Assembly (NCBI GenBank): GCA_029262815.1
Contig: JAJCYS010000038.1
Span: 15,182-79,181, forward strand
Source: Deltaproteobacteria bacterium
GTDB taxonomy: Bacteria; Bdellovibrionota; JAJCYS01
Length of the DNA stretch: 64,000 bases
Direction of reading: 5' to 3'
Shown here: positions 1 to 64,000 of the stretch, one piece after another
Position numbering within the stretch: the first letter of the stretch is position 1
Layout of the letters: each line of letters starts with the position of its first letter
Translations under genes and position numbers: made by a program
Notes under the pieces: model-generated
What the model was told of the DNA's origin: nothing
What the model saw: only the letters and a program-made list of their open reading frames with translations
Databases searched by the model: none

Positions 1-391
1 TAATTAAATCTGCGCCATCATCCAACGTTAAAGTGGGTGAAAAAGTTAATGTCTCATCAATGGCCCAATAAAACTCTTCTCGGCTCATGCCATGCCACGC
101 ATACACGGACAACCCCGCGTCCGCCATCGCAGCTGCGACATCATCCTGCGTGGACAAAGGATTGCATCCAGACCATTTCAACTCAGCACCCAAGGCATTC
201 AGCGCTTCAACTAAAATAGCAGTTTCTTTGGTTACATGAAGACACCCTGCAATACGTTGCCCTTTCAATGGCTGTTCTTGCTTATACTCGGCAACTAACT
301 TCGCTAGAACAGGCATATGCTTTCGAGCCCAATCCATTTTCAAATGACCTGATTGAGCCAAACCAATATCTTTTACTTTGTAGTCAGACAT
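1..391 (-). CDS. ahcY: adenosylhomocysteinase, N-terminal part (gene continues beyond window start)
   Basis: Minus-strand translation from ATG at 389-391 gives MSDYKVKDIGLAQSGHLKMDWARKHMPVLAKL...QPLKGQRIAGCLHVT..., matching the conserved AhcY N-terminus. Absent from ORF track because there is no in-window stop. Confidence 0.8.
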   Translation of the reverse strand, partial: MSDYKVKDIGLAQSGHLKMDWARKHMPVLAKLVAEYKQEQPLKGQRIAGCLHVTKETAILVEALNALGAELKWSGCNPLSTQDDVAAAMADAGLSVYAWHGMSREEFYWAIDETLTFSPTLTLDDGADLI

Positions 392-413
392 ATGTAACTC
401 CTAAAAAACTAGA

Positions 414-1847
414 TTAGTGTTTGGGCGGTTTATCGTCCACATTTAAAACTCGTGGTGTCCGTAATATTTCAAGCTGCGACAACCCAAAGTGAACATTATA
501 GTCCTTACCAAAGCGATGGTAAAGCACTTCAGCCTTCTTCCCGATTGGCACACGTCCAAGAACCCGGACAAAATCTCTAATATTTCGAATTCGAAAGCCA
601 TTCACTGCTTTAATGACGTCATACGGCTTCAACGACCCTCGATCGCCCTGTGCATCATCTAAAATATCAGTCACCTCAACACCCAACTGATCAGAAAGTG
701 CATATCCAGGTGTGTCAGGGTTAACGTTGTGCACTGCTACACCAGAAGCCAAGGCATACTCCTTGATCTGAAACTGAGCGCTGTCTTCGATATTCAACTT
801 TAGTTTTTTGAACGCCCCATTGCGAACAACCACTACAGGTACATTTTTGCCCACATTGCGATCCAAATACCGATTCACAAAATCAATCGTATCTTCCATG
901 ACATAGTAAGGCCCTAACTTATAAATCAGATCAAAAGGCTTCAAGATATTCGTCGCAGGCCCACCCGGCGTCGCATGGGTTACCACATACATCCCCTTTG
1001 AAAACAATTTGGGCGGTCGTGGCATACCCGCTTTGAGATACCAGTTCAACCGTTTGTCATCCACCTTCGTAAACTGTGTCCCTAAATGAGCGCGGCGAAC
1101 TTTTTTGACCTTGCCCGTCAATTTGGCTTCACGAATAATATCCATAAAATCATCGGCAGACAGAGCAAAGGTCATTTTTGTATTATCCTGAGCTGAACGG
1201 TAGGTATTCATCCCGAGCACATTTCCCGTTTGAAGACTAAATGAAGGCCCACCAGAGTTACCCCCCGCAATGGCCATATCAAGCTGTAAGAACCGACCAT
1301 ATCCGACTTGCTTTCGCATCTCAGCAGCCACATATCCGACAGAAAGTGAAAACTCGTATCCAAGGGGATGGCCAAAACCACCTACTCGGTGCCCCGTTCG
1401 TATCCTTTTGGCACTTTGAAAAGTCGCCTCAGCCCATTTAAATTTAACTTTCTTAGGGTCAACTTTTAATATTGCAATATCCATTCGATCATCGAGATAA
1501 ACTCGTTTTGCGAGTACTTTTTCTTTGTTGTGAAATACGACATGGATTTCGGCAGGACTTTTTGTAACTACATGGCGATTGGTTAAAATCAACCCACGTT
1601 TTGTGTCGATCACCATCCCACTACCTAAATACGGATTGTTCTCAGTACTTTTTTGATCCCCTCCTAAGCCGATAAAAACTCGGGTTTTCACCAATACTGT
1701 GTACCGATAGGATCGAGACACGATTCTCTCAATCCGGGATGGATTCCGTGACGAATTAGAATAACTATGACTACGTTTCGCAGGTCGTGCTGCAGACGTA
1801 AAAAGCACAACTACACTTAATACACATATTACCGAAAATCGCTTCAT
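414..1847 (-). CDS. secreted trypsin-like serine peptidase (S1 family, HtrA/DegP-like)
   Basis: 477 aa; hydrophobic N-terminal signal peptide; GNSGGP catalytic-serine motif; TNRHVV His region. Confidence 0.75.
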   Translation of the reverse strand: MKRFSVICVLSVVVLFTSAARPAKRSHSYSNSSRNPSRIERIVSRSYRYTVLVKTRVFIGLGGDQKSTENNPYLGSGMVIDTKRGLILTNRHVVTKSPAEIHVVFHNKEKVLAKRVYLDDRMDIAILKVDPKKVKFKWAEATFQSAKRIRTGHRVGGFGHPLGYEFSLSVGYVAAEMRKQVGYGRFLQLDMAIAGGNSGGPSFSLQTGNVLGMNTYRSAQDNTKMTFALSADDFMDIIREAKLTGKVKKVRRAHLGTQFTKVDDKRLNWYLKAGMPRPPKLFSKGMYVVTHATPGGPATNILKPFDLIYKLGPYYVMEDTIDFVNRYLDRNVGKNVPVVVVRNGAFKKLKLNIEDSAQFQIKEYALASGVAVHNVNPDTPGYALSDQLGVEVTDILDDAQGDRGSLKPYDVIKAVNGFRIRNIRDFVRVLGRVPIGKKAEVLYHRFGKDYNVHFGLSQLEILRTPRVLNVDDKPPKH

Positions 1848-1941
1848 AGACCCTGAGCCCTTTAAAAGTAGATACTGACTAAAACTACACGTTTTACCCC
1901 TTTCACTATATGTTAGTTCGCATTAATTGCCAAGAACCGCT

Positions 1942-2901
1942 CTACACGGGATACCCTATCCCTTCTTTATCGTCAGAAAACGAATGGATCAAAGGACGCT
2001 CTCCTTCATACGTTACTGTCGTCTTGTCATGAAGCGGAATTTTGCCACCCCCTTCAGCATCATCGAAAACCAAGTGTGGAATAGCTGCACCCGGCAACTC
2101 AGCCCACAACCCTCGCCATAATGTCGTAGCCTCAGATACGGGCACCATAAAATGAGCTGTCCCTTGGGCCAAATCACACAAATGTAAATACCCCACATGC
2201 ACCCCCAATGTGTATAGGGACATGAACGTCTCCTTGAGTGCTGCCACCGAATCATTTACGCCACGCAACAAAACCGATTGGCTATAACAGACCATTCCCC
2301 GCTTCATCAACGTTTTCACGATATTGGAAAGTTCAGGTGTCACTTCGTCTCGATGATTCACATGAAGATACAACGTCAGTGGTTGATGGGCCTCTAGAAC
2401 ATCGTAGACCTCTGGTGATGAAAATCGTTTTGGATGAAAAATGGGCGCCCGCGTCCCAATTCGAATACGCAAATCCGGTGAAATGTCCCTCACCTTACCC
2501 AGCAATTCCGACAATTGGGGGTCTGACAAAATGAAAGGATCTCCCCCCGTTAGCAAGACTTCAGAAATTTCAGGGTGCTCACGTAAATAGGTATCAATTG
2601 GAGCCCAATGCTCCAGAACGGTTTTGGTCGAGGGTGGGTTAATAAACCCAGCACGAAAACAATACCGACAATAAGCAAAGCATTGTTGTGTAACTAAAAT
2701 CATGGCGATTCGGGGGTACCGATGTACAAGATAAGGTACGGGACTATATTTTGTCTCTCTCAATGGATCCCATGACAACTCAGGCAGCATAACTCCTTCA
2801 CGTTTATCCGGCTCCACCTGTTTCATGAGGTGCGTTTTACCTCTCATGAGTCGCTTAAAAAAAGCAGGGACTCGATTGGGAATTCGTTCTGTCGTCACCA
2901 C
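1942..2901 (-). CDS. KamA-family radical SAM enzyme (lysine 2,3-aminomutase / EpmB-like)
   Basis: CFAYCRYCFR = CxxxCxxC Fe-S motif in the KamA-family context; 319 aa. Confidence 0.7.
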   Translation of the reverse strand: MVTTERIPNRVPAFFKRLMRGKTHLMKQVEPDKREGVMLPELSWDPLRETKYSPVPYLVHRYPRIAMILVTQQCFAYCRYCFRAGFINPPSTKTVLEHWAPIDTYLREHPEISEVLLTGGDPFILSDPQLSELLGKVRDISPDLRIRIGTRAPIFHPKRFSSPEVYDVLEAHQPLTLYLHVNHRDEVTPELSNIVKTLMKRGMVCYSQSVLLRGVNDSVAALKETFMSLYTLGVHVGYLHLCDLAQGTAHFMVPVSEATTLWRGLWAELPGAAIPHLVFDDAEGGGKIPLHDKTTVTYEGERPLIHSFSDDKEGIGYPV

Positions 2902-3037
2902 TTTGCCTCACTTTAAAGGGTTTTTAGCCCAATTTGGTATCAAAATAAAATGCTGTTATAATTCGGTTTTAATACTATTTGCACGCTCAACATCATGCGC
3001 TTGATATAATAAAGCAAAAACCGACCTAGGAGGCCAC

Positions 3038-4837
3038 ATGTCTTTTCAGTCCATACCACACATGATTGCCCATCATGTAGAATCTTCACCAGATAAACCC
3101 TTGTTTTGGGAAAAAAAACCAAGTGGATATACACCTGTCACCTGGCGCACGTTTTGGCAAGATATTGAACTTTATGTATATGCTTTAAATTATTTGGGTT
3201 ATAAAGCGGGTGACAAAATTTCGCTTCTAGCTGAAAACCGATATGATTGGTCTTTGACCGACATTGCAGCCATGACCTACGGCATGCTCGATGTGCCTAT
3301 TTATCCCGTCAACACGGCCGCTCAATGCAAATACGTCATTGGGCATAGTGAATCGCGGATTATCGCAGTTTCAACCCGTGAGCAGCTCGAAAAAATTCTC
3401 TCAATCCCAAACGTTTCTGAGTTGCTTGACCACATCATCGTATTTGATGCCCTAAAAAAATTGCCTGAAGTAGAGGGTGTAACCATTCTCACCTTAACAA
3501 AACTCAAACAATTGGGCCGCGACCATGCCGACAAGACTATCATCAAAAATTCAATGGCCTCTCTTACGAGTGAAACCCTCGCGACCATCATTTACACCTC
3601 TGGCACCACTGCCAACCCTAAGGGCGTGTGCTTAACGCATGGTAATTTTCTTTCGACTGCCGAATCCTGCTGCAAAGCTATCATTGTTGAAGAGGCTGAC
3701 GTTTATCTATCCTTTCTTCCTCTTTCTCATGTCTTTGAGAGACTTGTTGGGCTTTATCTGATGTTGTTTGCAAAAGCAGAAGTCGGCTACGCTGAAAACA
3801 TCAATGCGGTTGCTAAAAATATGCAAGAATTCAAACCCACCATTATGATTGGTGTCCCTCGTTTTTTTGAGAAACTCAATGGCAAAATTCAAGATGCACT
3901 TAGCAAATCATCTCCCCTTAAAAAATGGCTTTTAGGCAAAGCAACAAAAACCCAAGTTGCCTTTGACTCGACACTGGAAAAAGAAGGCAAGGTGCCCTTG
4001 AAGTTAAAATTGGCTCAGGCATTCTTTCATAAGCTTGTATTGAAAAAAATACATGCCAAACTTGGCGGTCGGCTTCGCTTTTTTGTTTCTGGCGGCGCAC
4101 CCCTTTCACCTGAGCTCAATGATACGTTTGCAAAATTTGGCGTGCTTATTCTACAAGGCTACGGCCTCACGGAAACCTCAGCTGTAGTTTCTGTAAATCG
4201 TCTACATCGCCACAAATCAGATGCGGTCGGCTTGCCTATAGATTGCGCCGAAGTTAAGATTGCACCTAACGGAGAAATTCTGACCCGTGCTCCGAACACC
4301 ATGAAATGCTACTACAAGAATGAACAAGCCACCAAAGAAGCTATTACCCCAGATGGCTGGCTCCATACAGGTGATATTGGACACTTGGATGATGAAGGCT
4401 TCCTCTACATCACAGATCGCATCAAAGATATTATTGTGACTTCAGGCGGCAAAAATGTAGCACCTTCAAAAATTGAAAACATGCTCAAAAACACACGTGT
4501 TATTGAACATGCCATGGTCGTCGGTGACAAACGAAAATACCTCACCTGTTTAGTCGTACCGAATGAAGAGTTCCTGACTCTGTTTGCTGAAAGAAAGAAA
4601 ATAAATGGCACTGTCCCAGACCTCTACAACCATCCCATCATCCAAAAAATGATCCAGGACGGTGTCCAAAAAGTTAATAAAAATCTCGCATCATTTGAAC
4701 AACTCAAAAAATTCCGTATGATTACACAGGAGTTTAGCGTGGACACAGACGACCTCACGCCTACCCTAAAAGTAAAAAAATCAAATGTCTGTTTAAAGTA
4801 CAAAGATTTGATCGAAGACATGTATGCAGAAGCCTGA
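3038..4837 (+). CDS. long-chain fatty-acid--CoA ligase (AMP-dependent synthetase)
   Basis: YTSGTTANPKGVCLTHGNF AMP-binding motif; 599 aa; upstream extended -10-like TGATATAAT near 3010. Confidence 0.8.
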   Translation: MSFQSIPHMIAHHVESSPDKPLFWEKKPSGYTPVTWRTFWQDIELYVYALNYLGYKAGDKISLLAENRYDWSLTDIAAMTYGMLDVPIYPVNTAAQCKYVIGHSESRIIAVSTREQLEKILSIPNVSELLDHIIVFDALKKLPEVEGVTILTLTKLKQLGRDHADKTIIKNSMASLTSETLATIIYTSGTTANPKGVCLTHGNFLSTAESCCKAIIVEEADVYLSFLPLSHVFERLVGLYLMLFAKAEVGYAENINAVAKNMQEFKPTIMIGVPRFFEKLNGKIQDALSKSSPLKKWLLGKATKTQVAFDSTLEKEGKVPLKLKLAQAFFHKLVLKKIHAKLGGRLRFFVSGGAPLSPELNDTFAKFGVLILQGYGLTETSAVVSVNRLHRHKSDAVGLPIDCAEVKIAPNGEILTRAPNTMKCYYKNEQATKEAITPDGWLHTGDIGHLDDEGFLYITDRIKDIIVTSGGKNVAPSKIENMLKNTRVIEHAMVVGDKRKYLTCLVVPNEEFLTLFAERKKINGTVPDLYNHPIIQKMIQDGVQKVNKNLASFEQLKKFRMITQEFSVDTDDLTPTLKVKKSNVCLKYKDLIEDMYAEA

Positions 4838-4902
4838 GTAAAAGTGAAGGAGATTGCTTCGTCGTGCATCTGGCCCTCCTCGCGAGTGACATGAGTGTGG
4901 CA

Positions 4903-6321
4903 CTATTTAGTAGGTGTGTTTTTTGTTTTCTTAACGGCCGTGCTTTTGTCCGAAGATGATTTGGGATCCGGGGTCTCTGAAAAAACCCATAAAACACCCA
5001 GCAAAAGTAGCCCCACTAATATAAGAATTTTCCTTTTCTTTGGGTCTTGCCACCAACGTTTAAATAAACTCTTAGATGTACCCTGTCGATTGGCTTTACC
5101 CTGAGCAAGCCCGAACTGAACATCGTCCCAAGACCTATTCGGATCGAGCGCGAACTTAAAACGAATGCCTGAACTGCCTGTCACTTCATGCCAATTTTTT
5201 TTCTGAGTCACAGGTTTTATAATTCGAGGACGTGTATGTTCCTCCGATGAAATCAATTGCGTTTGGCCTTCCGTGCCTGTTGCCTGCAACACGGCTTCAG
5301 AAGCTTCTGTTTCATGGGTTTCAAATACGAGCATATCCGAAGGCTCGTCCATTTTTGCAATCTCTTGCGTGTATTCATCTTTGAAAGATTTCAGAAGCAG
5401 TGCAGCACAGTCTTCTGACCGACACCCTTCATAGTGTGTATTTAAAATACGATGAAGGTCTTGCGCAAAGATTTTGGCTTGTTGATACCGACGGGGACGT
5501 TCCTTGACGATCGCTTTATTTAGCACTTCCTCTAATTCTGTAACCACTTCAGGACGCACTAACCCCGTATGAGGTGCTTTGAATGTCTCCATCATCTTTA
5601 CAAATTGAATTTCAGAATCCGCTTGAAATAACTTCTTTCCGGTTAACAATTCATACAGTACTACCCCAAGGGAAAACACATCACTTCGTTCGTCCAGGCT
5701 TAATCCCTCTACCTGTTCAGGTGACATATATCCAAATTTTCCTTTGAGTATGCCTGTAGCCGTTTTTTCTGCCTTTGTCTGAAATTTTGCAATTCCGAAG
5801 TCTACAATTTTGATCTCACCACCAAAGGTCATCATTATGTTTTGGGGGTTAATGTCTCTGTGAACGATTTTTAAGGGCTCATCGCCTTCCTGCTTCTCAT
5901 GTGCATAGGCCAACCCTCGGGCTACTTCGAGTACCACATGAAGCGCGACTGGGATGGGTAGCAATGTGTTTTTCTCTTTTTGACGCTTTAGGATCTGACG
6001 CAAATTACGACCAAAAATGTACTCCATGACCAAGTACACATCTTTATTATCTTTAAAAAAATCAATAACTTGCACTATATTTGGATGCACCAACGAAGAC
6101 ATGACCTTTGCCTCAGACAAAAACATACTTTGAAAAGCAGGCGTATCTATAAATTCAGGTAGGATGCGCTTCAGGGCCACCACCTTCTCAAACCCAAAGG
6201 CGCCCATGATCTTTGCTCGAAAGACCTCTGCCATCCCGCCACGGGCAATGAGATCCTGGCGAATAATATAGCGGTTTAATTTTATCACTCGGGTAGACAT
6301 ATACATCTCACCTATCGGCAT
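4903..6321 (-). CDS. Hanks-type Ser/Thr protein kinase, C-terminal membrane anchor
   Basis: HRDINPQNIMM catalytic loop, DFGIAK, GYMSPEQ; hydrophobic stretch ILILVGLLLLGVLWVF near C-terminus. Confidence 0.8.
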   Translation of the reverse strand: MPIGEMYMSTRVIKLNRYIIRQDLIARGGMAEVFRAKIMGAFGFEKVVALKRILPEFIDTPAFQSMFLSEAKVMSSLVHPNIVQVIDFFKDNKDVYLVMEYIFGRNLRQILKRQKEKNTLLPIPVALHVVLEVARGLAYAHEKQEGDEPLKIVHRDINPQNIMMTFGGEIKIVDFGIAKFQTKAEKTATGILKGKFGYMSPEQVEGLSLDERSDVFSLGVVLYELLTGKKLFQADSEIQFVKMMETFKAPHTGLVRPEVVTELEEVLNKAIVKERPRRYQQAKIFAQDLHRILNTHYEGCRSEDCAALLLKSFKDEYTQEIAKMDEPSDMLVFETHETEASEAVLQATGTEGQTQLISSEEHTRPRIIKPVTQKKNWHEVTGSSGIRFKFALDPNRSWDDVQFGLAQGKANRQGTSKSLFKRWWQDPKKRKILILVGLLLLGVLWVFSETPDPKSSSDKSTAVKKTKNTPTK

Positions 6322-6384
6322 TACACAAAGAAAAATGATAAATTTTTCATACCTTTACGGTACTTTCTTCGGTAAACTTAAAGT

Positions 6385-6690
6385 ATGGCAGAAAATCATG
6401 TAACGAAGTCGCAATTCGTTGAGCACCTCACCGCCAAGACTGGGTTACCCAAAAAGCAAGTTGAGAAGATCGTGAATACGGTTTTTCAGACCATGATCGA
6501 CACCATGGTGCAAGGGGGTCGAATTGAGATCCGTGGCTTTGCCAGTTTTTTTGTTAAAACATACAAAGGGTACAAAGGCCGAAACCCTAAAACAGGTGAT
6601 GCGGTGATGGTAGAAGAGAAACGCTTACCTTTCTTTAAAGTCGGCAAAGAGCTCCGTACCTATCTCAACGAATCTTCCCGGATCGAATAG
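6385..6690 (+). CDS. HU/IHF family DNA-binding protein (IHF beta-like)
   Basis: 101 aa; RIEIRGFASF and GRNPKTGD motifs. Confidence 0.8.
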   Translation: MAENHVTKSQFVEHLTAKTGLPKKQVEKIVNTVFQTMIDTMVQGGRIEIRGFASFFVKTYKGYKGRNPKTGDAVMVEEKRLPFFKVGKELRTYLNESSRIE

Positions 6691-6739
6691 CACAGTCATT
6701 TACTCTTTTTTTTTCTACACTGAAGTATAATGCCTACCT

Positions 6740-7759
6740 ATGACATCATCCTCAGAAACGCCCTTTCGCACCGTACTCATTACAGGGGGATGCGGATTTT
6801 TAGGGCAGCATCTCACACATAGGCTCATCCAAAGATGGCCGCACCTTCAAATCACACGAATAGACATCAAACCTGAGCGCCAACCCCTTTTTCAATGGCC
6901 CACCCACGCAAAAGTCACCACCTTTGACACCTTAGACTTACTCACATTAGATCCTAAATCCATTGAACCCACCGATGTGGTCATTCACACCGCGGGATTA
7001 GTCTCATTTGCCCAAAAAGATACCGGAGCCTTACACCGTGTAAATGGTGAAGGTACCCGCGTCGCCCTAAAGCTCGCGAAACATGCCAAGCGGTTCATCC
7101 ATGTCAGCTCTGTCGCAGCACTCGGATATTCAGATGATCCAAACCAATACGCAACGGAGGACTTTCGATTTGATTGGTCCGTTGCTGAGCGCCATAAAAA
7201 AGGCTACATGCTTTCAAAGCATAGGGCAGATGTGGTCGTCAAAGAGGCTCGGTCCTTAGGATATCCGGCCACAATCGTTTATCCAGGACTTATGTACGGC
7301 CCTGGGGATTTCACCAATAGTGTGCCTTTCTTTAAGGCCATATGTGAAGGCAAGGTTAAACTCTCCCCTCCGGGGGGCACCAATGTAATCGACGTCCGAG
7401 ACGTGGCGGATGGGATTATTTCCGTACTCTCAAAGGGCATAGGTGGGGAAGACTATCTTCTCTCTGGACACAACCTCCGTTTACACGAAATAATCTCCTT
7501 GATTGCAAAAGTCGCAAACGTTAAGGCACCCAAACTCACTTTGCCTTTTTGGACCCAGCATGGATTAGTACCTTTCTGGCGTTTCATTGAATGGATTCAC
7601 CCAACAATCAACCCCACAGCTGATCACGTACACGCAAGCTATCTCTTTCGATATTTTTCAAATTTAAAAGCAAAAGAACAGCTCAACTGGGTCCCAAAAA
7701 AGTCTTTTGAACAAACGGTATCTGATACATTACACTGGATGGAATCGCATGGCATCTGA
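6740..7759 (+). CDS. NAD-dependent epimerase/dehydratase family protein (3-beta-HSD-like)
   Basis: ITGGCGFLGQHL Rossmann motif near N-terminus; 339 aa. Confidence 0.7.
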   Translation: MTSSSETPFRTVLITGGCGFLGQHLTHRLIQRWPHLQITRIDIKPERQPLFQWPTHAKVTTFDTLDLLTLDPKSIEPTDVVIHTAGLVSFAQKDTGALHRVNGEGTRVALKLAKHAKRFIHVSSVAALGYSDDPNQYATEDFRFDWSVAERHKKGYMLSKHRADVVVKEARSLGYPATIVYPGLMYGPGDFTNSVPFFKAICEGKVKLSPPGGTNVIDVRDVADGIISVLSKGIGGEDYLLSGHNLRLHEIISLIAKVANVKAPKLTLPFWTQHGLVPFWRFIEWIHPTINPTADHVHASYLFRYFSNLKAKEQLNWVPKKSFEQTVSDTLHWMESHGI

Positions 7760-8486
7760 ACACACATCAAAACCCGTCGCTATCGTCACGGGCGCAAGCA
7801 GCGGCATTGGCCGCGCGACAACTCTATCTCTATCTCGCCAGGGCTACCAGGTCGTGGCAGCTGCCAGACGTCCTGAGCGTTTAGCCGACCTAAAAAAACA
7901 ATGTCCCATATGCACGATTGTGCCAACAGATATTACGGACGAACAATCTGTGGCTCATCTATTTCAACACACAGCTGACACCTTTGGTCGATTGGATCTA
8001 CTCGTTAACAATGCGGGTCGAGGCCTTCAAGCAGCTATTCCTGATATTTCATACGAAGACTGGCTCTCTGTGATGCACACTAATTGTACGGGCGTGTTTT
8101 TGTGTACCAAAGCAGCTCTAGCCTACATGACTCGTGGAGGGGTGATAGTGACCGTCTCCTCTATGGCAGGTCGTTTTGGTGTCCCAAACTATGCTGCATA
8201 CTGTGCTTCGAAACATGCGGTTGAAGGATTTCAAAAAGCTGCCTGGTGGGAATTACGTAAGCGTGGTATTGCATGTCATACCTTGCACCCTGCTCGAGTG
8301 AACACTGCTTTTTTTGAAGACTACGATAAACAACCCGGGCAACGTCAATTGCTCGACCCTCAAGACATAGCGGATGTTATCGTTGCCTATAGTCAACGAA
8401 GATGTGTAAAAGCTTGGGGGTATCTGGTTCGAAATTTTGTTAAACGTCTGAAGCGACTTATATTTTTTAAACGAGGCACAACATGA
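7749..8486 (+). CDS. short-chain dehydrogenase/reductase (SDR)
   Basis: TGASSGIGRAT cofactor motif and YCASKHA (YxxxK). Start set at ATG 7749 (MASEH), overlapping the upstream stop by 11 nt; the ORF-track start at 7707 is probably an extension. Confidence 0.75.
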   Translation: MASEHTSKPVAIVTGASSGIGRATTLSLSRQGYQVVAAARRPERLADLKKQCPICTIVPTDITDEQSVAHLFQHTADTFGRLDLLVNNAGRGLQAAIPDISYEDWLSVMHTNCTGVFLCTKAALAYMTRGGVIVTVSSMAGRFGVPNYAAYCASKHAVEGFQKAAWWELRKRGIACHTLHPARVNTAFFEDYDKQPGQRQLLDPQDIADVIVAYSQRRCVKAWGYLVRNFVKRLKRLIFFKRGTT

Positions 8487-9415
8487 AAAGAACATCTTTT
8501 TCTTTACCCAAAGTAACTGTACATCGGTCACTCAAATCGTTAACCCATCTTAAAGAGATTGCACAGGATGAGAAAGAGCGTATCAACTGGGCTGAGTCCA
8601 TACTTGGCATTCCTAATATCTGGCAAAAAACCCGAGGTGAAAACGTACGTGTTGCTGTGTTGGATACGGGGGTCGATACGTCTCATCCCGATTTATCGGA
8701 TGCAGTGATTAAATCGAAAGATTTCACAGGAGACGGCATCGAAGACAGTCAGGGTCATGGCACACATTGTGCGGGTATTATTGCGGCACGTCAAAACGGC
8801 GTGGGATTTATCGGTGTGGCCCCAAAAGCTGACTTACTCATTGGTAAAGTCCTCAATAATCGGGGATCCGGACAGATGGAATGGATCGCAAATGGCATTG
8901 ATTGGGCCGTGAAGCAGAATGCTCATATCATTTCGATGTCTTTAGGGGGTCCTCAATCTTCTCAAGTACTGTATGAAAGTATTCACAAGGCTTTGATGAA
9001 AGGGGTGTTGATTATTTGCGCTGCTGGTAATGAAGGTACACTGTATCAAAACAGTATTGGCTATCCGGGTCGATATGGCAGTGTCATTACAGTGGCTTCA
9101 CATGATCGCAGCGGCAATCGATCTGGATTTTCTTCTCACGGCGGTGAATTGGACGTCATGGCTCCTGGATCTAATATCTGGTCTACTTATAAAAATGGTG
9201 GATACGCTGAACTCAGTGGCACCTCAATGGCAACCCCATTCGTGGCTGGACTTTCGGCGCTTATTCTCTCAAAGCATTTGAAAAAAGGTGGACGAACGCC
9301 TATTGAAAATAATGAGGATTTGCGGATTCATTTATTACGTATGGCAGGACATCCGGGCTTTCACGATAATAGACGTGGGTATGGGCCCTTATTGCCGTTT
9401 CAGTATTTTACTTAA
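8483..9415 (+). CDS. S8 subtilisin-like serine peptidase
   Basis: Catalytic triad blocks VLDTGVD / HGTHCAG / GTSMATP; no obvious signal peptide. Confidence 0.85.
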   Translation: MKRTSFSLPKVTVHRSLKSLTHLKEIAQDEKERINWAESILGIPNIWQKTRGENVRVAVLDTGVDTSHPDLSDAVIKSKDFTGDGIEDSQGHGTHCAGIIAARQNGVGFIGVAPKADLLIGKVLNNRGSGQMEWIANGIDWAVKQNAHIISMSLGGPQSSQVLYESIHKALMKGVLIICAAGNEGTLYQNSIGYPGRYGSVITVASHDRSGNRSGFSSHGGELDVMAPGSNIWSTYKNGGYAELSGTSMATPFVAGLSALILSKHLKKGGRTPIENNEDLRIHLLRMAGHPGFHDNRRGYGPLLPFQYFT

Positions 9416-9417
9416 TC

Positions 9418-10125
9418 TTAGATATCTATTGTTTTGGGCAGTTCTTGTTTTTTTTCTTCAACCTTTAATTGATCAGGCCGGATGTATTTATAAGTCTTAA
9501 CAGATTTTTCGGGGTTGTAATGTTTTTGGACCCATTCTTCGATGTCCATTTCTTTTTGGTGTGGTTTATAAGATTTTATGATGGTTTCAAACGTACAAGT
9601 TCCTGTACATAGATGGCCAAACTTATGGGAAAAAGATTTTCTCGCTTCTTTGGCGGACTCACCGTGAATAATAATTCTTGCTAATGCGCTAGCAAAACTG
9701 GTTCGATCCGCACCAGCTTTACAATGAATGAGTACTATTTTTTTCTCAGCTTTCACTTTTTTGATGGCTTGAATTAAATCGATTAGTAACTTCTTGTTGG
9801 GAAATCCGCCTGTCGCATTGAGATATGGCTTTGCATCGCCGATATCAAAAAACATGTCATAATAATCGACACCCAATTTTTTGACGACTTTCTTCTCTTC
9901 TTCGTAGTAGGACTGACCTACTTTAACCCCGTTTAGGTTAATCACAGCTTGTACGTTGTTAATCGTTAAAACTTCTTCAAGTTTAGACGCGTCTAATTGA
10001 GCCGTACGAAGAATTTTATGAGGATGGCTGGGATCTCCAACTTGATGGATGTTATTACCGCATCCCGAAAGAGTAACGGCAGCAAATCCAAGATAAACCG
10101 AAACGGTTAGAATATTTGCATTCAT
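9418..10125 (-). CDS. lipoprotein Cys-based protein phosphatase (CX5R, PTP/dual-specificity-like)
   Basis: HCKAGADRTS P-loop; N-terminal signal peptide with lipobox-like LSGC. Confidence 0.65.
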   Translation of the reverse strand: MNANILTVSVYLGFAAVTLSGCGNNIHQVGDPSHPHKILRTAQLDASKLEEVLTINNVQAVINLNGVKVGQSYYEEEKKVVKKLGVDYYDMFFDIGDAKPYLNATGGFPNKKLLIDLIQAIKKVKAEKKIVLIHCKAGADRTSFASALARIIIHGESAKEARKSFSHKFGHLCTGTCTFETIIKSYKPHQKEMDIEEWVQKHYNPEKSVKTYKYIRPDQLKVEEKKQELPKTIDI

Positions 10126-10181
10126 GCCCTACATATCGGGCATAAATATATTTAGTTTAGAATTAATAAATATTTAGTTTT

Positions 10182-10335
10182 CAATAGGTGCCAAAAGGTA
10201 GCCGGGGAACCTAAGAGCTATTCCAAAAGGTAGCCGGGGAACCTAAGAGCTATTCAATAGGTGCCAAAAGGTAGCCGGGGAACCTAAGAGCTATTCAATA
10301 GGTGCCAAAAGGTAGCCGGGGAACCTAAGAGCTAG
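10182..10335. repeat. tandem array of four direct repeats (41, 32, 41, 41 bp), family A, core CCAAAAGGTAGCCGGGGAACCTAAGAGCTA
   Basis: Read directly: units at 10182-10222, 10223-10254 (truncated), 10255-10295, 10296-10335. The last unit abuts the stop codon (10336-10338) of the minus-strand gene. No spacers, so not CRISPR. Confidence 0.9.
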
Positions 10336-12198
10336 TCACTCTTCTTCATGAATTTCCACCCATTGAACTTCTTGAGGTTTCAGAAAACCATGTTTTATCA
10401 ATGCTTCTCTAATAACCTTTTCTACATCAGAGTCCCCATCGTCTCCACCTTCAAACTCTAATCGTTTTTTGAGCAGCTTCGCTTCCTCGTCACTCAACTT
10501 CGCCTTTGCTGCTTTATAGGCATAAGCGGCTATGAACCTCGTTGACCAATTCCTTTTAGTACTCAGCTTCGCTTCGTTCTTAAACTGTGACAACACATTA
10601 TGTGCATCCAGCGCTTCAGCGATGGCTCTCAGTACTTTTGGATCGCGTTCTTCCAATAATTGATTTATGAGGTGCTCTTTCTCTGTATCACCAAATTCTT
10701 TTGATACCCCATAAGCTTGTACTGTCGCTTCACGCAAGTATCTACTCGACGCGGTTAAGAAATCTGCATTTTTTAATTCAGGCATTGCATCATTGTTTTC
10801 AAGTACCTCTTTAATCAATTTAAATACTGTCGAATCGTCTTCAACTTTGAGTTGGTCAAGTAACCACGTTTTTTCATCCGAGGTCAAAGGCGATTTAGTT
10901 TTATATGCCAGCACTGCAGATAGTCGGATTTTCCAGCGGCTTGCGTTCAGAAATTCTTTCGTGCCATATTCTGGCTTTACATTATGCTTCTTAAGCGCTT
11001 GGAGAACAAGATCAATATAAATGTCTTTTTCCTCAGTTTTCAGCCGGTTCAATAAATACTTCTGATCAATTTCCACAAGTGGACTCACCACGTCTTCATA
11101 TGCGTAAATTGCAACAAATCGAATAGCCAGACTCTCTGAATTCAAATGGGTATGCGATTTAAATTCCGATAAAAGATTATGTTTTTTATACAGCTTCACA
11201 TAGGCGGCTACAACGTCAGTGTCTTCATCATATCCCAGAGTATCGTTTTCATCTTCCAGATATTTTTTAAGTAGGTTTTTCTCCTTTTCAGTCGGTTTTT
11301 TTCCCGCCTCATAAGTCTGCAGTGACAACAGTTTTAGATTCCTATTATCAGACCCAAGAAAAATCTTCGATTTCAACTCATCTACTGTGTGATGTTTTTT
11401 TATGGCAACAATAAGCACACCTGTAACATCAGAATCGTCTTCTTCATTCAATTGACTAATTAATTGAGTCTTTTCGTCAGGGGTGAGTGACTCAGCGTTT
11501 TCATACGTATGGGCTGCCGCTTGACGTACTTTCCACCTTTCAGAGCTCAAGTCTTCTTTATTTTTAAACGCAGCTAACGCCTTATGTTTCTTAAGCGTCT
11601 GGATGATAGCATCAGACACATAATCGTCCGATTCAACTTTAAATTGCGCAACAAGCGACACTATTTCTTCTGGCGTCAATGATTCTTTCTTCTCATATGT
11701 TCGAGCCGCAGCAAGTCGAAACGCACTCTTATCTGACTCAAGAGAAACCTGACTCATCATTTCTTTTGGTAACGCATCAAACTTAGCGAGAACTCTCAGA
11801 ATAAGATTCTTGAATCGTTCTTTTTTTTCTTGTTTTAACAAATTGAGGAATGCTTCTTTTTCTTTTGGGGTAATACTTTTGGCTCTCAAGTAACCCCTTG
11901 TCACTTCAAATCGAAGACGTGCATTTTTTGCAGTAAGATATTTGAGCTGATTCAAATTGATTTTGATCCCTTTATCCTTTAGGATACTGAAAACTTTTCT
12001 TATTGACTCTTCGTCAGGCGAACTGATTATCGTGTTTTCCAATCTCAAAATATCTTCGTTTGTTAGTTTACTCTTTTTGGACAGTTGCTCCACGCCTTGA
12101 TTAGATAATGAGGAACCACTCTGTGAGCCACAACCGCTACTAAATACAATCATGAGGGAGAAACAAAGAACTAAACCTATTTTCTTTTTAGACCACAT
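10336..12198 (-). CDS. secreted/lipoprotein with HEAT-like (PBS-lyase type) repeats
   Basis: 620 aa; signal peptide MWSKKKIGLVLCFSLMIVFSSGC; recurring blocks such as RWKVRQAAAHTYENAESLTPDEK...EEDDSDV; paralog of 12380-13267. Confidence 0.6.
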   Translation of the reverse strand: MWSKKKIGLVLCFSLMIVFSSGCGSQSGSSLSNQGVEQLSKKSKLTNEDILRLENTIISSPDEESIRKVFSILKDKGIKINLNQLKYLTAKNARLRFEVTRGYLRAKSITPKEKEAFLNLLKQEKKERFKNLILRVLAKFDALPKEMMSQVSLESDKSAFRLAAARTYEKKESLTPEEIVSLVAQFKVESDDYVSDAIIQTLKKHKALAAFKNKEDLSSERWKVRQAAAHTYENAESLTPDEKTQLISQLNEEDDSDVTGVLIVAIKKHHTVDELKSKIFLGSDNRNLKLLSLQTYEAGKKPTEKEKNLLKKYLEDENDTLGYDEDTDVVAAYVKLYKKHNLLSEFKSHTHLNSESLAIRFVAIYAYEDVVSPLVEIDQKYLLNRLKTEEKDIYIDLVLQALKKHNVKPEYGTKEFLNASRWKIRLSAVLAYKTKSPLTSDEKTWLLDQLKVEDDSTVFKLIKEVLENNDAMPELKNADFLTASSRYLREATVQAYGVSKEFGDTEKEHLINQLLEERDPKVLRAIAEALDAHNVLSQFKNEAKLSTKRNWSTRFIAAYAYKAAKAKLSDEEAKLLKKRLEFEGGDDGDSDVEKVIREALIKHGFLKPQEVQWVEIHEEE

Positions 12199-12292
12199 AT
12201 GTATCCTTTTGTTAACATCTATGCCTTATCGGCACCTACTAACCCATCCTTGATATCAAATGTCGAGTTATTCTACAACCTGAATTTAGTGC

Positions 12293-12341
12293 GGATTCCT
12301 GCCGAGTTTATCCCAGCTGAGGCTGGGGCAGTAATGACAAG
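12293..12341. repeat. family B-like element (GGATTCC...GTAATGACAAG)
   Basis: Resembles the GGATTCCC...GGGAATGACAGG elements at 14177 and 37324; lies directly 5' of a family A copy. Confidence 0.4.
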
Positions 12342-12347
12342 TTTGTA

Positions 12348-12383
12348 TGCCAAAAGGGTGACGGGGAACCTAAGTGTGGCTAG
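12348..12383. repeat. family A repeat, single copy (TGCCAAAAGGGTGACGGGGAACCTAAGTGTGGCTAG)
   Basis: Matches the 10182-10335 units; overlaps the stop codon of CDS 12380-13267. Confidence 0.7.
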
Positions 12384-13267
12384 TTCTGTTCTTCTTCTTC
12401 ATCAGATTCTGGTATCTTGACTCCATGTTTTTCCAACGCTTGACGAATTACATCCTTTACATCAGAAATCCCGTCCACATCTTCATCTTCAAATTTCAAT
12501 TGCTTTAGCAGAAGCGCTTTCTCATCTGGATCTGTTAAGAGTTTATCCGCTGCTTTATATGCATGGGCTGCCGCTCGTCGTATTCTCCAATTTTCAGAAG
12601 CTAAACTGTTTTCGGTTTTAAATTTGGCTAGCGCGTTAAGCTTTACCAGAACCAATAAAATAGTATCGGACACATCTCCGTCCATATCTATTTTATAATG
12701 AGCTATAAGTTTTTCTATCTCTTTCTTAGTAAGCGTTTCTTTCTTTTCGAAATTTTTAGCTGCGGCATATCGGAAGCTACCGTAATCTGACTCAAGAGAT
12801 ACTTGACTCATCATGTCTTTTGGAAACGCATCAAATTTTGCCAGTGTCCTCAGTATTAGGTCTTCAGATATATCATCTTTTTCTTCTTTAAATAATTTGA
12901 GGATAATCTTTTTTTCTTTTAACGTGATACTTTTAGATTCCTTGAAATATACTCTTATCGCCAAATTTCTTACCCTTTCATGTATTGCTTTAAGATACTT
13001 AAGTTGATTCAATTTAATTTTGATACCAGAATCAGTTAATATTTTGAATGCTTTTCCTATTATATTTTCATCAGGCGAACTGACTATCACGTTTTGTAAT
13101 CTTTGAACATCAGCATTTGATAATTCACTCTTTATAGAAATTTGCTTGATTTCTTGAATAGAAGGCAGAGGTAGACTTGAGGCGTCTTTTGTTTTGCTAC
13201 AACCGTAATTGAATATAAATATAAGGGGCAAGCAAAGAACTAAACCCATCTTCTTTTTAAACCTCAT
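12380..13267 (-). CDS. secreted/lipoprotein with HEAT-like repeats (shorter paralog)
   Basis: 295 aa; signal peptide MRFKKKMGLVLCLPLIFIFNYGC; NWRIRRAAAHAYKAADKLLTDPDEK block; 5' leader (CCGATAAGGCATAGATGTTARCAAAAGG) nearly identical to that of 10336-12198. Confidence 0.6.
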   Translation of the reverse strand: MRFKKKMGLVLCLPLIFIFNYGCSKTKDASSLPLPSIQEIKQISIKSELSNADVQRLQNVIVSSPDENIIGKAFKILTDSGIKIKLNQLKYLKAIHERVRNLAIRVYFKESKSITLKEKKIILKLFKEEKDDISEDLILRTLAKFDAFPKDMMSQVSLESDYGSFRYAAAKNFEKKETLTKKEIEKLIAHYKIDMDGDVSDTILLVLVKLNALAKFKTENSLASENWRIRRAAAHAYKAADKLLTDPDEKALLLKQLKFEDEDVDGISDVKDVIRQALEKHGVKIPESDEEEEQN

Positions 13268-13425
13268 ACATACCCTTTTGCTAACATCTATGCCTTATCG
13301 GAATTTAGCAACGAAAAATTAATATCAAAGTCTTTGTCATTCTACAACCTCAATCCCTACCTGAAGCACAACTGGTGGTTTCCCGCACGAATGTTAACGC
13401 CTGCGTTGGGAATAACGGAGCGGGG

Positions 13426-14130
13426 TTAAGTTAGGTATTGAGAAAAGGCCTGTTTAAGTTGCTGAGCACCTTCAGCCTCAATCGGCACCCCATGAGAAAC
13501 TATAATCCTTTCAATAGGCCATTCCAACATATGCTCTAATGATTTTCTAAATGCAGGCTTATCTTTGATTAACCATCGAATCACCCGCGTCGGTCCAAAC
13601 CGTCCATAGGCCCCATAAAATTTGAGCAACATCGCAGCGAAGAAATTCCCAGGTACCCTTTGAATATTAAATGCCAAATCTGTCAATATTAACGTTCGAG
13701 TCAATTTATGAAAAAAGACAACTTCACCCAACTTAGGGATTCCCTGAATCACATGTTGCGCGATATCTCCAGCCCATGCAGATTCAGGCTGTTCATTCAA
13801 TTGGCCATCAAACGTAAAGTCTTTTTTCTTATTGTCCAACCCTGGCGCAGAAAACACCTGTGCATTCGGATATGCCTTTTTATAACTAGGCACAAACACA
13901 TGATGATACCTATTGGGCGCAATGACATAAGCCACTTCACCCAGTGCATCTAATTCTTTTTTTATATCTTCAGTCAATCGAATGGGGGAATGAACCCACA
14001 TCATTCGACTTTCCCCCAACCTCACAACCGTCATACGCGACTTCGTAGGCATGCCCATCATTTTGAATAAACATGTGCCTACCCAGATGTTTTCCCCAAA
14101 TGAATGTAGTTTCATGCCCCCCCCCTGCAT
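13426..14130 (-). CDS. hypothetical protein (possibly DUF4336-like; recalled from memory, unverified)
   Basis: 234 aa ORF. Alternative start at 14115 (MKLHSF) preceded by a G-run. No catalytic motif recognised. Confidence 0.5.
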   Translation of the reverse strand: MQGGGMKLHSFGENIWVGTCLFKMMGMPTKSRMTVVRLGESRMMWVHSPIRLTEDIKKELDALGEVAYVIAPNRYHHVFVPSYKKAYPNAQVFSAPGLDNKKKDFTFDGQLNEQPESAWAGDIAQHVIQGIPKLGEVVFFHKLTRTLILTDLAFNIQRVPGNFFAAMLLKFYGAYGRFGPTRVIRWLIKDKPAFRKSLEHMLEWPIERIIVSHGVPIEAEGAQQLKQAFSQYLT

Positions 14131-14176
14131 TCAGAAATGATATCGAGGCTCATCATATCATTTTTGGTAGTATTTT

Positions 14177-14214
14177 GGATTCCCGCTCACGCTACGCGTG
14201 TCGGGAATGACAGG
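14177..14214. repeat. family B palindromic element GGATTCCCGCTCACGCTACGCGTGTCGGGAATGACAGG
   Basis: Inverted repeat ATTCCCG...CGGGAAT flanking a 16-nt spacer; related copies at 37324-37381, 29431-29474 (reverse) and a fragment at 53052-53066. Confidence 0.7.
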
Positions 14215-14237
14215 ATGAATTTAATGTCTTAGATATC

Positions 14238-15701
14238 TTATTTTTTCCAGTACTCAGGAAAGCAAATGGTTACAAAGGTAATCAGCTCTAACCTGCCTAA
14301 CAACATACAAAAAGATAAAATCATCTTTTCGCCCGAATGCAAAAATGCATAATTATTCGACGGCCCAACTTCACCAAACCCAGGACCTACATTGCTCAAA
14401 CTCGTTAAAACAGCCGTCGCTGCAGTCGTCAAGTCACTCCCAAATGCACTCAGACCCAACACCGCCAACGCAAACACCAACATGTAAAAAGTCAAAAAAC
14501 CAAACACGCCTTTAATAGTCTGATCTACTACCGCTTGTCGATTAAACTTAATCACAGAAATACTCTGAGGATGGATCAATCGATATATTTCATTAATCGC
14601 ATGCTTAAATATCAGCGCCAATCGAACAACCTTAACCCCGCCCGCAGTCGATCCCGCACATCCACCCATAAACATCAAAAACAAAATCACTGCCTGACTG
14701 AAAAAAGGCCACGTTTCATAATCCGCAGTTCCAAATCCCGTACTCGATATAATTGAAACCACTTGAAACAACACAGTCCGAATCGCATCATGCCAACTTT
14801 CAGGTTGAATCGTAGCCGTATTTGCAATCAGAATGACCGCAGCTGCCAACATAATGAGCCCAAAGTACGTTCGAAACTCACTGTCCATAAAATATGGACG
14901 AAGCCCTTGCTTTCGAAACTGATAATGCAACGTAAAGCTAGATCCAGCCAACAACATAAACACAACCACAATCCATTCAAAGGCGGCTGTCTCGTATCCC
15001 CCTAAACTCGAATTCTTAATTGAATATCCACCCGTCGCTAGCGTCGTCAAACTATGACAAATGGAATCAAACACCGGCATACCACATGCCGCCAACGCAA
15101 TGGCACACATGGCTGTTAAAAGCACATACACTTTCCATAACGTCTTGGCCGTCTCTTTGACATGAACCTGTAGTTTATCTTTGGTAGGCCCCGGCACTTC
15201 CGCCTTGTACAGCTCGAGTCCCCCCACACCCAAAAAAGGTAGAATCGCCACAGCCAACAGAATAATCCCCATGCCCCCGAGCCATTGGATCAAACTGCGC
15301 CACAATAAAATATCACCGGGCAGACTCTCAATGTGATTCAACACACTTGCGCCAGTTGTTGTAAATCCCGAGATCGATTCAAAAAAAGCATTCACGGCTG
15401 ATTCGAATGACAACGGGCCAAACGTCTCAGCAAACATAAATGGCAGGCCACCTAACATTGATATCCCAATCCATGAAACCACAACAATGAGCAACCCTTC
15501 TTTTCGGTGAATCTCATCCCCAAACCGTGAAAAGGTGGTCGTCAATAACCAGCCAATAAAAATAGCAATGACAAACGAAATTAAAAACGGGGCCGGACTC
15601 GACCCTTCAATAACACTCACGATCACAGGTACTAAAATAAATACACTGAAGGCAATGAAGATAAGGCCCACATACCGAAGGCAGGCAAATAAAACGCCCA
15701 T
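14238..15701 (-). CDS. trkH: TrkH/KtrB family potassium transporter
   Basis: Multi-pass membrane protein with SGFTTTGA selectivity-type motif; 487 aa; adjacent to trkA. Confidence 0.85.
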   Translation of the reverse strand: MGVLFACLRYVGLIFIAFSVFILVPVIVSVIEGSSPAPFLISFVIAIFIGWLLTTTFSRFGDEIHRKEGLLIVVVSWIGISMLGGLPFMFAETFGPLSFESAVNAFFESISGFTTTGASVLNHIESLPGDILLWRSLIQWLGGMGIILLAVAILPFLGVGGLELYKAEVPGPTKDKLQVHVKETAKTLWKVYVLLTAMCAIALAACGMPVFDSICHSLTTLATGGYSIKNSSLGGYETAAFEWIVVVFMLLAGSSFTLHYQFRKQGLRPYFMDSEFRTYFGLIMLAAAVILIANTATIQPESWHDAIRTVLFQVVSIISSTGFGTADYETWPFFSQAVILFLMFMGGCAGSTAGGVKVVRLALIFKHAINEIYRLIHPQSISVIKFNRQAVVDQTIKGVFGFLTFYMLVFALAVLGLSAFGSDLTTAATAVLTSLSNVGPGFGEVGPSNNYAFLHSGEKMILSFCMLLGRLELITFVTICFPEYWKK

Positions 15702-15710
15702 TTGATTCCC

Positions 15711-17063
15711 TTACGTATTCCCAGTTTCAAACATATTGATCAACGTCCCCAATCGCTTCGGAGGTAACAGTAATAAAATTCGATCTTTTGGCTGAAGCAT
15801 CGCGTCATTTAAATTTAAAACCACTTCCTCTAAACGAAGCAGTGCAACCGGCTGAACATCATCCGGCAATGACAATTCTGAAATCATACTGCCACATACT
15901 TCATCTGATTCAAAAATCTCCATCTCAACCAATTCGTATGAACCATCTCCGATAATCTCCACCTGGGTGATCCGTTCAGACCGAATAAAAGCCATCACTT
16001 TTTTGACCGCGATCAATCGAGGCGAAATCCCTACATCGACACCAATACGTGACAAAAGCGGTAAATAGGAAATCTTATTGCTCAACGCGATAACCCGAGG
16101 TGTGCCCAATCGCTTAGCAAGCAAGCAACTTAAAATATTCACCTCTTCATCTTCATCAGCCGCAATGAACAAATCATGAGAGCCTACATTCTCTTCAAGC
16201 AACAGAGACTCATCACTCCCTTGGCCATGTAACACCACACAATGCTGCAGCCGCTCAGCCAACTCAAAACATCGTTTGCGATCCTGTTCAATAATTTTGG
16301 TCAAATATCCTTCACGTTCCAGTTTTTTGACCACCGAAAAGCCCAACTCATTGCCGCCTAAAACCATCACACGTTGTGGAGGTTCGTACCCCTGAAATAC
16401 ATCTTCATAAAATCGTTTCAACTTGTCTTTTTGCACCAGGCAATACACCACATCGCCTTCAAAAAACTGGACGCCCTCATCCATACTCATCCAATGACTA
16501 CCGCGATCGATCAGAATAGGTGCCCATCCTGCATCTTGAAACCCTGTCTTTTGGGTGTGCATCAACGGATCAATATGTGATGACTTAACACTGAACGCCA
16601 AACAAACAACCCGCGCTGCAAAGAAAGCAGAAAAATACATCATGTATGGATATTTCACTAAATCCAAAATGATCTTTGTGGCTTCCTTATCCTGGTTGAT
16701 CACCAAGTCCAGATTGAGCGCGCCTTTTTCAAGCACCTTTGAGTTGTATTCATATTCGGAGTTCTTCACCCGTGCGATTTTAATTGGATTATTACGCAGC
16801 GTCCCCGCCAACAAACAGGCAATCATATTGGCTTGATCACTGCTTGTCACAGCGATCACCATGTCACTCGATTCCATGCCCGCTTTTTTTAAAATTCTTG
16901 GAGATGTACCATCCCCCAATATGACTTGGATATCTGCACGTTCCTGGAGCATAGAAAGAACAGAGGCACTCGTATCAACAACAGACACATTATGGCCAGA
17001 TAATGTGAGCCGGCTTGCAATGCCTGCTCCCACTTCACCACCCCCGACAATTAATACCTGCAT
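15711..17063 (-). CDS. trkA: Trk system potassium uptake protein TrkA (NAD-binding)
   Basis: MQVLIVGGGEVGAGIA Rossmann motif at N-terminus, second GxGxxG (VMVLGGNELGFSV) mid-protein; 450 aa. Confidence 0.85.
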   Translation of the reverse strand: MQVLIVGGGEVGAGIASRLTLSGHNVSVVDTSASVLSMLQERADIQVILGDGTSPRILKKAGMESSDMVIAVTSSDQANMIACLLAGTLRNNPIKIARVKNSEYEYNSKVLEKGALNLDLVINQDKEATKIILDLVKYPYMMYFSAFFAARVVCLAFSVKSSHIDPLMHTQKTGFQDAGWAPILIDRGSHWMSMDEGVQFFEGDVVYCLVQKDKLKRFYEDVFQGYEPPQRVMVLGGNELGFSVVKKLEREGYLTKIIEQDRKRCFELAERLQHCVVLHGQGSDESLLLEENVGSHDLFIAADEDEEVNILSCLLAKRLGTPRVIALSNKISYLPLLSRIGVDVGISPRLIAVKKVMAFIRSERITQVEIIGDGSYELVEMEIFESDEVCGSMISELSLPDDVQPVALLRLEEVVLNLNDAMLQPKDRILLLLPPKRLGTLINMFETGNT

Positions 17064-17066
17064 GGC

Positions 17067-17474
17067 TTATCTTTCCCCAGTTATCGTTATGGCACCCATC
17101 ATACTGCCGTCCGTGAGACAATTCAAAATGGGATTTTTCTCAAGCTGATTTTCTCGTTGCAACACAACGCCAATGTGCCGAAAAGGCGCCAACATAATAC
17201 GTGTTTTAGGTTGCAACCGCTTAACTCCTTTTCCAGAAATCCACAGGTACGGAATCCATTGATGAGGAGCTGCAGGAAATAACCACATCCACTCTCCCCC
17301 TTTGGGACCTTTAAACTCTAACCTTCGGACCCACATCAACCACTGTAATAAATAGGAGGCTTCATCAAAAGATTCAGACGTCTCAATTATAATATCGAAG
17401 TGTTTATTTAGGTGCAAAAACTCGTGGGATTTAGGAGGTTTTGAAACTTGGATGCTATTCACACGTTCCATCAT
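17067..17474 (-). CDS. hypothetical protein
   Basis: 135 aa ORF between nusB and trkA in the same orientation; Trp-rich; no recognised motif. Confidence 0.45.
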   Translation of the reverse strand: MMERVNSIQVSKPPKSHEFLHLNKHFDIIIETSESFDEASYLLQWLMWVRRLEFKGPKGGEWMWLFPAAPHQWIPYLWISGKGVKRLQPKTRIMLAPFRHIGVVLQRENQLEKNPILNCLTDGSMMGAITITGER

Positions 17475-17505
17475 ACCTTAGAACCAGGTAAGGCTTCTCT
17501 CACAT

Positions 17506-17925
17506 TCAAGAAGCAATTTCTTTTTTACAAATTTGATCCAAGTTTCCATTAATAAATATAGGCGAGTCTGACTCACCATACATTTTCGCGATCTCGACAG
17601 CTTCATTAATCACAACCGCCTTGGGCACGTCGGGACAATGCAATAACTCATACACCGCTTGCCTTAAAATACATCGATCAACAGTTGCCATGCGATCCAA
17701 CCTCCAATGTTTGGAGTACTTACTAATCAACTCATCTAAATAATCACGGTGCTCAACAACCCCCTCAAAAAGTTTTTGAGCGTAAGTCCGCCACCCTTCA
17801 AACACGTGATTAGAGCCAGGTATCTTGTCAGAAAAATAAAATAAATCGGTTGGCGTCTCACCTATCAAATCCCAGCTATAAAGGTTCTGAAGAGCAGACT
17901 CTCGACTCTTGCGCCGTTTTCCCAT
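17506..17925 (-). CDS. nusB: transcription antitermination factor NusB
   Basis: 139 aa; RRKSRESALQNLY N-terminus and NGNLD block typical of NusB. Confidence 0.8.
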   Translation of the reverse strand: MGKRRKSRESALQNLYSWDLIGETPTDLFYFSDKIPGSNHVFEGWRTYAQKLFEGVVEHRDYLDELISKYSKHWRLDRMATVDRCILRQAVYELLHCPDVPKAVVINEAVEIAKMYGESDSPIFINGNLDQICKKEIAS

Positions 17926-17981
17926 GATCAGCCTATTCTATGCGTGATTCAACAAAAGTAAAGCGAAAGGATTTATTCATG

Positions 17982-19265
17982 CTAATAGATCGGAAATGAA
18001 GCACAAAGGATCTTTACCTCACACCGAATTCGGTTCAATTGCTCTGCAGACTCACTGCTCAACGCCTGGGCTATCCAATCAGCTATAGCACCCATCTCAG
18101 ATTCACCCATTCCGCGAGTTGTACACGCAGCTGTGCCAAGCCTAAAACCCGAAGTAATCATCGCAGATCGGGGATCATCTGGAATCGTGTTTTTATTTAC
18201 GGTGATACCCGCCTCTTCTAAGCGAGACTCGGCCTCACGGCCATCTAAAGTCGTTCGATCAAGCAAAGACACCCAAATCAAATGGTTGTCCGTGCCATCC
18301 GTAATCACTTTAAACCCTCGATCCATCAACCCCTCAGCCAATGCTTTTGCGTTTTTGATGATTTGCGACGCATAGGTTTCAAAACTAGGCTCTAAAGCTT
18401 CCTTGAAACACACAGCCTTCCCTAACACCTGATGCATCAATGGGCCGCCCTGTGTCCCAGGGAAGACCGCCTTACGAATCTTAACACCCACGTCTTCACG
18501 ACATCCCATAATGAGCCCACCCCGTGCACCGCGGAGCGTTTTATGCGTTGTTGTAGTCACCACATCACAATGGGGCAACGGTGATGGGTGAGCTTTTCCA
18601 GCAACCAATCCAGCAATATGTGCAATATCAGCCATCAATACAGCATCGACCTCTTGGGCAATACTTGAAAAAGCCTCAAAGTCGATTGTTCGAGGATAGC
18701 AAGTTGCCCCACACACAATCAGCTTGGGTCGGTGGGTTTTGGCACGATCACGTACCTGATCAAAATCAATACGGTGGTTAACATCCAACCCATAAGGTAC
18801 CGATTTAAACCATTTACCCGAAAGATTCACAGGCGACCCATGCGTTAAGTGTCCCCCATGAGATAAGGACATAGCCATTAAAGTATCTCCGGGTTCTAAC
18901 AGTGCAAAGTATGCCGCTAAATTCGCATTTGCGCCAGAATGAGGTTGCACATTCGCCCACTGAGCATCAAACAGCCGTTTGGCAAGGTCGATTGCATATT
19001 GCTCAACTTGGTCGTAATAAGTGCATCCTCCGTAATATCGTTTCCCCGGATAGCCTTCGGCATACTTATTGGTAAACAAACTGCCACACGCTTCAAGCAC
19101 CCTTTTTGAAACATAGTTCTCAGAAGCAATGAGCTCTAACCCTGTGGCTTGCCGCTCATGCTCATGGCTTAACGCACTGTACAATACATCATCGAATGCT
19201 TCCCAGTTTTGAAGTGACCACGCAGGTTTGAATTTATCTTGGATCCCATCACTCATCAGAATCAC
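17982..19265 (-). CDS. glyA: serine hydroxymethyltransferase
   Basis: LELIASENYVS and TTTTHKTLRGARGG (PLP-lysine region). Confidence 0.9.
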   Translation of the reverse strand: MILMSDGIQDKFKPAWSLQNWEAFDDVLYSALSHEHERQATGLELIASENYVSKRVLEACGSLFTNKYAEGYPGKRYYGGCTYYDQVEQYAIDLAKRLFDAQWANVQPHSGANANLAAYFALLEPGDTLMAMSLSHGGHLTHGSPVNLSGKWFKSVPYGLDVNHRIDFDQVRDRAKTHRPKLIVCGATCYPRTIDFEAFSSIAQEVDAVLMADIAHIAGLVAGKAHPSPLPHCDVVTTTTHKTLRGARGGLIMGCREDVGVKIRKAVFPGTQGGPLMHQVLGKAVCFKEALEPSFETYASQIIKNAKALAEGLMDRGFKVITDGTDNHLIWVSLLDRTTLDGREAESRLEEAGITVNKNTIPDDPRSAMITSGFRLGTAACTTRGMGESEMGAIADWIAQALSSESAEQLNRIRCEVKILCASFPIY

Positions 19266-19695
19266 CCTCTATTTTTCGAATTCGATTCGAGTGACGTCCC
19301 TCTTCAAATGATGCCTCCAAAAAAGTCTGCAACCATTCCACGATTTGGTCGTCGGGTTGTGTTCTTGAACCGAAGCAAGCAATATTCGCATCGTTATGCT
19401 GACGGGATAAAGCAGCGGTCTCAGCCGAGTAAATCATTGCAGCCCGAATACCTCGAAATCGATTTGCTGTGATACACATGCCGATCCCAGAACCACAAAT
19501 TAACACACCAACCTCAGCAGTCCCAGATTGAACCGCTTGCGCCACTGCTTTGGCATAGTCGGGATAATCCACACGACGATCTTCATCAACACCCAAATCT
19601 TGCCACTGTACGTGTTCGAACGCAGGATGCGCTTTGACATAGGCCTTTGTTACGAGCCCTGCATGATCACAGGCAATTGCAATTTTTTTATTCAT
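19249..19695 (-). CDS. rpiB: ribose-5-phosphate isomerase B
   Basis: IAIACDHAG and GSGIGMCITANR motifs; 148 aa. Confidence 0.85.
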   Translation of the reverse strand: MNKKIAIACDHAGLVTKAYVKAHPAFEHVQWQDLGVDEDRRVDYPDYAKAVAQAVQSGTAEVGVLICGSGIGMCITANRFRGIRAAMIYSAETAALSRQHNDANIACFGSRTQPDDQIVEWLQTFLEASFEEGRHSNRIRKIEGDSDE

Positions 19696-20963
19696 GGTGT
19701 CCCTTCACTGCCTTCAGGCCGTACTACCAAAACAGCATTTGTGCCGCCAAATCCAAAAGAGTTTGTCATAAACGCTTTGGACCGATCAGCAGGCACTGGA
19801 TCACGTCCAACCAATGAAAGTCCGTACGAATCAACAGGGTTTTCGAGATTCAACGTCGGTGGATAAAAACCTTCGCGAATTGCTAAGAGTGAGAAAATCA
19901 TTTCACAAGACCCCGCAGCTCCGAGCATATGCCCGGTCAAACTTTTGGTCGAAGATACATACGTATGTTTTGCACGATCTCCAAGCACACGTGATATTGC
20001 CATGAGCTCTAACTCATCCCCTGCAGGTGTACTAGTGCCATGTGCATTCACGTACCCTATTTGTTCAGGTGACAGCTGAGCATCTTTTAATGCCATTCGC
20101 ATCGCTTGCTCCCCGCCTTTGCCCTCAGGTGCGGGCAAGGCAACATGATAAGCATCTGATGTAGAGCCATAACCCAAAATCTCACCATAACCTTTTGCCT
20201 GACGCGCTTCAGCATGTGTCTGAGATTCTAAAACCACATATCCAGCACCTTCGGCTATCACGAAACCATCTCGGTCACGATCAAACGGGCGCGAAGCTCG
20301 TTCGGGTTCTTTGTTGTATCGTGTGGACAAAGCCCTCATATTGGCAAAGCCAGCAACTGAAATTGGGACTAAAACAGCTTCACAGCCGCCAACCAGCACT
20401 CGATCTAATTGACCTGATTGAATTTTATAAAAAGCTTCTCCAATAGCATGTGAACCGGAAGCGCATGCAGATGCAATAGCCAAGTTCGGCCCCTGAATAC
20501 CAAGCCGTATCCCAAGATGACCACTTGCTAGGTTCGGAATACACATAGGGATTAAAAAAGGATTTACTCGTTTTGCGCCTCTTTGCTCGAGCACCGTTTG
20601 TTGTCTTGAAATGGCGCCAATACCGCCTACACCGATACCCGTAATCACACCTGTACGATGAGCAGCGTCCCCATTTAGCTTATCTAGATCGGCGTCAGCC
20701 CAAGCTTTGAGCCCAGCCACCATCGCCAAATGGATAAAGCGATCCATACGCCTTTGTTCTTTGGGGGGAATATACTCGTCAATTGGTAAATCTAAAATTT
20801 GCCCCACAACACGAGAAGCAATATCAGGCGCGAAGGACTCATCAAAGCATGTAATACCTGATCGCCCTTGCTTCAGAGACTGAGTTACGTCAGATAAAGT
20901 GCACCCGATAGGGGTAGCACATCCCATCCCCGTAACCCACACCTTGTTCCCGGAACGGGTCAT
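19692..20963 (-). CDS. fabF: 3-oxoacyl-ACP synthase II
   Basis: Active-site Cys block IASACASGSHAIG, HGTSTPAGD, GHMLGAAG; 423 aa. Confidence 0.9.
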   Translation of the reverse strand: MTRSGNKVWVTGMGCATPIGCTLSDVTQSLKQGRSGITCFDESFAPDIASRVVGQILDLPIDEYIPPKEQRRMDRFIHLAMVAGLKAWADADLDKLNGDAAHRTGVITGIGVGGIGAISRQQTVLEQRGAKRVNPFLIPMCIPNLASGHLGIRLGIQGPNLAIASACASGSHAIGEAFYKIQSGQLDRVLVGGCEAVLVPISVAGFANMRALSTRYNKEPERASRPFDRDRDGFVIAEGAGYVVLESQTHAEARQAKGYGEILGYGSTSDAYHVALPAPEGKGGEQAMRMALKDAQLSPEQIGYVNAHGTSTPAGDELELMAISRVLGDRAKHTYVSSTKSLTGHMLGAAGSCEMIFSLLAIREGFYPPTLNLENPVDSYGLSLVGRDPVPADRSKAFMTNSFGFGGTNAVLVVRPEGSEGTP

Positions 20964-20984
20964 AAAACGTCCTAACCTAAAAAA

Positions 20985-21236
20985 TTAAGTGTCGCTTTTC
21001 TTCGATTTAATATAAGTCACCGCATCCCCTACGGTTTTGATCTTTTCACCATCTTCATCTGGTATTTGTAAATCAAATTCCTCTTCCATGGACATAACCA
21101 ACTCTACGATATCTAACGAATCAGCGCCTAAATCATCTATAAAGGAAGTACTTAATTGCACCTTATCCAGTTCAACATGAAGCTGATCTGCCACCATGCC
21201 TCGCACGCGCTCTTCTAATGATGCTCCACCCGACAT
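20985..21236 (-). CDS. acpP: acyl carrier protein
   Basis: [13 protein letters not shown] phosphopantetheine-attachment motif. Start set at ATG 21236 (MSGGAS) preceded by AGGAGGA; the ORF-track start at 21266 is an extension. Confidence 0.9.
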
Positions 21237-21274
21237 TGTTTCCTCCTCTTGAATTACACAAATCACTATTTAAA

Positions 21275-21290
21275 GGATAAATTTATCCTA
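21275..21290. promoter_or_regulatory. perfect 16-bp palindrome AGGATAAATTTATCCT between fabG stop and acpP start
   Basis: Read directly. AT-rich centre suggests a dimeric-regulator operator rather than a stable RNA hairpin; function inferred. Confidence 0.3.
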
Positions 21291-21342
21291 CATTTTTTCT
21301 GAGAACAAATCCAAAACCCTTTTTTTGCAAAAAAAACCCGAA

Positions 21343-22092
21343 TTAGCACCTTCCCCCATCTACCACAAGCGTTTGCCCTGTAATATACGCACCAGCAACG
21401 GACGCCAAAAACACACAACTAGACGCTACTTCATGGGGTTGCCCCACACGACCCAAGGGAATGTGTTGCGTGATAGCCTCTTGGTTGTTTTTGATCAAAT
21501 CAGCCGTCATGTCCGTTTCAATAAACCCCGGGGCCACCGCATTCACTCGTATACCTCTAGAGGCATACTCTTTTGCTAACGATTTTGTCAGTCCAATTAA
21601 CCCAGCTTTCACGGCTGCATAGACGCATTGCCCTGCATTTCCGCCTAAACCGACAATACTCCCGATATGAATAATGGACGGATTTTTAGATCGACTCAAC
21701 ATTAGAAATGCATGCTTGTCGATTAACATTGCAGACCTCAAATTGACCTGCCACATATGATCCATATCCTCTAAAGAGGTTCGGGGCAATAAGGTAGATT
21801 TTTCAACCCCTGCATTATTAACCAAAATATCGAGCCCTCCAAATTTTGATTTAATTTCTTTGAGAGTCGATTGGATTTCAGTCTCAGAGCACAGATCCGC
21901 ACGTAAACATAAGGGAGCCTTTCCCCCATTAGACACGATTTCATCAGCAACTTTCTGCGCCTTATCCTCTTGAGAAATATAATGAATGATGACTTGGGCA
22001 CCTTGTACAGCAAACGCTTTTGCAATCGCAGCACCGATTCCTCGAGAACTCCCAGTCACCCAAACCACACTATTTTCTAAACTTTGGCTCAT
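21343..22092 (-). CDS. fabG: 3-oxoacyl-ACP reductase
   Basis: [13 protein letters not shown] and YAAVKAG (YxxxK). Start at 22092 (MSQSL) preceded by GAAGGGG. Confidence 0.85.
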
Positions 22093-22105
22093 TACATACA
22101 CCCCT

Positions 22106-23116
22106 TCACCCTTGGAGGGCCACATTCACTGTCTCTAAGGAGGCCTGGTCAGATACTGTAAACACAGGAACCTGCACATCTCGCTTCATCATTGTACTTA
22201 ACACAGGTTTTGGTCCAAACTCAACAATAGCATCTAGACCAGCAACCCTACTAAGCGCCCGTACGATTAAACTCCAACGCACAGGATGGTCAAGTTGTGC
22301 TAGAAGTAATTTCAAAACTAAATCTGGCGTGACTTCTTGAAGGGGCATGGGTTCAGCGGTCACATTAGGCAGATAACACCCTTCTAAATCTTCACAAATA
22401 AACGGATTATAGATAGCTTCTTCACACACTTCAGCAAAAGACTCTTTCATTGACGTCATATAAGGTGAGTGAAAAGGTGCAGACACATCAAGAGGTACCA
22501 CTTTTTGAATGCCAACTTCGGATCCCAAGTCATACAGTTGACGTAAGCATGCAAGGCGACCACTGACAACAACCTGACGTTCTGAATTAAAGTTCGCAAC
22601 CACAAGCGCTCGCTCATCCCCAAATTTTTGAGAAATTGTTTCACAGGCAGTCATCACATCATCCACATCTCGGGTAAAAACTGCAGCCATGCCACCAAAC
22701 TCGTTGGGACACACTTCTTGCATCAGCTTGCCACGCATATGAACCACACCCACTGTTTTTTTGGGATTCAAACACCCGGCAGCAGCAAGTGCTGTGTACT
22801 CCCCCAAACTATGACCCGCATAAAACCACCCGTTCGGCGTATGGGTGCGTACAAAAGCTTGGTACGCCACAAAGCTGTAGGTAAAAATAAGAGGTTGGGC
22901 AACCTGCGTTTGTTGGAGGGCTGCCTTATCACTCTCGAATAACCACTCTCTAAGCGGTAGTGAGCTTGTCGCCTCGAATGTTTCAATACAAGAGGTGTAA
23001 GGCTCAAAGGTTTGTAGCTTTTCACCCATGCCCGGATGCTGCGCACCTTGGCCTGTAAAAACACATGCGATTCTCTTATCCTTCACTCGCTTCTCCCCGA
23101 TGCTAGGGTTTATCAT
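22106..23116 (-). CDS. fabD: malonyl CoA-ACP transacylase
   Basis: [10 protein letters not shown] and GHSLGEY active-site motifs; N-terminus may be over-extended. Confidence 0.85.
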
Positions 23117-23195
23117 ACCGGCTAAAAAAAGCTCAGCGCCAGCTCTATTTTATTCAATTACTTAAACGAAGGCAGAGGCAAGAATGACTAAGAGA

Positions 23196-24233
23196 TTATT
23201 TGGCGTTTGATTCGGGAATGGCAGCTAAAGCCTGACCGAGTAAATTTTGGTACCAATTGAAATCCATGGCGTGGCTCTGCAAAATGCACTGCGCAATCGC
23301 CGCCCCATCACTTCTACCATGACAGACAAATATGCTACCTTTGAGACCCAGTAACGGCGCGCCACCCACTTCACGAAAGTCTAAACCTTTCTTCAAGGCT
23401 CTCCAGTTGTTTCTAGATATCCACATCCCTAGCTTGTTAACCCATGAACTTTGCACGTAATACCGTTTTAATTCAATTCGGAATCGTTCAACTAGACTCT
23501 CAGTTGTCTTCACAACAATATTGCCAATAAAACCATCCGAGATTAACACTTCAGGTGGGTTAATAAAAACCTGGGACGCATCTACCATCCCTTTAAAATC
23601 CATCCGAGGCACCTGGGCTTGAGACAACAAATCAAAGGCGTCTTTGACGGCACGTGACCCTTTCGAAGATTCCTCGCCATTACTCAATAGACCTACAGTG
23701 ACTCGTTCTTTCTTGTATGCAAAGGCATAATAAATCGCACCCATGGCACCAAATTGAGCTAAATGTATGGGTCGACAGTCAACATTTGCGCCCCCATCAA
23801 GTAACAAAGTGGGCCCTCTGACTGTGGGATAAACGACGCCCAAACCGGGTCGAAGTATACGGTCATGTCGACCAAGTACACTCACAGCCGCCATAAACAC
23901 AGCACCTGTGTGACCGGCACTTACGACCGAACTCCCCTGACCTTCTTTGAGAAGCTGAAGTGCACGAAAAATTGTACACCCTCTCATTTTTAAAACTTCT
24001 TGTGCAGGACGGTCCATATCGAATTGCGAATCACAATGCTCGAAAGTCACCGTTGATGGCAAATGCTTCAATCCACGCTTCGTCAACTCATGACGAAGTT
24101 GGTCCTCAGGCCCTACTAAAATTAGCGAAAGCCCACCACTGGTCTTTCGAATAATTTGAGCAACGCCATCTACATTTGCCTCAATAGCGCGATCACCACC
24201 GAGACAATCTAAAATGACAGGTTTATTACCCAC
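23196..24233 (-). CDS. plsX: phosphate acyltransferase PlsX
   Basis: 345 aa; position between rpmF and fabD; LGGDRAIEANV-type N-terminal block. Confidence 0.85.
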   Translation of the reverse strand: MGNKPVILDCLGGDRAIEANVDGVAQIIRKTSGGLSLILVGPEDQLRHELTKRGLKHLPSTVTFEHCDSQFDMDRPAQEVLKMRGCTIFRALQLLKEGQGSSVVSAGHTGAVFMAAVSVLGRHDRILRPGLGVVYPTVRGPTLLLDGGANVDCRPIHLAQFGAMGAIYYAFAYKKERVTVGLLSNGEESSKGSRAVKDAFDLLSQAQVPRMDFKGMVDASQVFINPPEVLISDGFIGNIVVKTTESLVERFRIELKRYYVQSSWVNKLGMWISRNNWRALKKGLDFREVGGAPLLGLKGSIFVCHGRSDGAAIAQCILQSHAMDFNWYQNLLGQALAAIPESNAK

Positions 24234-24252
24234 TGAGAATCGAATGCGTGAA

Positions 24253-24423
24253 TTAGTTTAAGACCAATCTACCAGCATAATGGCCGCAAGAAAGACACAC
24301 GTGATGCGGTCTTTTTGTAGTGCCACAGTTTGAACAGGCACTGTAAGCCTGCAGCTTTATCTTGTGACTCTTGCGTCGTTGATTTCGCTTCATGGGCGAT
24401 GTTTTTTTCTTTGGTACAGCCAT
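24253..24423 (-). CDS. rpmF: 50S ribosomal protein L32
   Basis: Minus-strand translation gives [56 protein letters not shown] (56 aa). Below the 60-aa cutoff of the ORF track; canonical position upstream of plsX. Confidence 0.85.
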
Positions 24424-24525
24424 AATTTTTTTACCCTAAGTTAGATGGTGCTAATGTACACAGTGTTCCTGATTATATCAAGCTTTTTCGTTTCGAATGC
24501 ACTAAGATACTAATCCATAATAAAA

Positions 24526-25965
24526 ATGGACTGCTTTATGACAAATCATCTGATTCCAGACCAAAAAACTTCAAACGCTCTCAAAAAAAACCTTAAACTC
24601 CACTTTGTCGGCATTGGCGGATGTGGGATGGGCCCTCTCGCCTATTTGCTTGCCAAAGAAGGACACCGCGTTACGGGCAGTGACGCTTCTTCTTCTGACA
24701 TGACCATTCAACTTACAAATTCAGGCATTTGCGTACATATAGGTCATGATGCAACCCATGTTGAATCGCCTGATTTGGTCATTTATAGCAGTGCGATCCC
24801 CTCTTCAAATTGTGAACTAACAGCTGCTCGTGAGAAAGCCATCCCAACATACCCTCGAAGCAGACTCCTGGCTGATCTAGTCAGACGGTACGATAGCATC
24901 GTGGTTTCGGGCTCCCATGGCAAAACAAGCACCACAGCCCTCCTATATTGGGCCTTGAGACATCTGGGCCAAAACCCTTCAACCGTTTTTGGCAGCCATC
25001 TCATGAATGAACCCATGTCTGCCCATCTTTCTGATAGCCCTCTATTTGTAGTAGAAAGTGATGAAAGTGATCGCTCTTTTCTCTCTTTTCATCCAACCGT
25101 GGCTATCGTAACCAATATCGATCGAGAACATTTAAGCGCTTATGGCACCTTTGAAAACCTAGCCCTTGCGTTCGAGCGATTTGCCAAACAAGTACCGTTT
25201 TACGGGTTTACCGTTTTATCTGCTGATTGTCCTCACAGCCGAAAGATTTTCAAACGCATGAGCCATAAAGTAACGACGTTTGGGTTTCATCCGGATGCCT
25301 CGTTCAGAGTTGATCCGAGAACACTTTCAAACAACCTAATCAGTTCTTTTGAAGTCATTGAAGGTCAGTCAACTTATCGCATTCATTGTCAGATATTGGG
25401 TCAGTTCCAAGTAAAAAATATGTTGGCGGCCGTGGCAACCTTGCGAACCATGGGGTTTACGGCCGAGTCTCTTGAATTTGCTTTTGAAGATTTCCCAGGT
25501 GTTGAGCGCCGACTCCAGGTTCTACATCGTCATCCTTATACCTTGATTAGTGATTATGCACACCATCCGACAGAACTCGAAGCGGTTTTTTCTGCTGTTT
25601 CAGCCTTTGCCCCGGATGTGACGCTCATCTTCCAACCTCATCGGTACAGTCGTTTCATGTCCCATGCCCATACTTTCCTCGACTTACTCAAGCGTATTCC
25701 AAAAGCCGTCATTCTCCCACTATACGGTGCGGCTGAACAACCGCCACCTGACTTCGATGCGTTTTGGAAAGAGTGGTCAACCACCCTTAACCAACAAGCT
25801 TCGGGACACGTTTCTTTTATTAACGAGTCTGAGTTTAACGACATCCTTCGATCCGTACCCTCAGGCGGTACTGCACTTTGCTGCGGTGCTGGCTCCATTC
25901 ATCGTATGGCACTTGCATCCTCAACGGAATGTGCCACAACCCTTGTTGCATCTCATGCCATTTAA
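24526..25965 (+). CDS. murC: UDP-N-acetylmuramate--L-alanine ligase
   Basis: LHFVGIGGCGMGPLA nucleotide-binding motif; GSHGKTSTTA P-loop; 479 aa. Confidence 0.9.
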   Translation: MDCFMTNHLIPDQKTSNALKKNLKLHFVGIGGCGMGPLAYLLAKEGHRVTGSDASSSDMTIQLTNSGICVHIGHDATHVESPDLVIYSSAIPSSNCELTAAREKAIPTYPRSRLLADLVRRYDSIVVSGSHGKTSTTALLYWALRHLGQNPSTVFGSHLMNEPMSAHLSDSPLFVVESDESDRSFLSFHPTVAIVTNIDREHLSAYGTFENLALAFERFAKQVPFYGFTVLSADCPHSRKIFKRMSHKVTTFGFHPDASFRVDPRTLSNNLISSFEVIEGQSTYRIHCQILGQFQVKNMLAAVATLRTMGFTAESLEFAFEDFPGVERRLQVLHRHPYTLISDYAHHPTELEAVFSAVSAFAPDVTLIFQPHRYSRFMSHAHTFLDLLKRIPKAVILPLYGAAEQPPPDFDAFWKEWSTTLNQQASGHVSFINESEFNDILRSVPSGGTALCCGAGSIHRMALASSTECATTLVASHAI

Positions 25966-26893
25966 AAACCTCGAAAATTTTCTGACGCAATCCCATATTC
26001 CTTTTCAAAAGGATGTGCCGTTGTCACAGTTGACAACTGTCGGGATCGGCGCACGTGTGCCTTATTGGATTTTGCCGGCGACAGTTGATCAATTGCTATC
26101 AACTGCTCATATCCTTCAAAAGCTAACGATTCCCGTATGGATTCACGGTCAAGGCAGCAATATGTTATTTCACCTTGATCAGGACCCCTATCCCGGTGTG
26201 TTACTCTCTTGGCTCCCCACAAAGGCGCAGATGCCGCTTAGTCCGTTTGAACCCCAATTGATCCATTCAGGACTCCGAAAATCCCAACTTGCTACTTTTC
26301 TTTCGAAACACAAAATTCAAGATGCCATTTGGTTACACGGTATCCCAGGCACTTTGGCTGGTGGCCTCGCAATGAACGCGGGCACGCCGTTGGGTTGCTT
26401 TTCTGATATTGTCCACGAAGTCACGTGGATCAACCTTAAATCACAAACCTTCTCTCAATCACATCCTCAAAAAGATCAGTTTGGATATCGCTCCCAAACT
26501 CTGTGGAATACAGATCAACTTATTACGGAATGTAGTTTTATATTCAGATCCCCTGATGAATCCACATCTTTTGCAGAACAGTTTGCTCGGGCCCGCCAAT
26601 ATCGAAAGCAAACACAACCGCTGACAGACAAAAGTTTTGGCTCCACATTTCGTAATCCAAAACCGCAATTTGCGGGTGCCCTAATCTCCGAAAGTGGGCT
26701 CAAAGGTTTTCAAGTGGGGGAAGCGATGATCAGCCCTCACCATAGCAACTTTTTTATCAATACAGGCCAAGCCCAATCTCACGATATGCTAACCCTCATC
26801 AAAACGGCCCAAGAAAAGATCTTCAAAGATCATGGAATCGAATTGGTTCCTGAGGTTAAAATCGTAAGCAAATTCGACACCCTAAGTGACTAA
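25955..26893 (+). CDS. murB: UDP-N-acetylenolpyruvoylglucosamine reductase
   Basis: Follows murC with 11-nt overlap. Start set at ATG 25955 (MPFKNL); the ORF-track start at 25664 lies inside murC. Confidence 0.8.
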   Translation: MPFKNLENFLTQSHIPFQKDVPLSQLTTVGIGARVPYWILPATVDQLLSTAHILQKLTIPVWIHGQGSNMLFHLDQDPYPGVLLSWLPTKAQMPLSPFEPQLIHSGLRKSQLATFLSKHKIQDAIWLHGIPGTLAGGLAMNAGTPLGCFSDIVHEVTWINLKSQTFSQSHPQKDQFGYRSQTLWNTDQLITECSFIFRSPDESTSFAEQFARARQYRKQTQPLTDKSFGSTFRNPKPQFAGALISESGLKGFQVGEAMISPHHSNFFINTGQAQSHDMLTLIKTAQEKIFKDHGIELVPEVKIVSKFDTLSD

Positions 26894-26934
26894 AATCCCT
26901 AAAGGACACTCAATTTTATAGTACAATAGAGGAA

Positions 26935-27672
26935 GTGGCATGGAAGACACCATACGGAATCCTATTGGGCTGCTTTCTTTGGAGTCACATGGGATTTGCT
27001 CAAGAGGAGCGACGCATCCTCGATGTGCGTGGACCCACGACCCATCTCAGCAAAGTACACAACCGTCAAAAATCTTCAGGATTTAAACTTGGCTTTTCTC
27101 TTGCTTCACAACTCCCACTAGAAACACTCGCGGTTGCTGTCGACAACATTGATCCTACCAAAACAGCTGACTTTGTTGCTAAGGCGACTTTTCACGGCCA
27201 ACTGTCCATCGCATTCATGTTGTTTCATCGGCTGGAAATTTTTGGATTTGTTGGGTTTGGGCTGTGGTCTGCTGACGCTGTCTTAGATGCAGCCATCTTT
27301 GAGAGTCTGACACTCGACTTGAGTATGTTTGAGGGAGGAGCGGGTGCGCTCTATAAGTTCTTCAGTGGGGATATTCTCCCATATCTGATTGTCTATTTTG
27401 GCGGCTCGTCGACTACGGCCGATCTATTCAAAAACAACGATATTGGACTTCAGGAAGGCGAACAAGCCACGTTGTTTTACGGCGGCGCTGGCGCGGGTGT
27501 GGAAGTTTATCTGACACCTCACTGCGGATTTCGGATACAGTTTGTGGGTTTGTTTTATAACGATTTAGTCGACTTGGATGTTTTTATTGGTGGGGGGGGA
27601 ATCGAGCAAGCCGATTTGCCAGAACGCTGGGTCAATCTACTCATCACAACAGGGCTTTTTTATGAATTTTGA
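26935..27672 (+). CDS. putative outer-membrane beta-barrel protein
   Basis: Signal peptide; Gly/aromatic-rich alternating pattern; C-terminal ...LFYEF ending in Phe, typical of OMP barrels. Confidence 0.5.
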   Translation: MAWKTPYGILLGCFLWSHMGFAQEERRILDVRGPTTHLSKVHNRQKSSGFKLGFSLASQLPLETLAVAVDNIDPTKTADFVAKATFHGQLSIAFMLFHRLEIFGFVGFGLWSADAVLDAAIFESLTLDLSMFEGGAGALYKFFSGDILPYLIVYFGGSSTTADLFKNNDIGLQEGEQATLFYGGAGAGVEVYLTPHCGFRIQFVGLFYNDLVDLDVFIGGGGIEQADLPERWVNLLITTGLFYEF

Positions 27673-27708
27673 CTCTCTATATAATAGAGAAGAGAGGGGG
27701 GAGCAACC

Positions 27709-28341
27709 ATGAGTCAAATTATTGGTTTTTTTCAACAAGGGGGGATGTTTATGATACCGATCGCCCTGTGTTTGCTATTTAGTGTGGTTATCAGTATTGA
27801 ACGGTTCTTCAAAGTCTATTACCTGTATAGCATCGACAGCACCTCCTTTATTTCCAAAGTTCAAAATCTGACCCTTCAAAAAAATTACGACCAAGCCATT
27901 TCGCTCTGCAACTCAAAGGAAACAGCTCTTTTACCCCGCGTTATTAAATCCGCACTTCAGGGAGCCAACGAAACAGAACACAAAGTAAACATCCGAATCG
28001 AAGAAGCTACGTTGGGCGTACTGCCGCTTATTGAAAAAAGACAATCCATCCTGCCGATGATTGCAAACGTTGCCACACTGCTCGGACTGCTCGGTACGAT
28101 TGTGGGCTTAATCGAAGCCTTTGGTGCGGTTGCATCAGCCGAACCTGCCTTAAAAGCTGAGCTGCTCACACAGTCCATTTCGATCGCGATGAACACAACT
28201 GCATTTGGATTGATTGTGGCGATTCCCACCAATATTTTCCACACCATCATTCAAGAGCGGGCTACAAAAATCATCGGAGATATCGATCAGTATGCCGTAC
28301 GTATTTCTCATTTATTAAGCTTGAGTAGTGCTAAAGGATAG
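27709..28341 (+). CDS. MotA/TolQ/ExbB-family proton channel
   Basis: 210 aa; three TM segments with LLGLLGTIVGLIEAF block typical of ExbB/TolQ. Confidence 0.75.
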   Translation: MSQIIGFFQQGGMFMIPIALCLLFSVVISIERFFKVYYLYSIDSTSFISKVQNLTLQKNYDQAISLCNSKETALLPRVIKSALQGANETEHKVNIRIEEATLGVLPLIEKRQSILPMIANVATLLGLLGTIVGLIEAFGAVASAEPALKAELLTQSISIAMNTTAFGLIVAIPTNIFHTIIQERATKIIGDIDQYAVRISHLLSLSSAKG

Positions 28342-28347
28342 AAGAGC

Positions 28348-28896
28348 ATGAGACCTCCCAGCCAGCGAAGTTATCGTCGCAAACAGGAACAGGAACTCGA
28401 ACTCACGCCGATGATGAGCCTTTTTGTTGGGCTGGTACCTTTTCTGTTAACGCTTGCCGTATTCACAAAAGTGACCTTAATCTCCCTGCCCTTGCCAAAA
28501 GTAGCCCAAACAGAACAAGAGATCCGAAAAGTAGAGAAGGAAAAATTCTATCTCAGGGTGTATATCATCGATCGTAAGACAAAAAACCAAGTCCGTGGGC
28601 GACCGGGATTCGTGGTAGATAGCAACGCCTTTCGCAAAGGACCCAAATTTCTGCCCCTAACCAAAGAGAAGTCGTACGACACAACGGGGCTCAACGCCGT
28701 AATGCTTGAGGTTAAGAAGAAGAATATCAAACGGAAAAATGTCATTATCATTTCGGGTAAATATGTAGGGTTTCAGGATTTGGTCAGGACTTTAGATGCG
28801 ACACGTGAAATTCTACCCGAATTGGCTGTGAACAATCCTGAACTTCTAGGTGTAGAGCTTTTTCCTGACGTTATTATGGATGAGGCAGGTAGTTAG
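28348..28896 (+). CDS. ExbD/TolR-family protein
   Basis: 182 aa; single N-terminal TM preceded by a LELTP motif. Confidence 0.6.
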   Translation: MRPPSQRSYRRKQEQELELTPMMSLFVGLVPFLLTLAVFTKVTLISLPLPKVAQTEQEIRKVEKEKFYLRVYIIDRKTKNQVRGRPGFVVDSNAFRKGPKFLPLTKEKSYDTTGLNAVMLEVKKKNIKRKNVIIISGKYVGFQDLVRTLDATREILPELAVNNPELLGVELFPDVIMDEAGS

Positions 28897-29422
28897 AGAT
28901 ATGAGTCGATTTAAATCGAAACGTCGCGCTCGAGCCCAAACGCCGCAGCTTCAAATCACATCACTCCTTGATATTATGACGGTACTGCTTTTCTTTTTGC
29001 TCAAAAGCTTTGGCACCACACCTGAATTGAACATTTCAAAAAATCTTGAATTACCTAAAAGTGTCAGCACACGACCTGCGGTTTATGCGTTGAATATCGC
29101 CGTTTCAAAAAACGAGATCTCAGTTGATGGAGAGTCGATTATCGCATTGCAAGGCATCAGCAAGGAGACAAAACGTTTGCCTCAAGCTGTATTTCGGAGA
29201 GATCCTGATTTGATTGCTCCGCTCTTTGAACTCTTGGCCAAAAAGAGAAGTTACGCCGCTAAACTTGCAAAACGCGATCCGCTTATAAAATTCAAAGGCG
29301 ACTGTATCATTCAAGCTGACCAAGACACGCCATTTCACATTATTAAAAAGGTGCTCTATACGGCTGGTCAGGCTGGGTATTTGATGCTCAATGTCGCGAC
29401 CTTGTCGACAAAAGATATTTAA
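28880..29422 (+). CDS. ExbD/TolR-family protein (second copy)
   Basis: ITSLLDIMTVLLFFLL TM block; likely start at MSRFKS (28901). Confidence 0.6.
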   Translation: MRQVVRDMSRFKSKRRARAQTPQLQITSLLDIMTVLLFFLLKSFGTTPELNISKNLELPKSVSTRPAVYALNIAVSKNEISVDGESIIALQGISKETKRLPQAVFRRDPDLIAPLFELLAKKRSYAAKLAKRDPLIKFKGDCIIQADQDTPFHIIKKVLYTAGQAGYLMLNVATLSTKDI

Positions 29423-29430
29423 GTAAAGTT

Positions 29431-29474
29431 GGATCCCCGCTCCTTCTTCGTCATCCCTGCCTTCGCAGGGATCC
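29431..29474. repeat. family B-type palindromic element (reverse orientation)
   Basis: GGATCCCCGC...ATCCCTGCCTTCGCAGGGATCC; hairpin ATCCCTG / CAGGGAT with CCTTCG loop. Confidence 0.6.
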
Positions 29475-29486
29475 ATTTCGACTTAC

Positions 29487-29537
29487 TGCCAAAAGGGTGC
29501 CGGGGAACCTTAGTGCTTTGGGGAACCTAAGTGCTTT
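29487..29537. repeat. family A repeat, 1.5 units (TGCCAAAAGGGTGCCGGGGAACCTTAGTGCTTTGGGGAACCTAAGTGCTTT)
   Basis: Same GGGGAACCTAAG core as the 10182-10335 array; here upstream of the plus-strand CDS 29605-31929. Confidence 0.7.
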
Positions 29538-29604
29538 CCCACCTACTTCCAAACAGCAATTCCTGATATACTACTCACAAGAAATTAGATTCGAGGGGGA
29601 AAGA

Positions 29605-31929
29605 ATGAGATTTCTGAATGTTTTAACTGTACTTTTTTTTATCGGCACGGCAATTGAATTTGAATCATGCAATCCGGCGCCCCCAGCGGACAACAATGTA
29701 GCTGCAGCTCCTGGAGTCGACGATTCAGTTGTTGACATAGAAACTCTAGGTGGTGGCGGAGGCGGTTCCGATAATCCGGATGACACAACTACGGTTTGCC
29801 AGGAAGGAGACATAGATGACAAAGTTGCTGCGGGCACTACAGCTCTATTGTCTGGTGAAGTCGACACAGGTGCGACACCTATAGTCGTTGTATGGCCAAC
29901 TAATGGAGATTCCTGGCTCAGCGGGTTTGAGACAAATACAGACCCTGGAATTCTATTCGATAGTGTAGATTTAACCGGTACATTTGGTGAACTGGGCGCT
30001 ACTGGCGGTACCGGGGACGATACGGATGCTAACTTTTTACTTCAAAATGGCTCTGACGACGTATTCTATCTTGAGGTTACAGGCCGTTTTTCGTCTGCTG
30101 TAGGGGACTACGAAGACGCAGCCCTATCTGCTGATGCAGATTTTATCGGAACTGTGCTTGATGGTACTGGAGATTTAAGTACCTGTTTTGAATATCCGAT
30201 TACAGATGGCACAACACCCAGCTTAACTAACCTAAATGGGGCAAATGATCATTGTAGCGACATCGTAGCCTCAGGGCCACCGACCGGTACTCGAGTTTGG
30301 TACGTAACGGTTGTCGATGATGTGTCAGCAACTTCCGGCACAGCTGCACGAAAACAAGTCGGCACATGTACGGGGGGAGCAGTATGTGTTTCTTTGACCT
30401 CTGAATCAGGTTTCAATTCTGAAGTAGAGGACGTCAATCAAGAAGGCACTTTTGTATTTGTTCGAAACGGCGATGGCACAGCTGCAGCACCCCTCACTGG
30501 CAATCAGTCCATCTATCGATTCACGGTTGCGTCACCTACAACCGCACCTGTCCGGCTCACAGACGGCACTCAAGGTGCTTGTACAGCTGCAAGATTATTC
30601 GGAGATTCGGCCGCCAGCTCTGCTGGTACTGTCCTCTTGACCGCATGTGGTGGCGATGTCTGGGGCATCACTGACCCCTTTGGTACAACACCCGGTTCAC
30701 CGATTTTGTTATTCGATCACGCCACGGTGGACATTGATGTTCTTGTAGGAAGTCCTATGGAATCAGACAAAACGGGACGAGGTTTCACACGTGTTGCCAT
30801 TCCGTCTATGACAACGCCTACAAAAAAATCTGTCATAGCCACCAATACCCCTGTTGGCCTGAATTGTAATGCCGGTGGTAGCGGCACAGCTGCCTTGTCT
30901 TCATTCAGCTTCCTTTGGAATCTGGGCACCGCGACCTCTGGTTTTTCAAGCCTACTCAGACTTGTCAGTGGCTATAATCTGGGTAATGTACGCGATAGTC
31001 ATCTGGGAAAAGATGCAAACGGGGATTTTATTCGATTTGTAGTGTACGATAGCGACCCACAACGTGTGTACGCTTACTTTATCGGAGACAATATTGGCTT
31101 TCCGTTTGTAGCAGTTCGAACCAGGAGTGATACGGACACCTTCCTTGGCATGCATGTCACCAAAGACTTTATTTATGTTTTAGCGAGCAACATGAAAGTG
31201 TACCGCCGATCCAACACAGCAAAATGGGGAACACTGGGAAAAATTGAAAATGAAGTCGATGACTGGACACTCGTCACAACCATGCCAATGGGCACAAAAT
31301 CAATTGTCGTAGACGATTCCGTAGCAGGCGCACTTGATATCTTTTACGATGGCGATAGCCTAATTGATTCAAATAGAGCTTTTCTAAAACAAGGGTATAC
31401 CGTCGCTGGCACGACGTTCACACCTGTCGGCGTGCCGATCGAAAAATATAATTCTGGCTCATCATCAAATACATTACACGTTGATGATCTAACAAAAGTG
31501 GGTTCTCGTAGAAGCCTTTTTGGCCGCGATGACAATGGTAGTATTGTTAAGCCTATCATTGCTGATGTGCTTGATCCCACAAAATCTGTGGGGGACATGA
31601 GTTCCTTTGCCGGACTATCCTCGTGCCCCGCTGGGACGATGCGTGAACTCGTAGCGACGACCGACCCTGCATACAAAAAACTTGGCGGCCCAGATCCATC
31701 ATCTGGCACGTTCACATTTCACGCAACTGTTCTGGCTCCCTGCGGAGGCATTGACGAAGTCTGGGGCATCAATACCTTTGATAGAGTTTCTACATTTACA
31801 TCGACCGACCCCACTAGTCACAACAATTTTGGCACCACACCTGCAGGATGTAAGATTAATGGCCTTGAAATTCCAGAACCCGTAACTGCTGCAACTAAAA
31901 TAGATTGCCCACCCTTTGATACGCCATAA
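29605..31929 (+). CDS. large secreted Gly/Thr/Asp-rich protein, unknown function
   Basis: Start at ATG 29605 (MRFLNVLTVLFFIGTAIEF, signal peptide) preceded by GGGGGAAAG. 774 aa with no recognised catalytic motif; Gly-run GGGGGG near N-terminus. Confidence 0.6.
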   Translation: MRFLNVLTVLFFIGTAIEFESCNPAPPADNNVAAAPGVDDSVVDIETLGGGGGGSDNPDDTTTVCQEGDIDDKVAAGTTALLSGEVDTGATPIVVVWPTNGDSWLSGFETNTDPGILFDSVDLTGTFGELGATGGTGDDTDANFLLQNGSDDVFYLEVTGRFSSAVGDYEDAALSADADFIGTVLDGTGDLSTCFEYPITDGTTPSLTNLNGANDHCSDIVASGPPTGTRVWYVTVVDDVSATSGTAARKQVGTCTGGAVCVSLTSESGFNSEVEDVNQEGTFVFVRNGDGTAAAPLTGNQSIYRFTVASPTTAPVRLTDGTQGACTAARLFGDSAASSAGTVLLTACGGDVWGITDPFGTTPGSPILLFDHATVDIDVLVGSPMESDKTGRGFTRVAIPSMTTPTKKSVIATNTPVGLNCNAGGSGTAALSSFSFLWNLGTATSGFSSLLRLVSGYNLGNVRDSHLGKDANGDFIRFVVYDSDPQRVYAYFIGDNIGFPFVAVRTRSDTDTFLGMHVTKDFIYVLASNMKVYRRSNTAKWGTLGKIENEVDDWTLVTTMPMGTKSIVVDDSVAGALDIFYDGDSLIDSNRAFLKQGYTVAGTTFTPVGVPIEKYNSGSSSNTLHVDDLTKVGSRRSLFGRDDNGSIVKPIIADVLDPTKSVGDMSSFAGLSSCPAGTMRELVATTDPAYKKLGGPDPSSGTFTFHATVLAPCGGIDEVWGINTFDRVSTFTSTDPTSHNNFGTTPAGCKINGLEIPEPVTAATKIDCPPFDTP

Positions 31930-31950
31930 AACAAAGGCCTTGTTCTATTA

Positions 31951-31983
31951 CCCGGTGCGGAGTTCAATCCGCACCGGGTTTTT
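31951..31983 (+). terminator. intrinsic terminator (11-bp stem CCCGGTGCGGA / TCCGCACCGGG, loop GTTCAA, T5)
   Basis: Perfect inverted repeat followed by TTTTT; T-tract overlaps stop of convergent gene. Confidence 0.65.
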
Positions 31984-33131
31984 CACAGTCCAGAGCCTGC
32001 ACACCCTGACCAATACCGAATATACAGATCAACGACGTCTTCGCCAAATTGATGACTCATATTCTCTCGCACTCTAAAAATTTGTGAAACACCTAATTGG
32101 AAACCAGTCCCACTCTCTAAAGTCAATTCGTCAAATTGGCTGATCAGTTTTGGCGATCCATGTGTGTTCATTCGATCAATATCCTCAAGTATCACACTTA
32201 ACCACATATCTGATCCCACAAAATCACGTAACCCGTATCCTTCCTCTACCTCAAGCATAAATGGGACTAACAACAGTCGTTCCAACGCAGCAAGCGTAAC
32301 CATATCATCAACAGAAACCTGTTTTTTGAGGTGCTCTAGAAAAAGGGCCTCGTACATTCCTTTCCTTTGAAATTTTTCTTTATGCAACAATTCGACCAAG
32401 TAGCCTCCCGATACGAGTAGCATCGTAGAAGCAAAGCCTTTGTTGATTTCAATAAAATCTTGCAATATAAATTGCTTGATACTGATATCTGAAAATGGAT
32501 AGGCCAGTACTTTTGCTTTTAGGGGGTCCAAGTAAAACGAACGATAGTCTTTGTATATAAGACCTTCCTCTTCTTCAACCCGTTCAATCCAAGACCGTAA
32601 CTTATGATTTATGACCGTTGCTTTTGTACGTTTTAGATCAAGAGTCTCTTCTATCAGAGCGGCCTTAGGTAAATAAAATTCCATGCGTTCAAAGACCCCG
32701 TATAAATCCGTCAATGCATCTGCACGCACATAGATCAATCGTGCAATGGTTTGCAAATCTGCATCTCTCACGATCTTCGCTGCATTCAACTCGATCAACA
32801 TCTGAGCTTGTATATGTGCATCCATTAATTCCACCAGATGAAACTGAAACAGATCTACAGGTGTGATTTCGAACACTTGGTTTAATTTTTGAAATTCAGA
32901 AATTGTCAAAGGCCTGTTTTGCTCAGCAGCATCCATCAGCCCTTTCGCGGCTTGAAACTGTTTGATGGGAACAACTGCACCCAAATTTTCTGGATTAGAT
33001 TGAATTGTGCGAACGACTTCATCCAACCAACCGGTATCCCCAAATCCTACTTGGGCTGTCAACAGTAATACGACGAACAACACGACTCGACTCATCCTTT
33101 GCACATACCAATAGAGCCCCCCTTCTGTCAA
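31983..33131 (-). CDS. secreted hypothetical protein (alpha-helical by composition)
   Basis: 382 aa; probable start at MSRVVLFVVLLLTAQ signal peptide; no motif recognised. Confidence 0.55.
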   Translation of the reverse strand: MTEGGLYWYVQRMSRVVLFVVLLLTAQVGFGDTGWLDEVVRTIQSNPENLGAVVPIKQFQAAKGLMDAAEQNRPLTISEFQKLNQVFEITPVDLFQFHLVELMDAHIQAQMLIELNAAKIVRDADLQTIARLIYVRADALTDLYGVFERMEFYLPKAALIEETLDLKRTKATVINHKLRSWIERVEEEEGLIYKDYRSFYLDPLKAKVLAYPFSDISIKQFILQDFIEINKGFASTMLLVSGGYLVELLHKEKFQRKGMYEALFLEHLKKQVSVDDMVTLAALERLLLVPFMLEVEEGYGLRDFVGSDMWLSVILEDIDRMNTHGSPKLISQFDELTLESGTGFQLGVSQIFRVRENMSHQFGEDVVDLYIRYWSGCAGSGL

Positions 33132-33252
33132 GTATTTGCATTACCAAATCATCGCGAGCACAGTAGCAGGATGCGTAAGTCACATGATCGTTGAGTCTCT
33201 TTCCGTCTGGTCTAACTTGCAATCTATACTCAATTACTTTACCGTGATCTGA

Positions 33253-34290
33253 ATGTTGCTCGTATCTAATAAACAATCTCTTGTCTTACTTTTACTTTTT
33301 CTCAGCCCGTTAATGCTCAAAGCAGACCATCCAGAAAATTCAAGAACCTCAAATGATTCGGACACCCGAAAAGCCTGTAGTCTCAGTTACACCCTCTCAA
33401 AAATGCAACACCACAACCAAGCACCTTTCGAACACCCCACACGCCTTGAAATTGAAACCTGGAGTGAACGCTTACTCCCCGGGTTGTTGCAAGCTAAAAG
33501 CTACACACATTGGCCGGTTTCGACGCGAGTAGATCCTTGGGCCACTCTTTCCAAAATGGGTGAAGGCAATTGCGGGGATTGCGTTACGTACATGTTCGAT
33601 AGCATGACGCATCTTTTTGGCAACTCAAACGTATCCGTCGTCACAAATGGCTCACAACTGATCGGAAATTATCATCTAGGGGGCGGACATACGTTCTTTG
33701 CGGTTCAGTCATTCCAAAACAAACAGAAGTCCGACAGACTAATCGTCGATTATTCTTGGACCCAATGGTTCGCTCATCAAAATCAAAAACGAAATACCCT
33801 TCCACCGAACATCAAAGACGACCTCCCGTTAATCTTCGTGGGTACCTATGATGAACTGAAAAGTACTTTTGATACCCATCGAGAATGGCTACGTTACTCT
33901 TTTGATGATGCCTCGCTACTCACCTATGACGAGGTTTTATTCTTGCTGTACGACATCGATACGCTCGGCAACATTCGAAAGCGCGCAAAAATGCAATTAG
34001 ATGCTATTCAACGAAATGCGAATGTTCAGTTTGAAGCTATGACTCAAAAGAAAAAAACAATTGAAAGCTGCAGCAATCGAGAAATTTGGTCGGCTCTTAT
34101 TGAACTCAGTAGCCAAAAGAAAGTTGCTGTTGAAGTGAGTTACCGTCTTATCAGCGTCTTTGAGACACAAACACTCAAAGGGATTTTGACCCAACCGGAT
34201 CCCATGCAATGCGACCGGTTCGAAATAAATGGAAAAACATTCGAAGCGAATGACTTCGACAGCATTCGAGTCATCTCAGATCAAGAATAA
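33253..34290 (+). CDS. secreted hypothetical protein with Cys/His motif (possible papain/transglutaminase-like fold)
   Basis: Signal peptide; GEGNCGDCVTYMFD followed by HLGGGHTFF. Fold assignment is speculative. Confidence 0.5.
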   Translation: MLLVSNKQSLVLLLLFLSPLMLKADHPENSRTSNDSDTRKACSLSYTLSKMQHHNQAPFEHPTRLEIETWSERLLPGLLQAKSYTHWPVSTRVDPWATLSKMGEGNCGDCVTYMFDSMTHLFGNSNVSVVTNGSQLIGNYHLGGGHTFFAVQSFQNKQKSDRLIVDYSWTQWFAHQNQKRNTLPPNIKDDLPLIFVGTYDELKSTFDTHREWLRYSFDDASLLTYDEVLFLLYDIDTLGNIRKRAKMQLDAIQRNANVQFEAMTQKKKTIESCSNREIWSALIELSSQKKVAVEVSYRLISVFETQTLKGILTQPDPMQCDRFEINGKTFEANDFDSIRVISDQE

Positions 34291-34467
34291 GAGAATCACG
34301 CAGCCATCGGTTGATAGCTGCGTGAAACAGCCTCTCCATTCCCAGTAGGTTCCACTCCCAATTAGGGGTTATATCAAAAAATAATTTTTGACGCCATAAG
34401 AGAATGATAATCTAGGATTTGTTCTATTTAGGGGGAAATCATTAAGCGCTTACCCAATTGGGGTTAT

Positions 34468-36024
34468 TTGCCATGTATGGCCATATTATCAGCGACTATA
34501 GGCTGTTTATCAACGCCCCCTTTTTCGCTTGTACCACTGGTCTATCTCTACTTGATCCCTGTATTTATAGTGCTACACAACGGTGCCATTTCAACACGCC
34601 AGAAGATACTCTTTATCTTGTTTCACAGCTGGCTTATCGGCATTTCGAACCACCACTGGCTCTACTATGCCATTCATGAATTTGGCGGCATCGACAAACC
34701 CCTAGCCGTTCTATTAACGTGTGCTGTTAGCGCTGTCACCAATCTTGAATATGTCTTTGCGGGCCTCGCTGCAATTTTTACTTTGCGACGCTACCCGGCT
34801 ACTAGCTTGGCCGTTTATGGCATCGTGCATGTGGTATGTTTTTATTTTCCAGCGCTCAAGCTTTTCCCTTGGACCACAGGGTGCGTGCAAATCCTGTCAC
34901 CGATCATAGCGCCTGCGTATTATGTCTTAGGCCAAGCGGGCATGATGGGTGTAGTCTTATTTCTCAATACAGTATTGTATTATGCTTGGAGGCTTTACTG
35001 TTCAGGGATTAAAAATTATCGAATTTTTCTTGCACGTGATTTGGGTGCATGCATTTTATTTGTAGCGCTTTGTATCGGCTTCAAATGTTATCTCGACCAT
35101 CATAAGACAGACATGCAGTCTCAAAAAATACGGTTTCTCGTCGTTCAAGCCAACGTGATGAATTTCATGAAACAACAAGCTAAGGTTGGCCATTACCCAA
35201 CCATTCGAAAGACCATCAAAATATATATCCGAAAAACGAACCAGGCATTGAAGAACCTGGCTATCCCACCATCCAAAGAAAGCCCAGTTGTTGTCATTTG
35301 GCCTGAATCCGCTTACCCCTTAAGTTTCCCCACCCCTATCAGCTGGAAATCACGACGCATGAACCCGTACCTCAGTAACTGGATGAACCAACATGAATTT
35401 GTGCACTTTATCTTTGGAGCCACAAGTCACAATGCTGTTTGGTTCAATAATCATCAGGTGAAAGGCATCTACAAAAAGATACATCTACTGCCGTTTGGTG
35501 AATACATGCCTTATAAAAAACATATGCCAGCTTGGGTACTCAAACTGTGGGCTCAAAATCGCAACCCCACTCCGGGAACTGAATGGGCGGCATGGCCACT
35601 CACCGACACCCTAACACTAGTACCCACAATTTGTTACGATGCCTTATTCCCACAAGCAAGCCATTTTGCAATCCAAAATCACGCACACTTGTTTCTTAAT
35701 TTAACAAAAGATGGTTGGTTTGTTGTCCGTCGTGCCCAAGAGCTCCATCTCATGATGGCTCGAATTCGATCTGCCTCAACAGGCATCCCTATGCTTCGAT
35801 CTACAAACACCGGAATCACCGCATGGATAAACAGTAATGGACAAATTGAAGAACAGCTGCCGATTAACCAGATGAAAACATTATCCCTAGAAAAACAGTT
35901 CCCTCGATCTCAAACCCCACGATACTGGTTCTGGATTCAAAATCTTATTAGTTGGTTGTTTTTAATTGTTTGGTTTTGGCGATGTAGGAATTGGCACCAA
36001 CATGCACTGACAGGTAGCGTTTAA
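34468..36024 (+). CDS. lnt: apolipoprotein N-acyltransferase
   Basis: N-terminal multi-TM region; C-terminal CN-hydrolase domain with VVIWPESA and ICYDALFP (catalytic Glu and Cys blocks). Confidence 0.8.
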   Translation: MPCMAILSATIGCLSTPPFSLVPLVYLYLIPVFIVLHNGAISTRQKILFILFHSWLIGISNHHWLYYAIHEFGGIDKPLAVLLTCAVSAVTNLEYVFAGLAAIFTLRRYPATSLAVYGIVHVVCFYFPALKLFPWTTGCVQILSPIIAPAYYVLGQAGMMGVVLFLNTVLYYAWRLYCSGIKNYRIFLARDLGACILFVALCIGFKCYLDHHKTDMQSQKIRFLVVQANVMNFMKQQAKVGHYPTIRKTIKIYIRKTNQALKNLAIPPSKESPVVVIWPESAYPLSFPTPISWKSRRMNPYLSNWMNQHEFVHFIFGATSHNAVWFNNHQVKGIYKKIHLLPFGEYMPYKKHMPAWVLKLWAQNRNPTPGTEWAAWPLTDTLTLVPTICYDALFPQASHFAIQNHAHLFLNLTKDGWFVVRRAQELHLMMARIRSASTGIPMLRSTNTGITAWINSNGQIEEQLPINQMKTLSLEKQFPRSQTPRYWFWIQNLISWLFLIVWFWRCRNWHQHALTGSV

Positions 36025-37250
36025 AATATCCCTAAAAAATGCCCGCCTTCGACACCCAATAACAAAATCGAAGCAATGCATCCAAGCACAGGCAACACTA
36101 GGGTTGAATTGGGCATTTTCTTTTTCAACGCCAGTTTAATCAACGACAGATTTACAAATACGAAAATACATAAAATGACGAAGCTTGTCGCTTTTGCCAA
36201 CGTCACGATCGGAAAAAAAGCAGCGGAACCAAAAATCAAAATCGACACACCCACAGTCGCCCATATTGGGGTCTGAAATTTCGTGTGCACTTTGCTCAAA
36301 AAAGAGAGAGCGTACCCTTGACAGGCTAGTCCATAGATCACGCGCGAAGCCATGATAATTTGAATCAGAGCGCCGTTAATAACAGCCACTAAACTAATTA
36401 ATGCAATAAGCTTGGGTGACCCGAAGCCCGCTTTTTGGATCACAAGCGACAAAGGTGCCGTAGTGTATTTAAGCTCATCAGGACTGAGTATCGAAACCGT
36501 AATCCAAGAAACGGCAACATAAAACAAAGAACCCAAAACCAACGCTATTCCAATCGCTTTTGGCATGGTGTACTTCACATCAATAACTTCTTCAGCCACA
36601 TTCACCATATCTTCAAATCCGATGAACGCATAAAAAGAAACAAATGCACCGAGTGCAATGCCCAAAAAACCCGGTTCGATTTTGGTTGCAACCTCAGCCA
36701 CAACTACGGAGTCGATACTCATCCACCCCACGCCCATCACCCACAATAGACCTGCGATTTCGATACAGGTGATCACAAACGCTAACATCACAGATTCAAA
36801 AATGCCCCAAACAGCAATCAAACCCAATATAAAAACAAGTACCGCGATCACTGCTAAATCGGGGACAGACAAGAACACCTGCAGATATCCCACAAACCCT
36901 TTAACGAGCGTCGCCGCTGAAACACACCCCGTAAACACCACCAACCATCCAATACTTTTAGATAGCCAAGGTTTTCGAAATGCTTCAAAAACATACACGG
37001 CTTCGCCAGCGCTTTTCGGATAGAGCACAGCCAATTTCGCATACGAATAAGCCGTCAACCCCGCAACGCCCCCAGCAACCAAAAATGAGATCGGTGCATA
37101 GGTCCCCGCGATAGCACCCACCTTCCCCACGAGCACATAAATCCCAGCACCTAATATGGTCCCCAATCCATAAAACGTAAGGAGTGGTAACGTCAGGGTT
37201 CGTTTTAAAGCGGGTTGTTTTTGCGACATATACACAATATTACGACACAA
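36021..37250 (-). CDS. APC-family amino acid permease
   Basis: 409 aa polytopic membrane protein; N-terminal FYGLGTILGAGIYVLVG typical of the APC superfamily. Confidence 0.8.
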   Translation of the reverse strand: MCRNIVYMSQKQPALKRTLTLPLLTFYGLGTILGAGIYVLVGKVGAIAGTYAPISFLVAGGVAGLTAYSYAKLAVLYPKSAGEAVYVFEAFRKPWLSKSIGWLVVFTGCVSAATLVKGFVGYLQVFLSVPDLAVIAVLVFILGLIAVWGIFESVMLAFVITCIEIAGLLWVMGVGWMSIDSVVVAEVATKIEPGFLGIALGAFVSFYAFIGFEDMVNVAEEVIDVKYTMPKAIGIALVLGSLFYVAVSWITVSILSPDELKYTTAPLSLVIQKAGFGSPKLIALISLVAVINGALIQIIMASRVIYGLACQGYALSFLSKVHTKFQTPIWATVGVSILIFGSAAFFPIVTLAKATSFVILCIFVFVNLSLIKLALKKKMPNSTLVLPVLGCIASILLLGVEGGHFLGIF

Positions 37251-37323
37251 GGTTAGACCATTAAAGTACTTGCTTCAAAAAAATTAATCGCGAATTAAAT
37301 CTTTATGTATAGAACAAGTTTTT

Positions 37324-37381
37324 GGATTCCCCTCGCAGACGCTCGCGACGGGGATGATAAAAAAAGACAGGAATGACAAGG
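37324..37381. repeat. family B palindromic element GGATTCCCCTCGCAGACGCTCGCGACGGGGATGATAAAAAAAGACAGGAATGACAAGG
   Basis: Shares GGATTCCC and GGAATGACA termini with 14177-14214. Confidence 0.6.
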
Positions 37382-37386
37382 AAAAG

Positions 37387-37665
37387 TTATTCAGGCCATT
37401 CTACGAGAAGTTCATTCTCAGCTAGATAACCCGTTTGCAATCGAATGACCCGCTCTCGATACCGTCTATCATGCTTGAAGATTTGGATGGTGTGCTGAAG
37501 TGCCTCAAGCTCTTGCTTAAGCAACACCAGCTCCTGATCAAATTTTTTCTTCTTTTGATACAAAGTCCAAAGTGTCTGCACACCCTTTGATTCAAAATAA
37601 GAAATAGTCCCTACAGCTGAGACCACGATTCCCACACACACACTATGTATTAAAAAACGTCTCAC
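37387..37665 (-). CDS. FtsB/DivIC-like small coiled-coil membrane protein
   Basis: 92 aa; N-terminal TM, central coiled coil, C-terminal RERVIRLQTGYLAENELLV resembling the FtsB C-terminal block. Confidence 0.5.
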   Translation of the reverse strand: MRRFLIHSVCVGIVVSAVGTISYFESKGVQTLWTLYQKKKKFDQELVLLKQELEALQHTIQIFKHDRRYRERVIRLQTGYLAENELLVEWPE

Positions 37666-38078
37666 CGCTTAGATGTTCGCTCCGTTGCAATACTAAATTT
37701 CGTTACCTTATTGCGTTGTAATATATCAAAAATCTTGACCACTATACCATGGGGGGTGGCTTTGTCCGCTTCGATTAATAATTGCTTCTCAGTCAAGCTC
37801 GGCATATTTTTGATCGTTGTTTCTAGCTCTTGAGCGGTAATCGGTTTTGATCGCCAATAAATTTGGCTTTTTTCATCAATCGAAATCACCAACGGCACAC
37901 TTTCCCCCGTTCCTTTTTGCATACTGGTCTTCGGCAGATCAATCTGGAGCGGGTTATGTTTGATGAATGTAGTAGACACCATAAAAAAGATTAACAATAA
38001 AAACACCACATCAATGAGCGGTGTCAAATCAATCGAAGGCACCTCTTCAGAAACCGATTGTTCATCAAATTTGATCAT
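37662..38078 (-). CDS. ExbD/TolR-family protein
   Basis: IDLTPLIDVVFLLLIFFMV canonical ExbD/TolR motif; 138 aa. Confidence 0.8.
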   Translation of the reverse strand: MIKFDEQSVSEEVPSIDLTPLIDVVFLLLIFFMVSTTFIKHNPLQIDLPKTSMQKGTGESVPLVISIDEKSQIYWRSKPITAQELETTIKNMPSLTEKQLLIEADKATPHGIVVKIFDILQRNKVTKFSIATERTSKR

Positions 38079-38700
38079 GTCGCTTCTCTAAGAACAGGGT
38101 TTCGTACACGTTATCTAACTCTGATTCAATCGCGGTCATAATCGTCAAAGATCGATTTCGAATCACTTTATGAGCCACAAATGTTGGAATCGCAACCAAC
38201 AATCCAGCGATCGTAGTCAACAAAGCTTCAGATATCCCCCCCGCTAAGTGGCTTGCATTTCCTAACCCATGGGTATTAATCGTCTGAAAGACATGCATCA
38301 TCCCAAGCACCGTACCCAACAACCCCAAAAGAGGTGCAATACTGGCAACCGTCGAAAGCATATCCACACCACGCATCAATTGCTTTTGGACCATCGTCAT
38401 CGGCCCACGCATCCTTTCAGCGGTTTCTTTGGATCCGTGTGATTGATACTCCAACATTTTTAACACGAGATAACTCACCGGACGGTTCGAATGTTTAAGA
38501 CGCCCGATCACTTCATTTGCCTGATCAGAACCTAAATGCTTCAACTCATTAAGCAACGACTTAGGCAAATGATACCCATTTCGTAAATACACCAAACGTT
38601 CCAAAAAAACGGCCAGTGAAACCACAGAAATTAACAAAATAACCCCAAGGACAGGCCCGCCTTGTTCGAATAACGCTACCCAATCAATTGTCATAATCAA
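38065..38700 (-). CDS. MotA/TolQ/ExbB-family proton channel
   Basis: 211 aa; IAPLLGLLGTVLGM block. Confidence 0.8.
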   Translation of the reverse strand: MIMTIDWVALFEQGGPVLGVILLISVVSLAVFLERLVYLRNGYHLPKSLLNELKHLGSDQANEVIGRLKHSNRPVSYLVLKMLEYQSHGSKETAERMRGPMTMVQKQLMRGVDMLSTVASIAPLLGLLGTVLGMMHVFQTINTHGLGNASHLAGGISEALLTTIAGLLVAIPTFVAHKVIRNRSLTIMTAIESELDNVYETLFLEKRHDQI

Positions 38701-38871
38701 AAATCCCCTTCCTCATCCATTGTATCAAAGCATCACAGCCTCAAATCAGGCAAATTCGCTATAACTCCCTTAATATATAAAGAAAATTCATTTTTTATGA
38801 GAAACTAGTGCCAGGCATCTCGAATAGGTCCTCTTGACAGAGGTTCGTATCGCAGGATAAAAAAGAGAACT

Positions 38872-39780
38872 ATGCATTTTTACTATGTATCAAGTACCTT
38901 AGAGCCGTCTCTGACGCCACCCAGTGTTCCCATCACCAGCCGCGCTTTTTTATTTGGCGACCACGTCTACGAATCTTTGCGAACTTATAATAAGGTGCCG
39001 TTCAGAACGCAGGACCATTACGACCGTATGCTCGAAGGGTTAACGTACCTCAAGCACATGGTCTATCCCAGTTATGAAACATTTTGCCTAGATCTGAAAA
39101 CCATCACGCAATACGCAAAAGAAACACTCAATATTAAAGAAGAGATCTATATCCGTGTCCATTTTGGCAGACTCTCAGATGCCCAAATTACTTTAGTCCC
39201 TGATGCACAGCTGAAACCGCTCTGGGTTTATATTTGCGCACCCTATAGTACGTATGCCGTACCCGAAAAATTCAGCCACCATGGCATCCGACTCGGCGTC
39301 AGCTCCTACAAACGACACCACCCAAGCGCCTTTTCCCCGAGCTTAAAAAGCGGCAATTACCTCAACAATGTGCTCGGTGCCGTGGAAGCCAATGAACGGG
39401 GATATGATGGCCCCTTATTTCTGAATCCCAAGAACGATGACTTATGCGAAGGCAGCAACTTCAATATCGCTTTTATGACAGATGACGGCACCCTTGTGTT
39501 CATGGACCCCAAACATCCTGCCGTGTATTTGGAAGGTGTCACCCAAGCCTGTTTTACACAAGGGCCTAAAGCCACTTCCCTCCCCTGGCGATATGAAAGT
39601 GTGACCCTGAATGACGTGAAACGTTTTCCGTATGCTTTTGCCCTATCCACAACCCGAACCCTTTCCTGGGTGTCTTGCATCGAAGACATTGCGTTCAAAA
39701 AACCACCCGTAAATTTGGTTGCTCCGTTTTTTAAACATTTTGAAACCTGCATCGAGAAGAACCCACCCTTGTTAAGTTAG
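38872..39780 (+). CDS. class IV aminotransferase-like protein (BCAT / D-aa aminotransferase / ADC lyase fold)
   Basis: RAFLFGDHVYESLR N-terminal block and KSGNYLNNVLGAVEANERGYD resembling class IV PLP enzymes; specific activity not assignable. Confidence 0.55.
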   Translation: MHFYYVSSTLEPSLTPPSVPITSRAFLFGDHVYESLRTYNKVPFRTQDHYDRMLEGLTYLKHMVYPSYETFCLDLKTITQYAKETLNIKEEIYIRVHFGRLSDAQITLVPDAQLKPLWVYICAPYSTYAVPEKFSHHGIRLGVSSYKRHHPSAFSPSLKSGNYLNNVLGAVEANERGYDGPLFLNPKNDDLCEGSNFNIAFMTDDGTLVFMDPKHPAVYLEGVTQACFTQGPKATSLPWRYESVTLNDVKRFPYAFALSTTRTLSWVSCIEDIAFKKPPVNLVAPFFKHFETCIEKNPPLLS

Positions 39781-39782
39781 CT

Positions 39783-41057
39783 ATGAAACACGTGATCGCA
39801 TTGAGTTGCTACCTGTTAATCCAAACAGGCTTCGCACATGCGCTCCCTCCGAATATCAAAACCGGTGTCAAATATGGCGTCATTAGTTCGAGAGCTGATA
39901 GTAATACGCTGGGTACTCGAATTTTGAGTCAAGGCGGCAGCGCATGGGATGCACTGATTGCCATCGTTACTGATCTCCTTGTTGAGGCTCCCCATATTGC
40001 TTCCTTTAATAGCGACATGACCGTCATGGTTATCCCGCAACACAAACCACCGCGATCCTATTGGCTCTCACAAAACCCTGATGCTAAAAAAACATACCCC
40101 TACAGCACATGGGCAGATACGCTTATCAATTTACACAAACGCAATGTCACAAAGTTCACCCCTGAACGTCTCATGAGCTCCGCTACTCACAAACTCACAA
40201 CCTTATCCAGCATCACGTTCCCCAAAGGAACACCTCACTACCAACGACTCGTAAACCCTAAAACCCGAACTGCGCTCAAAAAATGGCTCTTGCATCTGAG
40301 TCGGTATCAACCGTTGCTCTCTAAAAAAACACTAGCGCTCAGACGAAAACAAACCAAGCAAACTCTATCTCTCCCTAACAGCTCTCGGGCATCCACATTT
40401 CGAGGATCTATTCCGCTTGAAAATAAAACTCAACTCTTCAGCAACACACGCGCCTTACTCACACCCCTACACGCCAAGATTAAAACGCTCCCGACTCAAA
40501 AAATCACGCCTGCTGCACTTGCCAAATATTTAAAAGGTCCCAAGATTGCTAACACTGCCGCTCATTACCGTTACACGTTTCAGCTTGTACTCTTTGATGC
40601 CTATGGCACCATCGTCATGGTCCACATGGGTATTCCCGATCTTTCAAAAGCATTATTTGATCCTGTAACTGCTTGTCTAAATCATACAAGTCGAGCCTCA
40701 TTCGACAACCGAAAACAAGAGCTCGGGGTATTTGCATTATGGCACCCCAAACGACACGTCCTCTGGGCCATCACACCCAAATACCGGTCCGTGACGCCTC
40801 TCCTCTGGACGCTCCCTCTACGGATTATTGAAAGTAAATCAGTTCCTTTTTCAAAACAGGTGGATGCACCTCACTATGAACCAAAATCGTCAAACCTATT
40901 ACACACCTCAGGGGCCGTATCCCCTGATTTATTCAAACACTTTAAAAGAATCCGAAAAAAGACACCACCTATCACCTGGTTTGGCGTAGAAAGTCACCCT
41001 AATCATGCGATCGGATTTGCCTCTCCGTGGGCACACGCATATCCAAGCATGCAATAG
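39783..41057 (+). CDS. secreted divergent gamma-glutamyltransferase-like (Ntn-hydrolase) protein
   Basis: Signal peptide; TRILSQGGSAWDALIAIVTDLLVEAP resembles the GGT N-terminal GGNAVDAAVA block; FDAYGTIV resembles the region after the catalytic Thr; shorter than canonical GGT. Confidence 0.4.
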   Translation: MKHVIALSCYLLIQTGFAHALPPNIKTGVKYGVISSRADSNTLGTRILSQGGSAWDALIAIVTDLLVEAPHIASFNSDMTVMVIPQHKPPRSYWLSQNPDAKKTYPYSTWADTLINLHKRNVTKFTPERLMSSATHKLTTLSSITFPKGTPHYQRLVNPKTRTALKKWLLHLSRYQPLLSKKTLALRRKQTKQTLSLPNSSRASTFRGSIPLENKTQLFSNTRALLTPLHAKIKTLPTQKITPAALAKYLKGPKIANTAAHYRYTFQLVLFDAYGTIVMVHMGIPDLSKALFDPVTACLNHTSRASFDNRKQELGVFALWHPKRHVLWAITPKYRSVTPLLWTLPLRIIESKSVPFSKQVDAPHYEPKSSNLLHTSGAVSPDLFKHFKRIRKKTPPITWFGVESHPNHAIGFASPWAHAYPSMQ

Positions 41058-41169
41058 GGTGAGCATATAGGCTTAGATTGCTTCGTTGGGCCAAATAAAA
41101 GCCCTCCTCGCTGGCGGCGTAAATAAATTCTCAAGCTCGACCCCATTCTTGACGATGATGCACATAGGG

Positions 41170-41847
41170 ATGAAAACTTTATTTCAAAACTACGCCTTAC
41201 TTCTGGTACCTTTTTGCTTGGCGACCCTCTTTACAGGATGTACAAAGGTTGCCATTGAGCGAAACATTGCATTTAATCAATCTCTAGAGGACTATGAGGA
41301 TACTTGGTTGGTCCCGAAGAAACTAGAACACAAGGTCGTCAGTAAATGGCGGGTTTGGGCTTACGGTAAAGACAAAGTCGATGCATTGCTCAAAGACTAT
41401 GAACAAGAGTTGGCTGGCAAAAAAGCTAAACGAATTTATAAATTCTCCAAAAATGAACTTCTAGTCAAAACTTTCGCAAAAGGGAAAAACAAAAGGACCG
41501 AGGTCTGCACCTTTAAGTACACGCCTAAAAGAAAGACGTTTTTCAAAAAAGATCTCAAAGCTCATGCCTTCAAATATACGGGTGTAAAGAAAAAAGATTT
41601 AATCGCCAAAAAACAAGGCAACTGCAGCTATGCTGAAAGCATCACTTTCCCTATCGCGATGATCCGAAATATGCAAATGACCCCATCAGGGCCATTCCAA
41701 GCTGAGATCTCAGGCACTGTCCAAAGAGCTGTAAGTGTCCATTGGGCACTTCAAAGAATCGATGATCCCAGCCAGGTACGTTTGGGCGCAAATAATACGC
41801 TCCGCATTTCACCTCGTGGTATTGCCACATCAAAAAAACGACGTTGA
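41170..41847 (+). CDS. lipoprotein, unknown function
   Basis: Start at ATG 41170 (MKTLFQNYALLLVPFCLATLFTGC, lipobox LFTGC) with AGGGA 4 nt upstream; Lys-rich. Confidence 0.55.
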   Translation: MKTLFQNYALLLVPFCLATLFTGCTKVAIERNIAFNQSLEDYEDTWLVPKKLEHKVVSKWRVWAYGKDKVDALLKDYEQELAGKKAKRIYKFSKNELLVKTFAKGKNKRTEVCTFKYTPKRKTFFKKDLKAHAFKYTGVKKKDLIAKKQGNCSYAESITFPIAMIRNMQMTPSGPFQAEISGTVQRAVSVHWALQRIDDPSQVRLGANNTLRISPRGIATSKKRR

Positions 41848-41863
41848 ACCTTTGGCGCGTGTC

Positions 41864-42982
41864 CTAAATCATTTCGTTTACTTCAAAGAGACGTTGCTGT
41901 CGTTTAATCCCAAGACAAATGCCAATCGCAGTCCAATTAGCAAGCAAACTCGAGCCCCCATATGACATAAACGGCAACGCAACGCCGACAATGGGTAGTA
42001 GGCCAGATACCATTGCAATATTCACCCCCACCTGCAGTGCCAATGCAATGGCGTATCCTAAACAAAATATACTGGCAAATGCATTGGGCCCCGAAGCAGC
42101 CAACGTATAAATCCGAATGAAAATACACGCATACAAAATCAACACCAAAAGACTCCCCAAAAAACCCCATTCTTCCGCAAAAGCACTAAAAATAAAATCC
42201 GTTTGCTGTTCAGGAATAAAATCTAGATGTGATTGAGTCCCCTTTAGATATCCTTTTCCAGCCAGACGGCCACTGCCAATTGCAATCATCGATTGAATGG
42301 CATTGTATCCCGAACCTAAAGGGTCTTTTTGTGGGTTCAAAAAAGCAATCACACGTGCACGTTGATACGGTTTCAGTCCAAATTGATAAGCTGCCGGCAG
42401 CGAAATAACCCCTAATACAACAGCACCTAATAACAACCGCTTTTCGATATTGCATAGCAACACAATCAACACACCGATAGTCGCAACAACACCTGCTGTC
42501 CCCAAATCAGGCTCTAGCAATATCAGACAGCTTGGCACACTGATTAATAGTAGAGGCCCTAAAATTCTTTGAAGGCCCACACGCTCAAAAGGCTGAATGG
42601 CTTGCATCGATTTGGCTAAAAATAAAATCAGCGCTATCTTCATAAATTCACTGGGCTGAAACCTGTACCCCCAAAAAAACAACCACCTGCGTGATCCCGC
42701 AATTTCAGGACTGAAAAACAATACCCATAGCAACGTGCCACCCAATCCCACGTACACCAGAGGGCTCAACCGTTGTATTGTCGTAAGACTGATACGTGAA
42801 ATAATTAACGCTGCAGCAAGACTCAGCATTGCATAGATCATTTGCGTTTTTGCAATGGCTGAGAGGCCCGTACTCACCTCAGACACAGTCGCACTATGTA
42901 TGGACATGAGACTAATGGTCATGAGCCCCAGTAACGGCACTAAAAGCAAAACATCTAAGCTTTTAAAGACTCGAATCCACAT
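41864..42982 (-). CDS. mrdB: rod shape-determining protein RodA (SEDS family)
   Basis: 372 aa polytopic membrane protein immediately downstream of the PBP2 gene. Confidence 0.8.
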   Translation of the reverse strand: MWIRVFKSLDVLLLVPLLGLMTISLMSIHSATVSEVSTGLSAIAKTQMIYAMLSLAAALIISRISLTTIQRLSPLVYVGLGGTLLWVLFFSPEIAGSRRWLFFWGYRFQPSEFMKIALILFLAKSMQAIQPFERVGLQRILGPLLLISVPSCLILLEPDLGTAGVVATIGVLIVLLCNIEKRLLLGAVVLGVISLPAAYQFGLKPYQRARVIAFLNPQKDPLGSGYNAIQSMIAIGSGRLAGKGYLKGTQSHLDFIPEQQTDFIFSAFAEEWGFLGSLLVLILYACIFIRIYTLAASGPNAFASIFCLGYAIALALQVGVNIAMVSGLLPIVGVALPFMSYGGSSLLANWTAIGICLGIKRQQRLFEVNEMI

Positions 42983-42984
42983 CT

Positions 42985-44832
42985 TTAATTCCCTTCTGCC
43001 TTTGCAACTTGCTTTTGTTTTTTTAAGGTTCGAAATACAGCTTGCGCGATAGGTATCGCAGAAGACCCACTACATCCATGCTCTTTGACTACAATCGTAA
43101 TGTACTTAGGGTGCTTCGTCGGCCAAAAACCAGCAAAAATACCATGGTGACGTTCTTTAGGCGGCAGAGATTCACACGAGCTGTATAAATCCTCTGGAGA
43201 AAAAGCCCGTACCTGTGCTGTTCCCGTTTTTCCACCTATTTTCAATGAAGCGTCTCTGTAAGAAAACCCTGTTCCATCTGATGTCTCTATTGCTTTGATC
43301 ATGCCACGAACAATCAATCCGATGTGACCGGGATCGAGCTGCACACGACGGATCACTTTGGGTCCATTAGCACGAATTAATTTCCCATCTACATCCCGCT
43401 CTTGCTCAATCAGATAAGGTCGAAATACGGTTCCGCCATTTAGGAGTGTCGCATAAGCCGAGGCTAACTGTAACGGTGTTGTACTGACATACCCTTGACC
43501 GATGGCGACATTTAATGTTTCACCTGTTTGCCAGCGTTCTCCGTAGGTTTTCTTCTTCCACTTCGTATCCGGAATCAAGCCCCGATTCTCATTCAACAGC
43601 TCTATCCCTAACATACGGCCCATTCCAAATTGCCGTGCGAGCATCGCCAGACGATCCATCGCCATTACTTTTGAAAAATGATAGAAATACACGTCGCATG
43701 AAGCCAAGACAGCTTTTTCAAAATCTACCTTGCCGTGCCCGCCCTCCTTCCAACAGTGAAACTTTTTTCGTCCGAGTTGGTAGCTCCCTTTGCATGTGAT
43801 GGTGTGTTCAGGTGTGATGATTTTTTCTTGCAAAGCAGCCAAAGCAGAGAATACTTTAAACGTTGACCCAGGTGGATAAACCCCTTGAACAACGCGGTTG
43901 AATAAGGGATAGTCTGCCTTACGAGACAAAGTGTGCCAATTCATGCCTAGGGTGTTGGGATTATAATTTGGCGTGCTGACCATCCCCAACACACGACCTG
44001 TATGAATCTCAAGCACCACGCCTGCCCCACGATGTTTTTTAAGCCCCTCATACAATGTTTTTTGCACGTCAACATCTAAGGTCGTGTGTAAGGTATGCCC
44101 CGGTGTTGCAGCGACTGGGCGAACCCAATTCATAAAACTGCCATCTGCATGTTCAATACGTCGTCCATGTGCGTCTACGCGAATATATTGAACGCCGTGT
44201 GTCCCTCGGAGTTGCTCATCAGCTACACGTTCTAGCCCATCCCTGCCCAGCTCTTCGCCCTGAATCATCAAATGGTTTTTAGACTTTCGAAAGTCAGCTG
44301 TGGTAGGTTCAGACACATATCCAAGCACATGAGAAAACACTGCCCCGTAGGGATAATGACGCATTGGCGTCATTTGAATATCTAATCCGTCATAAAATTT
44401 TTTTTGAACTTCAATTTGTGCGACGACCTCTTGAGAAACATCCCGAGCGATCGGAATCGCTTGAAATCTCGGTTTCCCTTTTTTCTTTTTTAGATAGTCA
44501 GATTTTAGAGTACTCATGGGCTGATTGAGTAACGTAGATAGGAGTTTCAACACTTTTTCAGGTTGTTTCAAGTACTGAGGCACTACGACCACGTCGAATC
44601 TAAATCGATAGTCAACAAGCACGTGCCCGTGGCGATCATAAAGCATGCCCCGCAGTGCGGGTACATATTCTTGACGGATTTGATTTTTGGTTGAATAGTG
44701 AAAAAAGGCATCGCCTTTTAAAATCTGAAGCACAGACAGGCGAAATAACAACAGAACAAGCAGACACCCAAAGAGCCAGAGCACCCAGCGGTTTGTTCGA
44801 AGATACTCATTGTGACTGTCCTGACCTAACAT
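42985..44832 (-). CDS. mrdA: penicillin-binding protein 2 (transpeptidase)
   Basis: STFK (SxxK) and KTGTA motifs; N-terminal TM; 615 aa; between mreD and rodA. Confidence 0.85.
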   Translation of the reverse strand: MLGQDSHNEYLRTNRWVLWLFGCLLVLLLFRLSVLQILKGDAFFHYSTKNQIRQEYVPALRGMLYDRHGHVLVDYRFRFDVVVVPQYLKQPEKVLKLLSTLLNQPMSTLKSDYLKKKKGKPRFQAIPIARDVSQEVVAQIEVQKKFYDGLDIQMTPMRHYPYGAVFSHVLGYVSEPTTADFRKSKNHLMIQGEELGRDGLERVADEQLRGTHGVQYIRVDAHGRRIEHADGSFMNWVRPVAATPGHTLHTTLDVDVQKTLYEGLKKHRGAGVVLEIHTGRVLGMVSTPNYNPNTLGMNWHTLSRKADYPLFNRVVQGVYPPGSTFKVFSALAALQEKIITPEHTITCKGSYQLGRKKFHCWKEGGHGKVDFEKAVLASCDVYFYHFSKVMAMDRLAMLARQFGMGRMLGIELLNENRGLIPDTKWKKKTYGERWQTGETLNVAIGQGYVSTTPLQLASAYATLLNGGTVFRPYLIEQERDVDGKLIRANGPKVIRRVQLDPGHIGLIVRGMIKAIETSDGTGFSYRDASLKIGGKTGTAQVRAFSPEDLYSSCESLPPKERHHGIFAGFWPTKHPKYITIVVKEHGCSGSSAIPIAQAVFRTLKKQKQVAKAEGN

Positions 44833-44838
44833 GTTGAC

Positions 44839-45354
44839 TTAAATATCTGAAGCCTGATGAACACGGCCTGAAAATTGCGCCAATATGGGATTCATGATAC
44901 ACACATATAACATCACATTGACGCCACTGAGCACAACCCAACGCCACTGCAAAATGTAAGCTGACCCATCAGTTAAATAGAAAGACATCTTTATGATCCG
45001 GAGTCCTAAAAACAAACCAAAGCAACATAGTACTGCAGCTATTCGGATCTTTTTTTGATCTGGAGCCACATGTGCCCGAAATAATATCCCCAACACACCG
45101 ATGGTTAAAAATGGAAACAGCAACCCCCAAAAACCATGCACACTCGTAAAACTGACCCACAGGATCATCCCAAGCATTGACATAAAACTTTGCCAGTATG
45201 GCCGGACTAAAAGCAGATACGTCACCCAAAAAACCCATATATAACTCACAACACCGACCGATAATCCATCAAAGTAAGCAGACAGTTGAAAGCCCATACC
45301 ATCTATTAAATAGCAGCCTATGCCGACCAACATGTCACAGACCCAAATACTCAT
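44839..45354 (-). CDS. mreD: rod shape-determining protein MreD
   Basis: 171 aa polytopic membrane protein in the canonical slot between mreC and mrdA. Confidence 0.65.
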   Translation of the reverse strand: MSIWVCDMLVGIGCYLIDGMGFQLSAYFDGLSVGVVSYIWVFWVTYLLLVRPYWQSFMSMLGMILWVSFTSVHGFWGLLFPFLTIGVLGILFRAHVAPDQKKIRIAAVLCCFGLFLGLRIIKMSFYLTDGSAYILQWRWVVLSGVNVMLYVCIMNPILAQFSGRVHQASDI

Positions 45355-46175
45355 TTTCCCCTTTGGCCCAAAATAATAAAAACCTCTTGGGCTTTTTGAG
45401 CATCAACAAAAGGCATTATCCATACCGCTTGCTCTAGTTTTTGGCGAGTGGGTTCGATACGCGTGACTTTGCCCACCCCGATACCGTGGGGAAACACTTT
45501 GCCAAGCCCAGAGGTGATATAAATATCCCCAATGTGCACATCCGAATCACGATGCACATATCGGAGTAACTGAAGTGGCCCCTGACTTTCTCCCGTTAAG
45601 ACAGCACGCTCATCAGTACGGAGGTTCACCACGTGGGCTCGAAATAAGGGGTCTTGTAATGCCAAAACTAGGCTTCTATGGCGACCTGCCGCAACAACTT
45701 GCCCTACGATACCTTTGTGATCAATCACAGGTACCGCATTTTGCACCCCGTGCGCAGTACCGGCGTTAACCCAGAGGGCCTTGCGGTCAGCGGAATGATC
45801 GAGTGCCACTACTTCAGCAATCTTAAGCTTGAATGGAAGTTTGGGCTGCAATCCAAGAATGCCACGAAGTCGAGCGACTTCTTGTTCGAGTGTCAACAGC
45901 TTGATTCGCTCTGCATCAGAGGCCTGGAGCTCAGTTTTGAGTCTTTTGTTTTCTAGTTGCAACGCCTCAATACGCAGAAAACGTTCATAGAAGGCGTATA
46001 CGGTATCCGTAGATGACCTCATAAAATGGAATACCGGCTCACAGAATATCTGATACAATTGTGAGGAAGCGGTCGACCGTAGGTCTGGCAGCTTCACAAA
46101 TACAGTAAAAAACGTTATGAATAAGGCTATGATGAGCCAGGCGTATTTTTTTATAATATGTGAACCTTTTAACAT
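45351..46175 (-). CDS. mreC: rod shape-determining protein MreC
   Basis: N-terminal TM, coiled-coil segment, C-terminal VITSGLGKVFPHGIGVGKV block; 274 aa. Confidence 0.75.
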   Translation of the reverse strand: MLKGSHIIKKYAWLIIALFITFFTVFVKLPDLRSTASSQLYQIFCEPVFHFMRSSTDTVYAFYERFLRIEALQLENKRLKTELQASDAERIKLLTLEQEVARLRGILGLQPKLPFKLKIAEVVALDHSADRKALWVNAGTAHGVQNAVPVIDHKGIVGQVVAAGRHRSLVLALQDPLFRAHVVNLRTDERAVLTGESQGPLQLLRYVHRDSDVHIGDIYITSGLGKVFPHGIGVGKVTRIEPTRQKLEQAVWIMPFVDAQKAQEVFIILGQRGK

Positions 46176-47767
46176 GGTTACTCCAAGGAGCTTTTATGCT
46201 TGCTTATTTTAGAGGTCAGCGTAACCCGATTCTACTATATTTTGTTGTGGGTGTGATTTGTATTGTCATGTTGTCGTTTGGATTGGTTGCCAAACAATAC
46301 AGCCCTAAACCATCTTGGGTGCTCAAAGTGAATGGGAAAAAAGTCCCCCTCACGAGATACCTTGCCTCTTATCATCAAATCATAGGCTATTTTCAGAGCC
46401 TACTGAAAGGGCAATTCGACCCCAGTATGCTCCAGTATTTTCAAGTGTATAGCACAGTCCTTGAAAACTTAAAAGAACGTGAGCTGTTAGATTACTTCGC
46501 TCAGAACCAACATTTGGTCTTTAGCACCGAGTTTGTGCGAGATCAGATTCTCAAAGAAGAGGGATTCAAAGACGACGGTCAGTTTTCATTCGACCAATAT
46601 AAGCGAGTGTTAGCCCGAGGTCTCCCCTTCAGCCCTATCAAGCCCAAAGATTATGAGGATTATTTGGGGCAGATCTATGTTGTTCAAACTTTGAATCGTG
46701 TCATTCGAAATGCGTTTCATTTACCAAAAGAGCATCAAGATATTCTAGAGAAATTACGTCAAATTGAGTATAAGGTCACCCTATACCCACTAACACCTAA
46801 ACACATTCAAGCCAAAACGAAGCTCAAAAAAGAAGAAATTGCAGCTTTTGCGTCTGATACAAAAAATTTGCCTGCTATTCAAAATGCATATTTCAAACAA
46901 TCGGCCAAATATTCTCAAAAAGGGACCTACGAAGCCAAACATATTCTGCTGCCAAATGTCACAGAAGAAGAAAAGAAGACATCAAAAGATCTGGCTGATC
47001 AACTGTATACCCAACTTGTGACGGATCCTGGACAGTTTGAAGCATTGGTCAAAAAACATTCCGTCGATCCAAGCAGTAAAGACAAAGGCGGTCGTTTGGG
47101 CAAATTAACTTCTGGCGAGATCAAAGAAGAGCTTGAGGCAGCCCTAAAAACGTTAAAACCTGGTGAAGTGGGCAAACCGATCGTGACAAATCTAGGGATC
47201 CATATTCCTGTGTTAATTGCTTCCACACCTGAGGCAACTACACCGCTGGAAAAAGTAAAAAGCGAGCTTGCTGAGCAAGTGCTTATGGATCAAAAAAGAG
47301 GTGAATTGGTTGAAATTTATCAACCCATTCTGATTTCTCATTTTAAGAATCGAGATATCAAAGAAGTCAAACGTATATTAACCACGACATTGCGAATTAA
47401 ACCTGAGGAAACAGGTTTTTTTAGCCCGTATCAAAGTTTGATCCAACCAGTGGGGCAGGCCTTTCCGTTGAAACAGTATGTGCTCCACAACGAGCTTGAA
47501 GCGGGGGATTTTGTCGAAGAAATTATTAAACTGGGCGGTACCCCCTATGTCATTCAGATCAAAGCCAAGAAAGAAGCATTTGAGGCAACCACTAAGACAA
47601 AAGGCGCCAAAGAACAGTTTTTGACTCAAATGAATTTAAAATGGCAGGATCATGTCTATGCCAAGTTCAAGAAAAGCCTGGAGCAGCGGTATCCCATTAT
47701 TGTGAATCAAGAGGCTATCGCAGCATTTAAAAAACGTCATAGCAGAACTGAACAAGCTGCACAATAA
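46160..47767 (+). CDS. membrane-anchored peptidyl-prolyl isomerase (PpiD/SurA-like, parvulin domain)
   Basis: N-terminal TM; parvulin-type block AKHILLPNV...GGRLGKLTSGEI...; 535 aa. Confidence 0.7.
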   Translation: MNLLTWLLQGAFMLAYFRGQRNPILLYFVVGVICIVMLSFGLVAKQYSPKPSWVLKVNGKKVPLTRYLASYHQIIGYFQSLLKGQFDPSMLQYFQVYSTVLENLKERELLDYFAQNQHLVFSTEFVRDQILKEEGFKDDGQFSFDQYKRVLARGLPFSPIKPKDYEDYLGQIYVVQTLNRVIRNAFHLPKEHQDILEKLRQIEYKVTLYPLTPKHIQAKTKLKKEEIAAFASDTKNLPAIQNAYFKQSAKYSQKGTYEAKHILLPNVTEEEKKTSKDLADQLYTQLVTDPGQFEALVKKHSVDPSSKDKGGRLGKLTSGEIKEELEAALKTLKPGEVGKPIVTNLGIHIPVLIASTPEATTPLEKVKSELAEQVLMDQKRGELVEIYQPILISHFKNRDIKEVKRILTTTLRIKPEETGFFSPYQSLIQPVGQAFPLKQYVLHNELEAGDFVEEIIKLGGTPYVIQIKAKKEAFEATTKTKGAKEQFLTQMNLKWQDHVYAKFKKSLEQRYPIIVNQEAIAAFKKRHSRTEQAAQ

Positions 47768-47799
47768 AGTCTCGAAAAACCATACCCAAAAAGGGTTTC

Positions 47800-47844
47800 A
47801 GAGCACAGTCTTTTTTTCTTTACAAAGAAAAAAGGCTGTGCTCT
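47800..47844. terminator. bidirectional terminator-like hairpin (stem AGAGCACAG / CTGTGCTCT, long A/T loop)
   Basis: Perfect 9-bp stem flanking an A/T-rich palindromic loop, between convergent-free genes 46160-47767 and 47928-48431. Confidence 0.35.
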
Positions 47845-47927
47845 AGTACAACCTAATTTGAACAAACCCAGTTTTGTGTCACATATGTGGGTTTCGTCAA
47901 TTTTTATTAATTTAAGAGGAGGAAACT

Positions 47928-48431
47928 ATGAATTTAAAAGTTTTATCAGTCGCGTTGGTCGCAAGTTTTTTGGTTGTTACAGCGTGCAGCAGCAGCAAAT
48001 CACCTAAGGGCAAAAGTGATGCCGCAAGTGTTTCTATGTCAATTTCAGCAAAAAACAATAAATTCGAATTGAATGTTGATAAATTTAAGATTGAAGCTTT
48101 GAAGGAAGTCAAAAATACAGATGCTATGAAAGCGCTTAAAGATCTAAACGGTAGCTTCTCTATCGCACGTAAGGCAGAGAATGACATCACAAGTGGCAAA
48201 TGGGTTCATACGGATGGTGACAAAGTACATTCAATTGCATTCACCAACGAAAACAATGTCTGGACATTCGCTAATGAAATCACTGGCGTCAAAGCGGACC
48301 ATGCGATGGCTATCTGGGCAAAACAAAAATCTACCATTACAGCTACAAAAGATGGCGGATTCACCATGTCTTTGACTTTGGCTGACAAAGACACTAAAAA
48401 CGTAACCGTTTCTGTACCGTTTAAGAAGTAA
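47928..48431 (+). CDS. lipoprotein, unknown function
   Basis: RBS AGAGGAGGAAACT before ATG; MNLKVLSVALVASFLVVTACSSS lipobox. Confidence 0.6.
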   Translation: MNLKVLSVALVASFLVVTACSSSKSPKGKSDAASVSMSISAKNNKFELNVDKFKIEALKEVKNTDAMKALKDLNGSFSIARKAENDITSGKWVHTDGDKVHSIAFTNENNVWTFANEITGVKADHAMAIWAKQKSTITATKDGGFTMSLTLADKDTKNVTVSVPFKK

Positions 48432-48462
48432 GTACTAACCTACCCAACTGTAGGTCAAAAAA

Positions 48463-48497
48463 ACCTGGCGTCATTTAATTGGCGTCAGGTTTTTTTA
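48463..48497 (+). terminator. intrinsic terminator (stem with G-U wobbles, T7 tract)
   Basis: ACCTGGCGTCA ... TGGCGTCAGGT followed by TTTTTTT; A-tract upstream. Confidence 0.5.
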
Positions 48498-48605
48498 TTT
48501 GCTCCTCCACAGTGTTCTTTATTGACCTACGGCCTCCACCCTGCTTGGTTTAAATATGGTATTATGGTACTGTGGGAGCTGATTTTAGAGCCGGAGGGTA
48601 GTCAT

Positions 48606-49238
48606 ATGCGTCGGGGAATTCTTTTTTTTACACTTATAGCTGCATGTTTTGCAGGATGCAAATCGGATGTTGAAAAACGCCAAAAGTTGGATGAGTTCAT
48701 GCTCTCCATCACATCAAAAGCTTATATCTTCAAAGGACTGACTGTAACCAAGACTGTTAAGTCAAAAGAAGTGAGAACAGATGGCAAAACCTGGCTGGCA
48801 TATTTTACAGACAAGGTCTTTCCGAACGTTCCAGATGATGTGGAAAGAGATCTTAGGCTGATACTTGATAACAAAGACAAATTCGTAGGATCAGAGTTCA
48901 AACTAGGTGCCGCTGCGTGGCGATATACTCGAAACTCAGAAAAATTCCCTCTCGAAAAAAATGGCATGATTGAGTGGAAACGTGCTGATGGGGGGAGCTT
49001 ATTTAGACCTGATTATTTACAAAACGAAACATATTTTTCATTTTTTGGCCCTTTCGGTACAGGGACAGTTGCCAAAGACGCTGAGTTAGAGGACTACGAA
49101 AAGCCTCTTATTCGTTTTTTTCAAAAAAAGAAACTAGAAGTCACTGCTGAGGACAACAAGCAAGAAAAACTCAAGCTTAATTATTACATAGAAGGCATTG
49201 TTGCTTTCTCTCTCAGCTTTGAGCAAAAGAAAGAGTAA
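48606..49238 (+). CDS. lipoprotein, unknown function
   Basis: Start at ATG 48606 (MRRGILFFTLIAACFAGC) with GGAGGG upstream; the ORF-track start at 48522 is an extension. Confidence 0.6.
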   Translation: MRRGILFFTLIAACFAGCKSDVEKRQKLDEFMLSITSKAYIFKGLTVTKTVKSKEVRTDGKTWLAYFTDKVFPNVPDDVERDLRLILDNKDKFVGSEFKLGAAAWRYTRNSEKFPLEKNGMIEWKRADGGSLFRPDYLQNETYFSFFGPFGTGTVAKDAELEDYEKPLIRFFQKKKLEVTAEDNKQEKLKLNYYIEGIVAFSLSFEQKKE

Positions 49239-49265
49239 ACCATCATCAGAAGAGGAGGACATCTC

Positions 49266-50132
49266 ATGAGATATAGCCGATTTTATTGCCTTCTGGCATG
49301 TTGCATGGTGCTTACAAGCTGCACACGTAACAACACCGAACCGACTGCGAAGTTCTTATCTGTCCTATTTACCTCACATGCGGCACTGCTAAATGCAACC
49401 AAAACGCCAAGCGCTGAGAATGATAAAAATTTAAAATTTTTTAGAATGACACATGGTCGATATTTTGGGAATGAGATGGAAACATTCGCAAAATTTGATG
49501 CTATCTACAAAGGGGAACTTTATTGGCTGTTCAGTCAGGGACCTGATCGTGAAACATACATTTGGATGGTGTACAAACTGCCTGAAGGCATGCCCTCAAC
49601 TCTACAGACAAAAAAAGATGAAAAAGATAAGAAGAAGGATGAAAAAGATAAGGAAAAAGAGGTTGATCCCAAAAAACCACTTGTCGGCTGCTCGCAATTT
49701 ATGATGTCGATTGAAACGACATACGAAGGCGGATTGGCCTATGCCTATGATACTGAGTTGCCCACTATTAGCATGGGGCCTTGGATACAAATGGATTATT
49801 CCGGGGAAAAGCTGGCTATCAAAAAGTTAAGCACAAAATACATTAATTCGTTCTTTACGCTTATCCAGCATGAGAGTGGAAGCATCAAAGCACGTTGGCA
49901 GAGTGACAGCTCTATAGCAAGAATCAAAATATCCCGCGTTAGACCCGTAGAGCCCTATGCCTATGTTGATTTAGTTCCAGCTGAACCAACTGCATACATT
50001 AAGGATGCGCTAAGGAAGAATGTTAGATACACGTTTTTGAAACACACGATAAAAAAATCAATTAAAAAGAAAGATGAGAAGGAAGACACTGAAAAAGATA
50101 AAAAAGACAACAAGGAAACCAAAGAGGATTAG
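49266..50132 (+). CDS. lipoprotein with Lys/Asp/Glu low-complexity segments
   Basis: MRYSRFYCLLACCMVLTSC lipobox; KKDEKDKKKDEKDKEKE internal and KKKDEKEDTEKDKKDNKETKED C-terminal tracts. Confidence 0.6.
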   Translation: MRYSRFYCLLACCMVLTSCTRNNTEPTAKFLSVLFTSHAALLNATKTPSAENDKNLKFFRMTHGRYFGNEMETFAKFDAIYKGELYWLFSQGPDRETYIWMVYKLPEGMPSTLQTKKDEKDKKKDEKDKEKEVDPKKPLVGCSQFMMSIETTYEGGLAYAYDTELPTISMGPWIQMDYSGEKLAIKKLSTKYINSFFTLIQHESGSIKARWQSDSSIARIKISRVRPVEPYAYVDLVPAEPTAYIKDALRKNVRYTFLKHTIKKSIKKKDEKEDTEKDKKDNKETKED

Positions 50133-50135
50133 ACC

Positions 50136-50702
50136 ATGAAATTTCTGATCACTGCCTGTGTGTACAGCATCTTCATCTTTGGAAGTATCGGCTGTAAATC
50201 CAAAAATCCTGCGGATTTAAAACGAACAATCGAAAGTGGGCGTCAATTCTATGAATTGGTGGGCGTCAGCAGTCTTGATTCTGGGTATAAAGATTTACGC
50301 AAAGAAGTCAGTTTCTGGCACTTTGGCCCTAAACGGTTGACAATTCTTTTGAACAAAGCGACACAAGAAGCCACAAAACCAGCAACAGTTGAACGACCTG
50401 ATGGGCTTTTTTATGGGCCGCTCAGTGCATTCAAAAAAATCAAGACTTCTGATCGATTGCTAGCGGGGTCAGACAGATTGAAGGGCAGAACATTAAGACT
50501 CAAAGAGTGGCCCCAGCAAATGAAGGCTTTTATCATGCGTCAGCAAGCAGATGGTAGCCTAAAAAAAGACGTTGAGCTGACATTCAAAAAAGTGGATTTA
50601 CCGAGTGCGAAATTTTCTGTGATTTGGCCGGATCATCTGAAGGCTCCGGAGCCTTTGAAGCCCAAAGAACAAAAGCTGCAACCCATCTCCTCCAAAAAGT
50701 AG
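50136..50702 (+). CDS. lipoprotein, unknown function
   Basis: MKFLITACVYSIFIFGSIGC lipobox; 188 aa. Confidence 0.6.
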   Translation: MKFLITACVYSIFIFGSIGCKSKNPADLKRTIESGRQFYELVGVSSLDSGYKDLRKEVSFWHFGPKRLTILLNKATQEATKPATVERPDGLFYGPLSAFKKIKTSDRLLAGSDRLKGRTLRLKEWPQQMKAFIMRQQADGSLKKDVELTFKKVDLPSAKFSVIWPDHLKAPEPLKPKEQKLQPISSKK

Positions 50703-50731
50703 ACGGATCGCAGCTTTTTGAGTTCAAACTA

Positions 50732-52078
50732 TTATTTTTTCCTCCAATCTTTCCATTTGTTTTTCCAATAGTCTTTGGTCTGCTCCAGCGCACCTTTTTC
50801 TTGTTCTTTAACTTTTGGTTTTAACCCATACTGACGATTAACCTCATTTAAAGTTTTGTTATATTCTGCATTTAACTCATTGATCTCCAGCTGAAAATCC
50901 TGCTTATCTTCAAGAGTAAGGGCGGGTTTCACGTCTTTCTTTTGTCTCTGATTAAATTCGTTCACTTTTTCAAGATATGCTTTTTGTTGTTTTTTACTCT
51001 TTTCTTCAAGTTTAGCAAACGCTTCATCACCTATGTACTTATCACTTTGACTGCTACTTTTGTCATCTTCTTCGGCACTCTTCTCTTGCGAGTTACCATC
51101 CTGTGATTTGCTAGAGTCGTCTTGTTGTTTAGTTTCGCCCTCTTGGGAATTGCCATCATCATTTGATTGGTTGTCGTCTTCTTTAGTTTCTTCAGATTTA
51201 CTATCATCAACTTGTTTTACAGTCTTTTGAACAGGCCCTTTAACAATCGGCTTCCCTTTGCTTAGCAGCTGACCTTTTTTATTAATGGTTACGTCATTTA
51301 TATCCACCGCTTGAAATCCAACTTCCATCGTAAACTGCACGGTTACCGTGCTCGCTTCAGTTACTTTTGCAGCTGCTCGAATAAACCCTTCATTTTTAGT
51401 TGGTGTAAATATAAGTTCAGGCACACGGGGACAAATCTGAGTAAATGAGCATTTCAATGTTACATCTAAATTTTCTTCGTAAGGTTTCCGAACGATGAGC
51501 TCCTCTTTCGCATTTTCCATATCCAAGTGAGTCGGCAATGGACGAATCGGTCCACTCCAAATCAACCCATTAATGGTATCGCCATTTTTGATCTCATATG
51601 GTGAGACCCAAGGATTTTTTGCATCTCGTTTTTCTGCAATAAAATCAACAAACGTACCTTTCTCTTGCTCAGTATCCCAATAAAACATCCGTATTTTGAA
51701 AGCCCCTAGTCCTTCTTTAGGAAAAAAGTACACAAATTTACCGTTCAATGTCGTCTCAGGCTTGCCCTTATACTGGAATGGTTCTCCTAGGAATGACTTA
51801 ACACCCTTATCGACCGCTGCCTGTGCCCTCGTTTTAATAAACGCATAATGATCACTAACCACAGTCCCTTTTAGCTCCTCAGGTAGAGGTACAAACCATT
51901 TATCTGTGTTCTTTTGAGTTAATTCCTCTTTGGTGACCTTTACAACATCTTCTTTCTTCAGCACCTGCATCAGCTTTTTATTAAACTCTTCTTCCTTGAG
52001 AGGAACGCCGCAGCCAACAAACACCAAAATACATACAATTGCAATAAAAAATTCTTGTTTTTTCATATATTTCAACAT
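50732..52078 (-). CDS. lipoprotein with acidic low-complexity linker, unknown function
   Basis: Start at 52078 (MLKYMKKQEFFIAIVCILVFVGC) preceded by AAAGAGGTG; acidic Ser/Asp/Gln-rich linker then Lys-rich coiled-coil-like tail. Confidence 0.6.
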   Translation of the reverse strand: MLKYMKKQEFFIAIVCILVFVGCGVPLKEEEFNKKLMQVLKKEDVVKVTKEELTQKNTDKWFVPLPEELKGTVVSDHYAFIKTRAQAAVDKGVKSFLGEPFQYKGKPETTLNGKFVYFFPKEGLGAFKIRMFYWDTEQEKGTFVDFIAEKRDAKNPWVSPYEIKNGDTINGLIWSGPIRPLPTHLDMENAKEELIVRKPYEENLDVTLKCSFTQICPRVPELIFTPTKNEGFIRAAAKVTEASTVTVQFTMEVGFQAVDINDVTINKKGQLLSKGKPIVKGPVQKTVKQVDDSKSEETKEDDNQSNDDGNSQEGETKQQDDSSKSQDGNSQEKSAEEDDKSSSQSDKYIGDEAFAKLEEKSKKQQKAYLEKVNEFNQRQKKDVKPALTLEDKQDFQLEINELNAEYNKTLNEVNRQYGLKPKVKEQEKGALEQTKDYWKNKWKDWRKK

Positions 52079-52294
52079 GTTACACCTCTTTAGGTTGCGA
52101 AAACTTCTTTTCAGTTGACCATAAAAAATAAGTTTAAGCAATTTAAAAAACACTAATCGTTTTATCGGTTATTTAGCTAATAGTTTTAACAGTTTATGCA
52201 TCTATTTAATATTTAATGAATTTATATACTTACACTAAATATTTTATTTATAAATGTCGATCAGACGGTGAGGTTTCATGAAGGAGGGGGGAAG

Positions 52295-53023
52295 ATGAGC
52301 TATTTCAACAACCGTTTGGTGGTGTGTGCGTTTTTGGGCGCGGGGCTGCTGATATTGCCTGCCCAAAGCAATGCGTTCCAACCTAATGACGCTGGCCTTG
52401 CAACACCCGACAACTTTGATCAGATGCCGATTCAGTACCACAACGGCTCACAAGCAAGCCCCTATGACGCTCCTCAAGGTTATGACATGCCCCAACGAGA
52501 TCTCCCTGCAGCTCCTGAGATTCCGCGACAGCCCGCTCAATTCCCGACTGCGCCTAACTTGAACGCCCCCCAAGATATTCAACAGGGCTATGATGCTCCG
52601 CCGCAGTACAACAGCTACCCACAGAATCAAAACCCGTACCCTGATGTTCAACGAGATCCCAACAGTGATTATATGGATAAACAGCCCCCCCCTAATATGC
52701 AACAAGGATATGACTCACTGCCTCAAAGTAACAGCTACCCTCAAACTCAAAACCCCTATCCAGATGTTCAACGAGACCCTGAATCACTCAATGATTCTGA
52801 TCCGTTTGATCAAAATCAATATGACCAAAACCCTCAAGATTATCCTTCTGAATTCATTGATTCAGGAGAACCAGACGCAAATCTACCTCAGGCGGATCGA
52901 CTACCTCTGCAAACACCTTTTGAGCCCCCACAGATTGATGATTTCTCACCTGAGCAAGAGTTACAAAATCCACAACCCTATCCTGAATTTGACCAACAAC
53001 AGCTGGATGACATTCGACAGTAA
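52295..53023 (+). CDS. secreted Pro/Gln/Tyr/Asp-rich repeat protein
   Basis: Start at ATG 52295 after GAAGGAGGGGGG; signal peptide ...LPAQSNA; internal direct repeat QQGYDxxPQxNSYPQxQNPYPDVQRDP occurs twice. Confidence 0.6.
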   Translation: MSYFNNRLVVCAFLGAGLLILPAQSNAFQPNDAGLATPDNFDQMPIQYHNGSQASPYDAPQGYDMPQRDLPAAPEIPRQPAQFPTAPNLNAPQDIQQGYDAPPQYNSYPQNQNPYPDVQRDPNSDYMDKQPPPNMQQGYDSLPQSNSYPQTQNPYPDVQRDPESLNDSDPFDQNQYDQNPQDYPSEFIDSGEPDANLPQADRLPLQTPFEPPQIDDFSPEQELQNPQPYPEFDQQQLDDIRQ

Positions 53024-53179
53024 GATAGATTGCTTCGGATAGTACGCCTGCGACGACAGATGGATCCCTGCCTCCGTGTATAGTCCCGAAAGATTGCAAG
53101 TATAGAAAGGAAGTGATAAGAGGGATAGAGTACAGCAACGGCCTGACACCGCCATCTCTACCAAAATATCGAATCGTCT

Positions 53180-55636
53180 CTATTTAAATAATTTGGATAA
53201 AATGTCTCGCACATTGTTGAAAAACAACAGCTTCAACCCCGACTTGCTACCCTTCTCAAGTTGATCCACATCTGCTTTGTTCTCTTTGGGCAAAAATACA
53301 GTTTTAAGTCCTTCACGTCTGGCTGCCAACAACTTCTCTTTGATACCACCCACTGGCAACAAATCACCAGATAAAGAAATCTCACCCGTCATGGCCAATT
53401 TAGGGGGCATCACCTGGCCCGTTGCCAACGATATCAACACAGACAAAAGCACTACGCCTGCAGATGGCCCATCTTTTGGGATGGCACCCGCTGGCACATG
53501 AATGTGTAACTCATGCTCTCTAAAAAAATCTGAAGACGCCCCATAAAAATGGGCGTATTTCATCGCAAAGGTATGAGCAAGATGGGCACTCTCATTCATC
53601 ACATCACCAATTTGGCCCGTGATCGTATACCCACCTTTTTTTGCAGTAGACGGCATCGCTACACATTCGATAGTGAGGATGTCACCTCCTACTGGCGTCC
53701 AAGCCAAACCATAGGCCATACCAGGGCGCTTGAAGGTCCGAATCTTCTGTTCACGGTACACACTGGGACCTAAAATCTTGGCGATTGCACCTTTTTGCCA
53801 CTTTACTTTTTCAGCTTGTTTTTCGGCTACCAAATAAAAAGCTTGCTTACGCATCAACGTCGCCAAACATTGATCCAAATAACGAACCCCTGCTTCACGC
53901 GCATAGTCTGAAATTAAAAACTTCATCATTGAGTCAGGCATACGAAAATCTTTTTGCTTCAACCCATGTTTTTTTAAAAGTTTCGGTACTAAATGCTTTT
54001 TAGCAATAAACAATTTCTCAGCTTCGTTATACCCATGAACCTCTATCACTTCCATCCGATCAACCAACGGTTCTGGAATTTCTTCCAAAACGTTCGCAGT
54101 AACAATGAACAACACCTTGCTCAAATCAAAAGGCACATCAATATAATGGTCTAAAAATGAATGATTCTGCTCCGGATCAAACACTTCAAGCAACGCAGCT
54201 GCCGGATCTCCTTGGTAGCTTATCCCCAACTTATCAATCTCATCCATCAGGATCACAGGGTTCTGACTGCCGACTCGTTTCATCGCTTCGATAATCTTAC
54301 CCGGCATGGCACCCACATATGTCCGACGGTGACCTTTAATTTCAGCCTCATCTCGCATTCCACCGAGAGAAAACCGAAAAAATTTACGGCCCATCGCCTT
54401 TGCAATACTTTCACCTAAGCTGGTTTTGCCACATCCAGGCGGGCCAACCAAGCACAATACACTACCAGCATATTGTGGATTCAATTTTCGTACTGCCAGG
54501 AACTCTAAAATTCGCTCTTTGATTTTTTGTAACCCGTAGTGCGTTTTATTCAGCTCACGCGTTGCGGCCTTGATATCACTGCATTCTTCAGTAGTCTCAC
54601 CCCAGGGTAAAAACAAAATATATTCCAAATAATTTCGGAGTACTTGATATTCCGGAGACATATCACTCATGTGCTCCAACTTGTCAATATGCTCCTCGAT
54701 CTGATCTAAAGGCTCTTTAGGCAAAGTTAACTCATCAAGCCGCACGCGATATCGCTCAATCGCTTTTGACTGCTCGTCTTGCTTCATCCCAAGTTCTTGC
54801 TGAATCTGGCGCAACTGTTCCTTGAGAAAAAATTCACGTTGCACTTTTGTGATCTTATCGTTCACTTCACTTTGGATTTTCTTCTGCAACTCTAGCAACT
54901 CGTATTCTCGCTTTAATTCAACAAGCACCATACTGAGTCGCTTTTTCACATTCGAAATAGAAAGGTATTTATTAATCTTCGACAACGTCATTGGAATGGT
55001 ATACGCCACCAAATCCGCTAGTTCACCAGGATGATGGGTGTTTACCATAGCAAGACGCATTTCATCAGAGAAGAGCGGCTGCGTTTGAGCCAGTTCCTTC
55101 ACCTGATAAATCAACGCTCGCATCAAAGCTTCGGTTTCTTGATCGCGAAGCAGTTTGTCTTCCAGATATTGAACCGATGCAAAAATGTGTTGACCACTTT
55201 CTAATACTTCTTGAATTCGAAATCGTTTGAGCCCCTGCACCAAAACATGGCTGCCCTCATCAGGTAGATTGACCTTTTTGAGAACCTTTACAGCCACACC
55301 ATATCTGAATACCTGGCGCTCACCGAGGGTCTGTTTATCTTCATGCCCTTCCCGGGGCACAATCAAACCCACAATGCCATGGTCCACCATCAGTTTATTC
55401 AGCATCACAAGATGATGCTTTTCGATGATAAAAAGGGGTGCCATCAAACCCGGATAAACCATCCGAGAACGAATCGGCATACAATACAGCTCATTAGGCA
55501 GCTCTACGTCACGGCCGCCGTTAGGCACCTTCAGCACAGCCTGGCCAAAATCCTTTAGAAAACTGGGATCTCCAGATCCGTTTTTTTCTTCAGCTACCAA
55601 TACAGAATCTATACTATCGTTAAAATAATCACTCAA
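53180..55636 (-). CDS. lon: ATP-dependent Lon protease
   Basis: GPPGCGKTS Walker A, KDGPSAG catalytic-Ser region; 818 aa. Confidence 0.9.
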   Translation of the reverse strand: MSDYFNDSIDSVLVAEEKNGSGDPSFLKDFGQAVLKVPNGGRDVELPNELYCMPIRSRMVYPGLMAPLFIIEKHHLVMLNKLMVDHGIVGLIVPREGHEDKQTLGERQVFRYGVAVKVLKKVNLPDEGSHVLVQGLKRFRIQEVLESGQHIFASVQYLEDKLLRDQETEALMRALIYQVKELAQTQPLFSDEMRLAMVNTHHPGELADLVAYTIPMTLSKINKYLSISNVKKRLSMVLVELKREYELLELQKKIQSEVNDKITKVQREFFLKEQLRQIQQELGMKQDEQSKAIERYRVRLDELTLPKEPLDQIEEHIDKLEHMSDMSPEYQVLRNYLEYILFLPWGETTEECSDIKAATRELNKTHYGLQKIKERILEFLAVRKLNPQYAGSVLCLVGPPGCGKTSLGESIAKAMGRKFFRFSLGGMRDEAEIKGHRRTYVGAMPGKIIEAMKRVGSQNPVILMDEIDKLGISYQGDPAAALLEVFDPEQNHSFLDHYIDVPFDLSKVLFIVTANVLEEIPEPLVDRMEVIEVHGYNEAEKLFIAKKHLVPKLLKKHGLKQKDFRMPDSMMKFLISDYAREAGVRYLDQCLATLMRKQAFYLVAEKQAEKVKWQKGAIAKILGPSVYREQKIRTFKRPGMAYGLAWTPVGGDILTIECVAMPSTAKKGGYTITGQIGDVMNESAHLAHTFAMKYAHFYGASSDFFREHELHIHVPAGAIPKDGPSAGVVLLSVLISLATGQVMPPKLAMTGEISLSGDLLPVGGIKEKLLAARREGLKTVFLPKENKADVDQLEKGSKSGLKLLFFNNVRDILSKLFK

Positions 55637-55654
55637 TGGGCTTTACCTTCCGAT

Positions 55655-57802
55655 CTATAACATATGCAACACTTCGCGCTCTTTTGCAAATGTAAAACGC
55701 TCAGCATAAGAAAAACGCTCAGAAAAGGTGTGTAAACGGTCCTCAACATAGGTCACCCCGAGAGATTTAGCATAGGCCATGATCCCTCCCTTATATGGCG
55801 GGAACCCTGCACCGAAGACCATCCCAACGTCAATCCACTCTGGCCCAGATACCACTTTCTCGTTGACCAGGCGACACCCTTCCGCAAGCATAGGTAATAT
55901 CAAACGATCTTTAATATCCTCATCCGTCACAGACACAGGCGCCTGCCCACGTGCCACATGTTTGGCAATGGATTGGCAATAAGACTCGTCTAAAGAGGGT
56001 TTCTTGCTGTCATAGGTATAAAACCCTTTTTGTGTCTTTCGCCCTAACCGGCCTGCCTGGATCATTTGATCCAACCCAGCTGGTACAGCATATCGATCCC
56101 CATGTTGTTCAAACAAAATTCGTGCCACATGGTTTCCGATGTCTATGCCGATCTCATCTAGTAACCTCAATGGCCCCATCGGCAATCCAAAATTCTTAGC
56201 AAGTTTTTCCATTCTCGCCGGAGCCACACCATCAGCCAAGAGTTGGACCCCTTCATTGAGATACATCCCCAGCATACGGTTCACCACAAATCCGGATGTA
56301 TCCTGACACACCAAGGGGAATTTGCCCAACTTGACCACAAATTGGCACAGACGATCAATGATCTCTGGATCAGTCTGTTTACCCTGAATGACCTCCACAA
56401 GAGGCATTCGAAGTACGGGGTTGAAAAAATGTAATCCTGCAAACCGCTCAGGATGCTTCAACTTCGCACCCACTTCTGACAATGGGAGTGAACTCGTATT
56501 GGTTACCAAAATACAATCTTTTGAAATAACCGACTCAAGCTCAGAAAAAACTTTATGCTTAACATCCAAATCCTCAAACACAGCTTCAATCACACAATCT
56601 AGCCCGTCAAATCCGTACGGATCGGTCTGTAGCCGAAGGTTGCGCTGGACATCAGCCGCCCACCGAGACCAAACTTTTCGTGAGGATTTATGGGCCGATT
56701 TTAATGATTTTTGAACAACATCTAAATTTAAATCTCGACATCGCGTAAAAATACCGGATTTTGCAGCGCTCAAAGCGATGCCAACGCCCATTACACCCCC
56801 TCCAATGACGCCTAGGGTAGCCAATGGGGGTTGGGAGGTTTTCACTCTGCCAATTTTTTTTGACGATTCAGAGAGATTAAAGACCCGAATTAAATTCTTT
56901 GATGTCTCTGTAATAGCAGTTTTAGCAAACGCACGATTCTCTATTTCAAATGCTTTACTTTCAGGTAGAAAATATGTTTGACGCACAACTTCACATACAG
57001 CAGAAAGCGCCGGATAATTTTTACGCATCGGTTCAATTGATTTACGAACCATATAAACCACGAGCGGCGTAAACGCCAGTTTAAACCCCGATACTGCAGT
57101 GCGCTTCTGACCATGTTTCCGAATCATTTGGGCACACACATCTGGCCCTGGCACAACATGCTCATCCACCAATACGTCGACCATATTCAGACGTTTTGCA
57201 GCACGGGGAGTTAATGCCTTACCCTTTAGAATAAGCTCTAGGGCAGATTTTGGCCCAATACGTCTAGGTAATAATACTGTTCCCCCGAAGCCAGGAATAA
57301 TACCCAATTTCGTCTCCGGTAAACCAACCTTGTATTTGGGGTTTTTGTTCATCGCTATGACGTCACAAAACAAAGCAAGCTCGTAACCACCACCCAAGCA
57401 TGTGCCATTCAACCAAGCAATGGTCTTGGCTTTTAAGGCTTTAAACCGTCCAAACACAGCTTTTCCAGCTTCTGCTTTTTTGATGGCATCTTCTTCCTGA
57501 GTAATGGACTCAATCATTGAAATATCAGCGCCCGCTAAAAAGATACCTGGTTTTGCACTTCGAAATACAAGCACCTCAGCCTCTTCAGCTAACGTTGTAT
57601 TCAGAAACGCGCCTAATTCTTGCATGAATTCGAACGTTAAAATATTTGCAGATCGACCGTGGGTATGAAACTGAAGTTCACAGTAATTACCCCCACTTGG
57701 AAGCACACCCGTAACCACCGTAAAGTTTTGATACGGTTCTCCTAAAGAAGTCTGATCTTGATTTTTTGAATTATGCGACTGATTGAATCCAGAGAGCTCC
57801 AC
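55655..57802 (-). CDS. fatty-acid oxidation complex alpha subunit (enoyl-CoA hydratase / 3-hydroxyacyl-CoA dehydrogenase, FadJ/FadB-like)
   Basis: N-terminal crotonase-fold domain then NAD-binding GVIGGGVMGVGIA; 715 aa; downstream of the thiolase gene (fadIJ-like order). Confidence 0.85.
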   Translation of the reverse strand: MELSGFNQSHNSKNQDQTSLGEPYQNFTVVTGVLPSGGNYCELQFHTHGRSANILTFEFMQELGAFLNTTLAEEAEVLVFRSAKPGIFLAGADISMIESITQEEDAIKKAEAGKAVFGRFKALKAKTIAWLNGTCLGGGYELALFCDVIAMNKNPKYKVGLPETKLGIIPGFGGTVLLPRRIGPKSALELILKGKALTPRAAKRLNMVDVLVDEHVVPGPDVCAQMIRKHGQKRTAVSGFKLAFTPLVVYMVRKSIEPMRKNYPALSAVCEVVRQTYFLPESKAFEIENRAFAKTAITETSKNLIRVFNLSESSKKIGRVKTSQPPLATLGVIGGGVMGVGIALSAAKSGIFTRCRDLNLDVVQKSLKSAHKSSRKVWSRWAADVQRNLRLQTDPYGFDGLDCVIEAVFEDLDVKHKVFSELESVISKDCILVTNTSSLPLSEVGAKLKHPERFAGLHFFNPVLRMPLVEVIQGKQTDPEIIDRLCQFVVKLGKFPLVCQDTSGFVVNRMLGMYLNEGVQLLADGVAPARMEKLAKNFGLPMGPLRLLDEIGIDIGNHVARILFEQHGDRYAVPAGLDQMIQAGRLGRKTQKGFYTYDSKKPSLDESYCQSIAKHVARGQAPVSVTDEDIKDRLILPMLAEGCRLVNEKVVSGPEWIDVGMVFGAGFPPYKGGIMAYAKSLGVTYVEDRLHTFSERFSYAERFTFAKEREVLHML

Positions 57803-59057
57803 CTTGTCCTCCTCCTATACAAAGGCTCGCCAGGCCTTGGTTCAATTTCTCTTTTTGTAAGTAGCGACTTAACGTTAGTACCAATCGTGCACCCGAAGCC
57901 CCTAATGGGTGCCCCATGGCGATAGCTCCTCCGTTGGGATTTAAAGTTTCAAGGTTAGGCATCCCAAGCGTCTCTTCAGATTTTGCGATCTCTTTGATGC
58001 ATGCCAATACTTGGGCCGCAAATGCCTCGTTGATCTCTAAAACATCCATATCCTTCCATGTCATGTTGTGCTTTTCGAGGAGCGTTCGCGTTGCAAATGC
58101 TGGACCTAACCCCATACGTTTGGGGTCACAGCCTGCAAAGGCATAGTCTTTTAAAACCGCAATAATAGGCAGCCCCAAAGCTTTGGCTTTATTTTCACTC
58201 GCGACGAGGAGGCCTACCGCACCGTCTGTAACTTGCGACGCATTGCCAACGGTGACACTGCCACCCAGACGTTGAAAAATCGGTTTAAGTTTGGCGAGTT
58301 TTTCGGATGAGGAATCTCCACGAATACCGTTGTCCGCAGCTACAACATGAGCTGAATGCCCATTCACGACGGGCCGAACTTCTCCTTCAAAAAATCCTGA
58401 TTCCCAAGCTTTGGTTGCCTTATGATGGCTACTTACGGCGAAAGCATCTTGTTCCTGACGACTGATGTCATATTCTTGAGCAAGCACTTCAGCAGTGCTG
58501 CCCATGATTAGATGCGCGATGGGATCCGTCAATCCCTCTATCAAAGTGTTAATGGGCTTTAAGTCTTTGGGTCGTATTTTTGAAAATACTTTTAATTTTT
58601 GGATAAAACTCTTAGCACGCATGAGCGGTTCTAGCTTGCTTTTGAAAGAAAGTGGGTACCGCATAGGGTAGAAGCTCATAGATTCGACGCCCCCAACCAT
58701 GACCAGTTCAGAGCGACCCAACCAAATCTGATTCATCGCATGAGTCACAGCATCTAACCCTGATGAACAATTTCGAGCCACCGTATAGGCTGGGATACGC
58801 TTTGACAGCGACGTCTTCAGTTGAATGACACGGGCAATATTGGGCGCCATTGATGATTGGCCTACACACCCAAAAATGACTTCACCCACATGGTCTCTCA
58901 CTTTTGGAAAAGCTGCCAGCAAGTCATTGACCACATACGCACCTAAGTCCTCTGGTGCGACATTTCTGAGGGTACTTCCGGCCTTAACAAACGGGGTACG
59001 AACACCAGCACAAAGAACGACCCGGGGCTTTTGACTGCTCATCTTCACATCACTCAT
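57771..59057 (-). CDS. 3-ketoacyl-CoA thiolase (acetyl-CoA C-acyltransferase, FadI/FadA-like)
   Basis: Thiolase blocks VARNCSSGLDAV (active Cys) and C-terminal CIGGGQGGALWI; 428 aa. Confidence 0.85.
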   Translation of the reverse strand: MSDVKMSSQKPRVVLCAGVRTPFVKAGSTLRNVAPEDLGAYVVNDLLAAFPKVRDHVGEVIFGCVGQSSMAPNIARVIQLKTSLSKRIPAYTVARNCSSGLDAVTHAMNQIWLGRSELVMVGGVESMSFYPMRYPLSFKSKLEPLMRAKSFIQKLKVFSKIRPKDLKPINTLIEGLTDPIAHLIMGSTAEVLAQEYDISRQEQDAFAVSSHHKATKAWESGFFEGEVRPVVNGHSAHVVAADNGIRGDSSSEKLAKLKPIFQRLGGSVTVGNASQVTDGAVGLLVASENKAKALGLPIIAVLKDYAFAGCDPKRMGLGPAFATRTLLEKHNMTWKDMDVLEINEAFAAQVLACIKEIAKSEETLGMPNLETLNPNGGAIAMGHPLGASGARLVLTLSRYLQKEKLNQGLASLCIGGGQGGALWIQSVA

Positions 59058-59131
59058 ACGGGTTAACCCACCTTTAACAAAGACTGATCTAACAAAAATT
59101 TCATGTACATCATACCATTATTGAACTATCT

Positions 59132-59473
59132 TTGTTCGCAATGATACTGTATAAAACGATGATCCGGGGCTTTCTGTTCGCTACCAGCTTAACCCTGTCT
59201 GGATGTCAAAATGCACCGACACCACAACACTTCCAAGTATCCCTCAAAACCCTCATCGAACAAAAACCTAACCTTGTCCAAACACTAGATCATTATGGAT
59301 TACTCGTTGTTGATGCAACCTCTGGGCAGATAGTCGCACAACGCACTCATCTCACTCCCGGCACAAAATTAAAGCTTCTGCTTAAGAAAAATACCCCCTA
59401 TTTTATTCTTATTATTGCCAAAGATGCCTCTGGCACGCTCCTATACGCCAAAGAGACTCTCGAGACATTTTAG
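59132..59473 (+). CDS. small lipoprotein, unknown function
   Basis: Signal peptide with lipobox LSGC; 113 aa. Confidence 0.5.
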   Translation: MFAMILYKTMIRGFLFATSLTLSGCQNAPTPQHFQVSLKTLIEQKPNLVQTLDHYGLLVVDATSGQIVAQRTHLTPGTKLKLLLKKNTPYFILIIAKDASGTLLYAKETLETF

Positions 59474-59521
59474 GTTTCTAGCCCCTCCTACTCTCCCTTC
59501 TTGCCCCCAAGCCACTATCAT

Positions 59522-59556
59522 GTCATTTTCGACGAGATTGCTTCGTCGAAAATGAC
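59522..59556. terminator. perfect 14-bp palindrome GTCATTTTCGACGA-GATTGCT-TCGTCGAAAATGAC
   Basis: Read directly. Lies between the lipoprotein gene and the 5S terminator; no flanking U-tract, so it may be a protein-binding or RNA-processing site instead. Confidence 0.35.
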
Positions 59557-59567
59557 GGTAAAAAGAC

Positions 59568-59603
59568 AAAAAAAAATCCAAGGGATAAACCCTCGGATTT
59601 TTT
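59568..59603 (-). terminator. intrinsic terminator of the 5S rRNA gene
   Basis: On minus-strand RNA: AUCCGAGGG-UUUAU-CCCUUGGAU (9-bp stem with one G-U) followed by U9. Confidence 0.65.
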
Positions 59604-59607
59604 TAAA

Positions 59608-59721
59608 GTTGCGCTGTACTACTCTCCCACAGGGCTACCCCTGCAGTACCATCGTCGCTGAGGAGCTTAACTGCCGAGTTCGGAATGGGATCGGGTGTTT
59701 CCTCCTTGCTATCAGGACAAC
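59608..59721 (-). rRNA. rrf: 5S ribosomal RNA (solitary)
   Basis: Minus-strand sequence ...CCGAUCCCAUUCCGAACUCGGCAGUUAAGCUCCUCAGCGACGAUGGUACUGCAGGGGUAGCCCUGUGGGAGAGUAGUACAGCGCAAC aligns block-for-block with bacterial 5S (CCGAACUC, GUUAAGC, CGAUGGUACUG, GGGAGAGUAG). Ends are +/-5 nt. Confidence 0.85.
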
Positions 59722-59726
59722 GAAAT

Positions 59727-59756
59727 CAAGGTATCAAGCGACCCCTCTCAAGTCAA
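59727..59756 (-). promoter_or_regulatory. candidate sigma70-type promoter for the 5S gene (TTGACT -35, weak TACCTT -10)
   Basis: On minus strand: AAAAGCTTGACTTGAGAGGGGTCGCTTGATACCTTGATTTCG then the 5S 5' end; spacing and -10 are imperfect. Confidence 0.3.
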
Positions 59757-59834
59757 GCTTTTGTTTGTTATACTAGGGTTGCACGATTAACACGTTCTCT
59801 ATCTGGCACGTGCGTGTTTCGAACGGGATGTTCT

Positions 59835-62120
59835 ATGACTGAAAAAGCCCAACGATGGGTATTTATCTTGTTTCTACTTATCGGGTCCTTATGGGTGGGT
59901 CCCCGGTGGATTCCCGCAGAGTGGCTCAAAGAAACCCTCGAGTCCTGGGTCACCACACATATGGGATTTACCCTCCAAACGGACAGTGTGGCTCTGTCGT
60001 TATTTCCGACCACCCAGCTCGTATGCAAAGACGTCACATTTTCTGGCGCCCCCCTTCCGTTCTCGCTCCAGACTACTGGCACCATCTCGCGGATGATACT
60101 GAAGTTTTCTATGATTAAAACGGCTTTGACCGGCCGACCCTTTGTCAACGTCCTGCTTGACGGTGCTCAGCTTGAAATTACGCCACATGAGCCACCCAAA
60201 GACCCCCTTCCCTACGTTGTCTTATCTTCACTCTTTATTAGGTCGAGTGACGCAGTCCTAACCCTAAAAAAAAACCGTATCCCCACAACCCTACATTCAT
60301 TTCAAATTGTTTTTGAGCCTAAGCGTAAAACGGCAACCTTACAAGGTGATATAACCCTACCCGAGTTTGCGCCAAAACCTGGATCACGTTTATCCACACA
60401 GATGACTTTGAACGGTTCAGTTGAGGCCCTCGAAGACGGCTCTCTATACATCCCACAGCTCAGGTTCCGAGCCAAAAATTTTAGCTACGTTTCTCTCGCC
60501 TACCAAATCAAACAAGGTCGAGGCCCTTTCTTTATGACCGCTTCGGGACTCTCTCTCTCTCGAGAAGGGTCTGGCACGGTAAAATCCCTTTTTCTCGGAC
60601 TCAATGACCACACCTTACAACTCACTGGACAATTTCAGACAACGCCTTTTCGTTTTATCGGACGGCTAGCCCCTTTTGAAACAACATTCAAAGACTTCCC
60701 TTTCGAATTGCTTCAAGATACGTTCCCAGGTGCTTCGGGAATAATCACCTTAAACAACCCGATAGGGCTGTCCTACACACACAGTCCCAAATCCGAATTG
60801 CAAATGGATCTTAAGGGGATCGCATTAAAAAATCTGTCTTGGCCCACACCTTGGTTCCTGCTTGAAGAGCCCGAGGCACGCCTATCTGGAAAACTATTTT
60901 TTCATCCCAAAGCAGGAATTCAACCATCGCGAATTGAATGGCGTAACGGTAAACTTGAGCTTGCACACAGTACATTGCTTATGGAAATCTCTACAGAGCC
61001 TGATGTAAACCGCACAGAAATTACACTTCAGCCTTTTGAACTTGATCTTTCACAAATTCCTCAGATCTTTGAAACGTTTCTTGGGTTCAAACACACGAGC
61101 GGCTTACTCACCAGTGCCACACCGTTGACCATTTCTAAAACAGAAAATACAACCGCGTTAGCAGGTCGATTACGAATCGATGAGGGCATAGGCACATGGC
61201 AAAAACAATGGCAGGTAGCAGGACTCACAGCTGATATGGTATTGGGGACACCAAAATCAGATCTCACTTTATCCATAAACAGCCTGACTCAAAAAAATGG
61301 GTGGCAACTCAAAAACCTTACTTTGCAAGGCAACCTGGCTCAAACAGGCGTATGGGAACTCAATCGATTCGCCACACAATTTAAAGACGGTACAGTTGTT
61401 CTAAAGGGCGGTGTGTTTGATCCAATTGCACATACGTTTACAGCAAAGTCTTTAAAAGGTTTTTTTGATCTTACAAAGTCTCGCGTACTCAATCATGTTG
61501 CTCCAAAAGCAAATTTAAGTTTAACGGGCAATCTTCGTTTTCAGATTAACCGCATGGGCATCCCGCTCACCCCGACGACACATCAGCCCAAATGGCATAA
61601 AATGGTCGGAGCATTTGAAAGTGAAATTGCGAATTTTTCCTGGCGTGACTTTGATATGCAAACCCCTTTTACAGAGCTGCTCGAATCATATTATGATCAG
61701 CTGCGAACTCGACGGGTTCGATCGCGTACCCTCGCAACTGAAACCATTCCCACATTAGAAACAACGTACAAAGGTACCATGAAGGGACAATTTTCCTCTC
61801 AGAATGTGATTGTCTCAGAGAGTACATTTTTCAATGCCACTAGTACATTCACCTTAAAAGGGAAAACAACAAAACTACCCGTGCCCCTTCAAAAAACACG
61901 TATAGATTTAAATGGCACGTACATCATCCACAAACCGGGATTTGCGGACCCTGTTATTCAAGAAATTCTACTAGATCCGAATCGGAACCTTCGCATTCCT
62001 GTTCAAATCCAAGGCACCCTTGGTAGACCTGATGCCTATTTTTTAAAAGCTGAAGCGTACCGAACTTTTGATCGACGTATTCAATCGCACCACATAGCCA
62101 AACCAACTAAGGGGCAATAA
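59835..62120 (+). CDS. AsmA-family protein (membrane-anchored, beta-rich envelope protein)
   Basis: Start at ATG 59835 (MTEKAQRWVFILFLLIGSLWV, single N-terminal TM); about 760 aa, repetitive beta-strand-like composition. The ORF-track start at 59685 overlaps the 5S gene. Confidence 0.6.
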   Translation: MTEKAQRWVFILFLLIGSLWVGPRWIPAEWLKETLESWVTTHMGFTLQTDSVALSLFPTTQLVCKDVTFSGAPLPFSLQTTGTISRMILKFSMIKTALTGRPFVNVLLDGAQLEITPHEPPKDPLPYVVLSSLFIRSSDAVLTLKKNRIPTTLHSFQIVFEPKRKTATLQGDITLPEFAPKPGSRLSTQMTLNGSVEALEDGSLYIPQLRFRAKNFSYVSLAYQIKQGRGPFFMTASGLSLSREGSGTVKSLFLGLNDHTLQLTGQFQTTPFRFIGRLAPFETTFKDFPFELLQDTFPGASGIITLNNPIGLSYTHSPKSELQMDLKGIALKNLSWPTPWFLLEEPEARLSGKLFFHPKAGIQPSRIEWRNGKLELAHSTLLMEISTEPDVNRTEITLQPFELDLSQIPQIFETFLGFKHTSGLLTSATPLTISKTENTTALAGRLRIDEGIGTWQKQWQVAGLTADMVLGTPKSDLTLSINSLTQKNGWQLKNLTLQGNLAQTGVWELNRFATQFKDGTVVLKGGVFDPIAHTFTAKSLKGFFDLTKSRVLNHVAPKANLSLTGNLRFQINRMGIPLTPTTHQPKWHKMVGAFESEIANFSWRDFDMQTPFTELLESYYDQLRTRRVRSRTLATETIPTLETTYKGTMKGQFSSQNVIVSESTFFNATSTFTLKGKTTKLPVPLQKTRIDLNGTYIIHKPGFADPVIQEILLDPNRNLRIPVQIQGTLGRPDAYFLKAEAYRTFDRRIQSHHIAKPTKGQ

Positions 62121-62745
62121 TTCCACCACTCACAATTAACTTAAACGCATCATCTACTTTCATATCTAGAGGCACCATATCCTTCAAGGGTACCACCAAA
62201 TAAAATCCTGATGTCGGGTTGGGAGACGTAGGTAAAAATACATTTGCGCACGGGACATCTACGTGTCCTTGAATTCTCAAAGAGGTGGTCTCATTTGTGA
62301 CAAAAGCGATCGCCCACAATCCCTCTCTCGGATAAGGAATGAGTACCACACGGCCAAAACGTTGCGTAGGATCTCCGAACATCGACCGAAATAATTGAGA
62401 TAATCCGGTATAAAGGGAGCCCACAATAGGCACGCGATGAATTGCGCTATCCCAGATGGATACAAAAAAACGACCCACGTAGTTCCGGACTAGAACACCA
62501 CAACAATAAATTATAAAAACAGCAATAACGAGCCCAATGCCAGGCAACTGAAAAATCCACCAATCTTCGATATTTAAACGCGTTGGCACCACTAGAATAA
62601 TGGCATCGATCCAACCCACCAGGACTGCAAGCACCCAAATGGTTAACATCGCAGGCATGACGACAAGCAATCCTGCTACAAAAGACTGCTGAAAGTAGCT
62701 AAAAACCTTGTTTTTGAGCCAAATTAGGGGGTCGATCCATCTCAT
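62107..62745 (-). CDS. DUF502-family membrane protein
   Basis: Start at 62745 (MRWIDPL); two TM helices; VFLPTSPNPTSGFYLVVP and LDMKVDDAFKLIVSGG C-terminal blocks typical of DUF502. Confidence 0.6.
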   Translation of the reverse strand: MRWIDPLIWLKNKVFSYFQQSFVAGLLVVMPAMLTIWVLAVLVGWIDAIILVVPTRLNIEDWWIFQLPGIGLVIAVFIIYCCGVLVRNYVGRFFVSIWDSAIHRVPIVGSLYTGLSQLFRSMFGDPTQRFGRVVLIPYPREGLWAIAFVTNETTSLRIQGHVDVPCANVFLPTSPNPTSGFYLVVPLKDMVPLDMKVDDAFKLIVSGGIIAP

Positions 62746-62856
62746 ACAGGCCACTCTAGCAGGTTGTGCCTCTTGACGCAAAAGGAAGCGTGCTGGTAGC
62801 ATGCAAAGTACTCTTATAGTTTTGTCATCATCACTTTAATCGAAAAGGAGCTTCGT

Positions 62857-64000
62857 ATGGATCCTATAGCTTATTACAACGAACACAAATCACATTATCT
62901 TGATGATCTTAAAACCCTTTGCCGTATTCCATCTGTGAGTCCCGCTGGGCATGATCCAAAGTACCTTGACGAGTGTGCGCAAACTATATTGTCGCTATGC
63001 CAAAAATACGACTTGAACAATACTGAAATCCTAACCTATGAAAACACACCGCCATATGTCTTGGGCCGGATTGGTGATGATCCCAACAAACCCACTTACA
63101 TCCTTTATGCGCATCATGATGTGCAACCCAAAGGCGACACATCAAAGTGGCTTTCAGAGCCCTTTGACGCGGTGGAACGAGACGGTCGACTTTATGGACG
63201 TGGCACATCAGACGACAAGGCCGCTATCTCACTCTATCTATCTGCTATTGATTCGTACCAGAAAGCCAAAGGAGAACTCCCTATCAACATCATTCTTCTC
63301 ATCGAAGGCGAGGAAGAAGTGGGATCTCCAAATTTGGGTAAATTTCTTGAAACCCATCTATCCTTGCTCCAAAGTGCACGTGGCACACTTGTTGCTGACG
63401 GTATGAATCATGATTCGGGACTGCCCACTATTAATATATCTCTTCGTGGAATCGCCATCGTAGAAGTAGAAGTACGATCTTTAAAAAACAAAGTCCACAG
63501 TGGCCTCTTTAGCGGCCCTACCCCTGATCCTGCCATGGCCCTAAGTAAGCTACTTGGCACATTGATGGATGACACGGGGCGGATTACTGTTGACGGATTG
63601 TACGACGACGTCGCCCCCCTGACGGAGGCTCAAAGTGCAAAATTAAGAGAATTGCCTTTTAGCGATGAAGAATTTCGTAAACAAGTCGGCATGTTGCCAA
63701 ACACACAGTTCATGCAACGTGAACACCACACGCTCGAAGCCCTTTGGCATCAACCTTCACTCGTGGTAAATGCGATTCAAGCATCGAGCAGAGCGGAGGC
63801 GAGTAATATTATTTGTGACAGTGCTTGGGCCCGCGTTGGTATCAGACTGGTCCATGCAATGGATCCACAAAAAACATTAAAGCAACTCAAAACGCACTTA
63901 GAAACACATGCTCCTTGGGGATGTGAAGTTGTGGTAACACCTGAAAAAGGGTTCTGCGAAGCTTGGTCTGCCAATATGGACGACGCTGTTTATACGGCAA
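62857..64000 (+). CDS. M20-family metallopeptidase (dipeptidase/ArgE/DapE-like), C-terminus beyond window
   Basis: Start ATG 62857 after AAAAGGAG; YAHHDVQP and GRGTSDDKA metal-binding blocks. Absent from ORF track because there is no in-window stop. Confidence 0.8.
   Translation, partial: MDPIAYYNEHKSHYLDDLKTLCRIPSVSPAGHDPKYLDECAQTILSLCQKYDLNNTEILTYENTPPYVLGRIGDDPNKPTYILYAHHDVQPKGDTSKWLSEPFDAVERDGRLYGRGTSDDKAAISLYLSAIDSYQKAKGELPINIILLIEGEEEVGSPNLGKFLETHLSLLQSARGTLVADGMNHDSGLPTINISLRGIAIVEVEVRSLKNKVHSGLFSGPTPDPAMALSKLLGTLMDDTGRITVDGLYDDVAPLTEAQSAKLRELPFSDEEFRKQVGMLPNTQFMQREHHTLEALWHQPSLVVNAIQASSRAEASNIICDSAWARVGIRLVHAMDPQKTLKQLKTHLETHAPWGCEVVVTPEKGFCEAWSANMDDAVYTA

Follow-up and report, generated by a model that had tools for sequence, protein, structure and literature searches.

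A solitary 5S rRNA gene with a promoter-like site and a predicted terminator, held in position in a very distant relative

The 5S rRNA gene and the genes around it

The window, by which we mean the whole 64-kb stretch of DNA analysed here, carries a 5S rRNA gene on its minus strand (Table 1). When the entire window is searched with cmscan, the Rfam 5S model (RF00001) scores 95.7 bits (E = 1.6e-19), where the gathering score is 38, and is covered over its full 120 positions without truncation; the same gene is recovered from an 8-kb sub-search against Rfam with an E value of 2e-20. This is the sole Rfam match at gathering threshold in the whole 64 kb. An earlier note, made from the letters of the sequence alone, had read a clear minus-strand 5S gene at 59608-59721 and had proposed RF00001 as the means of checking it. 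The significant full-length match agrees with that reading and shifts the ends by at most 2 nt. A second candidate RNA in the same region, a match to the HrrF sRNA family at 59570-59664, reaches 26.6 bits against a threshold of 77; we discarded it, taking the hairpin of the terminator that follows the 5S gene to be the cause of this chance match.

Aligned to RF00001, the window 5S has all the helices and loops of a standard 5S rRNA. Canonical base pairs are formed at 31 of the 34 model pairs, and one of the three non-canonical pairs is a C-C in helix I. The loop C and helix III segment CCCAUnCCGAAC is present in the alignment, as are the two loop E segments, GAUGGUA and GAGAGUA. Two lineage-specific substitutions fall in stretches that are usually conserved, with GGCAG in place of GGAAG and GCGACG in place of GCGCCG. 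The interval is a genuine and complete 5S rRNA gene.

No 23S or 16S rRNA gene is found in the 64-kb window at the Rfam gathering score, and ARAGORN finds no tRNA gene over the same length. A more permissive scan of 56000-64000 recovers no large- or small-subunit rRNA remnant at E ≤ 1, and the other weak matches lie far below threshold and are attributable to chance. We therefore rejected both a 23S relic and a tRNA linkage for this 5S. Upstream, a spacer of 112 nt separates the 5S from a divergent gene encoding a 761-residue protein, which together with a DUF502 gene and an M20 peptidase gene takes up 4.28 kb. Each of the three has an orthologue in a distant relative, represented by a 497-kb JGI metagenome contig (L003) that carries the Lon relative P0125 and whose sequence is also found in a Logan assembly made from a different run (L004). 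Because three orthologue-backed protein genes fill these 4.28 kb, there is no room in them for a 23S gene, in keeping with the earlier claim that none can precede the 5S.

Downstream of the 5S, no rRNA-like sequence appears for 59 kb. The first gene on this side is convergent and encodes a small lipoprotein whose lipobox comes after a hydrophobic stretch; beyond it lie genes for a thiolase, FadJ and Lon, all on the minus strand. Two ORFs near the 5S, 59501-59776 on the plus strand and 59768-60148 on the minus strand, have neither a family match nor conservation and were set aside as spurious. Genes for rRNA are usually co-oriented with replication, and because the plus-strand GC skew is negative through most of the window, the minus-strand 5S is probably co-oriented as well.

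Table 1. Features at the 5S locus, with protein identities between the window and L003
Feature	Position	Strand	Protein identity, window vs L003	Remarks
5S rRNA gene, 117 nt	59606..59722	-		RF00001, 95.7 bits, model 1-120
-35-like hexamer TTGACT	59751..59756	-		read from sequence; aligns with TTGACC of L003
Extended -10-like element TG-a-TACCTT	59728..59736	-		read from sequence
A/T-rich tract CTAGTATAACAAACAAAAGC	59757..59776	-		upstream of -35; read from sequence
Predicted intrinsic terminator	59560..59604	-		15-bp stem (59604-59570), 5-nt loop, T-run
Perfect 14-bp inverted repeat	59522..59556	.		7-nt loop; arms GTCATTTTCGACGA / TCGTCGAAAATGAC
Gene for 761-aa lineage-specific membrane-anchored beta-rich protein (predicted)	59835..62120	+	24% (E 3e-52)	divergent from 5S; orthologues in L003 and L126
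DUF502 gene	62107-62802	-	53%	further upstream of 5S
M20 peptidase gene	62857-63945 (tblastn)			runs to window end; 43.5% identity to relative's protein
Small lipoprotein gene	59132..59473	+	32% (E 8e-14)	convergent with 5S; lipobox LSGC; L003 orthologue
Thiolase gene		-	68%	
Lon gene		-	65%	

The ORF list gives the divergent neighbour as 59685-62120, a form of 811 residues that overlaps the 5S gene. The alignment of its orthologues covers the form beginning MTEKAQRW (ATG at 59835) from residue 7 onwards, and the 50-residue extension running over the 5S is unconserved; we therefore place the start of the gene at 59835, giving 761 residues, rather than at 59685. The earlier note had dismissed both this extension and ORF 59501-59776 as spurious, a judgement that holds for these two entries of the ORF list. 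The 811-residue form (P0001) stands on the public record, where its first 38 nt overlap the 5S on the opposite strand, and the sequence comparison indicates that the recorded start is almost certainly mis-called.

The protein belongs to a very small family, with just three members among 1.84 billion representative proteins: 59835-62120 in the window, 2828-5200 in L003 and 5835-8147 in a third lineage member (L126). The genes always adjoin a DUF502 gene and an M20 peptidase gene, and the three proteins are roughly equidistant from one another at 23-25% identity. The window protein has no Pfam or NCBIfam match even at E ≤ 10, and P0243 has no Pfam match at E ≤ 10. The L003 orthologue gives a sub-threshold AsmA match over its N-terminal 100 residues (19.2 bits vs 29.8) and a sub-threshold match to GspN. 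A profile search of the PDB with the neighbour protein returned nothing relevant. The AlphaFold model consists of an N-terminal helix followed by about 40 strands (mean pLDDT 52, pTM 0.39); Foldseek finds no match to it in the PDB at E ≤ 0.001, and the second-ranked structure is the bridge-like lipid-transfer protein LPD-3 (E = 6e-3, probability 0.20). These results are compatible with an AsmA-like protein, a label that they support weakly. The 5S had been described as lying between a small lipoprotein gene and an AsmA-family gene. The first half of this description stands, given the lipobox and the L003 orthologue of the lipoprotein, and the second is not established, since the window protein lacks a Pfam AsmA match and the one orthologue that has such a match falls below threshold.

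Promoter-like and terminator sequences in the flanks

Directly upstream of the 5S gene the sequence can be read as a promoter-like site, in which TTGACT is followed by 17 nt, the element TG-a-TACCTT and a further 5 nt before nucleotide 1 of the 5S. The site matches the consensus at 8 of 12 positions and has the TG extension in addition. A sigma-70 scanner calls no promoter anywhere in the window, this site included, and taken singly an 8/12 match is not above chance. In L003, the corresponding 5S is preceded by TTGACC (5221-5226), 17 nt, TACAGT (5244-5249) and 5 nt, and there the scanner does call the site, at 9/12. The spacers upstream of the two 5S genes are unalignable save for two blocks. 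The case for a promoter rests on the identical geometry in just two lineages, and not on the score of the window site. A comparable site in the same register precedes 2 of 102 control 5S genes, both with weaker -35 hexamers. Immediately before the -35 hexamer of the window lies an A/T-rich tract, and L003 has a counterpart, TTATTATACC, in the same place; the pair could possibly be UP-element-like, which we offer as a weak suggestion. The promoter-like sequence claimed in the earlier note thus corresponds to a site directly upstream of the gene that is read from the sequence and is positioned alike in L003.

On the other side, a predicted intrinsic terminator begins 1 nt after the 3' end of the 5S. 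Its hairpin has a folding energy of -20 kcal/mol (z = -6.2 relative to shuffled sequences), which, with the stem and T-run listed in Table 1, bears out the strong terminator that had been noticed at this point. An A-tract and a T-tract on either side of the hairpin would make it potentially bidirectional. L003 has a predicted terminator in the same place after its 5S, built on a different stem (dG -28, z -9.3). Between the window terminator and the stop codon of the convergent lipoprotein gene lies the perfect 14-bp inverted repeat of Table 1, which is followed by no T-run on either strand and has no counterpart in L003. The same interval of L003, between the 5S terminator and the small lipoprotein gene, holds a minus-strand gene for a RimI-like GNAT acetyltransferase (5549-6028) that the window does not have; it scores 72 bits against the ribosomal protein S18 acetylase model, below the cut-off of 86.

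Linkage in control species and position in relatives

To place the isolated 5S in context, we assembled a control set of at least 120 5S loci from species-representative genomes of many phyla with a degenerate pattern of the conserved 5S core, a procedure that biases the set toward species sharing the core of the window 5S. Linkage was counted over the 55 control loci whose available sequence extends 700 nt or more beyond the 5S on its upstream side. Among the matches listed, a 23S gene lies directly upstream of the 5S in all 55 species' loci, ending roughly 50-250 nt before it. In 54 of them the sarcin-ricin motif is found 291-521 nt upstream. The remaining locus (L009) appeared in the motif screen to be a second solitary 5S, a candidate that we rejected when Rfam showed a 23S directly upstream. 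The claim that unlinked 5S genes are uncommon is in accord with this count: linkage between 23S and 5S is the rule, and the window and L003 depart from it.

The 23S gene of L009, a Pseudomonadota MAG (JBDRLK010000302.1), is itself unusual. It lacks the exact sarcin-ricin motif, and its 3' part, corresponding to model positions 2086-2925 (840 positions), is spread over 1587 nt (1-1587), which suggests an insertion of about 750 nt, either an intervening sequence or an intron.

In L003 the arrangement at the 5S is the same as in the window. A solitary 5S gene at 5255-5371 (95.4 bits) is the one rRNA that Rfam identifies in 22.5 kb, and a 23S is likewise missing over the 5.25 kb upstream. The two contigs share the order M20 peptidase, DUF502, large divergent gene, 5S, small lipoprotein, thiolase, FadJ and Lon, and L003 continues to match the window through PpiD, MreC, PBP2, RodA, an aminotransferase and ExbB/ExbD. 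To judge from the protein identities in Table 1, the window organism and L003 are very distant relatives.

The two 5S genes are identical at 101 of 117 positions (86%). They differ in 18 alignment columns, nine of them at paired positions. From the window to L003, three pairs change on both sides in a compensatory manner (G-C to A-U, A-U to G-C and G-C to A-U), one changes on one side with pairing kept (U-G to C-G), one becomes unpaired in L003 (A-U to A-C), and one varying pair is non-pairing already in both. The three-way-junction fold of helices I-V is thus kept by pairing and covariation, in a comparison of just two sequences and with correspondingly thin statistics. The compensatory changes argue that the 5S is under selection for its fold, and therefore that it is neither a relic nor an assembly error.

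Both of these alternatives can be weighed further. A broken rRNA operon could leave behind a pseudogene or decaying remnant, a reading that the isolation of the gene from other rRNA genes, and nothing more, would suit. Such a remnant is hard to reconcile with a full-length match of 95.7 bits, not far below the 102-111 bits that Rfam gives for the three control 5S genes scored in this way, of which two demonstrably have a linked 23S. It is equally at odds with the 31 canonical pairs out of 34 and the compensatory changes relative to L003, with the promoter-like site and terminator kept in the flanks, and with the lack of any 23S remnant at E ≤ 1 in 56000-64000. We consider decay very unlikely. 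The draft status of the 102-kb source contig might instead raise the suspicion that a 5S fragment was misjoined into a protein-coding region during assembly or binning. Both junctions recur, however, in the independent 497-kb JGI contig and in the Logan assembly of another run, so that the arrangement is seen in three independent assemblies (the NCBI, JGI and Logan contigs), and the flanking genes are orthologous between the window and L003; an artefact of this kind is scarcely credible. We conclude that the 5S has been kept unlinked for a long time.

The earlier note had also raised the option of an extra regulatory 5S copy. A specialised paralogue or a 5S-derived regulatory RNA, serving as a condition-specific ribosome variant or as a decoy for 5S-binding proteins, could be read into the lineage-specific substitutions GGCAG and GCGACG. 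The GCGACG variant is absent from all 120 control loci among the matches listed and present in L003, which makes it a trait of the lineage rather than of a paralogue, and the standard helices and loops are all in place. The regulatory option is thus without support, and we hold it to be highly improbable.

The position of the 5S is not universal in the clade, being kept in two of the three lineages sampled. L126 (JGI 3300076213) retains the large gene, the DUF502 gene and the M20 peptidase gene, and has no 5S in 18 kb at the locus. A gene for a 914-residue PLD-like protein abuts the large gene (5682-5835) where the 5S would be, and the Lon gene of the L126 lineage (L005) occurs in a different context, with no FadJ preceding it. 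The PLD-like gene at the place of the 5S and the displaced Lon gene therefore put a rearrangement breakpoint exactly at the 5S position.

Transcription, copy number and known parallels

Considering the gene together with its flanks, we think it very probable that the 5S forms a functional transcription unit of one gene, separate both physically and transcriptionally from any 23S or 16S. We infer that RNA polymerase would start at a sigma-70-type promoter (TTGACT, 17 nt, TG-n-TACCTT). Because the -10 element ends 5 nt before the gene, the transcript would start at the mature 5' end or within about 2 nt of it. Transcription would then stop at the predicted intrinsic terminator that begins 1 nt past the mature 3' end. 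With start and stop at the ends of the gene, the primary transcript would consist of the 5S RNA and a 3' hairpin trailer of about 45 nt; this trailer would require trimming, and the 5' end would need scarcely any processing or none. The balance of 5S with 23S and 16S would be set by regulation at the promoter in place of co-transcription.

The main alternative concerns the copy number of the gene and not its function. Tentatively, and with slightly more doubt than belief, we suggest that the organism has no other 5S gene, that the uncoupling of this one from 23S is permanent and predates the divergence of the sampled members, and that the gene is transcribed without a leader. Were this so, the primary 5' end would be the mature 5' end, no endonuclease would be needed to mature it, and regulation at the promoter would be the sole control of rRNA stoichiometry. 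The gene might otherwise be a supernumerary, or orphan, 5S that is kept intact by gene conversion while most 5S RNA comes from canonical 16S-23S-5S or 23S-5S units. Orphan 5S copies beside 23S-5S units occur in Helicobacter pylori 26695, which provides a precedent; draft assemblies and MAGs frequently lack rRNA operons, making the absence of such operons from a 102-kb contig uninformative; and the third relative, L126, has no 5S at the locus. A dispensable spare would not, however, be expected to retain its position, promoter geometry and terminator while the neighbouring protein diverges to 24% identity. In addition, an exact 46-nt pattern of the window 5S has no other copy in the species-representative genomes, a collection that may not include the source genome. 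We regard a spare copy as possible, on balance rather unlikely.

The solitary arrangement as such is already known from Leptospira, Mycoplasma and Thermoplasma, and what is new here is the lineage. In Leptospira the rRNA genes are dispersed and each has its own promoter (PMC2229662, PMC2686494). As in the window, the Leptospira rrf gene stands alone among protein-coding genes and away from 23S; the difference is one of lineage, the nearest named relatives of the window's Lon protein being Bdellovibrionota, at 46-49% identity. By analogy of arrangement, the window 5S would work like the Leptospira rrf genes, a likeness claimed for the 5S gene and not for the unlinking of 5S, 16S and 23S from one another that Leptospira shows. 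In Mycoplasma hyopneumoniae, too, the 5S is remote from 16S-23S. Other mycoplasmas, M. gallinaceum for example, likewise have 5S copies far from their 16S-23S pairs (PMC11720521). This likeness to the window is combined with a different biology: mycoplasmas are host-associated and wall-less and have reduced genomes, whereas the window organism is a diderm with peptidoglycan, carrying genes for Lnt, ExbBD, PBP2 and RodA. The archaea Thermoplasma acidophilum and Nanoarchaeum equitans have each rRNA gene separate and under its own promoter (PMC2686494, PMC7761764). They share with the window a separate 5S gene and differ in their transcription machinery, and their dispersed rRNA genes are therefore of independent origin.

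Compared with the 5S of a canonical bacterial rrn operon, the window gene belongs to the same RNA family, has the same fold and is likewise followed by a terminator. The canonical 5S is co-transcribed within 16S-23S-5S and excised by RNases; the window 5S, in contrast, is preceded by a promoter-like spacer of 112 nt and then by a divergent protein gene. In Brachyspira, 5S stays with 23S and just the 16S is separated (PMC2650404), and the main survey of unlinked rRNA genes considers only 16S-23S linkage and never mentions 5S (10.1101/705046). The present case adds a lineage to a short list in which 5S stands apart from 23S, comprising Leptospira, some mycoplasmas and a few archaea. It offers a natural case for studying how 5S is balanced with 23S without co-transcription, and how a 5S that is not cut from a long precursor is matured. 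Automated pipelines that expect a 5S beside its 23S can miss such genes.

The gene content of the window, which includes ExbB/ExbD, Lnt, PpiD, MreC, PBP2, RodA, MurB/MurC and a fatty-acid synthesis cluster, points to a diderm with a peptidoglycan wall. We set aside SHMT as a taxonomic marker: it has three relatives at 63-68% identity and is then about 60% identical to everything else. Lon has four relatives at 65-68% and all others at 49% or less. Among the Lon matches listed, 15 of the 17 named organisms are Bdellovibrionota (Bdellovibrionales, Oligoflexia, Bacteriovoracaceae and Halobacteriovorax) and two are spirochaetes. We take the source to be an isolated deep branch, with a weakly indicated alliance to Bdellovibrionota. 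Two lineage-level 5S patterns have no match in JGI metagenome contigs, a collection that may not include the source genome. L003 (JGI 3300045452) comes from serpentinized groundwater wells in the Samail ophiolite of Oman (PMC9586279, PMC11176372), which hints at serpentinized groundwater as a habitat of this rarely sampled lineage.

Two further observations concern the window at large. Synteny between the window and L003 is long-range apart from the interval between Lon and PpiD. In the window this interval (47900-53050) contains about 5 kb of extra genes, mostly without a family match (50732-52153, 473 aa, is an example), and in L003 (12565-13260) it holds just a small HNH gene. Separately, the plus strand has six copies of a 16-nt motif, GGGGAACCTAAG(A/T)GCT, grouped at two intergenic sites (10204-10333 and 29502-29535), with none expected by chance. 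Four of the copies belong to a 41-bp tandem repeat, of 2.8 units with a 98% match, that lies between ORF 9418-10125 and ORF 10336-12198; the other two sit just before or at the start of an 810-residue ORF, 29497-31929. Each cluster has CCAAAAGG(T/G)(A/G)GCC in front of it, and the motif could represent either a site bound by a protein or a small repeat of the dispersed kind.
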